Made by a program: the position numbers and the translations under genes. The notes under the pieces were generated by a model. The model saw nothing but the letters and a program-made list of their open reading frames with translations. It was not told where the DNA came from and did not search any database. From Squalus acanthias (Eukaryota), in contig JASTWF010000034.1 in NCBI GenBank assembly GCA_030390025.1, positions 1,736,001 through 1,800,000 of the forward strand: a DNA stretch of 64,000 nt, in the 5' to 3' direction. Positions 1-64,000 of this stretch are shown here, piece by piece. Numbering within the stretch: position 1 is the first letter of the stretch; each line of letters starts with the position of its first letter.

Positions 1-3000
1 TCGTTCCCCTCAGTAACAGGTATACCGCTTTGGATACTGTTGAGGGGGACGACCTACCAGTGGTAAGCCACGGTGACCGGATCTCCGGCGCTGGGTCCGT
101 CCCTGTGGCTCAGAAGGGAAGGGGGGAGAGCAGGAGAGCAATAGTTATTGGGGACTCAATAGTCAGAGGGACAGATAGGAGGTTCTTTGGCAGCAAAAGA
201 GATGCACGGATGGTATGTTGCCTCCTGGTTTGCCAGGGTCCGTGACGTCTCGGACCGTGTTTTCAGAATCCTCAAGGGGGAGGGGGAACAATCACAAGTC
301 GTGGTACACATCGGTACCAATGACATAGGTAGGAGAAGGGACGGGGATTTAAAACAGGAATTTAGGGAGCTAGGTTGGAAGCTGAGAGCCAGTACAAACC
401 ATGTTGTAATTTCTGGTTTGTTGCCGGTGCCACGTGCTAGCGAGTTGAGGAACAGGGAGAGAGTGCAGATAAATACGTGGCTGCAGGGATGGTGTAGCGG
501 GGAGGGTTTCAGTTATGTGGATAATTGGAGCACATTCTGGGGAAGGTGGGACCTGTACAAACAGGACGGTTTGCACCTGAACCAGAGGGGCACCAATATC
601 CTGGGAGGGAAATTTGCGACGGCTCTTCGGGGGGGTTTAAACTAATTTGTCAGGGGGATGGGAAAAAGGGCTGTAGTCCAGGAGCCAGTGGTGAGTGTAG
701 GGAGGTACTGAGGAGGGTATCAAGGTCGCAGGAATGTACCGGCAGACAGGAAGATGGCTTGAAGTGTGTCTACTTCAATGCAAGGAGCATCCGGAATAAG
801 GTAGGAGAACTTGGAGCGTGGATTGGTACTTGGGACTACGATGTGGTGGCCATTACGGAGACATGGTTAGAACACGGACAGGAATGGTTGTTGGAAGTTC
901 CGGGGTATAGATGTTTCAGTAAGCGTAGGGAAGGTGATCAGAAAGGTGGAGGAGTAGCATTGTTAATCAAGGATAGTTTAACAGCGGCAGAAAGGCAGTT
1001 CGAGGGTATCTGCCGTCTGAGGTAATATGGGCTGAAGTTAGAAATAGGAAAGGAGGGGTCACGTTGTTAGGAGTTTTCTACAGGCCCCCAAATAGTAATA
1101 GAGATGTGGAGGAAGAAATTGCAAAGCAGATTATGAATAGGTGTGGAGGTGACAGAGTAGTTGTCATGGGTGACTTCAACTTTCCAAATATTGATTGGAA
1201 CCTTTATAGGTCAAACAGTTCGGATGGGATAGTTTTTGCACAGTGTGTGCAGGAGGGTTTCCTGACACAATATGTGGATAGGCCGACAAGAGGTAGGGCC
1301 ACATTGGATTTGGTACTGGGTAATGAACCGGGCCAAGTGTTTGATTTGTTTGTGGGAGAGCACTTTGGAGATAGCGACCACAATTCGGTGACTTTCACTA
1401 TTGCAATGGAGAGGGATAGGGCCATAAGGCAGGGCAGGGTTTATAATTGGGGGAGGGGTAATTATGATGCGATTAGGCAAGAATTAGGGAGCATAAGATG
1501 GGAACAGAAACTATCAGGGAAAGGCACAAACGAAAAGTGGAGCTTTTTCATGGAGCAATTACTGCGTGTCCTTGATAGGTATGTCCCTGTCAGGCAGGGA
1601 GGAAATGGCCGAGTGAGAGAACCATGGTTCACAAAAGAGGTTGAATGTCTAGTCAAGAGGAAAAAGGAAGCGTATGTAAGGATGAGAAAACAAGGTTCAG
1701 TTGGGTCGATTGAGGGGTACAAGGTAGCAAGAAATGAGCTAAAGAAAGAGCTTAGGAGAGCTAGGAGGGGGGCATGAGAAGTCCTTGGCGGGTCGGATCA
1801 ACAAAAACCCCAAGGCCTTTTACTCTTATGTGAAAAATAAAAGAATGACCAGGGTGAGGGTAGGGCCGGTCAAGGACAATAGTGGGAACTTGTGCATGGA
1901 GTCAGAAGAGATAGGAGAGGTGATGAATGAATACTTTTCGTCAGTGTTCACCGAGGAGAGGGGCCATGTTTTTGAGGATGAGAGTGTGATAAAGGTGGAT
2001 AGGCTGGAGGAGGTAGATGTACTGAGGGAAGATGTTTTAGCAATTTTGAAGAACCTGAGGGTCGATAAGTCCCCTGGGCCAGATGGGATATATCCTAGGA
2101 TTCTTTGGGAGGCAAGGGAGGAGATTGCAGAGCCTTTGGCTTCGATCTTTGGGTCCTCACTGTCCACGGGGATGGTGCCAGAGGACTGGAGAGTGGCGAA
2201 TGTTGTTCCTCTCTTCAAGAAAGGAAATAGGAATGACCCTGGTAATTATAGGCCGATTAGTCTTACTTCGGTGGTTGGTAAGATAATGGAAAAGGTCCCG
2301 AGGGATAGGATTTATGACCATTTGGAAAGAGGCAACTTAATCAGGGATAGTCAACACGGATTCGTGAAGGGTAAGTCTTGCCTAACAAATTTGATTGAAT
2401 TCTTTGAGGAGGTAACTAAGTGTGTAGATGAAGGTAGAGCAGTTGATGTCGTATACATGGATTTTAGTAAGGCGTTTGATAAGGTTCCCCATGGTCGGCT
2501 CATGAAGAAAGTAAGGAGTTGTGGGATAGAGGGAAATTTGGCCGATTGGATAAGTAACTGGCTATCTCATAGAAGGCAGAGGGTGGTGGTGGATGGAAAA
2601 TTTTCGGACTGGAGACCAGTTACCAGCGGTGTGCCACAGGGGTCGGTGCTGGGTCCTCTGCTGTTTGCGATTTTTATCAATGACTTGGAGGAGAGAACTG
2701 AAGGGTGGATCAGTAAATTTGCTGATGACACCAAGATTGATGGAGTAGTGGATGAGGTGGAGGGCTGTTGTAGGCTGCAAAGAGACATTGATAGGATGCA
2801 GAGCTGGGCCGAAAAATGGCAGATGGAATTTAACCCTGATAAGTGCGAGGTGATTCATTTTGGTAGGGCAAATTTGAATAAGGATTACAGGGTCAACGGC
2901 AGGGTTCTGAGGAACGTGGAGGAACAGAGGGATCTGGGGGTTCATATCCACAGACCTCTGAAGGTTGCCACTCAAGTGGATGGAGCAGTAAAGAAGGCCT

Positions 3001-3623
3001 ATAGTGTGTTAGCGTTTATTAACAAGGGGTTTGAGTTTAAGAACCGTGAGGTTATGCTACAACTGTACAGGACCTTGGTGAGACCACATTTGGAATATTG
3101 TGTGCAGTTCTGGTCACCCTACTATAGGAAGGACGTGGAAGCATTGGAAAGAGTGCAAAGGAGATTTGCCAGGATGCTGCCTGGTTTGGGGAGGAGGTCT
3201 TATGAGGAAAGATTGAGGGAGTTAGGGCTTTTCTCTTTAGAGCGGAGGAGGATGAGAGGCGACTTAATAGAGGTTTATAAGATGATGAGGGGGATAGATA
3301 GAGTAGATGTTCAGAGACTATTTCCTCGGGTGGAGGTAGCCGTTACAAGGGGGCATAACTATAAGGTGCATGGGGGGAGATATAGAAGGGATGTCCGAGA
3401 TAGATTCTTTACTCAGAGAGTCGTTGAGGTATGGAATGGACTGCCTGCTGTGATAGTGGAGTCGGACACTTTAAGAACTTTCAAGCGGTTATTGGATAAG
3501 CACATGGAGCACACCAGAATGATAGGGAGTGGGATAGCTTGATCTTGGTTTCGGACAATGCTCGGCACAACATCGAGGGCCGAAGGGCCTGTACTGTGCT
3601 GTACTGTTCTATGTTCTATGTTC
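1..3623 (+). mobile_element. CR1-clade LINE, near full-length (5' end outside window), a few frameshifts
   Basis: ORF1 SGNH esterase motifs (GDSIVR, HIGTND, DGLHLN; ORFs 30-245 and 187-645). APE endonuclease (NARSI, ITETW, GDFN, SDH; 525-1777). RT ORF 1785-3542 ([20 protein letters not shown]). 3' tail of TTCTATG repeats near 3607-3623. Confidence 0.97.
1785..3542 (+). CDS. Uninterrupted 585-aa RT-containing part of CR1 ORF2 (separated from the EN part by a frameshift near 1770)
   Basis: All RT motifs are in one frame. The upstream EN segments lie in other frames. Confidence 0.9.
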   Translation: MAGRINKNPKAFYSYVKNKRMTRVRVGPVKDNSGNLCMESEEIGEVMNEYFSSVFTEERGHVFEDESVIKVDRLEEVDVLREDVLAILKNLRVDKSPGPDGIYPRILWEAREEIAEPLASIFGSSLSTGMVPEDWRVANVVPLFKKGNRNDPGNYRPISLTSVVGKIMEKVPRDRIYDHLERGNLIRDSQHGFVKGKSCLTNLIEFFEEVTKCVDEGRAVDVVYMDFSKAFDKVPHGRLMKKVRSCGIEGNLADWISNWLSHRRQRVVVDGKFSDWRPVTSGVPQGSVLGPLLFAIFINDLEERTEGWISKFADDTKIDGVVDEVEGCCRLQRDIDRMQSWAEKWQMEFNPDKCEVIHFGRANLNKDYRVNGRVLRNVEEQRDLGVHIHRPLKVATQVDGAVKKAYSVLAFINKGFEFKNREVMLQLYRTLVRPHLEYCVQFWSPYYRKDVEALERVQRRFARMLPGLGRRSYEERLRELGLFSLERRRMRGDLIEVYKMMRGIDRVDVQRLFPRVEVAVTRGHNYKVHGGRYRRDVRDRFFTQRVVEVWNGLPAVIVESDTLRTFKRLLDKHMEHTRMIGSGIA

Positions 3624-3654
3624 AGACTAACAGAGAATCCAAGAAGGTCTAAGA

Positions 3655-3704
3655 TAGAAACAGAAAATGCTGGAAACACTCAGCAGGTCAGGCAGTATCC
3701 GTGG
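3655..3704 (-). mobile_element. Penelope-end-like repeat fragment, cut by the gap
   Basis: AACAGAAAATGCTGGAAACACTCAGCAGGTCAGGCAG is a close match to the copy at 11308-11408. Family assignment is from recall. Confidence 0.55.
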
Positions 3705-4204
3705 NNNNNNNNNNNNNNNNNNNNNNNNNNNNNNNNNNNNNNNNNNNNNNNNNNNNNNNNNNNNNNNNNNNNNNNNNNNNNNNNNNNNNNNNNNNNNNNN
3801 NNNNNNNNNNNNNNNNNNNNNNNNNNNNNNNNNNNNNNNNNNNNNNNNNNNNNNNNNNNNNNNNNNNNNNNNNNNNNNNNNNNNNNNNNNNNNNNNNNNN
3901 NNNNNNNNNNNNNNNNNNNNNNNNNNNNNNNNNNNNNNNNNNNNNNNNNNNNNNNNNNNNNNNNNNNNNNNNNNNNNNNNNNNNNNNNNNNNNNNNNNNN
4001 NNNNNNNNNNNNNNNNNNNNNNNNNNNNNNNNNNNNNNNNNNNNNNNNNNNNNNNNNNNNNNNNNNNNNNNNNNNNNNNNNNNNNNNNNNNNNNNNNNNN
4101 NNNNNNNNNNNNNNNNNNNNNNNNNNNNNNNNNNNNNNNNNNNNNNNNNNNNNNNNNNNNNNNNNNNNNNNNNNNNNNNNNNNNNNNNNNNNNNNNNNNN
4201 NNNN
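3705..4204. other. Assembly gap (500 N)
   Basis: Run of N. Confidence 1.
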
Positions 4205-5360
4205 AAAAGACGATAAAGTCCCCTGGACCAGATGGTCTGCATCCCAGGGTCTTAAAAGAAGTGGCTGCAGAGAGAATGGATGCATTGGTTGCAATATACC
4301 GAAAATTCCTGGACTCTGGAGAGGTCCCAGGGAATTGGAAAACCGCTAATGTAACACCCCTATTTAAGAAAGCAGGGAGACAGAAAGCAGGAAACTAAAA
4401 ACCAGTTAGCCTATCATCTGTCGTTGGGAAAATGCTGGATTCCTTCATTAAGGAAGCAGTAGTAGGTCATTTAGAAAAACATACTGCAGTCAAACAGAGT
4501 CAGCGTGGTTTTAGGAAAGGGAAATCATGTTTAACAAATTGGCTGGAGTTCTTTGAACATGTAACAGGCAGGGTGGACAAGGGTGAGCCAGTAGATGTGC
4601 TGAATTTGTATTTCCAGAAGGCATTCGATAAGGTGCCACATAAAAGTTTATTGCATAAGATAAGAGCTCACGGAGTTGGGTGTAATATATCAGCATGGAT
4701 AGAGAATTGGCTAACTGACAGAAAGCAGAGAGTCGGGATAAATGGGTCATTTTCTGGTTGGCAAACGGTAACTAGTGGGGTGCCACAAGGATCGGTGCTG
4801 GGGCCCAACTATTTACAATCTGCATTAATGACCTGGATGAAGGGATCGAGTGTAATGTAGCCAAGTTTGCGGATCATACAAAGATAGGTGGGAAAGCAAG
4901 TTGTGCAGAGGACTCAAGGAATCTGCAAAGGGATATAGACAGGATGGTGAGTGGGCAAACATTTTGTTCTTAAAAATTCACATCCATTTTGCTCAGTATT
5001 TATTTCTCACTTTTTTTTTGTTCTTTTCGTGCTTTTTGTCAGAAGCGTTTCACTGTAGTTATTTATTAGAAGGAAGAAATGACCAGATGTGATTTACTGG
5101 AATGGTACCAGGGATGAGGGATTTCAGAATGTGGTGGACTGGAGAAGCTGGGGTTGTTCTCCTTACAGCAGAGGTTTTGACAGAGGTGTTTAAATACATG
5201 AACGGGTTTGATATCGTAAATGAGGAGAACCATTTTTTCAGTGGTTAAAGTGTCGGTGACCAGAGGACACACATGGAAGGTGATTGGCAGAAGAATCCGA
5301 GGCGACATTAGGAACCATTCCATTTAAACTGCGAGTTGTTGGGATCTGGAATGCACTGCC
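4205..5360 (+). mobile_element. Degraded CR1 ORF2 (RT) fragment
   Basis: KSPGPDGLHPRVLKE, KAFDKVPH and [11 protein letters not shown] with stops and frameshifts. A 3' part resumes after ~5070. Confidence 0.92.
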
Positions 5361-5874
5361 TCAATTCACAATTAAACAGATGCGTCCCAATAAATGAATA
5401 ATTAATTCAGATATATCTACAGACACTTGTAACTTGCAGAGATAATAAACATTTACATCGAACACAAGTCAGGAATACATTTGTATCTGGCGGGAATGCA
5501 TCCAGGATATTTAGAGCTCTCACAGCTGCTGGGTGGAGCGTTCCTTGGTGGGCCAGGGGTTGGACTTCGGTGCAACCAGAGCACGGGGTTGATTTTCGAT
5601 CTGATTTTTGTAAAACAGTTGTGCAGTTTATGAAATCAATTACACGAACATATAATTAAAGGCAATATCACGATGAATAACTGTTTTAATCGGCATTACT
5701 AAACCGATAACTTTCTGTTTCAGACTGGAGGAAATGTTAATATGTTGGCCGAATGACAGTCAGACTTTAATATGTATTTGTGATGAGCCTTTATCCGTTC
5801 CCATCCCAAAGGATTTCAAACGAGACGCAGCCAGCCTCTGTGGGATCATAAGAGAATATTTTGTTCTTTAAAAA

Positions 5875-5947
5875 TGCCACGCTGGGAATCGAAGCCAGGC
5901 TCTCCTGTATACGAAACAGGCTCGTTGACCAGTTGAGCCACGGAGCC
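5875..5947 (-). tRNA. tRNA-Thr(CGT)-like gene, probably a pseudogene
   Basis: Minus strand reads GGCTCCGTGGCTCAACTGGTCAACGAGCCTGT-TTCGTAT-ACAGGAGAGCCTGGCTTCGATTCCCAGCGTGGCA followed by TTTTT. The anticodon stem CCTGT/ACAGG is intact and A/B-box-like motifs are present, but the acceptor, D and T stems have mismatches. Confidence 0.75.
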
Positions 5948-6518
5948 AACTCACGGCTGAGATTTCTCTGCTCCCCTCACTGATATCTGGTACCTGTGGT
6001 ATCGCGTTCCACATTCCAACCACTCTTTGCATAAAAAACGTTTTTCCTGAACTCCCGACTGGATTTATTATTGAGGATCTTATATCATGACATCTAGTTT
6101 TACTTAGTGTGACACAAGAGGACTGACGGCTGATGTTGTATAAAACCCACTGTCAAAGACCAACACTCCGTACATGCACACCTGAGGTTGAATAATAGTG
6201 GGGACACTGGTGCAGATTTTTGAATTGAGGGGGCACTGGTTGGATTTATATGATAGAGTGGAGCAGTACTTGCCGTTATGTGGTAGTGAGGTGGGAAATA
6301 TTTTGGTGAATTTGTCTGGAGCTGATTTTTCGGCCCAGTTGATTTGCTCCTTCCAGAAAACCAACCCGCCCTCCATCGACGGTAGGTTTTCACTTCCATC
6401 AGCTCATCTCCAAAACCCAGCTTTAAACAGCAATAAAAACACTGGAACCACACGGCGGGTTATTCAACATCTGTGGAGACAACAGACACGTTTATTTTAG
6501 GGGTTTGGACCATTTTTT

Positions 6519-6584
6519 CACGGACCACCTGCAGAACTCTCGCGGACCACTGGTGGTCCGCGGACCACAGGTTGGGAACCACTG
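6519..6584. mobile_element. Terminal fragment of a hAT (Charlie-like) DNA transposon or MITE
   Basis: Ends ...GGTTGGGAACCACTG (reverse complement CAGTGGTTCCCAACC, a hAT-type TIR), with subterminal palindromic GGACCAC/GTGGTCC repeats. Confidence 0.65.
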
Positions 6585-6848
6585 CTCTACACTGTCCCAT
6601 CAAACACTCCCGGGGCAGGTACAGCACGTTTTAGATACAGAGTAAAGATCGTTCTACACTGTCACATCAAACACTCCCAGGGCAGGTACAGCACGGGTTA
6701 GATACAGAGTAAAGCTCCCTTTGCATTGTCCCATCAAACTCTCCAAGGCCAGGTACAGCACGGGTAAAATACAGAATAAAGCTATCTCTACACTGTCCCA
6801 TCAAACTTTCCCAGGGCAGGTACAGCATGGGTTAGATACAGAGTAAAT
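6585..6848 (+). repeat. 67-bp minisatellite, ~4 units
   Basis: Unit CTCTACACTGTCCCATCAAACACTCCCAGGGCAGGTACAGCACGGGTTAGATACAGAGTAAAGCTCC. Confidence 0.95.
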
Positions 6849-6850
6849 TT

Positions 6851-8168
6851 CATAGAATCATAGAAGATAGGAGCAGGATTAGGCCATTCGGCCCCTCGAG
6901 CCATTCAATGAGATCATGGCTGATCATCCAAATTCAGTAATCTGTCCCTGCCTTCTCCCCATATCCCTTGATCCCTTTAACCTTAAGAAATATATCTAAC
7001 TCCTTCTTGAATATATTTAATGAGTTGGCCTCAACTGCCTTCTGTGGTAGAGAAATCCACAGGTTCACCACTCTCTGGGTGAAGAAATTCCTCCTCATCT
7101 CTGTCCTAAATGGCTTACCCCTTATCCTTAGACTGTGACCCCTGGTTCTGGACTCCCCGGCCATCGGGAACATCCTTCCTGCATCTAGTCTGTCTACTCC
7201 TGTTAGAATTTTATAAGGTTCAATGAGATCCCCTCTCATTCTTCTAAACTCCAGCGAGTATAATCCCAATCGAACTAATCTCTCCTCATACGTCATTCCT
7301 GCCATCCCAGGTATCAGTCTGGTGAATCGTCGCTGCACTCCCTCCATGGCAAGAACATCCTTCCTCAGATAAGGCGACCAAAACTGTACACAATACTCAA
7401 GATGTGGTCTCACCAATGCTCTGTACAACTGCAGCAAGACATCCTTTGTCCTGTACTCGAACCCTCTCGCTACGAAGGCCAACATACCATTTGCCTTCTT
7501 AACCGCCTGCTGCACCTGCATGCTTACCTTCAGCGACTGGTGCACAAGGACACCCAGGTCTCGTTGCACTTCCCCTTCTCCCAATCTATTGCCGTTCAGA
7601 TAATAATCTGCCTTCCTGTTTTTGCCACCAAAGTGGATAACCTCGCATTTATCCACGTTATATTGCATCTGCCATGCTTCTGCCCAATCACCCAACCTGT
7701 CCAAATCATCCTGGAGTTTCTCGGTATCCTCCTCACAGCACACACGCCCACCCAGCTTTGTGTCATCTGCAAACTTGGAGATATTACATCTAGTTCCCTC
7801 CTCTAGATCATTAATACATATTGTGAATAGCTGGGGTCTAAGGACTGATCACTGCGGTACCCCACTAGTCACTGCCTGCCACTCGGAAAAAGACCCGTTT
7901 ATTCCAACTGTTTGCTTCCTGCCTGCCAGCCAGTTCTCTATCCAACTCAGTACCTTACCCCCAATCCCATGTGCCTTAACTTTACATGCTAATCTCTTAT
8001 GCGGGACCTTATCGAAAGCCTTCTGAAAGTCCAAATACACCACATCCACTGGTTCTCCCTTATCTATTTTACCAGTTACATCCTCAAAAAATTCCAGCAG
8101 ATTAGTCAAGCACGATTTACCTTTTGTAAATCCATGTTGACTTTGACCGATCCTGTCACTGTTTTCCA
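6851..8168 (-). mobile_element. 5'-truncated CR1 LINE (RT and 3' UTR)
   Basis: ORFs 6934-7743 and 7849-8169 encode the RT C-terminus. CATAGAAT tail at the left end. Same family as the element at 34246-37160. Confidence 0.95.
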
Positions 8169-8188
8169 CCCAAGTGGCTACCCTTGTG

Positions 8189-8925
8189 AATTATACTTGT
8201 GTACGAAAGACTGATGTTTGGATGTTTTTAGTAATAACTTGTATAAGTGTGCGTGTAGAATAGTGAACTTCACATTAACCAAATATCTATATTCAGTGTG
8301 ACCTGTAATGACTTTTGCATACATTGCTAAGGCTTGCTCAAAATGTAACTGCAAAGACAGCCAGGACTAGTCAAGACTAGCTCTGATAACGGACAGTATC
8401 GCAGCTTACGCAGTTTATGATGCTTTGTACTGCCTGTACCAGGGAAGCTAGAAATGAGAGAGATAATGCCAATTCCAATGGGGTGAAGAACTATAAACAA
8501 GATGACGATGAACAGGAAAAAGTTGTCGGAAAAATACTGGAAAGGCGGGGCCAAGATGCTAAACTACGCCTGAGTGACAATGGTGCTTGATCATTAGAAC
8601 CTATTAAAATAGGTGATTTTGTTAAAGGCCATATATGGACAATGCCCGCATGAACTTTTGATAAGATATGGGTTAAAAACCTTGATACTCGAAGAACAAT
8701 TTTACACAGACCTACTGCAAGAACAAAGGAACAGACTGAAGATGACGTCACTTGTGTCCGAGAGGTTCCAGAGTCCAAGGGCTGCGAGCTACTCGTTAAA
8801 TTATCGCCTGCTCTTCAGTCTATTACGCTGTAAGCTTAATAAATCTTGATCTATTGATCAAACACACTGGCTGCTGCCTATTGGTGTCTTGTCCAAGAAC
8901 TCTCAGAGATCATGAAGATCTTAAA
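8189..8925 (+). mobile_element. Candidate solo-LTR-like insertion
   Basis: Non-coding ~740 bp flanked by CTTGTG on both sides (8183-8188 and 8926-8931). TGACGTCA at 8743 and AATAAA at 8838. Clean TG..CA termini are not seen. Confidence 0.3.
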
Positions 8926-8966
8926 CTTGTGTGTCATCTTTCTCTTCTGCATGCATCTACACGGTG

Positions 8967-10560
8967 CTAGCCCTGTGGCTTCAGCAGAGGTAGAGGCAGC
9001 CTGCTCTCTTCCCTGCTGCCAAGGAGGTGGAGAGCAGCTTGCTGCACAGAAGTGAGGCCATGAGGACCCACGTCTATGCTGACATCCCTCCTAGAGAGGA
9101 GGTCTATGAGCCTCTGCCATCTATTCTCTATACATAGCCATCTATCCTCCATAAAGACCATGTGTTCCTCCGAGTGGAACATTAGCTGCTCCATGTAGCT
9201 GTCCATCCTATCCATGGAGGAGCCTACAGTCACCACCGTCTGTGACATGGTGGTGATCATGTTGGAGATGGGCTCCTCCATCTCTGAACATTGGCAGACA
9301 TCGCGCTCGCAAAACCTGTCAGAGCCCCCTGCACTTCTTGCTGCACCTCCAGGATCGCCCTCTTTCTAGATGGCCCCCGAGGCTCAGCGTCTGCATGCAG
9401 CTGAGCGGAGCTGGGTTCGTCCTGCACCCTCCGGCAAGGAGTCTCCACTTCTCTCCCTCTCTCCAACATCTGTTCTTGCATAATTGTGAGTTGTGAGACA
9501 CCAGGTGACAACACTACTCTGTGTCGTGTGGGACCCACTGAGGTGTGCGTATCTGCCCTTCTGCTGGGTGCGCTTATGTCTGGTGATGTTGCACCCTCAG
9601 AGGGTGGAGGCTCGTCTGAGGAGTCGTCTTCCTCTTCCTCCTGGACAGTGGAGGGTGGGGGGAGCTCTTGATGCACCATTGGGAGAGTGAAGATATGAGT
9701 TAGATATGTCATGTTAAGAATGGGTACAGATACCATTATGCACATAGTGACCATTCAGTGACATCATTGCCCATATGAGTGACTGAAGTATGCCATGTAA
9801 TTCTGTCACCAGGTTGCTGAGATGTCCCCCTCGCTCCATCTCCCACCTCCAGCTGCTCGGCGACTCCAGATATTTCTAAAGCAGCCTCCTCTGCTGTTGT
9901 AAGGGTTGCAAATGATGGAATGCCACCGCCGGTTATCCTCTTCTCCGGCTTATTTTGGGCTCTCTTTTCCTGCAAGGAGGGAAAGAAGAGAAGGTTGGTT
10001 AAGCGCGATGGAATGAATGTAAGGAATGGATGTGGTATATATTTAGAGGGTGACTATGATGGAGTGGGGTGCCAAAAACAAGTGGCCTCCTTGTGTGTTG
10101 TTCGTTGGTATGATTGCACTAGGATGAGGGTGAGTGTGAGGGAAGGCTAGTGAGATGGGGATGTGAAAATGTAAATAGAAAGAGAGGGATGGGTGGACGT
10201 GCAAGGTATGTTGGTGTGAGTAAGAATGTGCAGGGGTAGGGTTGGGAAGGCAGAGTGATGGGTGTGTGATGAGAGGCACAGCAAGATGAAGGTGAGTGTA
10301 GCTTTGTACTCACGTTTCCTGATCTAATGAGGTCATTGAAACATTTGCAGCACTGCACCCAGGTCATCCTGACAACATCCCTGCTGGTGACCCCCTCTGT
10401 AATCTCCAACCAGGCTGATTTGGTGTCCTGGGGAGGTCTCTTCCGTCCATTGGAAAAGAAGATGACCATCCTGAATGCTTTGACTCCCTTCATAAACATA
10501 TGGAGGGAGCAATCGGATACCTGGGTGCAGCCCTCTGCCTCTGTGCAGTCATTGTTAGTG
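8967..10560 (-). pseudogene. Spliced Myb/SANT-like DNA-binding protein gene of a PIF/Harbinger-type transposon, frameshifted
   Basis: Exon 1 ...SAWLEITEGVTSRDVVRMTWVQCCKCFNDLIRSGN ends at 10314 with donor GTGAGT. A polypyrimidine tract and TTGCAG acceptor open exon 2 at 9969 (EKRAQNKPEKRITGGG..., phase 0). A low-complexity acidic exon follows below ~9667. Frameshifts near 10518 and 9285. Confidence 0.8.
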
Positions 10561-10844
10561 TTTGCAGCACTCCAATACTTTTCGTGCACTGACAGCATTA
10601 TGTTACACTGACATTCAAGTCCAATGTGGCCATGGCCCCTTTAAAGATCCCGGCTGAAAACGCGTCATCGATGTCGTCAACAGACCAGACCCGTCTAAGT
10701 GTTCCGGGTAATGCACTGGGCGGGCTCATTAGGCCCCATTAAGGAAACGTCGTTTTCAGCAGCGGGCTGGAGCCAGAAGCCGGGTCACGGCCCGCCATGG
10801 CGACCTCCCGCACCGGACCTGCCCAGGTAGGAACAATTCCGGCC

Positions 10845-11262
10845 GTGGTTTTTCCGGTTTTGAGGAGTCCGTGGGCCATATTTATTTTCAGTGTGAGAGG
10901 CTGCAGCCTCTGTATCGTTACTTGAAGTTGCAGCTCCTCAGCTATTGGTTATATTTTAGCCCCAGGCTCCTAATAATTGGCCGCCTGGTGCAGAGTCGGG
11001 TGAGTAAGGCGGCGGATCTTCTCCTGGACCTGCTCTTGGACTTGGGTGAAACAGCAATTTGTAGGTTCAGGGTGGGCGGGGCCCATGGGGTGCGAGGGTG
11101 TCACTGGGTTCCTGCCTCTCTTCCGCGGTCTTGTCCGTGCCCAGGTGGCCCTGGAGAGGGTGCATGCGGTGTCCACTGGTACGTACGATACCTTCCGCGA
11201 TCGGAGGGCACCGCTGGTCAGTGAGGTGATAATCTACCCTCACAACCACGTTGTGATTTAAT
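10845..11262 (+). mobile_element. 3' fragment of a Tx1/L1-clade LINE ORF2
   Basis: ESVGHIYFQCERLQPL (zf-RVT H..C end), YFSPRLLIIG, then LPLFRGLVRAQVALERVHAVSTGT...FRDR in a shifted frame. Confidence 0.75.
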
Positions 11263-11307
11263 TATTGTTTGTATGTGTGGCTGTGTTGTACATACTTATT
11301 ACTGGAA

Positions 11308-11408
11308 TAACAACAGAACATGCTGAAAACACTCAACAGGTCAGGCAGCATCGAGGAGAGAGAAACAGAGTCAGCGTTTTGGTTCGAGGGCCCTTCGTCA
11401 GAACTGTT
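11308..11408 (-). mobile_element. Penelope-end-like remnant with a decayed minimal hammerhead-like motif
   Basis: Minus strand reads CAGTT-CTGACGA-AGGGCCCTCGAACC-AAAAC-GCT-GACTCTG...GATGCTGCCTGACCTG. Confidence 0.55.
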
Positions 11409-11569
11409 ACTGGACATTTGTGGTGTGATAGGACGCTTGCCTTAATGGTTTAATGTCCCCGTCTGGTGACACTAGGGCAACTTAATGTCACCCCGCTACA
11501 GGTAGTGAATAAAGGCCCAATCTGAAAATGTGAATGATCACTTCACCAATAGGAGCTTTCAATGGCGGT

Positions 11570-12090
11570 GACAGGATCCCCCGCGCGGCAGAAAGTGCCC
11601 TATCAATGACTACAGGAGCACAGTGCGCAGGCGCAGGGCAGTGGAGTCGTCCGATCATTCGCAGTGCGCGTGGTGACGTGGTGAGTAATGGCGGATCAAC
11701 GTCGGCAATTCGTAGAGCAAACACAGTCAACGATTTAGGTCAATGATCTTCGTCAGAGCATTTCCTGTTGTACTAATGGCCGAACAAGCGGCTCAAGAGA
11801 TGGGAGGCGATTCCGGGGTACGGGGTGCAATAGGAGCCGTGGCTGGGCTAGGAAGCCTCACAAACACCCGGCGTAGGCCTCAGCACCCGCGTCGCCAGGT
11901 CCGGCCGCCGGGGTGACTGTCCGCCATCTTGCGAGAGGATTTTTTCCGCGGCGACAGGCCCCGGTCATCCCGGCAACCGACCGCCATCTTGGTGAAGGAA
12001 GGCGGGACTTGTCCCCGCGCCGCCATCTTGGACAGGGCATAGTCATGGCGCATGCGCGGCCCTCTCCCAGTGCAGGTGCAGCAGCAGCGC
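11570..12090. promoter_or_regulatory. CpG-island-like promoter with 3 YY1-type and NRF1-type motifs
   Basis: CpG-rich relative to the flanks. CCGCCATCTT at 11921, 11981 and 12020. GCGCATGCGC at 12048-12057. TGCGCAGGCGCA near 11623. Confidence 0.75.
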
Positions 12091-12620
12091 ATTTTTATAT
12101 TCGTTTATGGGATGTGGGCGTCGCTGGCAAGGCCACCATTTATTGCCCATTCCCAATTGCCCTTGAGAAGGGGATGGTCAGATGTTTTCTTGAACCGCTG
12201 TAGTCCGTGTGGTGAAGGTACTCCCACATTGCTGTTAGATAGGGAGTTCCTGGATGTTGACCCAGTGACAATGAAGGATCGGCGATATACTTCAATGTCA
12301 GGATGGTGTGTGACTTGGATGGGAAATTTGAGGTGGTGATGTTCTCATGCGCCTGCTGCCCTTGTCCTTCTAGGTGGTGGTGGTCGCAGGTTTGGGAGGT
12401 GCTACCGAAGAAGCTTTGATGAGTTGCGGCAATGCATCTTGTAGATGGTACACACTGCAGCCACGGTACACCGGTGGTGGAGGGAGTGAATGTTTAAGGT
12501 GATGGATGGGTTGTCAATCAAGCGAGCTGCTTTGTCATGGATGGTGTCGACCTTCTTGAGTCTTGCTTGAGCTGTACTCATCAAGGCAAGTGGAGTGTAT
12601 TCCATCACACTTCTCGCACA
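12091..12620 (-). mobile_element. 3' end of a non-LTR retrotransposon (family distinct from the main CR1s)
   Basis: VMEYTPLA...DTIHDKAARLI...IHSLHHR...IYKMHC is an ORF2 C-terminus. The same family recurs at 44065-45740. Confidence 0.8.
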
Positions 12621-12852
12621 CGTGCTGTAGAACTGGAGCCAAGCAGAGCAGAGGGAGGGAGAGAGTGGGAGAGGGGCAAATATATGCTGCAATGGGTAAG
12701 GATTTCAGGAAAGGGAGTGTGTGTGTGGGACAGGAATTTACAACTTTTGGGGGAAACACGAGAGGAAATACTGTTCCACAGAAACTACAATTGTCTGTTC
12801 TGAATTTCTGTCCTGTACTTACAGTGATGACTTTTGTAAACTCCTTTTACAG

Positions 12853-13240
12853 GGTATTAGAAGGGAAGGATTTGCAGACAAGAAACTCAAACCAAACCGT
12901 GGGAATGTGGAGACTGTGAGAAGGGATTCAATTATCCATCTGAAATGCAAATTCATCAGCGCAGTCACATTGGGGAGAGACTGTTCACCATCTTCGTATG
13001 TGGGAAGGGATTCAGTCGGTCATCCATGCTGCTGAAACACCAGCGAGTTCACACTGATGAGAGACTGTTCAGTTGCTTTCACTGTGGGAAGAGATTCAGT
13101 CATCCCACCTCATTGAACACCAGCATGTTCACAGCGGAGAGAATCAGTTCACCTGCACCGTGTGTGCGAAGGGATTCACAAGGTCATCCAGTCTGCTGAA
13201 ACACCAGCAGATTCACTCTGACAGCAGACCTTTTAAAAGT
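12853..13240 (+). pseudogene. C2H2 zinc-finger exon, 4 fingers, disrupted
   Basis: Acceptor CTCCTTTTACAG ends at 12852. [23 protein letters not shown]; finger 2 lacks its first Cys; finger 3 is frameshifted near 13100; finger 4 reads [21 protein letters not shown]. Confidence 0.88.
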
Positions 13241-13589
13241 TATTTTAAGTATTGGTATGTATAGCTTATTATATAGAATACACTGTTTGACATATCAAAT
13301 TATATCAATATTAAGCTAGAATAACTAGGGATTAAGTTAGGTTAAAGCAGAGTCTAGATAGACACACATCTGCTGCCAAGCATGGGTGAGTGTGAAGATT
13401 GAATTTAATGCCAGCAGGGTGTCTGGAGGATTGCTGGGGAGTGTGGCCAGAGAATCAGTCCCTTTTGTAAAGGACATTGGAAGCTGTGTGGGCTTGAAGG
13501 TTACAGAAGCAGGCAATTAACACTCCTGTGTGGGAGAGTAATGAACAAACTAAGAGAGATTAATGGGCAAGCTCAACGAACAATAACAG

Positions 13590-13962
13590 TTCACCTCCCC
13601 ACTAAATCAGCAGCTCACCTCCCCACTAAACCAGCAGCTCACTGGCACACTACCAAGCAGCTCCCTCGCCCACTAAATCAGCAGCTCACTGGCCCACTAA
13701 ACCAGCAGCTCACTGACCCACTAAACAAACAGCTCCCTCGCCCACTAAATCAGCAGCTCACTGGCCCACTAAACCAGCAGCTCACTGGCCCACTAAACCA
13801 GCAGCTCACCGCCCCACTAAACCAGCAGCTCACTGGCCCACTAAACCAGCAACTCACTGGCCCACTAAACCAGCAGCTCACTGGCCCACTAAACCAGCAG
13901 CTCACTGGCCCACTAAACCAGCAGCTTGCCTCCCTACTAAGCAAGCTACTCGCCACCCCACT
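13590..13962 (+). repeat. 24-bp minisatellite
   Basis: Unit CCACTAAACCAGCAGCTCACTGGC, ~15 copies. Confidence 0.95.
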
Positions 13963-13967
13963 TAATC

Positions 13968-14933
13968 ATAGTGTTATTGTGAGGGCTGTGGGGTATTTCT
14001 GTGTGTTACAGTGAGGGGTGTGGGGTATATCAGTGTTACAGTGAGGGGTGTGGGGTATATCAGTGTGTTACAGTGAGAGGTGTGGGGTATATCAGTGTTA
14101 CAGTGAGGGGTGTTGGGTTTATCACTGTTACAGTGAGGGGTGTGGGGTATTATCAGTGTTACATTGAGGGGTGTGGGATATATCAGTGTTACAGTGAGGC
14201 ATATATTAGTGTTACAGTGAGGGGTGTGGGGCATATCAGTGCCTTACAGTGAGGGGCATATCGGTGTGTTAAAGTGAGGGGTGTGGGGTCTATCACTGTC
14301 ACAGTGAGGGGTGTTGGGTATATCACTGTTACAGTGAGGGGTGTGGGGTATTATCAGTGTTACAGTGAGGGATATATCAGTGTTACAGTGAGGGGTGTGA
14401 GGTATATCAGTGCGTTACAGTGAGGGGTGTGGGTTATATCAGTGTGTTACAGTGAGGGGTGTTGGATAATTCAGTGTTACAGTGAGGGAAGTGGGGTATA
14501 TCGGCGTGTTACAGTGAGGGGTGATGGGTATATCACTGTTACAGTGAGGGGTGTGGGGGATATCAGAGTATTATAGTGAGGGGTGTGGGGTATATCAGTG
14601 TTACAGTGAGTGGTGTGGGGTATATAAGTGTTACGGTGAGGGGTGTGGGGTATATCAGTATGTTACATTGAGTGGTGTGGGGTATATCTATGTGTTACAG
14701 TGAGTGGTGTGGGGCGTATCGGCGTGGTACAGTTAGGGGTGTGGGACGTATCGGCATGTTACAGTGAGGGGTGTGGAGGGTTTCGGTGTGTTACACTGAG
14801 GGGTGTGGGACGTATCGGCGTGTTACAGTGAGGGGTGTGGGGCGTATCGACGTGTTACAGTGAGGGGTGTGGGGTATATCAGTGTTACAGTGAGGGGTGT
14901 GGGGTATATCAGTGTTACAGTGAGGGGTGTGGA
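13968..14933 (+). repeat. ~30-32-bp G-rich minisatellite
   Basis: Unit CAGTGTTACAGTGAGGGGTGTGGGGTATAT, ~30 copies. Confidence 0.95.
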
Positions 14934-14934
14934 G

Positions 14935-15095
14935 TCTATCAAAAGGGGATTGGATAAGTGCCTGAAGGAATAAAAAATTGCAGTGCTCTGGTGAAAGTTC
15001 GTGGGATTGGGACTTGCTGAAATGCTCTTGCAGAGAGCCGGCATGGGCTCGATGGGCCGTAAAGCCTCCTTCTGTACTGTAACCATTCTATGATT
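14935..15095 (+). mobile_element. CR1 3' UTR fragment
   Basis: ...GATGGGCCG..GCCTCCTTCTGTACTGTAACCATTCTATGATT, a CR1-type 3' end. Confidence 0.7.
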
Positions 15096-15112
15096 TTATA
15101 GATCCAGAGATG

Positions 15113-16215
15113 TACAACAACAACAATAACTTGTATTTAAATAGCGCCTTTAACCTAGTAAAACGTCCCAAGGCGCTTCACAGGAGTATTTTAAGAGAAA
15201 CAATTTGACACTGAGCCACATAAGGATAAATTAGGAGAGGTAACTTGAAGCTTGGTCAAAGTGTTAGGTTTTAATGAGCGTCTTCACCGAGAAAGAGAGG
15301 TAGCGATGCGGAGAGGTTTAGGTTGGGAATTCCAGAACTTAGGGCCTAGGCAACAGAAGGCACGGCCACCAAATGTTGAGCGATTATAATCAGGGATGCT
15401 CAAGAGGGCAGAATTAGAGGAGCGCAGATATGTCGGGGGGGGGGGGGGGTGGCGGAGTTGTGGGGCTGAAGGAGATTAGAGATAGGAAGGGGCGAGGCCA
15501 TGGCGGGATTTGAAAACAAGGATGAGAATTTTGAAATCGACGTGCTGCTTAAACAGGAGCCAGTGTAGTTCAGCGAGCACAGGGGAGATGAGCGAATGGG
15601 ACTTGGTAAGAGTTAGGACATGGCCAGCCGAGTTTTGGATGGCCTCAAGTTGACATAGGGTGGAATGTGGGAGGCCAGTCGGGAGTGCGTTGGAACAGTC
15701 AAGTCTAGAAGTAACAAAGGCATGGATGATGGTTTCAGCAGCGGATGAGATGAGGTAAGGGCGGAGACGGGGGTGGAAGTAGGCTGCCTTTGTTATGCTG
15801 CGGATATGTGGTCGGAAGCTCATTTCAGGGTCAAATATGACACCAATGTTGTGAACAGTGTGGTTCAGCCTCAGACAGATGTTAGGGAGAGGGATGGAGT
15901 CAGTGGCTAGGGAACGGTGTTGGTGGCGGGGACTGAAAACAATGGCTTCGGTCTTCCCAATATATAATTGGAAAAACTTTTTGCTCAACCAGAACTGGAT
16001 GTCGGTCAAGCAGTCTGTCAATTTAGACACCGTGGAGGGGTCGACAGAAGAGTTAGTGAGGTAGAGCTGGGTGTCGTCAGCGTACATGTGGAAACTGGCG
16101 CTGTATTTTTGCATATTGTCGCCAAGGGGCAACATGTAGCTGAGAAATAGGACGGGGCCAAGGAAATATCTTTCGGGGACACCAGCGGTAACGTGTGGGA
16201 GCGGGAAGAGAGGCG
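15113..16215 (-). mobile_element. L2-clade LINE, 5'-truncated
   Basis: ORF 15476-16135 has FHMYADDTQLY and HAFVTSRLD. Tail ACAACAACAA..TTGTATTTAAATAGCGCC. Confidence 0.92.
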
Positions 16216-16897
16216 AGCTGATATTCTGATCGTTTAATCACACTATGATCTCAGCCCCAGACGCATCCCTCACTGCAGAGAGAGAGAGAGAGAGTGAGAG
16301 GCAGAGACAGTGAGGGAGCAGATACGTAGAGAGGGCAAGAAACACTGGGGTAGAGTTTGACGTTTAGTAGGTGCTATATTACAAACTGGGTAATTGTGAA
16401 TCAGCCACCCATTTTACACCAATGGAAATAAAACTCGGGAGAGATGTAGGGCAGGATCCCGGTTCATTCCCGGAGACGGGGCTGATTGTACACCCTGTGT
16501 TCATGCCCAGTGAGACTGCACACCAGGAGCAAAGCCTGGTCAATGTGACCCTGTGACACCGAGTGGGAGGGGCTCCGACGCTTTAAGACATCACTGCTGG
16601 CTGCTGTGTGATTGGCTCCTGGCTTCTGTGTGATGTCACCTGGAGACAGAGCCCTGCCCCTGATTACGGCCCATCAGTGGGATGTCAGTGTGGGAGGAGC
16701 TAGAGTGACAGCTGACACTGGGGGTAAGTTTAGTCCCAATAAACAGGGAAATGGAAACAAAAGAACTATTCAAAATTAAAGTAAGTAATTCAAACACACT
16801 GATTCATTGCAAAAATAATCACATTGAATATAATTATGGTCACAAAAATGCTCCCCCTGTATTCTGACATTAATATAAATCATTTTTGTATTGACAG

Positions 16898-17114
16898 TCT
16901 GTGGGAGTGAGCAATTTCTCAGGAAGGTGGAGAGAGAGAAGTCGAATCATCGCCTCACTCACTGGGACTGGAGAAATGTCGCTGGGTTCAGAGAGCAGAT
17001 CTGGTGGGATCGAGACCCCCAGTGTCGGAGACGGGATAAAACGGGAAGCTTCAACAATGATTGGAAAAGTGAGGAACTTTACTGAGAATCCCATCAGTCC
17101 AGGATTTTGCTGAG
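16898..17114 (+). other. Candidate internal exon, with an upstream first-exon donor at 16724
   Basis: GGG|GTAAGT at 16724, acceptor TTTTTGTATTGACAG at 16897 and donor GAG|GTGAGA at 17115, all in non-repeat sequence. Confidence 0.4.
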
Positions 17115-17194
17115 GTGAGAGTCTAACCAGATACTGGGAGCTGGTCAACATCTGCCCTCAGGCTCGGCCTTTGATGCCACAAGTTGAGCGGAGC

Positions 17195-17668
17195 TTAACT
17201 CGGAGATAAACCTTGCCCGTACCTCACCCGGGAGAGTTTGACACTTACATGTAGAGGGATCTTTATTCTGTATTGACCTCATGATGTACCCGAGCTGGTT
17301 GTGCTTCCTTGGCTAGTGACAAGGGAGCTGTACGCTGCACATGCTGTATTAGAGGGAGCTTTGCACGTCACCCGCGCTGTACCTGCCCTGCGAGTGTTTG
17401 ATTGGGCAGTGCAAGGGAGCTTTACTCTGCATCTCACTATCTAACCTGTGCTATACCTGCACTTGGACTGTTTGATTGGGCAGTGTAAAGGGAGCATTAC
17501 TCTGTATCACTCGATCTAACCTGTGCTACCTGCCCTTGGACTGTTTGATTGGGCAGTGTAAAGGGAGCTTTACTCTGTATCTCTCTATCTAACCTGTGCT
17601 ATACCTGCCCTTGGATTGTTTGATTGGGCAGTGTAAAGGGAGCTTTACTCTGTGTATAACCCATGCTA
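17195..17668 (-). repeat. 67-bp-family minisatellite, inverted and degenerate
   Basis: GGGAGCTTTACTCTGTATC..TAACC..TGCTATACCTGCCC..TGTTTGAT is the reverse complement of the unit at 6585. Confidence 0.9.
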
Positions 17669-17761
17669 CATGCAGGATGATTTTGGCAAATGGAACTCAA
17701 TCCGGAGAAGTGTGAGGTAATGCATTTGGGGAGGGCTAACAAGTCAACGGATCCTACACTG

Positions 17762-18760
17762 AGGAACATAGGAAGAGGAGTCGGCCATTCAGCCCCTCGA
17801 GCCTGTTGCCCCATTCAATGCGATCATTGATTTGGTTAATAAAAAGCAATGAATCTCTGATTTAAAATTATCAATTGATCGAACATCAATTTTCGTTTGT
17901 GGAAGGGAGCTCCAAACTTCTACCACTCTTTGTGTGTAGAAGTGTTTCCTAATTTCACTCCTGAAAGGACTGCCTCTAATTCTTAGATTGTGCTCCAAGT
18001 CCTAGAATCCCCAGCAGTGGAAATAGTTTCTCGCTATCTACTATATCTGTTCCACTTATTATCCTGAAAACTTGGCTCAGATCAACCCTTAACCTTCTAA
18101 ATTCTAGGGAATAGAACCCTAATTTGTGTAATCTCTCCTCGTAACTTGAAGTCTGGGTATCATTCTGGTAAACCTACGCTGCACTCCCTGCAAGGCCAAT
18201 ATATCCTTCCTAAGCTGTGTTGCCCAGGACTGCTCACCGAACTCCAGGTGTGGTCTAACCAGGGCTTTGTATAGCTGCAGAATAACTTCTACCCCCTTGT
18301 AATCTAGTCCTTTAGATATAAAGGCCAGCATTCCATGAGCCTTTTTGATTATTTACTGTACCTGTCCAAGACATTTTAATGATCTATGTACCTGGACCCC
18401 CAAATCTCTTTGGACATCCACTCTTTTTAGCTTTTCATATTTAGAAAGTAACCTGTTCTATCCTTTTGGGGTCCAAAGTGGATGACCTCACATTTGCTTA
18501 CATTGAAATCCATTTGCCATAGTTTTGCCCATTCCCTTAATCTGCCGATATACCTTTGTAATTTTATGGTTTCACCTACACTGCCTACAATGCTGCCTAT
18601 CTTTGTGTCATCGGCACATTTGGGTATATTACTTTCTATAACATCACCGAATTCATTAATAAATATTGTGAATAGCTGAGGCCCCAAAACGCAGCCCTGC
18701 CGGACACCAGGAGTCACATCCTGCCAATTTGAGTAACTACCCATTATCCCTACGCTGTAT
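17762..18760 (-). mobile_element. Degraded 5'-truncated CR1
   Basis: GVRQGCVLGPQLF, CADDTK and LVRPHLE across several frames. GAACATAG tail. Confidence 0.92.
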
Positions 18761-18767
18761 CCTGACG

Positions 18768-19022
18768 CTTTATAAAGGGTTATAAAGGATTATGGTGGGT
18801 TATAAATTATTATAATAGAATATAAAGTATTATACTGATATATAACGGTTGCTAATAGAATATAAACTGTTATAATGATTGACAAAGGATTACCAAGGGT
18901 TATACAACATCTTAAAGGGACTTAAATGGGGTACAAAGTGATACTGATTATGATAAACGACATAATCATTTACAAAAGATTTATAAAGGGTTGTTAAGGA
19001 TTATCATTTATAAAGAGTTATA
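18768..19022. repeat. Degenerate AT-rich ~10-bp repeat (TTATAAAGGG-like)
   Basis: Repeated TTATAA cores. Confidence 0.7.
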
Positions 19023-19572
19023 AGACTCCCTCTATACTCTCCCATCAAACACTCCCAAAGCAGGTAGATCACGTGGTTCGATACAGAGTAAAGCTCCCTC
19101 TACACTGCCCCATCAAACACTCCCAAAGCAGGTACAGCACGGGTTAGATACAGAGTAAAGCTCCCTCTATAATGCCCCATCAAACACTCCCAGGGCAGGT
19201 ACAGCACGGGTTAGATACAGAGTAAAGCTGCCTCTACACTGTCCCATCAAACACTCCCAGGGCAGGTACAGCACGGGTTAGATACTGAGTAAAGCACCCT
19301 TTGCACTGTTCTATCAATCTTTCCCAGGGCAGTTTCAGACCATGTTTGATACAGAGTAAAGCTCCCTCTACACTGTCCCATTAAATGCTCCCAGGACAGG
19401 GGCAGCACGGGTTAGATACAGAGTAAAGCACCCTCGATACTGTCCATCAAACTCTCCTAGCGTACTTAGACATGGGTTCGATACAGAATATAGCTCCCTC
19501 TACAATGTTCCAACAAACACTCCCACGGCAGGAACAGCATGAGCTCGATACAGATTAAAGCTCCCTCTGCAC
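19023..19572 (+). repeat. 67-bp minisatellite, ~8 units
   Basis: Same unit as 6585-6848. Confidence 0.95.
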
Positions 19573-19604
19573 TTTTCTTCAGTTTTTTTCCCCGATCGCT
19601 CTCT

Positions 19605-20029
19605 ACCTTGCGTGCTCTCTCTCTCTCTCTCTCACACACACCTACACATAAGCATTCTCTCTCTCACTCACGCTCACACGCAAACACCAGCATTCTCTTT
19701 CTCTCTCTCTCTCTCTCACATACACACACACACAAAGCTTTCTCTCTCACACACAAACGCAAACACCAGCTATCTCTCTCTCTCTGACACACAAACACAG
19801 CTATCTCTGTTTCTCTCACACAAACACCAGCTTTCTCTGTTTCTCTCACACAAACACCAGCTTTCTCTCACACTCACACTAACACTAGCTTTATCTTTCT
19901 CTCACACACACACCAGCGTTCTCCAACAAAAACACCAGCTTTCTCTCTCTCTTTCTCTCACACAAACACCAGCTTTCTTTCTCTCTATCTCACACACAAA
20001 CACCAGCTTTCTCTCACACACACACACTT

Positions 20030-20075
<46 letters not shown>

Positions 20076-20288
20076 CAGCTTTCTCTCTCTCTCTCTCTCT
20101 CTCTCTCACAAACACCAGCATTCTCATTCTCTCTCTCTCTCTCACACACACAAACACAAACACCACCTTTCTCTCCCACACACACACAAACACCAGCTTT
20201 CTCTCTATCTTTCTGTCACACACACACAAACACCATCTCTCTCTCTCTCACAAACACCAGCTCTCTTTCTCTCTCTCACACAAACATC

Positions 20289-20328
<40 letters not shown>

Positions 20329-21043
20329 CGCACCAGTTTTCTCTCTCTCTCACACACACAAACACCAGCTTTTTCTCTCACACACAAGCACCAGCTCTCT
20401 CTCTCTCTCTTACAAACACCAGCTTTCTCTTTCTCTTTCTCTCTCACACAAACACCAGCTTTCTCTTTCTCTCTCTCTCTCTCACAAACAACAGGTTTCT
20501 CTTTCTCTCTCTCTCACACGCACACTCTCTCAAACACCAGCTTTCTCTCTCACACACACACTGTCTCTCTCAAACACAGGCGTTCTCTCTCTCACACACA
20601 CACACTCTCTGAAACACCAGCTTTATCTCTCTCTCTCACACACACATCCAAACACCAGCTTTCTCTCTCTCTCTCTCACACACACACACCAGCTTTCTCT
20701 CTCTCTCACACACACACACACACCAGCTTTCTCTCTCTCTCTCACACACACAAAAAACAGATTTCTCTCTCAGACAAACACGATCTTTCTCTGTCTCTCT
20801 CACAAACACACACACAAGCTTTCTTTCTCCATCTCTCTCGCACACAATCACCGACTTTCTCACACAAACACCAGCTTTCTCTCTCTCACACACAAACAGC
20901 AGCTTACCCTTTTTTTCTCTCTCTCTCTCACACACACACATGTGCGCTTTCTCTCTCTCTGTTTCACACACACGCACACACACGCTTTCTCTCTCTCCTC
21001 TCTCTCCTCTCACTCTCTCTCACACACAAACACCAGCTTTCTA

Positions 21044-21074
<31 letters not shown>

Positions 21075-21590
21075 AACACTAGCTTTCTGTCTCTCTCTCA
21101 CACACACAAACTCCCGCTTTGTCTGTCCTCTCTCACACACACACACAAACACCAGCTTTCTCTTTCTCTTTCTCACAAATACCAGCTTGCTTTCTCTCCC
21201 TCTCTCTCTCTCTCTCAAACACACACACCAGCTCTCTCTCTCTCTCTCTCTCTCTCTCAAAGAAATACCAGCTTTCACTATTTCTCTTTCTCTCTCACTC
21301 ACACACAAACACCAACTTTCTCTCTCTCACATACACAAACACTAGCTTTCTCTCTCTCACACACACAAAAAACAGCTTTCTCTCTCTCAAAAACGATCTG
21401 TCTCTCTCTCTCACACACAAGCACCAGCTTTTTCTATCTCACACACAAACACCAGCTTTCTCTCTCTCCCTCACACAAACACCTGCTTTCTCTCTCTCTC
21501 TCACAAACACCAGATTTCGCTCTCTCTCTCTCTTTCACACAAGCACCAGCATTCTCTCTCTCTCATTCTCACACACACCCGCTTTCTCTT

Positions 21591-21622
<32 letters not shown>

Positions 21623-21845
21623 GCACTTTGTGTCTCTCACACACACAAACAGCAGCTTTCTCACTCTCTCACTCACACACACAAACACAAGCTTCTCTCT
21701 CATACAAACACCAACATTCCCTCACATAGACAAGCAGCAACTTTCTTTCTCTCTCTCTCACACACACATAAACACCAGCTTTCTCTCTCTCGCTCACACA
21801 AACACCAACTTTCGCTCTCTCTCGCTCACACAAACACCAGCTTTA

Positions 21846-21879
<34 letters not shown>

Positions 21880-22144
21880 TCAAACACAAGCTTTCTCTCT
21901 CACACAAGCTTTCTCTTTCTCTCACACACAAAAACACCACCTTTCTCTCTCACGCAATCACCAGCTTTCTCTCTCTCTCTCACACACATAGCAGTTTTCT
22001 CTCTCACTCACACACACCAGCTTTCTGTCTCTCTCTCTCTCTCATTCACACACACTCACAAACACTAGCTTTCTCTCACACACACCAGCTTTCTCTCACT
22101 CACAAACAGCTTTTTCTCTCTCACACAGAAACACCAGCTTTCTG

Positions 22145-22185
<41 letters not shown>

Positions 22186-22800
22186 AACAGCAGCTTTCTC
22201 TCTCTCTCTCTCACACACAAACAGCAGCTTTCTCTCTCACTCTGTCTCTCATACAAACACCAGCATTCCCTCACATACACAAGCAGCAACTTTCTTTCTC
22301 TCTCACTCACACACAAACACCAGCTTTCTCTCTCTCGCTCACACAAACACCAGCTTAATCTCTCTCTCTCACACACACATACTCAAACACAAGCTTTCTC
22401 TCTCACACAAGCTTTCTCTTACACACACAAACACCAGCTTTCTCTACTCATACTCACACAAACACCAGCTTTCTCTCTCTCGCTCTCACACACACAAGCA
22501 CCAACTTTCTCTCGCTCTCGGACGCACGCACACGCACACGCACACACACACCAGCTTGTTTTCTCTTTCTCTGTCTCTCACACACAGAAACACCAGCATT
22601 CTCTCTCTCACACACGCACCAGCTTTTTCTCTGTCAAACACAAAAATACACGCTTTCTCTCTCTCTCTCTCTCTCTCAGACACACATACACCAGCTTTCT
22701 CTCTCTCTCACACAAATACCAGCTGTCTGTCTCTCTCTCACACACAGCAGCTTTCTCTCTCTCAAACACGCACACACCAGCTTTCTCTCTCACTCACTCA

Positions 22801-22850
<50 letters not shown>

Positions 22851-24246
22851 CCAGCTTTCTCTCTCTCTCACACACAGAACACCAGCTTTCTCTCTCTCTC
22901 ACACACAAACACAAGCTTTCTCTCTCTCTCGCACGCACACACACATAAACACAGGCTTTATCTCTCTCTCTCACACTTAAACACTCAAACACAAGCTTTC
23001 TCTCTCACACACACACAAGCTTTCTCTTTCTCTTACACACACACACCAGCTTTCTCTTCTCTCTCTCTCACCCACACACACACCAACACTTACTTTCTCG
23101 CTCTCACACACAAGCACCAACTTTCTCTCGCTCTCAGTCTCTCTCACCCACACACACACACGCTTTCTCTCTCTCACACACACACACAAACACCAGCTTT
23201 CTCTCTCTCACACAAGCACCCGCTTTCTCTCTCTCACACAAACTCCAGCGTTCCCTGTCTCTCTCTCACACACACACACACAAACCAGCCTGCTTTCTCT
23301 CTCTCTCTCTGTCTCTTACACACACACAAACCAGTCTGCTTTCTCTCTCTCTCTCTGTCTCTTACACACACAAACACCAGCTTTCTCTTTCTCTCTCTCG
23401 CACACAAACACCAGCTGTCTCTTTTACTCTCTCTCTCACACACAAAAACATTTCTCTCTCACACACAAAAAACAGCTTTCTCTCTCACACACACACGCAA
23501 GCTTTCTTTCTCTCTCTCTCCCACACAATCACTGACTTTCTCACACAAACACCAGCGTTCCCTCTCTCTCGCTCACAGTAACACCAGCGTTCCCTTTTTT
23601 TCTCTCTCTCTCTCTTTCTCACAAACACACAAATACCAGCTTTCTCTCTCACACACACACACAATAAACAGCTTTCTCTCTCTCTCAAAAACGATCTTTC
23701 TCTCTCACACAGACGCACCAGCTTTCTCTCTCCCTCACACAAACACCAGCTTTCTCTCTCTTGCTCACACAAGCACCAGCTTTCTCTCTCTCTTACTCAC
23801 ACACCCGCTTTCTCTTTCTCACACTCTCACACACACACACACTTTCTCTCTCTCACACACAGAAACACCAGCGTTCTCTCACAGAAACACCAGCTTACTC
23901 TCTCTCTCAGACAAACACCACCTTTCTTTCTCTATCACAAACAAACATCAGCTTTCTCTCTCTCTCTCTCGCTCTTTCTCTCACAGACACCAGCTTTCTC
24001 TCTCTCTCACACACACACAGAAGCTTTCTGTCTCTCTCTCACACACACACAAACACTAGCTTTCTCTCACACACACCAGCTTTCTCTCACACATAAACAG
24101 CTTTTTCTCTCTCTCACTCTCCCACACACACACAAACACAAGCTTTCTCTCACACACACACACCATCTTTCTTTCTCTCTCTCTCACATACAAACAACAG
24201 CTTTCTCTCTCATACAAACACCAACATTCTCTCTCACACACAAGCA
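19605..24246 (+). repeat. Compound (CT)n(CA)n-AAACACCAGCTTT minisatellite, ~4.6 kb
   Basis: Constant AAACACCAGCTTT core separated by variable CT and CA runs. Confidence 0.97.
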
Positions 24247-27200
24247 CCACTGTATACCTCCCTCCAGCCCACTATACTGAACGCTGTGGAACTCCATTAT
24301 ATACCTCCCTCCAGTCCCCTGAACTGAACGCTGTGGAACTCCACTGTACACCTCCCTCGAGCCCCCAGTACTGAACCTTGGGAACTCTATTGCATACCTC
24401 CCTCGAGCCCCCAGTACTGAACCCTTGGGAACTCCACTGTATACCAGCCAGCAGACACCAGTACTGAACCCTGGGGAACTCCACTGTATACCTCGCTTCA
24501 GAACCCAGTACTGTACCCTGGGTATCTCCACTGTATACCTCCCTCCATCCCCCAGTACTGAACCCTGGGTATCTCCACTGTATAACTCCCCCCAGACCCC
24601 AGTACTGAACCCTGGGGAACTCCACTATATACCTCCCTCCATCCCCCAGTACTGAACCCTGGGTATCTCCACTGTATACCTCAACCCAGGCACCAGTACT
24701 GATACCTGGGGAACTCCACTATATACCTCGCACCAGCCCACAGTGCAGAACCCTGGGGAACTCCACTGTATACCTGCCTCCAGCCCTTGATACTGAACCC
24801 TGGGGAACTCCACTGTATACGTCCCTCCAACCACCAGTACTGAACCCTGGGAAACTGCACTGTATACCTAACTCCAGCGCCCCAACACTGAACCCTTTGG
24901 AACAGCATTGTATATCTCCCTGCAGCCCACAGTACTGAACAATGGGAAACACCACTGTATACCTCCCATCAATCCCCAGTACTGAACCCTGGCGAACTCC
25001 ACTGTATACGTCCCAGCAGCCCACAGTACTGAACCTGTGGAACTCCACTGTATACCTCCCTCCAGACCCCAGTACTGAACCCTGGGGAAATCCACTGTAT
25101 ACCTCCCTCCAGCCCCCCAGTCCTGAAACCGAGGGAACTCCACTGTGTACCTCCCTCCAGCCCCCAGTACTGAAACCTAGGGAACTCCACTGTATACCTC
25201 CCTCCAGCCCCCAGTACTGAACCCTGGGGAACTCCACTGTATACCTCACTCCAGGCCCTGCTACTGAACACAGGGGAAATCCAATGTATACCTCCCTCCA
25301 GTCACCAGTACTAAACTCTGGGGTACTCCACTGTATACCTCCCTCCAGTCACCAGTACTAAACTCTGGGGAACTCCACTGTATACCTCCCTCCAGCCGCC
25401 CAGTACTGAAACCTAGGGAACTCCAATGTATACTTCCCTCCAGACCCTAGTACTGAACACTGGGAAACTCCACTCTATACCTCTATCCAGCCCCCCAGTA
25501 CTGATCCCTGTGGAACAGCACTGTATACCTCCCTCCAACCCTCAGTGCTGAACCTTGGGGAACTCCACTGTATACTTCTCTCCAGCACCCCAGTAATGAA
25601 CCTTGGGGAACTCCAGTGTATACCTCCCCCCAGACACCAGTACTGAACACTTGTGATCTACACTGTATACCTCCGCCCAGTCCCCAGTACTGAACCCTGG
25701 GGAACTCCACTGTATACCTCCTTCCAGATCCCAGTTCTAAACCCTCGGGAACTCCACTGTATACCTCCCTTCAATCCCCAATATTGAACACTGGGGAACT
25801 GCACTGTACACCTCCCTCGAGCCCCCAGTACTGAACCCTTGGGAACTCCACTGTATACCAGCCAGCAGACACCAGTACTGAACCCTGGGGAACTCCACTG
25901 TATACCTCGCTTCAGAACCCAGTACTGTACCCTGGGTATCTCCACTGTATATCTCCCTCCATCCCCCAGTACTGAACCCTGGGTATCTCCACTGTATAAC
26001 TCCCCCCAGACCCCAGTACTGAACCCTGGGGAACTCCACTATATACCTCGCTCCATCCCCCAGTACTGAACCCTGGGTATCTCCACTGTATACCTCAACC
26101 CAGGCACCAGTACTGATACCTGGGGAACTCCACTATATACCTCGCACCAGCCCACAGTGCAGAACCCTGGGGAACTCCACTGTATACCTGCCTCCAGCCC
26201 CTGATACTGAACCCTGGGGAACTCCACTGTATACGTCCCTCCACCCACCAGTACTGAACCCTGGGAAACTGCACTGTATACCTAACTCCAGCGCCCCAAC
26301 ACTGAACCCTTTGGAACAGCATTGTATATCTCCCTGCAGCCCACAGTACTGAACAATGGGAAACACCACTGTATACCTCCCATCAATCCCCAGTACTGAA
26401 CCCTGGCGAACTCCACTGTATACGTCCCAACAGCCCACAGTACTGAACCTGTGGAACTCCACTGTATACCTCCCTCCAGACCCCAGTACTGAACCCTGGG
26501 GAAATCCACTGTATACCTCCCTCCAGCCCCCCAGTACTGAACCCTCGGGAACTCCACTGTATACCTCCCCCCAGTCACAAGTACTGAACCCTGGGGAACT
26601 CCACTCTATACCTCCCCCCAGACACAAGTACTGAACCCTGGTGAACTCCACTGTACAGCTTCCAACAGACAGCAACACTGATCCTTCGGGAACTCCACTG
26701 TATACCCTCCCTCCAGACACCAGTACTGAACGCTGTGGAACTCAACTGTACACCTCCCTCGAGCCCCCAGTACTGAACCCTTGGGAACTCCACTGTATAC
26801 CAGCCAGCAGACACCAGTACTGAACCCTGGGGAACTCCACTGTATACCTCCCTCCAGCCCCCATTACTGAACCCTGGGTATCTCCACTGTATACCTCCCC
26901 CCAGACCCCAGTACTGAACCCTGGGGAACTCCACTGTATACCTCCCTCCATCCCCCAGTACTGAACCCTGGGTATCTCCACTGTATACCTCAACCCAGGC
27001 ACCAGTACTGATACCTGGGGAACTCCACTATATACCTCCCTCCAGCCCACAGTGCAGAACCCTGGGGAACTCCACTGTCTACTTCCCTCCAGACCCCATT
27101 ACTCTACCCTGTTGAAATCCACTGTATGAATCGCTCGAATCCCCAGTACTGAACTGTGAGGAACTCCACTGTACACCTCTCTCCTGACCGCAGTACTGAA

Positions 27201-30200
27201 CCCTGTGGAACTCGACTGTTTACCTCCCTCCAGCCCCCAGTACTGAACCCTGCGTAACTGCACTGTATACATCCCTGCAGCACCCAGTACAGCGTCTTGG
27301 GTATGTCCAGTGTTTGCCTACATCTAGCCCCCTGATCTACACCCTGGGGAACTCCAATATATAACTCCCTTCAGCCCACAGTATTGATCGCTGGGGAACT
27401 CCACAGTATACCTCCCCCAGATCCCAGTACTGAACCCTGGATAACTCCTCTGCAAACCTCACTCCAGCCCCTGCTACTGAACCCTGGTGAACTCCACTGT
27501 ATAAATCCCTCCAGACCCCAGTACTGAACCCTGGGGAACTCCACTGTATAAATCCCTCCAGCCCCCAGTACTGAACCCTGGGGAACTCCACTGTATACCT
27601 CCCTCCAGACCCCAGTACTGAACCCTGGGGAACTCCACTGTATACCTCCCCACAGACACTTGGACTGAATACTGGGGTGCTCCACTGTATACCTCCCTCC
27701 AGACCCCAGTACTGAAACCGGGGAGCTCCACTGTATACCTCCCCCTAGACCCCAGCACTGAACACTGGGGAACTCCACGGTACACCTCCCCCCGGACCCC
27801 AGCACTGAACCCTAGGGAACTCCACTGCATACCTCACTACAACCCCCAGTACTGAACCCTGGGAAACTCTACTTCCCTCCAAGCTCAGTAATGAACACTG
27901 GGGAACTCCACTGTAGACCACCCGCCAGACACCAGCACTGAACCCTGGGGAACTCCACTGTATACCTGCCTCCAGCCCCTGATGCTGGTCCCTGGGGGAC
28001 TCCACTGTATACGTCCCTCCATCCACCAGCACTGAACCCTGGGAAACTGCACTGTATACCTAACTCCAGCGCCCCAGTACTGAACCCTTTGCAACAGCAT
28101 TGTATATCTCCCTGCAGCCCACAGTACTGAACCATGGGAAACACCACTGTATACCTCCCTCCAATCCACAATACTGAACCCTGGCGAACTCCACTGTATA
28201 CCGCCCTCCAGACCCTGCTACTGAACCTGGGGAAATCCAATGTATACCTCCCTCCACTCACCAGTACTGAACTCTGGGGAACTCCACTGTATACCTCCCT
28301 CCAGCCCCCATAACTGAACCCTGGGGAACGCCACTGTATACCTCCCTCCAGATACCAGTACTGAGCCCTGGGGAACTCCACTGTATACTTCCCTCCAGAC
28401 CCCAGTACTGAAACCTAGGGAGATCCACTGTATAACTGTCTCCAAACCACAGTACTGAGCCCTGGGGAACTCCACTGTATACCTCCCTCCAGACCCTAGT
28501 ACTAAACACTGGGGAACTCCACTGTATACCTCCCTCCAGCACCCCAGTACTGATATCTGTGGAACTCCACTGTATACCTCCCTCCAACCCTCAGTGCTGA
28601 TACTTGGGGAACTCCACTGTCTACCTCCTTCCAGCCCCCAGTACTGAACACTGGGGAACTCCACTGTATACCTCCTTCCAGATCCCAGTTCTAAACCCTC
28701 GGGAACTCCATTATATACCTCCCTTCAATCCCCAATATTGAACACTGGGGAACTGCACTGTACACCTCCCTCGAGCCCCCAGTACTGAACCTTGGGAACT
28801 CTATTGCATACCTCCCTCGAGCCCCCAGTACTGAACCCTTGGGAACTCCACTGTATACCAGCCAGCAGACACCAGTACTGAACCCTGGGGAACTCCACTG
28901 TATACCTCGCTTCAGAACCCAGTACTGTACCCTGGGTATCTCCACTGTATATCTCCCTCCATCCCCCAGTACTGAACCCTGGGTATCTCCACTGTATAAC
29001 TCCCCCCAGACCCCAGTACTGAACCCTGGGGAACTCCACTATATACCTCCCTCCATCCCCCAGTACTGAACCCTGGGTATCTCCACTGTATACCTCAACC
29101 CAGGCACCAGTACTGATACCTGGGGAACTCCACTATATACCTCGCACCAGCCCACAGTGCAGAACCCTGGGGAACTCCACTGTATACCTGCCTCCAGCCC
29201 CTGATACTGAACCCTGGGGAACTCCACTGTATACGTCCCTCCACCCACCAGTACTGAACCCTGGGAAACTGCACTGTATACCTAACTCTAGCGCCCCAAC
29301 ACTGAACCCTTTGGAACAGCATTGTATATCTCCCTGCAGCCCACAGTACTGAACAATGGGAAACACCACTGTATACCTCCCATCAATCCCCAGTACTGAA
29401 CCCTGGCGAACTCCACTGTATACGTCCCAACAGCCCACAGTACTGAACCTGTGGAACTCCACTGTATACCTCCCTCCAGACCCCAGTACTGAACCCTGGG
29501 GAAATCCACTGTATACCTCCCTCCAGCTCCCCAGTACTGAACCCTCGGGAACTCCACTGTATACCTCCCCCCAGTCACAAGTACTGAACCCTGGGGAACT
29601 CCACTCTATACCTCCCCCCAGACACAAGTACTGAACCCTGGTGAACTCCACTGTACAGCTTCCAACAGACAGCATCACTGATCCTTCGGGAACTCCACTG
29701 TATACCCTCCCTCCAGACACCAGTACTGAACGCTGTGGAACTCAACTGTACACCTCCCTCGAGCCCCCAGTACTGAAACCTAGGGAGATCCACTGTATAA
29801 CTGTCTCCAAACCACAGTACTGAGCCCTGGGGAACTCCACTGTATACCTCCCTCCAGACCCTAGTACTAAACACTGGGGAACTCCACTGTATACCTCCCT
29901 CCAGCACCCCAGTACTGAACCCTGGGAAGCTCCACTCTATACCTCTATCCAGCCCCCCAGTACTGATATCTGTGGAACTCCACTGTATACCTCCCTCCAA
30001 CCCTCAGTGCTGATACTTGGGGAACTCCACTGTCTACCTCCTTCCAGCCCCCAGTACTGAACACTGGGGAAATCCACCGAAAACCGCCCTCCAGCACCTG
30101 CTACTGTTCCCTGGGGAACTCCAATGTATACCTCCACCCAGACACAAGTACTGAACCCTGGAAATCTCCACTGTATACCTCCCTCCAGACCCCAAAACTG

Positions 30201-33200
30201 AATACTGCGGAACTCCACTGTATACCTGGCTCGAGCCCCCAGTACTGAATTGTGGGGAACTCCACTGTTTACCTCCCTCCAGCCCCAAGTACTGAACTCT
30301 GCGGACCTCAACTGTATACCTCCCCCCAGACCCCAGTACTGAACCCTGGGGAACTCCACTGTATACCTACCTCAAGTCTCCAGTACATAACCCTGGGGAA
30401 CTCCATTATATACCTCCCCTCAGGCACCAGTACTGAACCCTGGAGAATTCCACTGTATACCTCCCTCCAGCCCCTGCTACTGAAACCTGGCAAACTGCAC
30501 TGTATACCTACCTCCAGCCCCCCAGTACTGAACCCTGGGGAAATCCAATGTATACCTCCCTCCAGCCCCCCAGTACTAAACCCTGGGGAAATCCACTGTA
30601 TACCTCCCCCGAGAACCCAGCAATGATCCCTGGAGTACTCCACTTTATCCCTCCCTCCAGACGCCAGTACGGAACCCTGGGGAACTCCACTGTGTACCTC
30701 CCTCCAGACCCTGCTGCTGAACCCTGAGGAACATCACTATATAACTCCTTCCAGACCCCAGTACTGAACCCTGGGGTACTCCACTGTATACAACCATCCA
30801 GCCCCTGCTACTGAACCCTTGGGAACTCCACTGTATACCTCCATCCAACCCCAGTACTGAACTCTGGGGAACTCCTCTGTATACCTCCCTCCGCACCCCA
30901 GTACTGAACACTGGGGAGCTCCACTGTAAACCTCCCTCCAGCACCCAAAACTGAATACAGCGGAACTCCACCGTATACCTATCCCAGACACCTGCACTGA
31001 GCCCTTGGGGTCTCCACTGCATACCTCGCTCGAGCCCCCAGTACTGAACTGTGGGGAACTCCACTGTACACCTCCCTCCAAGCCCCAGTACTGAACCCTG
31101 GGGAACTACACTGTATACCTCCCTCCAGCTCCTGCTACTGAAACCTGGCAAACTGCACTGTATACCTCCCTCCAGCCCCCCAGTACTGAACGCTGGGGAA
31201 ATCCAATGTATACCTCCCTCCAGTCCCCCAGTACTAAACCCTGGGGAAATCCACTGTATACCTCCCCCGAGAACCCAGCAATGATCCCTGGAGAACTCCA
31301 CTGTATACCTCCCTCCAGCCCACAGTACTGAACCCTGGGGAACTCCACTGTATACCTCCCTCCAGCCCCCGCTACTGAACCCTGGGGAAATCCACTGTAT
31401 ACATCCCTCCACTCCCCAGTACTGAACCCTGGGGAACTCCACTGTATACCTCCCTCCAGCCCCCAGTACTGAACCCCGGGGAATTCCACTTTATACCTCC
31501 CTCCAGACGCCAGTACGGAACCCTGGGGACCTCCACTGTGTACCTCCCTCCAGACCCTGCTACTGAACCCTGAGGAACATCACTACATACCTCCTTCCAG
31601 ACCCCAGTTCTGAACCCTCGGGAACTCCACTCTATACCTCCCTCCAGCCCACAGTACTGAACCCCGGGGAACTCCACTGTATACAACCGTCCAGCCCCTG
31701 CTACTGAACCCTAGGGCGCTCCACTGTATACCTCCATCCAACCCCCAGTACTGAACTCTGGGGAACTCCTCTGTATACCTCCCTCCGCACCCCAGTACTG
31801 AACACTGGGGAGCTCCACTGTAAACCTCCCTCCAGCCCCCCAAAACTGAATACTGCGGAACTCCACCGTATACCTATCCCAGACACCTGCACTGAGCCCT
31901 GGGTGTCTCCACTGTATACCTCGCTCGAGCCCCCAGTACTGAACTGTGGGGAGCTCCACTGTACACCTCCCTCCAGGCCCCAGTACTGAACCCTGGGGAA
32001 CTCCACTGTATACATCCCTCCAGGAACCAGTACAGCTTCCTGGATTTGTCCAGTGCTTGCCGACTCCAGCCCCCAGTTCTGATCGCTGGGGAAATCCAAT
32101 GTATACATCTCTCCATCCCCCACGACTATACCCTGGGGAACTCCACATTCTACCTCCCTCCAGACCCCAGTTCTGAACCCTGTGGAACTCCACTGTATAC
32201 CTCCCTCCTGCCGCTGCTACTAAAACCCTGGGGAACTCCACTGTATACCTCCCTCCTGACCCTGCTACTGAACCCTGGGGAACTCCACTGTATACCTCCC
32301 TCCTGACCCTGCTACTGAACCCTGGGAAACACCACTGTATACATCCCTCTAGCCCCCAGTAAAGCGTCCTGGGTATGTCCAGTGTTTGCCTACCTCCAGC
32401 CCCCTGTTCTGAACCCTGGGCATCTCCACTGTATACCTCCCCCCCTACACCAGCACTAAACCCTGGGGAACTCCACTCTATACCTCCCCCCAGACACCAG
32501 TACTGAACCCTGGGGAACTCCACTGTATACCTCCATCAAGACCCTAGTACTGAACCCTGCGGAACTCCACTGTATACCTCCTTCCAGACCCTGCTACTGA
32601 ACCCTGGGGAACGAGACTGTGTAGCTCCTTCCAGACTCCAGTAATGAACCCTGGGGAATGCCACTGTATACCTCCCTCCAGCCCCCAGTATTGAACCCTG
32701 GGGATCTCCACTGTATACCTCCATCGAGCCCCCAGTACTGAACTGTGGGGAACGCCACTGTACACCTCTCTCCAGACCCCAATACTGAACCCTGGGGAAC
32801 TCCACTGTACACATCCACCAGCCCCTAGTACAGCGTCCTGGTTATGTCCAGTGTTTGCCTACCTCCAGCCACCAGTTCTAAACCCTGGGGAACTCCAATT
32901 TATACCTCCCTTCTGCAAGCAGTACTGATCGCTGGGGAAATCCACTGTACACCTCCCTCCAGTCACCACTACTGAAACCTGGGGAACTCCACTGTTCAGA
33001 TCCCCCCAGACAGCAGTACTGAACCCTGGGGAACTCCACTGTATACCACCCTCCAGACCCCAGTTCTGAACCCTGGGGAACTCCACTGTATACCTTCACC
33101 CAGACACCAGTACTGAACCCTGGGGAACTCCTCTGTATACCTCCCTCCAGACAACAGTATTTAACCCTGGGGAACTCCACTGTATACCTCCTTCCAGCCC

Positions 33201-34245
33201 ACAATACTGAACGCTGGGGAACTCCACTGTACAGCTCCCTCGAGCTCCCAGTTCTGAGTCCTGGGGAACTCCACTGTATACCTCCCGGAAGACCCCAGAA
33301 CCGAACCCTGAGGGACTCCATTGTATACCTCCTTCCTGTCCCCAGGACTGACACCTTGGGAACTCCTCTGTATACCTTCCTCCAGCCCCCAAAACTGAAT
33401 AATGCGGAACTCAACTGTCTACCTTCCTCCAGACCCCAGTACTGAACCCTGGGGAACTCCACTGTATACCTCCCCCCAGACACGAGCGCTGAACCATGGG
33501 GAACTCCATTGTACACCTCTCTCCAGACACCGGTATTGAACCCTGGGGATCTCCACTGTATACCTCCCTCCAGACCCCAGTACTGAACCCTGGTGAACTC
33601 CATTGTATACCTCCCCCCAGATACCAGCACTGAACCCTGGGGATCTCCACTGTATACCTCGCTCGAGCCCCCAGTACTGAACTGTGTGGAACGCCACTGT
33701 ACACCTCTCTCCACACCCCAGTGCTGAAACCTGGGGAACTCCACTGTATGCAGCCCTCCAGCCCCAAGTACAGCCTCCTGGGTATGTCCAGTGTTTGCCT
33801 ACCTCCAGCCCCCTGTACTGAACCCTGGGGATCTCCACTGTATACCTTCCCCCAGACACCAGTACTGAATTCTGGGAAACTCCACTGTATACCTCCCTTC
33901 AGCCCAAATTACTGTCCCCTGGGGAATTCCACTGAAAACCTCCCTCCAACCCACAATAGTGAAGTCTGGGGAACTCCACTGTATACCTGCCTCCTGCCCC
34001 TGCTACTGAATACTAGGGAACTCCACTGTATACCTCCCTGCAGGCTCCTGTACTGAACCCTCGGGACCTCCACTGTACACCTCCCTCGAGCCCCCAGTAC
34101 TGAACCCTGGGGAACTCTATTACAGACCTCCCTCGAGCCCCAAGTACTGAACCCTGGGGAACTCCACTGTATACCTCCTTCCAGCCCACAATACTGAACG
34201 CTGGGGTACTCCACTGTATACCTCCCACAAGCCCCCATGACTGAA
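24247..34245 (-). repeat. 47-bp satellite derived from the CR1 RT motif (left block, roughly 210 units by length)
   Basis: Unit GTACTGAACCCTGGGGAACTCCACTGTATACCTCCCTCCAGACCCCA. The minus strand translates as [15 protein letters not shown]. Confidence 0.97.
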
Positions 34246-37160
34246 CATAGAATCATAGGAGCAGGAGCATGCCATTCAGCCCCTAGAGTCAGCTGCTCCA
34301 TTCAAGGAGATCATGGCTGATCATCCAAATTCAGTACCCTGTCCCTGCTTTCTCCCCATATCCATTGATCCCTTTAGCCTTAAGAATTATATCGAACTCC
34401 TTCTTGAATATATTTAATGAGTTGGCCTCAACTGCCTTTTGTGATAGAGAATTCCACAGGTTCAAAACTCTTTGGATGAAGAAATTCCTCCTCATCTCTG
34501 TCCTAAATGGCTTATCCCTTATCGTCAGACTGTGACCCCTGGTTCTGGACTCCCCGGCCATCGGGAACATCCTTCCTGGTCCTAGTCTGTTTATAAGTTT
34601 CAATGAGATCCCCTCTCATTCTTCTGAACTCCAGCGAGTATAAGCCCAATCTACCCAATCTCTCCTCATCCGTTATTCCTGCCATCCCAGGTATCAGTCT
34701 GGTGAATCTTCGCTGCACTCCCTCCATGGCAAGAACATGCTTCCTCAGATAAGGCGACCAAAACTGCACAAAATACTCAAGATGTGGTCTCACCAAGGCT
34801 CTGTGCAACTGCAGCAAGACATCCTTGTTCCTGTACTCGAACCCTCTCGCTACGAAGGCCAACATCCATTTGCCTTCTTAACCGCCTGCTGCACCTGCAT
34901 GCTTACCTTCAGTGACTGGTGCACAAGGACACCCAGTTCTAGTTGCACTTCCCCTTCTCCCAATCTATTGCCATTCAGATAATAATCTGCCTCCTGTCTT
35001 TGCCAACAAAGTGGATAACCTCGCATTTATCCACGTTATATTGCATTTGCCATGCATCAGCCCAATCACCCAACCTATCCAAATCATCCTGGAGTTTCTC
35101 TGCATCCTCCTCACAGCACACACACCCACCCAGCTTTGTGTCGTCTGCAAACTCTAAGATATTACATCTAGTTCCGTTGTCTAGATCATTAATATATATT
35201 GTGAATAGCTTTGGTCTAAGGATCGATCCCTGCGGTACCCCACTAGTCACTGCCTGCCACTCGGAAAAAGACTCGTTTATTCCAACTGAATGCTTCCTGT
35301 CTGCCAACCAGTTCTCTATCCAAGTCAGTACACTGCCCACAATCGCATGTGCCTTAACTTTACATGCTAATCTCTTATGCGGGACCTTATCGAAAGCCTT
35401 CTGAAAGTCCAAATACACCACATCCACTGGTTCTCCCTTATCTATTTTACCAGTTACATCCTCAAAAAATTCCAGTAGATTAGTCAAGCACGATGTTACC
35501 TTATGTAAATCCATGTTGATTTTGACCGATCCTGTCACTGTTTTCCAAGTGCTCTGCTATTACATCTTTTGTAATGGACTCCAACAATATCCCCACTACC
35601 GATGTCAGGCTTCCCTGTCTATAATTCCCCGTTTTCTCCCTACCTCCTTTTTTAAATAGTGGGGTAACACTAGCTGCCCTCCAATCCATGGGAATTATTC
35701 CAGTGTCTATAGAATTTTGGAAGATGACTAGCAATGCATCTAGTATTTCTAAGGCCACTTCCTGAAGTTCCCTAGGATGTAGATTATCAGGCCCTGGGGA
35801 TGACTCTGCCTTCAATCCCATCAATTTCTCTAACACCATTTCCCTACAATTACTGATTTATTTCAGATCCTCCCTCTCATTAGACCCTATGTTCCCCGAC
35901 ATCTCTGGGGAGGTTATTTGTGTCCTCCTTTGTGAAGACAGAAACAAAGTATGTATTCGATTGGTCTGCCAGTTTCTTGTTCTCCATTATAAATTCCCCT
36001 GATTCTGACTGCAAGGGACCTACGCTTGACTTCACCAATCTTTTTCTCTTCACATAATTATAGAAGCTTTTACGGTCAGTTTTTATGTTCCTCGCAATCT
36101 TACTCTCATACTCTATTTTCCCCCTCTTAATTAATCCCTTTGTCCTCCTCTGCTGAAACCTAAACTGCTCCCAATCCTCAGGTTTGCTGCTTTTTCTGGC
36201 CAATTTATATGTCCTCTCTTTGGATCTTATGCTATCCCTAATTTCCCGTGTTATCAACGGTTGATTCACATTTTTGTTTTATTTTTATGCCAAACAGGTC
36301 AGAACAAATTCTGTAGTTCATCCATGCGATCTTTAAATGTTTGCCTTTGCCTATCCACCATCAACCCTTTGATTAACATTCCCCAATCAATCCTACCCAA
36401 TTCGCGCCTCGTACCATCATAGTTTCCTTTATTTAAATTGAGGACCCTAGTTTCTGAGTCAAATACTTCACTCTCCATCTTAATGAAGAATTCGATCATA
36501 TTATGATCACTCCACCCCAAGGGGCCTCGCACAACAAGATTCCTAATTATTCCTTTCTAATTACATAATACCCATTCTAAGATGGCCTGATCTCGAGTTG
36601 GTTCCTCGACATATTGGTCCAGGAACCCATCCAGTATGCACTCCAGACATACTTCCTCCACAGTATTGTTACTAATTTGGTTAGCCCAATCTATATGTAG
36701 ATTAAAGTCACCCATGATAACTGCACTGCCCTTATTGCACACGTCTCTAATTTCCCGTTGAATGCCATCCCCAACTTCAGCATTACTGTTTGGGGGTCTG
36801 TATACAACTCCCACTAACGTTTTCTGCCCCTTGGTATTGCTCAGCTCTACCCATACAGATTCTACATCATCAGAGCTAATATCCTTCCTTACAATTGTGT
36901 TAATCTCCTCTTTAAACAGCAATGCTACCCGATTCCTTTTCCGGTTTGCCTGTCTTTCCTGAATATTGAATACCCCTGGATGTTGAATTCCCAGCCTTGT
37001 CACCCTGGAGCCATGTTTCCGTTATCCCAATCATATCATATCCGTTTACATCTATTTGCGCCACTAATTCATCCACCTTATTACGAATGCTCCTCGCATT
37101 CAGATACAAAGCCTTCAGGCTTGTTTTTTAACACTCTTAGACCTTTTAGAATTATTATTT
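34246..37160 (-). mobile_element. CR1 LINE (ORF2 EN+RT, no ORF1) inserted in the 47-bp satellite
   Basis: YLNARSIRNK, GDFN, WSDH, KAFDKVPH and FADD in broken frames. CATAGAAT tail at 34246. Confidence 0.96.
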
Positions 37161-38605
37161 ACCGGGGAACTCCACTGTCTACCTCCCTCTAGACCCCAGT
37201 ACTGAACTCTGGGGAACTCCACTGTATACCTCCCCCCGGATACCAGTACTGAACTCTGGGGAACTCCACTGTCTACCTCCCTGCAGTCCCCAGTGCTGCA
37301 CCCTGGGGAACTTCACTGTATACCTCCCACCAGACACCAGGACTGAACCCTGGGGAATTCCACTGTATACTTCCCCCCAGCCCCCAGTACTGATCCCTGG
37401 GTAACTCCACTGTATACTTCCCCCCAGACACCAGTACTGAACCCTGGGGAACTCCACTGTGTACCTCCCTCCAGACCCCAGTCCTGAATCCTGGGGAAGT
37501 CCACTGTATACCTTCCTCCAGCCCCCAGTATTGAACCCTGGGGAACTGCACTATATACCTCCCTCCAGCCCCTGCTACTGAACCATGGGGAACTCCACTG
37601 TATACCTCCCTCCAGCCCCCAGCATTAAACTCTGGGGACCTCCACTGTATATGTCCCCCCCAGACCCCAGTACTGAATCTTGGGGAACTCCACTGTAAGC
37701 CTCCTTCCAGACCCCAGTACTGAACCCTGGGGAACTCCACTGTATACCTCCCTCCAGACCCCAGTACGGAACGCTGGTGAACTCCACTGTATACCACCCT
37801 CCAGACCCCAGTACTGAACCCTGGGGAACTCCACTGTATTCCTCCCTCCAGACCCCAGTACTGAACCCTGGGGAACTCCACTGTATACCTCCCTCCAGAC
37901 CCCAGTACTGAACCCTGGGGAACTCCACTATATACCTCCCTCCAGACCCCAGTACAGGACCCTGGGGAAATCCACTATATACCTCCCCCCAGACCCCAGT
38001 ACTGAACCCTGGCAAACTCCACTATATAACTCAATCCAGACCCCAGTACTGAAACCTGGGGAACTCCACTGTATACCTCCCTCCAGACCCCAGTACTGAA
38101 CCCTGGGGAACTCCACTGTATACCTCCCTCCAGACCCCAGTACTAAACTCTGGGGACCTCCACTGTATACGTCCCCCCCAGACCCCAGTACTGAACCTTG
38201 GGGAACTCCACTGTAAGCCTCCTTCCAGACCCCAGTACTGAACCCTGGGGAACTCCACTGTATACCTCCCTCCAGACCCCAGTACGGAACGCTGGTGAAC
38301 TCCACTGTATACCACCCTCCAGACCCCAATACTGAACCCTGGGGAACTCCACTGTATACCTTCCTCCAGACCCTAGTACTGAACCCTGGGGAACTCCACT
38401 GCATACCTCCCTCCAGACCCCAGTACTGAACCCTGGGGAACTCCACTGTATACTTCCCTCCAGACCCCAGTACTGAACCCTGGGGAACTCCACTGTATAC
38501 TTCCCTCCAGACCCCAGTACTGAACCCTGGGGAACTCCACTGTATACCTCCCCCCAGACCCCAGTACTGAACCCTGGGGAACTCCACTCTTTACCTCCCT
38601 CCGAC
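37161..38605 (-). repeat. 47-bp CR1-derived satellite (right block, ~30 units)
   Basis: Same unit as the left block and more homogeneous. Confidence 0.97.
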
Positions 38606-38870
38606 CCGAAGACAGCCATTCATCACAATTTTTTGTTTTCTGTCCCTGATCCAATTTGTATCCATGCTGCCTCTGCCCCTTTTATCCCATGGGCTTTAAT
38701 TTGCTAACAAGCATAATATGTGTAACTTTATCAAACGCCTTTTGAACGTCCGGATAAAGAACATCATCTGCACAGCCCTCATCAATCCTGTTACCCCATC
38801 AAAACTCTCAATCAGTTTAGTCAAACACGATTTGCCTTCAACAAATCTGGGCTGGCTCTCCCTGATAACA
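38580..38870 (-). mobile_element. Parent CR1 RT fragment contiguous with the first satellite unit
   Basis: The minus strand shows GFVEGKSCLT, KAFDKV and WIRDRKQKIVMNGC-like segments running directly into [13 protein letters not shown]. Confidence 0.85.
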
Positions 38871-38994
38871 AATACACAGTGGAATAAAGATCCAGTGAAT
38901 GGGTAAATTGGGCTTGATCAGCAAGACACAGGGCAATAAATTTATCATTAATTGTTAACTTGAACATGACAACCAGCACAGAGGGGAATAGAGC

Positions 38995-39900
38995 GAGAGA
39001 TTTCTCATCTACTCGTTGCCCCTTGGTGACATCATCCCAAAACACAGTGTCAGTTTCCACATGTACGTTGACGACACCCAGCTCTAACTCACTACCTCTT
39101 CTCTCGACCCCTTCACAGTGTCTCAATTGTCAGACTGCTTGTCCGAGATACAGTTCTGAATGAGCTAAAAGTTTCTCAAATTATATATTGGGAAGAACGA
39201 AGCCATTGATTTCGGTCCCTGCCTCCAACACCGTTCCGTAGCCACAGATTCAATCCCTCTCCCTAACATCTGACTGAGGCTGAACCACACTGTTCACAAC
39301 ATTGTTTTAATATTTGACCCTGAAGTGAGCCTCCGACCACATATCCGCAGCATAACAAAGGCCGCCTACTTCCACCTCCGTAACATCGCCCGTCTCCGCC
39401 CTTGCCTCTTCTTATCCTCTGCTGAAACCCTCATCCATGCCTTTGTTACTTCTAGACTTGACTATTCCAACGCACTCCTGGCTGGCCTCCCACATTCCAC
39501 CCTATGTAAACTTGAGGTCATCCAAAACTCGGCTGCCCCTGCCCTAACTCGTACCAAGTCCCGTTCACCCATCTCCCCTGTGCTCGCTGACCGACACTGG
39601 CTCCCGGTTAAGCAGCACCTCGATTTCAAAATTCTCATCTTTGCTTTCAAATCCCTCCACGGCCTCGCCCCTTCCTATCTCTAATCTCCTTTAGCCCCAC
39701 AGCCACTCCCCAGCCCCGCCCCTCTATTTCCTCCTTAAACACGCTCCTCAAAACCTAACTCTTTGACCAAGCTTTTGGTCACATGCCCTATTTTATCCTT
39801 ATGTGGAACGGAGCCAATTTTGTGTCTTAAACTCCTGAGCAGCGCCTTGGGACATTTTACTACTTTAAAGCCGCTATATAAATACACGTTGTTGTTGTTG
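38995..39900 (+). mobile_element. L2-clade LINE 3' fragment
   Basis: [13 protein letters not shown] 39325-39684 (YFHLRNIARLRP, HAFVTSRLDYSN). Tail GCTATATAAATACACGTTGTTGTTG. Confidence 0.92.
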
Positions 39901-40137
39901 AGGTGGTTTTAAAATGGAAGTAGTAACCAATACACCGAGGAACAAAGGCACTGTTGATTGATAAATTGGACATGAAAACTAATAAACAGATTGCAGCGCA
40001 AGTCCTACTCCTGGTCTTATTTATTATTTTATTCAGGACGTTGCAGTGATTTGTAAAAATTGATATATTAAGCATAGAGGGGAAACGAGCTACAGTGATT
40101 TAAATTTGACATGGTAAATAATGCACAAGTGCATAAA

Positions 40138-42040
40138 GTTAGTTAATTGTTAAATTGGGTATGATAACCAATACACAGAGTAAAACTGTTATTTAATTGT
40201 TAAATTGGGTATGATAACCAATACACAGGGTAAAACTGTCACAGTTAATTGTTAAATTGGATATGATAATAAATACACAGAGTAAAACTGTTATTTAATT
40301 GTTAAATTGGGTATGATAACCAATACACAGGGTAAAACTGTCAGTTAATTGTTAAATTGGATATGATAACCAATACACAGGGTAAAACTGTCAGCTATTT
40401 GTTAAATTTGGTATGATAACCAATACACAGGGTAAAACTGTCAGTTAATTGTTAAATTGGGTATGATAACAAATACACAGGGTAAAACTGTCACAGTTAA
40501 TTGTTAAACTGGGTATGATAATCAATACACTGGGCAACATTGTCAGTTAATTGGCAAATTGGGTATGATAACCAATACACAGGGTAAAACTGTCACAGTT
40601 AATTGTTAAATTGGGTATGATAACAAATACACGGAGTAAAACTGTTATTTAATTGTTAAATTGGGTATGATAACCAATACACAGGGTAAAACTGTCACAG
40701 TTAATTGTTAAATTGGATATGATAACAAATACACAGAGTAAAACTGTTATTTAATTGTTAAATTGGGTATGATAACCAATACACAGGGTAAAACTGTCAG
40801 TTAATTGTTAAATTGGATATGATAACCAATACACAGGGTAAAACTGTCAGCTATTTGTTAAATTGGGTATGATAACCAATACACAGGGTAAAACTGTCAG
40901 TTAATTGTTAAATTGGGTATGATAACAAATACACAGGGTAAAACTGTCAGTTAATTGTTAAATTGGGTATGATAACCAATACACAGGGTAAAACTGTCAG
41001 TTAATTGTTAAATTGGGTATGATAACCAATACACAGGGTAAAACTGTCACAGTTAATTGTTAAATTGGGTATGATAACCAATACACAGGGTGAAACTGTC
41101 ACAGTTAATTGTTAAATTGTGTATGATAACCAATACACAGGGTAGAACTGTCACAGTTAATTGTTAAATTGTGTATGATAACCAATACACAGGGTAGAAC
41201 TGTCACAGTTAATTGTTAAATTGGATATGATAACTAATACACAGGGTAAAACTGTCAGTTAATTGTTAAATTGGGTCTGATAACCAATACACAGGGTGAA
41301 ACTGTCACAGTTAATTGTTAAATTGTGTATGATAACCAATACACAGGGTAAAACTGTCACAGTTAATTGTTAAATTGTGTATGATAACCAATACACAGGG
41401 TAAAACTGTCAGTTAATTGTTAAATTGGGTATGATAACCAATACACAGGGTAGAAACTGTCACAGTTAATTGTTAAATTGGTTATGATAACCAATACACA
41501 GGGTAAAACTGTCACAGTTAATTGTTAAATTGGGTATGATAACCAATACACAGGGTGAAACTGTCACAGTTAATTGTTAAATTGGGTATGATAACCAATA
41601 CACAGGGTAAAACTGTCACAGTTAATTGTTAAATTGTGTATGATAACCAATACACAGGTTGAAACAGTTAGTTAATTGTTACATTGGGTATGATAACCAA
41701 TACACAGAGTAAAACAGTTATTTAATTGTTAAATTGGGTATGATAACCAATACACAGGGTATAATTGTCACAGTTAATTGTTAAATTGGGTATGATAACC
41801 AATACACATGGTAAAACTGTCACAGTTAATTGTTAAATTGGGTATGATAACCAATACACATGCTAAAACTGTCACAGTAAATTGTTAAATTGGGTATGAT
41901 AACCAATACACATGCTAAAACTGTCACAGTAAATTGTTAAGTTGGGTATGATAACCAATTAACAGTGTAAAACTGCCGCAGTTAATTGTTCATTGGGTAT
42001 GATCACCAATAAACAAGCGAGTAAAGTTAATTCTTAAATT
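40138..42040 (+). repeat. 50/52-bp AT-rich satellite, ~37 units
   Basis: Unit GTTAATTGTTAAATTGGGTATGATAACCAATACACAGGGTAAAACTGTCA(CA). Confidence 0.97.
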
Positions 42041-42051
42041 GGAAATAAGCA

Positions 42052-42325
42052 AAACACAACAACAACTTATATTTATATAGCGCCTTTAACGTAGTAAAAC
42101 GTCCCAAGGCGCTTCACAGGAGTGCTATCAAACAACATTTGACATCGAACCACATAAGGAGATATTTGGGCAGATAGCCAAAAGCTTGGTCAAAGAGGTA
42201 ATTTTTAAGGAGCGTCTTGATGGAGGAGAGAAAGGCAGAGAGGTTTACGGACAGAATTCCAGAGCTTAGGGCCCAGGCAGCTGAAGGCATGGCCACCAAT
42301 GGTGGAGCGATTAAAATCAGGGATA
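42052..42325 (-). mobile_element. L2-type 3' end
   Basis: ACAACAACAACTTATATTTATATAGCGCCTTTAACG, homologous to 15113-15400. Confidence 0.85.
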
Positions 42326-42577
42326 CATTGAGAGGGATATTGAGAGAGACATTGACTGAAACATAGAGCGAGACATTGGGAGGGTCATTGAGTGGGCCAT
42401 AGAGAGAGTCAGACAGACACAAAGAGAGAAATAGAAACAAAGAGAGTGGGCAGATTGAGAGATAGAAATAGAGAGACAGAAAGTCAGGGGGAGAGCAACA
42501 GACAGCCAGAGAGAGACAGACAGGCTGAGAGAGGCAGAGGGAAGAGAAAGACAGGGATAGATATTGAGAGTTAGAAA

Positions 42578-44050
42578 ATAGGAACATATGAAATAGGAGC
42601 AGGAGTAGACCATTTTCCCATCTATCCTGCTCCGCTACTCAATAAGGTCATGGCTGATCTTCTACCTCAACTCCACTTTCCTGAACTATCCCCATTGTCC
42701 TTGATTCCCTTAATATTCAAAAATCTTTCAATCTCTGTTTTGAATATACTCAACGACTGAGCATCCACAGCCCTCTGGGGTAGAGAATTGCAAAGATTCA
42801 CCACCATCCGAGTGAAGAATTTTGTCCTCATCTCGGACCTAACTGGCCGACGTCTTTTGCTGTGACTGTGACCCCTTGTTCTAGACTCCCGAGCGAGGGG
42901 AAACATCCTCACTGCATCTACCCTGTTAAGCCCTCTAAGAATTTTATATATTTCCATGAGATTACCTCTCATTCTTCTAAATTCTAGAGAACATAGGCCT
43001 AGTCTACTCAATCTGTTCTCATAGGACAATCCCCCCATCCCAGGAACCAGTCTGGTGAACCTTCGTTGCACTCCCTCTTTGGCAATTATATCCTTCCTTA
43101 GGTAAGGAGATCAAAACTGTACACAGTACTCCTGGTGTGGTCTCACCAGGGCCTTATATAATTGTAGTAAGACGTCTTTACTCTTATGCTCAAATCCTCT
43201 TGTAATAAAGGCCAACACACCATTTGCTTTCCTAATTATTTGCTGTACCTGCATGTTACCTTTCAGTGATTCATGTACAAGGACACCCAGGTCCCTCTGA
43301 ACACCAACATTTCCCAATCTCTCAACATTTAAAAAATACCTTGCTTTACTATTTTTCCTAACTGCACATTTCTCCACATTATATTCCATTTGCCATGTTC
43401 TTGCCCATTCACTTCGCCTGTCTATATCCCCTCGAAGCCTCCTTGCATCCTCCACACAACTTACATTCCCAGCCAGCTTTGTATCATCAGCCAACTTGGA
43501 TATATTGCATTTGGTCCCCTCATCCAAATCATTGATATATATCGTAAATAGCTGTGGCCCAAACACTGATTCTTGCGGTATCCCACTAGTTACAGCCTGC
43601 CAAACCGAAAATGACTCGTTTATTGCTATTCTCTGTTTTCTGTCCGTTAACCAATCCTCAACCCATGCTAGAATATTACCCCCAATCCCATTTTGTTTAA
43701 TAACCTCTTGTGCGGCCCCTTATTGAATGTCTTCTGAAAATCCAAATCCACCACATCTACTGTCGCCCCCTTATCTGTTCTGCTAGTTACAACCTCAAAA
43801 AACAAATTTGTCAAACACGATTTCCCTTTCATAAATCCGTGTTGACTCTGCCCAATCCCATTTTAATTTTCTAAGTGCCCTGTTACTACGTCCTTAATAT
43901 ATTTTAGCATTTTCCCTACTACTGATGTCAGGAAAAGAGGTCTGTAGTTCCCCGTTTTATCTCTCCCTCCTTTCTTAAATATTGGGGTTACATTTGCTAC
44001 ATTCCAATCCGCGGGAAAGGTTCTAAAATCTATGCAATTTATGGAATTTC
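42578..44050 (-). mobile_element. 5'-truncated degraded CR1
   Basis: ORFs 42667-43071 and 43111-43566 are RT C-terminal parts (LADD, LVRPH). Confidence 0.93.
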
Positions 44051-44064
44051 ATCTGCCATCTATT

Positions 44065-45740
44065 TTGTTCTTTTTTATTCATTCATGGGCTGTGGTCATC
44101 GCTGGCAACCTTGCATTTATTGCCCATCCCTAGTTGCACTTGAGAAGGTGATGGTGAACCGCTGCAGTCGGTGATGGAAAGGCGCTCCCACAGTGCTGTT
44201 ATGGAGTGAGTTGCAGGATTTTGACCCAGCGACAATGAAGGAATGGTGATATACTTCCAAGTCAGGATGGTGTGTGACTTGGTGGAGAAGTTACAGGTGA
44301 TGGTGCTCCCATGCTCCTGCTGCCCTTGTCCTTCTAGGTGGTAGAGGCTGCATGTTGGGGAGGTACTGGCGAAGAAACCTTGGTAAGTTGCTGCAGTGCA
44401 TCTTGTAGATGGTACAAACTGCAGCCACGGTGCGCCGGTGGTGGAGGGAGTGAATGTTTAAGAACATAACATAAGAAATAGGAGCAGGAGCAGGCCTCCT
44501 TTGTTCCAAGGAAAACTATCCCAGCTTATCCCAGTTAATATTGGGGTAGTTCAAAACTCCTACTACTACTGCCCTATAGTTTTTGCACTTCTCAGAAATG
44601 TGTCGACATATTTGCACTTCTATCTCCCTCTCACTGTTTGGGGGTCGAGAGTACACTCCCAGCAGTGTGGTCGCCCCTTTTTTGTTTTTCCATTCGAGCC
44701 ATATGGACTCGTTTGATGATCGCTCCAACATATCATCACTCCTCACAGCTGTAATAGTTTCTTTAATCAATACCGCGACCCCCTCCCTTTTTACCACCCT
44801 CTCTACCCCTTTATGGTGATGGATGGGTACCAATCAAGTGGACTGCTTTGTCCTGGATGATGTCGAGCTTCTTGAGTGTGTATGGAGCTGCACTCATCCA
44901 GACAAGTGGAGAGTATTCCATCACACTCCTGACTTGTGCCTTGTAGATGGTGGAAAGGATTTGGGGAGTCAGGAGGTGAGACACTCGCCGCAGAATTCTC
45001 AGCCTTGACCTGCTCTGTTAGACACAGTATTTATGTGGCTGGTCCAGCTAAGGTTCTGGTCAATGGAAACCCCCAGGATACTGATGGTGACGGATTTGGC
45101 GATGGTAATTCCATTGAATGTTAAGGGGATGTGGCTCTTGTTGGAGATTGTCATTGCCTGGCACTTGTTTCGTGTGATTATTACTTGCCACTTATCAACC
45201 CAAGGCTGAATGTCATCCAGGTCTTGCTGCATGAGGGCATGGACTGCTTCATTATCTGAGGAGTTGTGAATAGAATTGAATACTGAGCAATCATCAGCGA
45301 ACATCCCCACTTCTGACCATAGGATGGAGGGAAGATCATTGATGAAATAGCTGAAGGTGGTTGGGCCGAGGACACTTCCCTGATGTACTGCTGCAGCGAT
45401 GTCCTGGGGCTGTGATGATTGACCTCCAAAAACCACAACCATCTTCCTTTGTGCCGGGTATGACTTGAGACAGTGGAGAGTTTTCCCCCTGCTTCCCATT
45501 GACACAATTTTACTCGGGCTCCTTGATGCCGCACTCAATCCAATGCTGCCTTGATGTCAAGGGAAGTCACTCTCTCCTCACCTCTGGAATTCAGCTCCTT
45601 TGTCCATGTTTGGACCAAGTCTGTAATGAGGTCTGGAGCCGAGTGGTCCTGGCGGAACTCAAACTGGGCATCGGTGAGAAGATTATTAGTGAGTAAGTGT
45701 CACATAAAAGCACTTTCGACGGCACATTTCATCACTTTGC
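44065..45740 (-). mobile_element. Non-LTR retrotransposon (RT) interrupted at 44461-44812 by a CR1 piece
   Basis: QGSVLGP and MFADDC in ORF 44999-45538. 3' end homologous to 12091-12620. Confidence 0.88.
44461..44812 (-). mobile_element. CR1 remnant with its 3' tail fused to the endonuclease region
   Basis: AGAACATAAC..AATAGGAGCAGGAG tail followed by GVAVLIKE, GVYSRPPNS and NYPNINW. Confidence 0.75.
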
Positions 45741-45744
45741 TCAT

Positions 45745-46420
45745 TTCACCAGTCTGTCTATGTCCTCCTGAAGCCTACTACTATCCCGCTCTGTGTGTAT
45801 ATAAAAGGCTATATCATTAATATATATCAAAAAGAGCAGTGGTCCGAATAACGACCCCTGGGGGTTACCACTGTACACTTCCCTCCAGTCTGAACAACAA
45901 CCGTTCACCACTACTCCCGGTTTTCTGTCCCTTAGCCAATGTCAGATCCCCACTGCCACTGTCCCTTTGGTCCTATCAAGTCTATTCAATTGTACTTCAT
46001 CAAATGCATTTTGAATGTCCATATACACAACATCAACCGCACTACCCTCATCAACCAGTTCCGTTACTTCATCAAAGAACAAAAAACAAAGTTTGTCAGA
46101 CACACTTTGCCGTTAACATATCCGTGCTGGTTGTCATTTATTAATCCATGTTTTTTCCAAAGACATAAACTTTTCTCTGTGAATATGGCCTCTAGAGTTT
46201 TCCCCACCACTGACGTTCGGCTGACTGGCCTGCAGTTACAGGGATAATCCCTCTCTCCTTTTTTAAACAGTGTGTAACATTTTCAACACTCCTGTCCTAT
46301 GGCACCATTCCCATATCCGAGGAGGATTAAAATATTCTGGCCAGAGCCTGCGCTATTTCCACCATTCCTTCCCTCAGCAATCCTCATACTTCCCATCCGG
46401 ACCAGGTAAATGTTCTACTT
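45745..46420 (-). mobile_element. Old CR1 RT fragment
   Basis: Reverse complement of GNPQGSLFGP, VSLTSVVGK and PGPDG-like segments. Confidence 0.75.
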
Positions 46421-46725
46421 TACTGTGGTATAAAAAGTGTTGGATTGAAAGGGGTTAACTGAAGATGTTTGTTCAGTGACTGTAATTAATGTCAGTCTCC
46501 ACGGGTAACTGAAGTTGTTTGTTTAGTGACTGAAATTAATGTCAGTCTATATGGACTCTAATTGTATCAGTGCAGGGTTTCCCTCTTCTATTAATAAGGG
46601 ACTCCTTTCAATGTGTTATCCATAGTGTCAGTGAGAGCATCACCTCCGGCACTAACAGGGATCAGCGCGCTGCTCCACAGAGAGGGAGTCGGAATCTGAG
46701 AACAGTAGATTGGAATGTTACAACA

Positions 46726-46906
46726 ATGGATCAGAATCTGAGAACAGTAGATTGGAATGTTGCAACAATGGGCAGGAGTTTCAGCTCGGATATTGACCAT
46801 CTTTCAGAATATTATGATAGAATGTCATTAGACAGGCGGATACAGTTGGCACTTTGGATTATCCAATACATTTACTATCCCCTCCTTGCTGCTGTTGGTG
46901 TTCCTG
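46726..46906 (+). CDS. First coding exon (N-terminus and start of TM1) of a GPR139-like class A GPCR; downstream exon not found in window
   Basis: MDQNLRTVDWNVATMGRSF...IQLALWIIQYIYYPLLAAVGVP followed by a phase-1 donor G|GTAAGT at 46907. YYPxLAxxGVP|(V)N is recalled as typical of the GPR139/GPR142-like family. AT-rich TATA-like sequence near 46589. Confidence 0.78.
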
Positions 46907-47159
46907 GTAAGTCTCTCTATCCAGCTATTCTGTTAACCATGTTTTACTGTATTACTGTTCGTGTCATTTACTCTCCCCTCCTTGCTGCGGTTGTTGTTCT
47001 GGTAAGTCTCTCTGTCCAGCTGTTAACCCTGCAAACCTTTGCTAACTGTATTACTATTCTTCATTCTTTGCTGCTGTTGGTGTCCTTGGTAAGTCTCTCT
47101 ATATCCAGAAATTAGATCTGTAAACCACGTTTCACTGTATTACTGTTTGTCATTTAAAT

Positions 47160-47645
47160 CTTGGGAAGAGCGAAGCCATTGTCTTCATTCCTCGTCACAA
47201 ACTCCATTCTCTATCTACCGATTCAGTCCCCCTACCTGGTCAATGTCTGAGGCTGAACCAGGCTGTTTGCAACCTCTGCGATCTGTTTGTCTCTGAGCTG
47301 AGTTCTGAACTCATATCTTCTGAATCACCATTCCTGCCGACTGCCACCCCCAAAATTTCACCCATCTCCGCTCCACCTGAGCCCTTCCGCTGCATAAACC
47401 CTCATCCGTACCTTTGTTAAATCCAGTCTCGAATATTCCAATGCTCCCCCGGCCGGTCTCCCAATAACAAGCCTCCGTAAACGAGAGCTCATCCAAAACT
47501 CTGCTGCCCCTATCCTAACACACATCATGTCCCGTTCACCCATCACCCCTGTGATCACTGACCAACATTGGCTGCCGATCCGGCAACAACTCGGTTTAAA
47601 TATTCTCCTCCTCATGTTCAAATCCCACCATGGCCTCACCCCTGA
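47160..47645 (+). mobile_element. Degraded L2 fragment
   Basis: Homologous to 39190-39670 (LIRTFVKSSLEYSNA, LIQNSAA). Confidence 0.85.
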
Positions 47646-47649
47646 AATT

Positions 47650-48186
47650 AGTCCCATTCCCTTGCTCTTTTCCCATAGTCCTGCAAATTGATCCCCTTCA
47701 GGTATTTATCCAATTTCCCTTTTAAAGTTAACTACTTTCCCTCTGTACCTCTCCCTGTCTTTCAGTCTCTATTTTTATTTCTCTCTCTCCCCCTCTTCTC
47801 TCTCTCTCTGTCTCTTGCTCATAGAATCATAGAACGGTACATCAGAGACGGAGGGCATTCGGCCCATCGTGTCCATGCCATCTCTTTGAAAGAGTTATCA
47901 ATTCAGTCAAACTCTTTAATCAGAGCCCCATAGAACATTCCCCTCATCTAATTACCCCATTTCCTTTCGAAATTTACTATTGAATCTGCTTCCACCACGT
48001 TCTCAGTCACTGCATTCTAGATCTCATCTCACTGTGTAAAGAAAATTCTCATCTCTCCTCTGGTTCTTTTGACAATTACTTTAAATTTGTTTCCTCTGGT
48101 TACCCACCATACTGCCTCTGGAAACCGACTTACTTACTCTTTCAAAACCCATTACAATCTGGAATATCTACACTAAATCTCCCCTA
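47650..48186 (-). mobile_element. CR1 3'-end fragments
   Basis: CATAGAATCATAGAA tail at 47820, GGCATTCGGCCCATCG stem and FFTQ-like reverse sequence. Confidence 0.7.
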
Positions 48187-50962
48187 ATGGAAAAGGACAA
48201 AGAAAGTCCAGGTTTAAAAGTTTTCAATTGGGGAAAGGCCAAATTTACTGAGCTGAGATGTGATTTAGGAAAAATGGACTGCAAACAGCTTCTTAATTGG
48301 AAATCAGTGCAGAGCCGTGGGAAGCATGCAACGAGGAGATAGTGAGGGCTCAGAGCAAATATATTCCCAAAAAGATAAAGGAAGAGACTTCCAAATCTAG
48401 AGTTCCCTGGATGTCAAGGGGAATACAGGGTAGGATAAGGGAACAAAAAGGGAAGATTTTGTCAGATACCGAGAGCTCAATACTACAGAAAGCCTAGAGG
48501 GGTATAGAAAGTGCAGGGGTGAAATTAAAAATTAAATTAGGAAAGCAAAGAGATGGCATGAAAAAATATTGGCACGTAAAATCAAGGAAAACCCAAATAT
48601 ATTTTATGCATACATCAAGAGCAAGAGGATAACTAAGGAAAGAGTTTGGCCTATTACAGACCAAAAAGTTAACCTGTGTGTAGAGGCGGAAGACGTGGAT
48701 ATGGTTCTCAATAAATACTTTGGGTCTGTCTTCACAGAAGAGTGAGACGATGCAGACATTGTAGTTAAGGAGGAGTTGTGTGGAATATTAGATGAGACAA
48801 AGATAGTGAGAGAAGAAACATTAAGGGGTTCAGCATCTTTGAAAGTAGATAAATCACGAGGCTCGGATGAAATGTATCTCAGTCTTTTAAGGGAGGAAAT
48901 AGCGGAGGCTCAGACCATCATTTTCCAATCCTCTCTGGCTACAGGCGTGTTGCCAGAGGACTGGAGGACTGCTAACGTTGTACCATTGCTTAAAAAAGGG
49001 AGAAAGGGATAGACCGAGTCATTACTGGGCAGTTAGTCTAACCTTGGTGGTGGAAAAAATATAGGAAAATTCTGAGGGGCAGTATAAATCGGCATTTAGA
49101 AAGGCACAGGTTAATCAAGGACAGTCAGCATGGTTATGTTAAGAAAGTTCGTGTCTGACTAAATGGATTGAATTTTTTGAGGAGGTAATGAGGAGGGTCG
49201 ATGAGGGGAGTGCATTTGATGTAGTCCACGTAGATATTAGTAAGGCCTTTGACAAGGTCCCACATGACAGGTTGGTCATTAGATCCAAGGGAAAGTGGCA
49301 AGTTGGATCCAAAATTGGATCAGTGGCAGGAAGCAAATGTCGTAATGGTCAACGGGTGTTCTTTGTGACTGGAAGGTTGTTTCCAGTGGGGTTCCACAGG
49401 GCTCAGTACTAGGTCCCCTGCTATTTGTGGTACATATCAATGATTTAGACTTCAGTGTTGGGGCCATGATGAAGAAGTTTGCACATGATACAAAAATTGG
49501 CCGTGTGGTTGATAGTGAGGAAGAAAGCTGTAGACTGCAAAAAGATATCAATGGACTGGTCAGGTGGGCATAACAATGGCAAATGGACTTCATTTCGGAG
49601 AAGTGTGAGCTAATGCATTTGTGGCGCGCTAAATAAAAGGAATACACAATAAATGGTAGGATACTGAGAGGTGCAGTGGAACAGAGGGAACTTGGAGTAC
49701 ATTTCCACATATCTCTAAAACTATCAGGAAATGTAGATAGGGTAGTTAAAAAGGCATGTGGGATAAGAACATAAGAACATAAGAAATAGGAGCAGGAGCA
49801 GGAGTAGGCCAATCGTCCCCTCGAGCCTGCTCCGCCATTCAATAAGATCATGGCTGATCTGATCCTAACCTCAATTCTAAAGAACACAAGAATTAGGAGC
49901 AGGACCCGGCCACTCAGCCCCTGGGCCCGCTCCACCACCAACAGGGCCTTGACCGATCCGAACTCAGCCTCATGTTCAATTTCCTGCCCGCTCCCCGTAA
50001 CCCCTAATTCCCTTTACTTCTAGGAAACTGTCTATTTCTGTTTTAAATTTATTTAATGATGTAGCTTCCACAGCTTCCTGAAGCAGTAAATTCCACAGAC
50101 CTACTACCCTCTGAGTGAAGAAGTTTCTCCTCATCTCAGTTTTGAAACAGCAGCCCCTTATTCTAAGATTATGCCCCTAGTTCTAGTTTCACCCATCCTT
50201 GGGAACATCCTTAACGCATCCACCCGATCAAGCCCCTTCACAATCTTATATGTTTCAATAAGATCGCCTCTCATTCTTCTGAACTCCAATGAGTACAGTC
50301 CCAATCTGCTCAACCTCTCCTCATATTTCCACCCTTGTCCACCAATACGTTGCTTTATTAGCTGAAGCATAGGATATAAAAGCAGGGAGTTTATGCTAGA
50401 ACTGTATAAAACACCAATTCGGCCACAGCTGGAATACTGCGTACAATTTTGTTCAAAACATTACAGGAAAGATGCGATTGCATTTGAGACATTATAGAGG
50501 AGATTTACGTGGATGCTGCCAAGACTGGAGAATAGTCTGGGGTTCTTTACATTGGAACAGAGGAGGCTGAGGGGAGATTAAGTTGAGGTGTATAAAATTA
50601 TGAGGGGCCTAGATAGAGTGGTTTGCAAGCACCTATTTCCCCTGACAGAGACGTCAATAACCAAGGGGAATAGATTTAAAGTAATTGGTAGAAGGATTAG
50701 ACGGGAGATGAGGAGAATTTTTTTCACCCAGAGGTCGGTGCGGGTCTGAAACTCAAGGCCTGAAAGGGTTGGTAGAGGCAGAAACCCTCATCATATTTAA
50801 AACGTTCTTGGATATGCACTTGAAGTGCCATAACCTACAGGGCTACGGACCAAGAGCTGGAAAGTGGGATTAAGCTGATAGTTCTATTTCGACCGGCGCA
50901 GACACAATGGGCCAAATGGCCTCCTTCTGTGCCGTAAATTTCTATGATTCTACAATTCTGTG
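48187..50962 (+). mobile_element. Degraded CR1 ORF2 and 3' UTR, interrupted at ~49766-50340
   Basis: [53 protein letters not shown] tail. Confidence 0.93.
49766..50340 (-). mobile_element. Nested 5'-truncated CR1 with a doubled 3' end
   Basis: AGAACATA repeats at the tail, a second tail/stem copy at ~49880, and ORF 50158-50370 (LYSLEFRRMRGDLIE). Confidence 0.88.
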
Positions 50963-50964
50963 AT

Positions 50965-51515
50965 TCTTAACCTTCGCTGCTCTAAAAAGAGCAATCCCAG
51001 CTTCTCCTGACTCTCCACGTAATTGAAGTCCCAGATCCCTGGTACCATTCCGGTAAATCTCCTCTGCACCTTCTCTAATCCTTGACATGCTTGCCAAAGG
51101 GTGGTGCTCAGAATTGGACACAATACTCCAGCTGGGGTCTAACCAATGCTTTTTAATAGGTTAACATTTCTACCTGGATTTTGTTACTCTGTGTCTCTGT
51201 TTGTAAAGCCAAGGACTCCGTATGCTTTATTAATAGCCATCGCTACTTGTCCTGCCACCTTCAAAGATTTGTGTAAGTACACACCAGATCTCTCTGATCG
51301 TGCACACGCTTTGAAATTGTACCGTTTAGTTTATATTACCTCTGCTCATGCTTCCTACCAACATGGATCACTTCACCCTTCTCTGTGTTAAATTGTATCT
51401 GCCATGTGGCTGCCCATTTCACCAGACTGTCTGCGTCCTCCTGAAGTCTGTTACTATCATTCTCACTGTTTATTTACATTTCCGAGTTTTGTCATTTTCA
51501 AACTTTGAAATCATG
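50965..51515 (-). mobile_element. Old CR1 RT fragment
   Basis: Reverse complement of LVRPQLEYCVQF and KCEVIH-like segments. Confidence 0.75.
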
Positions 51516-51519
51516 CGCT

Positions 51520-54500
51520 GTCATAGAGTCATCGATAGTCATAATTATACAGCACAGAAAGAGGCCCTTCGGCCCATTGTGTCCGCGCCGGCCATCAAGC
51601 CCTATATATTCTATGCCCATTTTCCCGCACTTGGTCCGTAGCCTTGTATGCTATGGCGTTTCTAGTGCTCATCTCAATGCTTCTTGAATGTTGTGAGGGT
51701 TCCTGCCTCTACCACCATTTCAGGCAGTGAGTTCCAGATTCCAACCACACTCTGGGTGAAAAAGATTTTCCTCAAATCCCCTCTAAACCTCCTGCCCCTT
51801 ACCTTGAAACTATGCCCCCTGGTTATTGACCCCTCTACTAAGGGGAAAATTCCTTTCTATCTACCCTATCTATGCCCCTCATTATTTTGTATACAAAAAT
51901 CAGGTCCCCCCTCAGCCTTTTCTGCTCTAAGGAAAACAACCCCAGCCTGAAGCGCTCCAGCCCAGGTAACATCCTGGTCAATCTCCTCTGCACCCTCTCC
52001 AATGCAATCACATCCTTCCTAAAGTGTGGTGACCAGAACTGCACACAGTATTCTAGCTGTGGCCGAACTAGCATTTTGTACATTTCCATCATAACCTCCC
52101 TGCTCTTATATTCTTTGCCTCGGCTAATGAAGGCACGTATCCCTAATGCCTTTTTAACCACCTTATCTACCTGTCCAGCTGACTTCAGGGCTGTATGTAC
52201 CTGCACATAAAGGTCCCTCTGATCCTCTGTCCTTCCTAGGGTCCGACCATTGATTGTCTATTCCCTTGCCTTGTTAGTCCTCCCAAAATGCATCACTTCA
52301 CACTTTTCAAGGTTAAATTCCATTTGCCACTCTTCTGCCCATCTAACCAACCCGTCTATATCGTCCTGTAGTCTGAGGCTTCCCTCCTCGCTATTTACCA
52401 GCCCACCAATTTTCGTGTCATCTGCGAAATTACTGATCATACCTTCTACATTCATATCTAAATCATTAATGTACAATAAAAACAGCAAAGGACCCAGCAC
52501 CGATCCCTGCGGTACACCACTGAACACAGGCTTCAAGTCACAAAAACAACCTTCGACCATCACCCTCTGCCTCCTGCCACGAAACCAATTTTGGATCCAA
52601 TGTGCCAAATTGCCCTGGATCCCATGGTCTCTTACCTTCTTGACCAGTCTCCCATGTGGGATGTTGTCAAAAGCCTTACTGAAGTCCATGTAGACTGCAT
52701 CAACTGCACTACCCTCATCCACAAACCTAGTCAACCCCTCGAAAAATTCAAACAATTTTGTTAGAAATGATTTCTCCCTTAAAAAGCCATGCTGACTATT
52801 CTTGATTAATCCGTGCCCTTCCAAGTGTAGACTAATTCTGTCCCTCAGAATTTTTGCAAATAATTTCCCGACCACTGATGTTAAGCTCACTGGCCTGTAA
52901 TTCCCTGGTTTATCCCTAGTACCCTTCTTGAATAATGGTACTCCGTTAGCTGTTCTCCAGTCCTCTGGCACCTCCCCTATGACCAGAGAGGCTCAGAAAA
53001 TTTGTGTCAAAGCTCCTGTAATCTCCTCCCTTGCCTCACACTGCAGCCTGGGATACATCTCGTCTGGGCCTGGGGATTTATCTACTTTTTAGGCCGCTAA
53101 AACCGCTAGTACCTCCTCCTTCTCAATGCTAATTTGTTCAAGTATATCACAATCGCCCTGCCTGATTTCTATGTCAACATCGTCCTTCTCAATAGTGAAC
53201 ACAGAGGCAAAATATTCATTTAAAACCTCACCCACATCTTCCGGCTCAACACACAGATTACCACTTTGGCCCCTAATACATAAGAACATAAGAAGTAGGA
53301 GCAGGAGTAGGCCATATGGCCCTTCGGGCCTGCTCCATCATTCAATGGGATCATGGCTGATCCGAACCTAGACTTACGTCCACCTCCCTGCCCGATCCCC
53401 ATAACCCTTAATTCCCTTATCAGCTAGGAAACTGTCTATCTCCGTTTTAAATTTATTTAATGTCGTAGCTTCCACAGCTCTCTGAGGTATCAAATTCCAT
53501 AGATTTACTACGCTCTGAGTGAAGAAGTTTCTCCTCATCTCAGTTTTGAAACGGCAGCCCCTTATTCTAAGATTGTGCCCCCTAGTTCTAGTCTCACCCA
53601 GCAGTGGAAACATCCAACCCGCCTCCACCCGATCAAGCCACCTCACAATCTTGTATGTTTCGATAAGATCGCCTCTCATTCTTCTGAATTCCAATGAGTA
53701 GAGGCCCAACCTACTCAACCTTTCCTCATAAGTCAACCCCCTCATATCCGGAATCAACCGAGTGAACCTTCTCTGAACTGCCCGGAGAGCAAGTATATCT
53801 TTTCTTAAATATGGAAACCAAAACTGTACGCAGTATTCCAGGTGTGGCCTCACCAGTACCTTGTATAGCTGAAGCAAGACTTCCCTGCTTTTATATTCCA
53901 TCCCCCTTGCAATAAAAGCCAAGATTCCATTGGCCTTCCTGATCGACCGCTGTACCTGCATACTAACCTTCTGTGTTTCATGCACCAGGACCCCCAGATC
54001 CCTTTGTACTGTAGCACTTTGCTGTTTCTTTCCATTTAGATAATAACTTGCTCTTTGATTTTTTTCTGCCAAAGTGCATAACCTCAGACTTTCCAACATT
54101 ATATTCCAGCTGCCAAATTTCCGCACACTCACTTAGCCTGTCTATGTCCTTTTTACAGGATTTTTATGTCCTCCTCACTCACTGATTTCCCTCCCATCTT
54201 TGTATCGTCGGCAAACTTGGATACGTTGCACTCGGTCCCCTCCTCCAAATCGTTAATATAGATTGTAAAAAGTTGGGGTCCCAGCACTGACCCCTGCGGA
54301 ACACCACTAGTTACTGATTGCCAACCCTAGAATGAACCATTTATCTCAACTCTCTGCCTTCCGTTAGATAGCCGTTCTTCCACCCTTGCCAGTATATTAC
54401 CCCCAATCCCGTGATTCTTTATCTTGTGCAGTAATCTTTTGTGTGGCACCTTATCAAATGCCTTTTGGAAGTCCAAATATACCACATCCACTGGATCCCC

Positions 54501-57500
54501 TTTATCCACCCTATTTGTTACGTCCTCAAAGAATTCGAGCAAATTTGTCAAGCATGATTTCCCCTTCATAAAACCATGCTGACTCTGTCCAATTAAATTA
54601 TGCTTATCCAAATGTCCTGTTACTGCTTCCTTAATAATGGACTCCAACATTTTACCAACCACAGATGTTAGGCTAACTGGACTATAGTTTCCAGCCTTTT
54701 GACTACCTCCCTTTTTAAATAAGGGCGTTAAATTAGCAGTTTTCCACTCTGCCGGGACCTTTCCCGAATCCAGGGAGTTTTGGAAAATTACCACGAATGC
54801 ATCCGCAATCCCTACCGCTGCTTCTGTCAAGACCCTAGGATGTAAGCCATCAGGTCCAGGGGATTTATCCGCCTTCAGTCCCATTATCTTACCGAGTACC
54901 ATATCCTTAGTGATTTTAATCGTGTTTAGCTCCTCCCCCCTATAGCCGCTCGTTTGTCCAGTGTTGGGATATTTTTAGTATCCTCGACTGTAAAGACTGA
55001 TACAAAATATTTGTTCAGCGTATTTGCCATCTCCGTGTTCCCCACTACTAATTTCCCGGTCTCGTCCTCTAAGGGACCAACATTCACTTTAGCCACCCTT
55101 TTTCTTTTTATATAACTGTAGAAACTCTTGCTCTCTGTTTTTATATTTTTTGCTAGTTTACTTTCATAATCTATCTTCCCCTTCTTAATTAATCTTTTAG
55201 TTATTCTTTGCTGGCTTTTAAATGCTTCCCAATCTTCTATCCTACCACTAGATTTGGCTACTTTATATGCTCTTGTTTTCAGTCGGATACAAACTTTATT
55301 ACTTTACTTAGCCACGGATGGCTGTCTTTTCTTTTACGCCCCTCTTTCCTCAGTGGAATATATTTTTCTTGATATTTGTGAAATACCTCCTTGAATGTAC
55401 ACCACTGCTCCTGTACCGTCTTACACCTTAATCTATTTTTCCAGTCCACTTTAGTCAACTCTGCTCTCATACCTTCATAATCTCCTTTATTTAAGCTTAG
55501 TACGCTGGTTTGAGATCCAACTCCCTCACCCTCCAACTGAATTTGGAATTCAACCATGTTATGGTCACTCATTCCAAGGGAATCCTTTACGAGGACATTT
55601 TGTATTAATCCTGTCTCATTGCACAGGACCAGATCTAAGATTGCCTGCCCCCTGGTTGATTCAGTAATATACTGCTCAAGGAACCCGTCCCTAATGCACA
55701 CTATGAACTCTTCCTCAAGGCTGCCCTGCCCAATTTGATTTGTCCAGTCAGTATGAAAGTTAAAATCTCCCATGATTATAGCTGTTCCCTTATTACAAGC
55801 CCCAACTATTTCCTGATTTATACTCCGACCAACAGAGTTACAAATATTAGGAGGCCTATAGACTACGCCCATTAGTGACTTTTTCCCCTTATTATTCCTT
55901 ATCGCCACCCAAACTGTTTCACTATCCTGATCCTTTGACCCAATATCATTTCTCACTATTCCAGTGATTCCATCCTTTATTAACATAGCCAAACACGTCC
56001 CTTTCCTTCCTGTCTGTCCTTCCTAATAGTCAAATACCCCTGGATGTTTAGTTCCTAGTCATGGTCACCTCGCAGCCATGTTTCCGAAATGGCCACCAGA
56101 TCATACCCATGTGTAGTTATTTTGTACCGTCAACTCGTCTATTTTGTTACGAATGATGCGTGCATTCAGATAAAGAATTTTTAAACATGTTTTGTGACAA
56201 TTTATTCCTGCTTTTACCCCCTTTACTACTTTACATTTATCTTTTTTATTCCGTCCCTTCCTGACACGCTCTGGTTTTTAATTTACCCACTGCTAATTTG
56301 CTCTATTGCCTAGAAACTTCCGCTGACATTTTTATTCTTCGCCCTTTTGAAACCTCCTCCCCACTAATTAGTTTAAAACCCTCTCTACAGCCCTAGTTAT
56401 TCGATTCGCCAGGATTCTAGTCCCAACACTGGCCAAGTGAAGTCCCTCCCAACGGGAGAGCTCTCTCCCGTCCCAGTACTGGTGCCAGTGTCCCAAGAAG
56501 CAAAACCCATTTATCCCACACCAGTCTTTGAGCCACGCATTTAACTCTCTGATTTTATTTACCCTAGCCAAATTTGCTCGTGGCTCAAGTAGTAATCCAG
56601 AGATTATTACCATTGTGGTTCTGCTATTTAATTTGGCCCCTAGCTGCTCATACTCCCTCAGCAGAACCTCTTTCCTTGTCCTATCTATGTCGTTGGTACC
56701 AACATGGACCACGACAACTGGATCCTCTTCCTCCCACTCCAAGTTTCTCTCCAGCCCAGAGGAGATGTCCTTAAACCTGGCACCGGGCAGGCAACACAAC
56801 CTTCGGGACTCTTGCTCTCGGCTACAAAGAACCCCATCTATCCCCCTTATGATACTATCCCCTACCACTACAACATTTCTTTTTACTTCCCCCACTTGAA
56901 TGGTCCCCCGTTCCACGGTGCTGTGGCCAGGTTGCTCATCCTCCCTGCAGTCCCTGCTCCCGTCCTCTCAGGGAGTAAGAGCCTCGAACCTGTTGGAAAA
57001 GAGCAACGGGTGTGGCTCATCCAACACTACCTCCTGGATCCCCGTACCTGCCTCACTCATAGTCACACCCTCCTGTCCCTGGCCCCGGACGACATATGAA
57101 TTAGTTAATCTAATTGGTGTGACTACTTGCTGGAACACAGAGTCCAGGTAACTCTCCCCCTCCCTGATGTGTCGCAGTGTTTGAAGCTCGGACTCCAGCT
57201 CATCAACACAGAGCCGGAGTTCGTCGAGCAGCCAACACTTACTGCAAATGTGATCACCGTGAGCATCAATGGTGTCCACCAGCTCCCACATATTGCAGCA
57301 GTAACACATCACCTGTTCTCCCATTCTATGTAATTAATTAAATTTATTAATATTTTTTGAATACCCTCTGCCCCGCCTGATGAATATCACACCTTAGAAA
57401 CTATAAACCACAGAGTTTAAGTTTAAAAAGAGAGAAATACTCACCAACCAATTACTTACCTGCTTTCTGGTGACGTCACACCTCGATTATTTTTTACCTC

Positions 57501-60480
57501 TCTCCCTCCCTCCCTCCGAGTTCGGAGACTGGTCCCGCCTTACCTGGTCTCTGGAGCCTTTTAAACCCTCTACCGCCACCTCGCCTCATGCAGGTCCGCC
57601 GCCGCACCAGGAAGCTGACAAAGATTGAAAAAGTGAGGAACACCTCCCTCCCCTCACTCACCAAACTCGCAGCTTAACACTCTGTTCCAATCTGCACTCC
57701 GTGACAAACTGCACTCTAGTCTCCCTTATTTATACTGCTGAGATTTAAATAAGTGAGCTCTCTGGCAGTTACAGAACCAGATTAGACCAGTTAATTAATT
57801 AATTACTCTCACCTGCTCTACAGCACAGAGCTTGCTTAGCCCTGCCCAAGCCTGGAAGAAACTTAAAACTTGAAACAGTAAATTTAAATGCTAATTGCAA
57901 GCACACAAGACTAGAATTTATAAAAATAAGAGATTAATCTTTAAGATTTACTCCCTCACTCACCAAACTCGCAGCTTAACACTCTGTTCCAATCTGCACT
58001 CCGTGACAAACTGCAATCTAGTAATAGGCCCTAGTCGTTCCCTCGTTATCCTCTTGCCCTTAATATACTTATAAACAGCTTGGGATTTTCCTTTCTTTTA
58101 CCCGCCAGTTTTTTTTTTCATACCCCCTCTTCACTTTCCTAATTTCTTTTTAAGTACCCCAGTGCACTTCCTATACTCCACTCGGGCTTCCACTGTTTTT
58201 ACTCCTTGGTATCTGCCAAAAACCTCTCTTTTTTCCGAATCCATTCTTATATATCACTTGACATCCAGGGTTGCCTGGACTTGTTGGTCCCACCCTTGAC
58301 CTTTACGGGAACATGTTGGCGTTATACTCTCTCTGTTTACTTTGTGAAAGACTCCCACTGCTCTGATGTGGATTTTCCTACAAGTAGCTGATCCCAGTCC
58401 ACTTTGGCCGGAACCTGCCTTATCATATTAAAATCGGCCTTCCCCCAATTTAGAACCTTTACTTCCGGTCCATTTTTGTCCTTTTCCATGACTACCTTGA
58501 ATCTCAACGAATTATGGTCACTGTCACCAAAATGCTCTCCTTATGACACTTCCACCAGTTGCCCAGCTACATTCCCTAGAATTAGGTTCAGAACCGACCC
58601 CTGTCTGGTAGGACATTCTACATGCTGGCTCAAAAAGCTCTCCTGGATCCACATTAAGAATTCCGCATCCTCTAAGCCTTTCACACTCTGACTATCTCAT
58701 TTAATATTGGGCAAGTTGAAATCCCCTGCTATTATTACATATTATTTCGACACTTCTGTGAGATTTGCTGACATATCTGTTCCTCTATCTCCCACTGACT
58801 GTTTGCGGCCCAACAGTACACTCCCAGCAAAGAGCTTGCCCACTTTTTGTTTTTAAGTTCTACCGATATGGCCTCCTTAGAGCATCCTGCTAAGATATCA
58901 TCCCTCGTTAAAGCAGTAATTGTCTCCTTGATTAATATTGCGACACCCCCTCCGCTTTTACACCCACCTCTGCCTCGCCTGAAGAATCTATATCCCGGAA
59001 TATTGAGCTGCCAGTCCTGCCGCTCCCTCAACCATGTCTCTGTGATAGCAACAATATCATACTCCCATGTTTTCATCAACACCTTCAATTCATCTGCCTT
59101 ACTCGCAAGACTCCTTGAATTAAAATAAATGCCACCAGCCATGCCATACAGCCTTGTGCCGTTACATATTTGCTCTGACTTCCAGGCTGAATTGTTTTTT
59201 CCTCTATATTTGGCTGTGCATCACCCCCTACGACAGCTCCACTCTGTATCCCATCCCTCTGCCAAGTTAGATTACCCCCGCCCCCCCACCCACTCAACAG
59301 TACTAGCAAATCTCTCCGCAAGGATGTTGGTCCCGTTCCGGTTCAGGTGCATCCCGTCCGACTTGTACAGGTCCCACCTTCCCCAGAAGCAGACCCAGTG
59401 ATCCAGGAAACTAAAGCCCTCCCTGCTGCACCAATTCTTTAGCCACGCATTCATATGCTCTAGCCTCCTATTCCTGTACTCACCAGCAAGTGGCACCGGG
59501 AGTAATACAGAGATTACAACCTTTGAGGTCCTGCTTTTTAATCTGCTACCTAGCTCCCTAAATTCTTGTTGCAGGACCTCATCCCTCTTTCTACCCATGT
59601 CGTTGGTACCAATGTGGATTACGACCTCTGACAGTTCGCCCTCCCCCTTCAGAATACCCTGCAGCCGTTCAGTGAGCTGCTTGACCCTGGCACCAGGGAG
59701 GCAACATACCATCCTGGAGTCACGTCTGAGGCCACAGAAACATTTATCTGTTCCCCTTACGATAGAATCCCCTATCACTATTGCTCTCCCACTCTTTACA
59801 CCCCCCCCCCTCCTGTACAGCTGAGCCATTCGTAGTGCCATGGACTTGGCTCTTGCTGCATTCCCCTGAGAAACCATCTCCCCCATCAGTATCCAAAACG
59901 AAAAATCTGTTGGAGAGGGAGATGGACCCAGGGGACTCCTGCACTGCCTTCCTTGTTCTATTACACTGTCTGGGGGTCATCTATTTCCTATCTGCCTGTG
60001 CACTCTTTACCTGCGGTGTGACCACCTCGTTAAATGTTCTATCCACGAAGATCTCAGCTTCGCGGATGCTCCACAGTGACTCCAGTCGCAGCTCCAGCTC
60101 CGAAACGCGGATTTCGCGTAGCTGCAGCTGGAGACACTTCCTGCACATGTGTCCACCCTGGACACCTAAAGTGTCCCTGACTTACAACATAGCACAGGAG
60201 GAGCACTCCACGCTGCCGAGCTGCCCTGTCATGTCCTACCAATAATTTACTCCCTTTAAATTAAAGAATATTAAATACACTAGGGACCTTACTTCCCTTT
60301 AAGCACTACTTGCTCTAAACTCGAGACCTTACTTTTAGTTTAACGACTGGACTGTAGAAATATTCACCAGGTCTTGGAAGCTGACAAAGACAGAAAAAGA
60401 AAGGAACACATTCCTCACACACCAAACTCGCAGCTTAACACTAGGTTCCAAACTGCACTCCATGACAAACTGCACTCAAG
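51520..60480 (-). mobile_element. Full-length degraded CR1 (host element) split by the insertion at 53279-58021
   Basis: RT 51838-53270, EN 58030-59142, ORF1 esterase 59272-59886, Cys-rich ORF1 N-terminus ~60050-60235. The reading context rejoins across the insertion. Confidence 0.9.
53279..58021 (-). mobile_element. Full-length CR1 (~4.74 kb) with TAATA target-site duplication
   Basis: TAATA at 53274-53278 and 58022-58026. ORF1 CxxC..CxxC plus heptad leucines (56968-57324) and esterase (56368-56916). EN 55279-56190, RT to 53374, and a CATAAGAA tail. Confidence 0.95.
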
Positions 60481-60995
60481 CCAGTACTGAGGGAGTGCTG
60501 CATTGTTGGAGGTGTAGTACTGAGGGAGCGCATCACTGTCAGAGGGGCAGTACTGAGGGAGTGCATCTCTGTCAGCGGGGCAGTACTGAGGGAGCGCATC
60601 ACTGTCAGAGGGGCAGTACTGAGGGAGCGTATCACTGTCAGAGGGGCAGTACTGAGGGAGCGCATCACTGTGAGCGGTGCCATGTCTCAGATGAGACGTT
60701 AAACCTGTCTGTTCTATAAGTTGGACGTAAAAGATCCCATGGAATTATATTGAAGAAGAGCAGCAGGGTTAACCCCGGTGTTCTGGCTAATATTTATCTC
60801 AATCAACATCATTAAAGCAGATTATCTGGTCATTATCACATTGCTGTTTGTGGGAGCTTGCTGTGCTCAAATTGGCTGCCACGTTTCCGACAGTACAACA
60901 GTGACTTCACTTCAAAAGGAAGGACGTCATTGGCTTGAAAGCACATCCCAAGATTGTGAAAAGCGCCGTATCAATTCAATTCTTTCTTCCTTTCT
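60478..60995 (+). mobile_element. Deu-domain-type SINE with an internal 33-bp expansion and an L2-like tail
   Basis: CAGTACTGAGGGAGTGCTGCA...GATGAGACGTTAAAC...GGACGTAAAAGATCCCATGG...GAAGAAGAGCAG...ATTGCTGTTTGTGGGAGCTTGCTGTGC, recalled as the Deu domain. Unit GCAGTACTGAGGGAGCGCATCACTGTCAGAGGG ~6 copies at 60481-60675. Confidence 0.8.
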
Positions 60996-61129
60996 TAACT
61001 GTAATTTCCAAAAGGTAATTGGATGCAAACTTGAAAAGGATAAATTTTCAGGGCTCTGGGGAAACGGCTCAATTGTTCATCACCATTCACAACAGGATAT
61101 GAAAGCTTTGAAATAATTTGATGTGTTGG

Positions 61130-61765
61130 GATCGCTTGGCTCTGTCTAATTTCATTCCATTGATCACCATGGTAGATGCACATGATATGATGGAGGGTGT
61201 CCTCAGGGTGAAGGCGAGACTTATTCTCCACACACATTGAGCGGTGGTCAGTCCTACCAAGATCGTCATGGACAGATGCATATGCGATAGATAGATTGGT
61301 GAGGACGAGGTCAAGCAGGCTATTCTCTCATCTTGGGTCGCCCACGAGCTGCCGCAATCCCAGTCTGGCAGCTATGTTCTTCAGGGCTCGGTGAATGATG
61401 GTACTTCCCAGGCACGATTGGTGATGAACATTGAAGTTTCCCCCTCCCGAACCAGTGTATAATTTGCGCCCTTTCTGCTCTCGGTGCTCCCATCAACTGG
61501 TGTTCAGCATGAAGATGTGTCGATTCAACAGCTGAGGGAGGGCGGTAGGTGGTAATCAGCAGGAAGTTACCTTGCCCATGTCTGACTGGAAGCCATCAGA
61601 CTTCATCATATCCTCAGGCAATGTTGAGGACTCAGTGTTTCTCCCTCCGGATTGTATACCCCTGTGTCCCCACCTCTGGTGGGTCTGTGCAGACCCTGGA
61701 ATGGTGATGGAGTGTTTGAGAATGTTGACTGACAGGTATGGTTCTGTGAGTATGATTATGCGAGA
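61130..61765 (-). mobile_element. LINE endonuclease-domain fragment
   Basis: The minus strand has GNFNVHH, LDLVLTN and ILTEPYL (ETW-like) motifs. Confidence 0.7.
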
Positions 61766-61997
61766 ATTTAACATTTCCAGAGAGTTTCCTGGAGTGTTGA
61801 GCTGCTTACAGCGTATTTATCTCATTGGTTAATATTTTAAGTGTTTTCCTTTGAGCCCTCCGTTTTAATCCTTTGCACCTGTTAATTATTCTTCCACTCG
61901 GTCAAACACGATGACATGTTTGTCTGGGTAAGGTTACTCTTCTTCTTCTTCTTCTTCTTCTTCTTGTTCTATTTTCAGGCAATAGAGAAATGAACTG

Positions 61998-62395
61998 TGA
62001 ATGAAATTCCTGGACTGAGGCGGGAGCAGTGTAATCTAGGCAGCCCTGGGAATGAAATTCCTGGATTGAGGCGGGAGCAGTGTAATCTAGGCGGCCCTGG
62101 GAATGAAATTCCTGGACTGAGGCGGGAGCAGTGTAATCTAGGCAGCCCTGGGAATGAAATTCCTGGATTGAGGCAGGAGCAGTGTAATCTAGGCGGCCCT
62201 GGGAATGAAATTCCTGGACTGAGGTGGGAGCAGTGTAATCTAGGCAGCCCTGGGAATGAAAGTCTTGGACTGAGGTGGGAGCAATGTAATCCAGGCAGCC
62301 CTGGGAATGAAATTCCTGGATTGAGGTGGAGCAATGTAATCTAGGCAGCCCTGGGAATGAAAGTCTTGGACTGAGGTGGGAGCAGTGTATTCTAG
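61998..62395 (+). repeat. 51-bp minisatellite, ~8 units
   Basis: Unit GGAATGAAATTCCTGGACTGAGGCGGGAGCAGTGTAATCTAGGCAGCCCTG. Confidence 0.95.
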
Positions 62396-62559
62396 TCGAG
62401 TCCCATCGTTCCATCACTGGGATATTCTCTCAGATCCCGCCATTTAAGACCATTTATTTGTTATTTCTTTAATCCTGATGGCCTGGTATGGAATAAATCA
62501 AAGATCTAGTGTGGGGAAATCCATTTTGTCAGTGGTCTAAACAGAGTGCTAAGGTTGTG

Positions 62560-63785
62560 AATTTGGAAAGCTTGGGAATTCGGAGCAGAGGGGAAGGAGG
62601 AGAGAGCGAGAGGAGCGGCCGGAGATAAAGGTAGGCCAGAGAACCCGGAGCTGGGAGCGAGTGTAAGGGAGTTCGGTAAGTGACATCAGCACAAGGGAAG
62701 ACGCTGCAAAGAAAAAATAATATGTTGATTGTGAATTTTTGAAGTCTTGAGTTTAATTCCGTTAAGTTAGTTGGTAGTCTATTAAATAGAGGCATGGCAG
62801 GGCACCTCAGTGCCGTGGAATGCACACCTTGTGTCATGTGGGAACTCCAGGACACTTCCCACGGGTTTCGGAGCTTGAGCAGCAGCTGGCGTCACTGCGG
62901 TGCATCCGTGTAGCTGAGAGCTCCGTGGATAGCACGTTTCAGGAGGTGGTCACCCAGAAGCATAAGAGTGTGCAGGCAGAGAGGGAATGTGTGACCGTCA
63001 GACAGACAAGGAGAACCATGCATTTAGTGCAGGAGCCCCATGAGTGCATCTCACTCTCGAACCAGTATTCGATGGGTCCGCTGGGGATTACAGCCAGAGC
63101 CAAGTCCATGGCAACACTGGTGGCTGAGTTGTAAGGGGGTGGCAGGAAGGTCGAGAAAGCAATAGTGATAGGAGATTCGATAGTTAAAGGAACAGACAGG
63201 TGTTTCTCCAGCAACAAATGTAACTCCAGAATGATATGTTGCCTCCCTGGTGCCAGGGTCGAGGATGTCACTGAGTGGCTGCAGGACATTCTGAGGGGTG
63301 ATGGTGAACAGACTGAGGTCGTGGTCCATATTGGCATCATCGACATAGGTAGAGAGAGGGATGTGATCCTGTAGGCAGATAATAGGGAGCTAGGAAAGAG
63401 ATTATAAAGCAGGACCTCGAAGGTAGTAATCTCCAGATTACTCCTGGTGCCACGAGCTAGTGAATACAGAAATAGGAGGACAGAGCAATTAAATGTGTGG
63501 CTGGAGATATGGTGCAGGAGGGAGGGCTTTAGATTCCTGGGACATTGGGGTCGGTTCTGGGGGAGGTGGGACCTGAAAAGGCCGGTCGGGTTGCACCTCA
63601 ACAGAGCCGAACCAATATACTCCCGAGATGCGGGCGGGGCTGTTTGCTAGTGCTGTTGGGGAGCGTTTAAACTAATCTGCCAGGGGGATGGGCACCAGGA
63701 TGTGGCATTAGAAAGGAAAAATAAGGTGCACAAAAGATAGGGAGAGACAGATAGCAGTAGAGCATGAAATAGTACGGTATTATGT
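62560..63785 (+). mobile_element. 5' part of a degraded CR1 (5' UTR and ORF1 with Zn-finger/coiled coil and esterase)
   Basis: VECTPCVMWE, RVSELEQQL, IGDSIVKG, HIG and WGRWDL..GLHLN. Confidence 0.88.
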
Positions 63786-63789
63786 GGGT

Positions 63790-64000
63790 TATGTGAGCAG
63801 CAGCGGGAGCAGCGGCGGACGCGGACCTGTTGAGTGCTTTTATAGTGCGGGACGCAGTGGTTGCTGGGTGGGTGATTAATTTTTACCTATATATAAGTTG
63901 GGCGGTTCCTAAACCCGAGACACTACACTTGTAGTGTCCCCCACCCTTCCACCTCCTCTAACCTAAAGGGGGTGAGTGAATATCCGGTAAGCTCTTTCTT
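63790..64000 (+). mobile_element. Probable 5' UTR of another CR1 interrupting the previous element
   Basis: GC-rich start, GACACTACA-CT-TGTAGTGTC hairpin and GTGAGT/GTAAGC motifs. Family assignment is from recall. Confidence 0.45.

Follow-up and report, generated by a model that had tools for sequence, protein, structure and literature searches.

Results and Discussion

Structure of the array and its cassette

The window, a 64,000-nucleotide stretch of the Squalus acanthias contig JASTWF010000034.1, carries a 47-bp tandem array, an adjoining CR1 remnant and a cassette with further repeats and the first predicted exon of a receptor gene (Table 1). The LINE-like fragment of this cassette is putatively of the L2 type.

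Table 1. Features of the array and the receptor cassette (window coordinates unless another sequence is named).
Feature	Position	Strand	Remarks
TC/CA-rich simple-repeat tract	19618..24243	.	abuts the distal end of the array
47-bp array, distal block	24247..34246	-	~213 units (TRF: 212.8 copies, 78% matches)
5'-truncated CR1 inside the array	34247..37163	-	2.9 kb; family other than that of the stub
47-bp array, proximal block	37164..38607	-	~31 units (TRF: 30.7 copies, 87% matches)
Parent CR1 stub, decayed	38608..38866	-	~260 bp; RT region from KSCLT to just before WREV
Degenerate remnant of 52-bp (2 x 26) satellite	38870..38988	.	insertion target of the parent CR1
LINE-like repeat fragment, other than the CR1s above	39000..39900	+	88% to window 15440-16148; in most paralogous cassettes
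52-bp (2 x 26) satellite, part of the cassette	40141..42015	.	length very variable among paralogs
Predicted coding exon 1, rhodopsin-class GPCR	46726..46906	+	shark relatives annotated 'probable GPR139/142'
Predicted GPCR exon 2	G000:C2671:1816598-1817506 (outside the window)		phase matches exon 1; stop-free

Summed over both blocks the array comprises about 244 units or 11.4 kb with a period of 47 bp according to TRF, in agreement with the roughly 240 units and 11.5 kb given by the first-pass annotation. As a correction to the latter, a CR1 of another family splits the array into two. The first unit of the proximal block is located at about 38561-38607, and all units of the window are on a single strand with no inverted block among them. 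On the minus strand the commonest unit corresponds to a 15-residue motif of the CR1 reverse transcriptase (RT) plus two bases, and as 47 is not a multiple of three the motif shifts frame at each unit. The motif had been assigned to the array as a whole, which is right for the commonest unit, but the exact 15-mer is encoded by only 12 of the 242 full units and its 10-residue core by 28. Compared with the column majority, units differ on average at 5.9 positions in the distal and at 3.1 positions in the proximal block. The distal block additionally shows near-identical internal duplications of several units, with 20 units repeated at an offset of 64 units and others at offsets of 30 and 94. The array is poor in CpG (observed/expected 0.07-0.17 vs 0.42 in the flanks), and the TC/CA-rich tract at its distal junction was seen only in the window copy and its closest paralog (C1120).

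That the stop-free minus strand has a coding role was rejected: none of the 8,000 candidates that were scored (121-385 aa) gave a protein match, and the array shows no codon-position bias (403/365/379, p=0.86). Three candidate mechanisms were also dismissed. As a cause of the expansion, a 6-bp hairpin stem is present but does not exceed that of shuffled sequences (z -1.2 to -1.4). The case for a G-quadruplex is weak: a G4Hunter-like score is 0.96 for the motif in the parent and 1.44 when the unit junction is spanned, but other parts of the parent score 1.28-1.72. For the array as a specific recombination hotspot, the flanks on its two sides are uncorrelated (Mantel -0.13, p=0.81, 17 loci), but a control with 12 loci (0.08-0.46) shows mosaicism throughout the cassette, so that this is not specific to the array.

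Origin of the unit

The stub reads as colinear CR1 RT across frameshifts (KSCLT, KAFDKV, WIRDRKQKIVMNG), lies just 5' of the motif and directly abuts the first unit, as the first-pass annotation had proposed. Its proposal of a CR1 RT origin is likewise supported: all 20 fetched dispersed single CR1 copies of one subfamily agree with the unit in 40-45 of 47 bases, and each of them continues into ordinary RT. The unit is thus homologous to part of a CR1, and these alignments support the view that it derives from the RT motif of this one dispersed subfamily. As 50 dispersed CR1 copies carry no tandem repeat over the motif, the head-to-tail array is not part of the element itself. In the parent subfamily a GGAC direct repeat flanks the 47-bp piece with a spacing of 46 bp, one base off the period. 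The motif had also been described as conserved in every CR1 of the window, which holds for the protein but not for the DNA, where no more than 27-35 of 45 bases agree between the unit and the other CR1 copies.

The parent itself is incomplete. None of the 43 visible array ends shows its 3' continuation, and the CR1 RT following many short arrays was rejected as such because the similarity of this tail to the parent family is only 64-72%, compared with about 80-85% for the stub. The description of an array still attached to its parent LINE is correct for the direct junction, but the parent is reduced to a 260-bp stub without its downstream half. No copy keeping the parent's 3' half was found, so that we infer the founding state. 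Distal units have diverged by 11-12% from the commonest unit, and the stubs lie 10-13% away from the parent subfamily (13.0% from the column majority for the window stub with its first unit, 10.3-11.7% for three others). With such similar values, array and insertion are of about the same age.

Copies in the genome

The junction of stub and array occurs at a minimum of 49 loci, 40 of them with 93-100% identity; array loci number about 55. The CR1 flank described as single-copy is single only within the window. A misassembled junction can be rejected, as the junction was present at 40 of 40 scored loci and is genuine. The 42 sized arrays range from 8 to 366 units (45-fold, median about 30), copy numbers differing between loci as in a multilocus minisatellite. 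We estimate 8,600-10,000 units in the assembly, or about 0.4-0.5 Mb (about 0.01%), with the longest sized array reaching 366 units and about 17 kb; collapsed arrays could hide more. The repeat lacks the very long arrays or large genome share of classical satellite DNA. The arrays sit on small scaffolds, and among the matches listed no exact unit-junction match falls on C1-C47, of which C2, C10, C20 and C30 are chromosome-scale; the examined DNA covers 1850 of the 5532 genome-wide junction matches, about a third, so that further arrays may lie outside the receptor cassette.

The copies share much more than the stub. The 5' insertion junction of the parent CR1 has 42 exact copies in the genome, and the flank common to many array loci extends for up to 10 kb. 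Of 21 paralogs, 12 have a flank colinear with the window over most or all of the 10 kb at about 90-95% identity, while in the remaining ones mostly longer 52-bp arrays or insertions fill it; a mean flank identity of 96% was measured. Most arrays precede a GPR139/142-like receptor gene of a kind that is expanded in sharks, at a distance of 5-18 kb from its exon 1, and exon 1 was found in the expected orientation within 25 kb of 39 of 54 array loci, which is a lower bound (one duplicate row was dropped). A shared flank longer than 1 kb with at least 90% identity and a linked gene mark a passenger of segmental duplication, and the array has both. The exon itself has at least 150 matches, compared with about 55 array loci. 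The flank tree was poorly resolved and had no usable root, and alignment of the two older paralogs over the flank used reached only 56-58%. More diverged paralogs, with stubs 82-84% identical, already carry arrays.

All seven inspected headless or partial arrays are or may be cassette copies, three of them with deletion joins to cassette sequence; L159 and L160 have no visible stub, and for the array of L162 no link to a cassette was established. The distal ends are of six or more kinds, the type of the window occurring in 2 of 43. The 5' junction of the second CR1 is at the identical place within the unit in 18 copies listed, including the window, which means that the window shares this insertion with at least 17 other copies; many paralogs are without it. 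A literature search that included the text of PMC11979771 and covered subscription journals only sparsely found nothing on a shark GPR139-like expansion or on the 47-bp repeat.

Model and alternatives

Probably the minisatellite arose once, in a single dead CR1 copy, and was carried along as the receptor cassette underwent segmental duplication, the array being a likely neutral passenger, which we take as the default assumption. Directly observed for this are the subfamily from which the unit stems, the stub, insertion junction and long flanks common to dozens of loci, the link to exon 1, the length variation and the internal duplications. A 5'-truncated CR1 would have inserted at the edge of the 26/52-bp satellite of the cassette, and soon after the 47-bp piece flanked by the GGAC repeat may have doubled head to tail. 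Slippage and unequal exchange could then have lengthened and shortened the array, and deletions would have removed the 3' half of the parent. The second CR1 presumably inserted once and was then inherited or exchanged among copies, with the window copy as one late, strongly expanded paralog.

We consider it improbable that the arrays are functional, either as a putative source of small RNAs directed at the parent CR1 subfamily or by attracting CR1-directed silencing and so controlling how active the neighbouring receptor genes are. In favour of it, the estimated units compare with at least 1,903 dispersed copies of the parent family that match the motif, and 30 motif-selected copies, which still look fairly young (median 4.3% from the column majority), show a median of one mismatch in the best 25-nt window. 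Furthermore, the arrays keep a fixed place upstream of the receptor gene and appear common to several labelled organisms. However, the unit matches only its own CR1 subfamily at the DNA level: the other CR1 copies of the window differ from it at 3-7 positions of the best 25 nt, with perfect runs of only 5-8 nt, and the earlier argument from the conservation of the motif fails at this level for CR1 families other than the parent's. Also against a function are the single strand of the window units, with no inverted block for double-stranded RNA, the CpG-poor array, the 45-fold length variation and the excess of exon-1 matches over array loci. No array-bearing record labelled RNA was listed, and contigs spanning the tandem were found in two runs guessed as RNA but possibly DNA, which count for neither side. 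Slightly less probable again is a putative LINE-derived rheostat, in which host defences against CR1 RT (piRNAs or DNA-binding repressors) would land on the arrays, array length (8-366 units) would tune or silence one GPCR sub-clade and the about 9,000 units would be the main source of small RNAs against the CR1 subfamily. If true, its targets would belong to a shark-expanded, fast-diversifying GPCR family.

The first-pass annotation had seen an amplification in situ with its birthplace preserved at the window locus. That this locus is the true birthplace from which all other copies descended is very improbable, even if its array is among the longest and its distal units are old and diverged. 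Its junction was inherited within the duplicated cassette, it carries the secondary CR1 insertion that many paralogs are without, its stub has diverged more from the parent subfamily than the three others, its distal end is uncommon and the more diverged paralogs already hold arrays. Hardly credible is stub plus array as a mobile, non-autonomous SVA-like element spread by retrotransposition: it would fit the many loci in both orientations and the variable internal repeat number, but is largely refuted by the same flank beyond the stub in every copy inspected upstream, the lack of exact junction matches on C1-C47 among those listed, and the differing distal ends in place of a common 3' tail.

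The array is a clean example of a LINE catalytic domain turned into a tandem repeat, with dozens of natural replicates that go back to one starting array and now differ in length. This set might be used to study minisatellite growth and as a marker for one sub-clade of the expanded shark receptor family. A satellite that seems still attached to its parent in a single window can mislead, as here the junction came with the duplicated cassette. The array demonstrates no new mechanism, and the receptor cluster carrying the array may be more interesting than the array.

Comparison with known repeats

In human 19p12, beta-satellite arrays have been co-duplicated with tandem members of the KRAB zinc-finger family. 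The shark repeat differs in being demonstrably TE-derived and in marking only a subset of its gene family.

Among CR1-built tandem repeats, the passages of PMC9659126 and PMC6947457 describe the chicken HinfI (SCR1) repeat, which contains a piece of CR1 3' UTR and partial ORF2, and chicken centromeric repeats related to CR1-C. The shark array resembles them in its CR1 origin, and HinfI also in the ORF2 part, but its 47-bp unit lies wholly within the RT domain and its arrays spread with a gene cassette. An origin from a LINE coding region is not unprecedented, as PROsat of Phodopus and Pvc 20 of Phoca are satellites homologous to LINE-1 ORF2 (PMC9659126). Both are related to L1 and not to CR1, PROsat over a small region only, and the passages of that source make no mention of a retained parent junction as present in the shark. 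For the human genome, Ahmed and Liang (2012, PMC3389668) count 7,276 TE-derived repeats, 601 of them from L1, and 185 multilocus clusters. These minisatellites share with the shark array the local duplication of a TE piece, growth over time, several loci and variable copy number; they mostly have 2-3 units, whereas the shark array reaches hundreds of units at about 55 loci. TE-derived tandem repeats, including those from ORF2, are already known, and the shark array adds an instance.

Origin of the 47-bp unit

The 47-bp array is genuine, belongs to a known class of repeat and has the CR1 origin that the first-pass annotation proposed. A secondary, 5'-truncated CR1 of another family divides it into two blocks (see table), and splitting the array gave 242 full units, CpG-poor and all in one orientation, which differ from the column majority by a mean of 3.1 bases in the proximal block (near the CR1 stub) and 5.9 bases in the distal block. 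On the minus strand the commonest unit corresponds to 15 residues of the motif plus two bases, and this exact coding is kept in 12 of the 242 units. Near-identical runs of 5–20 units recur at offsets of 30, 64 and 94 units, which points to recent unequal exchange in this copy.

Using a degenerate motif we found 1,903 dispersed copies of the WRKVYSG/WREVYSG CR1 family, and a 30-nt stretch from within the unit gave 26 isolated matches on scaffolds C2–C24. All 20 dispersed copies that were fetched carry the motif once, match the unit at 40–45 of 47 bases and continue into ordinary reverse transcriptase (RT) sequence, which supports the derivation of the unit from the CR1 RT motif. Neither these 20 nor 30 further WRKVYSG/WREVYSG family copies showed a tandem repeat covering the motif in Tandem Repeats Finder (TRF). 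The claim that CR1 RT sequence runs straight into the first unit was also borne out by the stub; past it, away from the array, come what is left of a 52-bp satellite, a fragment of another LINE-like repeat and the 52-bp array proper. Four stubs measured against the column majority of the 20 dispersed copies diverge from it by 10.3–13.0%, the stub of the window being furthest, and 14 of the 20 copies lie 2.6–11.3% from their own majority, the other six (13–46%) being mostly alignable only in part. The unit segment of the parent subfamily lies between two copies of GGAC, a direct repeat with a spacing of 46 bp. A slip at this repeat together with one extra G could have produced the 47-bp unit, and a staggered duplication would fit equally well; a minisatellite start from short flanking repeats is among the topics described in PMC6947457.

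Features of the window (RT, reverse transcriptase)
Feature	Position	Strand	Remark
Young-looking CR1	163-3542	+	open frames of 266 aa and 599 aa separated by one frame change; endonuclease and RT regions
Minisatellites of 67, 24, 30-32, 75, 67 and 33 bp	6585-6847, 13598-13926, 13970-14941, 17376-17653, 19026-19573, 60482-60671		
C2H2 zinc-finger remnant	12700-13230	+	frameshifted, likely a pseudogene; common to the C1120 paralog
47-bp array, distal block	24247-34246	minus-strand motif	TRF, 212.8 copies
Secondary CR1, 2.9 kb	between the two array blocks	-	3' tail at left end; Pfam RVT_1 match
47-bp array, proximal block	37164-38607	minus-strand motif	TRF, 30.7 copies
Decayed CR1 RT stub, 260 bp	38608-38866	-	joins first unit directly
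52-bp (2 x 26) satellite	40141-42015		upstream of receptor; length-variable, at least ~9 kb in some paralogs
Decayed WREVYSG-family CR1	45850-46130	-	just upstream of receptor exon
Receptor exon 1, short	46726-46906	+	related 7tm_1 proteins carry the annotation 'probable GPR139/142' in sharks
51-bp repeat in receptor intron	61995-62395		length-variable; 0.4 kb here, at least 2.4 kb on C1120

Copies and history of the array

The stub with the first units gave a full-length match, with 93–100% identity, at every one of the 40 places scored among 2,845 candidates. For the 34-nt sequence that joins the stub to the 52-bp satellite 42 exact matches were found, and at least 49 stubs exist when four found later are counted. 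This locus is therefore not a unique birthplace: what had been taken for a preserved one is a junction that dozens of duplicated receptor cassettes have inherited. An exact 35-mer across the unit junction was counted 1,133 times, and 5,532 matches were obtained for a 28-mer when up to two mismatches were allowed; the first exact match falls on C48 in both listings, these scaffold positions referring to exact matches only, with inexact ones on large scaffolds possible. C2, C10, C20 and C30 measure 13–216 Mb, C35 and C47 less than 0.14 Mb. Scaling from the fetched DNA, which holds about one third of the matches, we estimate 8,600–10,000 units or ~0.4–0.5 Mb in the genome.

The 42 arrays that were sized, one of them ending at a contig end, have 8–366 units (median ~30), a range from which several long arrays of unobtainable size are left out. 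As the 5' junction of the secondary CR1 is identical in the 18 copies listed, it was likely inserted once, and it is present in further loci. Two copies of it lie in each of the arrays at L028 and G000:C218:249441-265823, so that here the insertion was duplicated along with surrounding units. Divergence from the commonest unit is 3.9% at ranks 2–10 near the stub, the most uniform part, and 11–12% distally. The latter is close to the decay of the stub, so that array and parent CR1 insertion are likely of about the same age.

Among 47 distal ends displayed four are gaps or unclear. At least six types (21, 7, 5, 3, 2, 2 and three singles) can be told apart in the remaining 43, none of these visible ends continuing into PLLFLIYIND of the parent. 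The two types that lead on to RT sequence run into RT-like sequence with only a 64–72% match to the parent family, and the type of the window occurs otherwise only in its sister on C1120. In three headless arrays a deletion has created a join to other sequence of the cassette. The flanks on the two sides of the array have decoupled histories, but the decoupling is as great across the rest of the cassette.

From 34 to 48% of the words of 38400-39000 are present in eleven DNA-type runs (six organism labels and one unlabelled row). In four other runs, contigs that cross unit junctions were obtained from X12 (organism B), X13 (A, one 76-base contig), X15 (H) and X17 (I), and contigs across the 5' insertion junction of the parent from X12, X13 and X15; none across the whole stretch was found in these four runs. 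This suggests that cassette and array are older than the split of these labelled organisms.

The receptor cassette as carrier

On the upstream side of the stub, colinearity with the window extends over most or the whole of the fetched 10 kb in 12 of 21 paralogs (~90–95%), and in most others longer 52-bp arrays or insertions fill the flank. The stub plus 830 bp shows a mean identity of 96% among 39 copies. Receptor exon 1 has at least 150 genome matches (150 scored of 955 candidates), and an in-phase exon 2 free of stops is predicted 34 kb downstream. Exon 1 was located within 25 kb, oriented as expected, at 39 of 54 array loci, mostly at 5–12 kb, a count that enters the C218 array once, leaves out the small array L162, takes two exon positions from separate searches and includes several misses near contig ends. 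Only part of an expanded receptor family is thus marked by the array. In L087 the array has been fused by a deletion to the decayed-CR1 region upstream of the receptor, which brings it within ~1 kb of exon 1.

Exon 1 (46711-46905, plus strand; paralogs L100 and L104–L122) is more divergent than its flanks, with 85–89% versus ~92–95% DNA identity, and over codons 25–51 pairwise pN is 0.251 versus a pS of 0.107 (11 exons, uncorrected, pairs not independent). This suggests diversifying selection on the N-terminal ectodomain of this GPCR family, which is expanded in sharks and has at least 150 matches. On the scaffold of the window, G000:C2671:1716029-1739704 is 99.1–99.97% identical over ~24 kb, including exon 1, to window positions 43896-68020, past the window end. 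The stretch ends at an N gap (3705-4204), its partner lying 64 kb downstream, and represents either a very recent duplication or a false assembly duplication. Unrelated tandem repeats are dense across the region.

Possible function

The best reading is that the array is a neutral passenger. Substitutions in the units show no codon-position bias, the stop-free strand of the array has no protein match and the unit does not fold beyond shuffles. In a favourable sample of 30 motif-selected copies of its own CR1 family, the best 25 nt of the unit have a median of one mismatch; at the seven further motif sites that were scored in the window there are 3–7 mismatches in the best 25 nt, with 27–35 of 45 bases matching. 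For silencing, judging by these matches, it could pair with its own family, but not well with those seven sites. A regulatory or small-RNA role has a low probability.

Comparison with known repeats

Among the papers listed in our literature search none on the 47-bp repeat or on the GPR139/142-like receptor cluster was found. Tandem repeats derived from transposable elements are common, PMC3389668 giving 7,276 in human (601 from L1 and 185 multilocus clusters), and PMC10620051 includes the observation that in the zebra shark longer chromosomes have a lower content of simple tandem repeats. Chicken centromere repeats related to CR1-C appear in PMC6947457. Among the ORF2-related satellites listed in PMC9659126, chicken HinfI is, like the 47-bp array, a tandem repeat from CR1, whereas PROsat and Pvc 20 share the relation to ORF2 but derive from L1.
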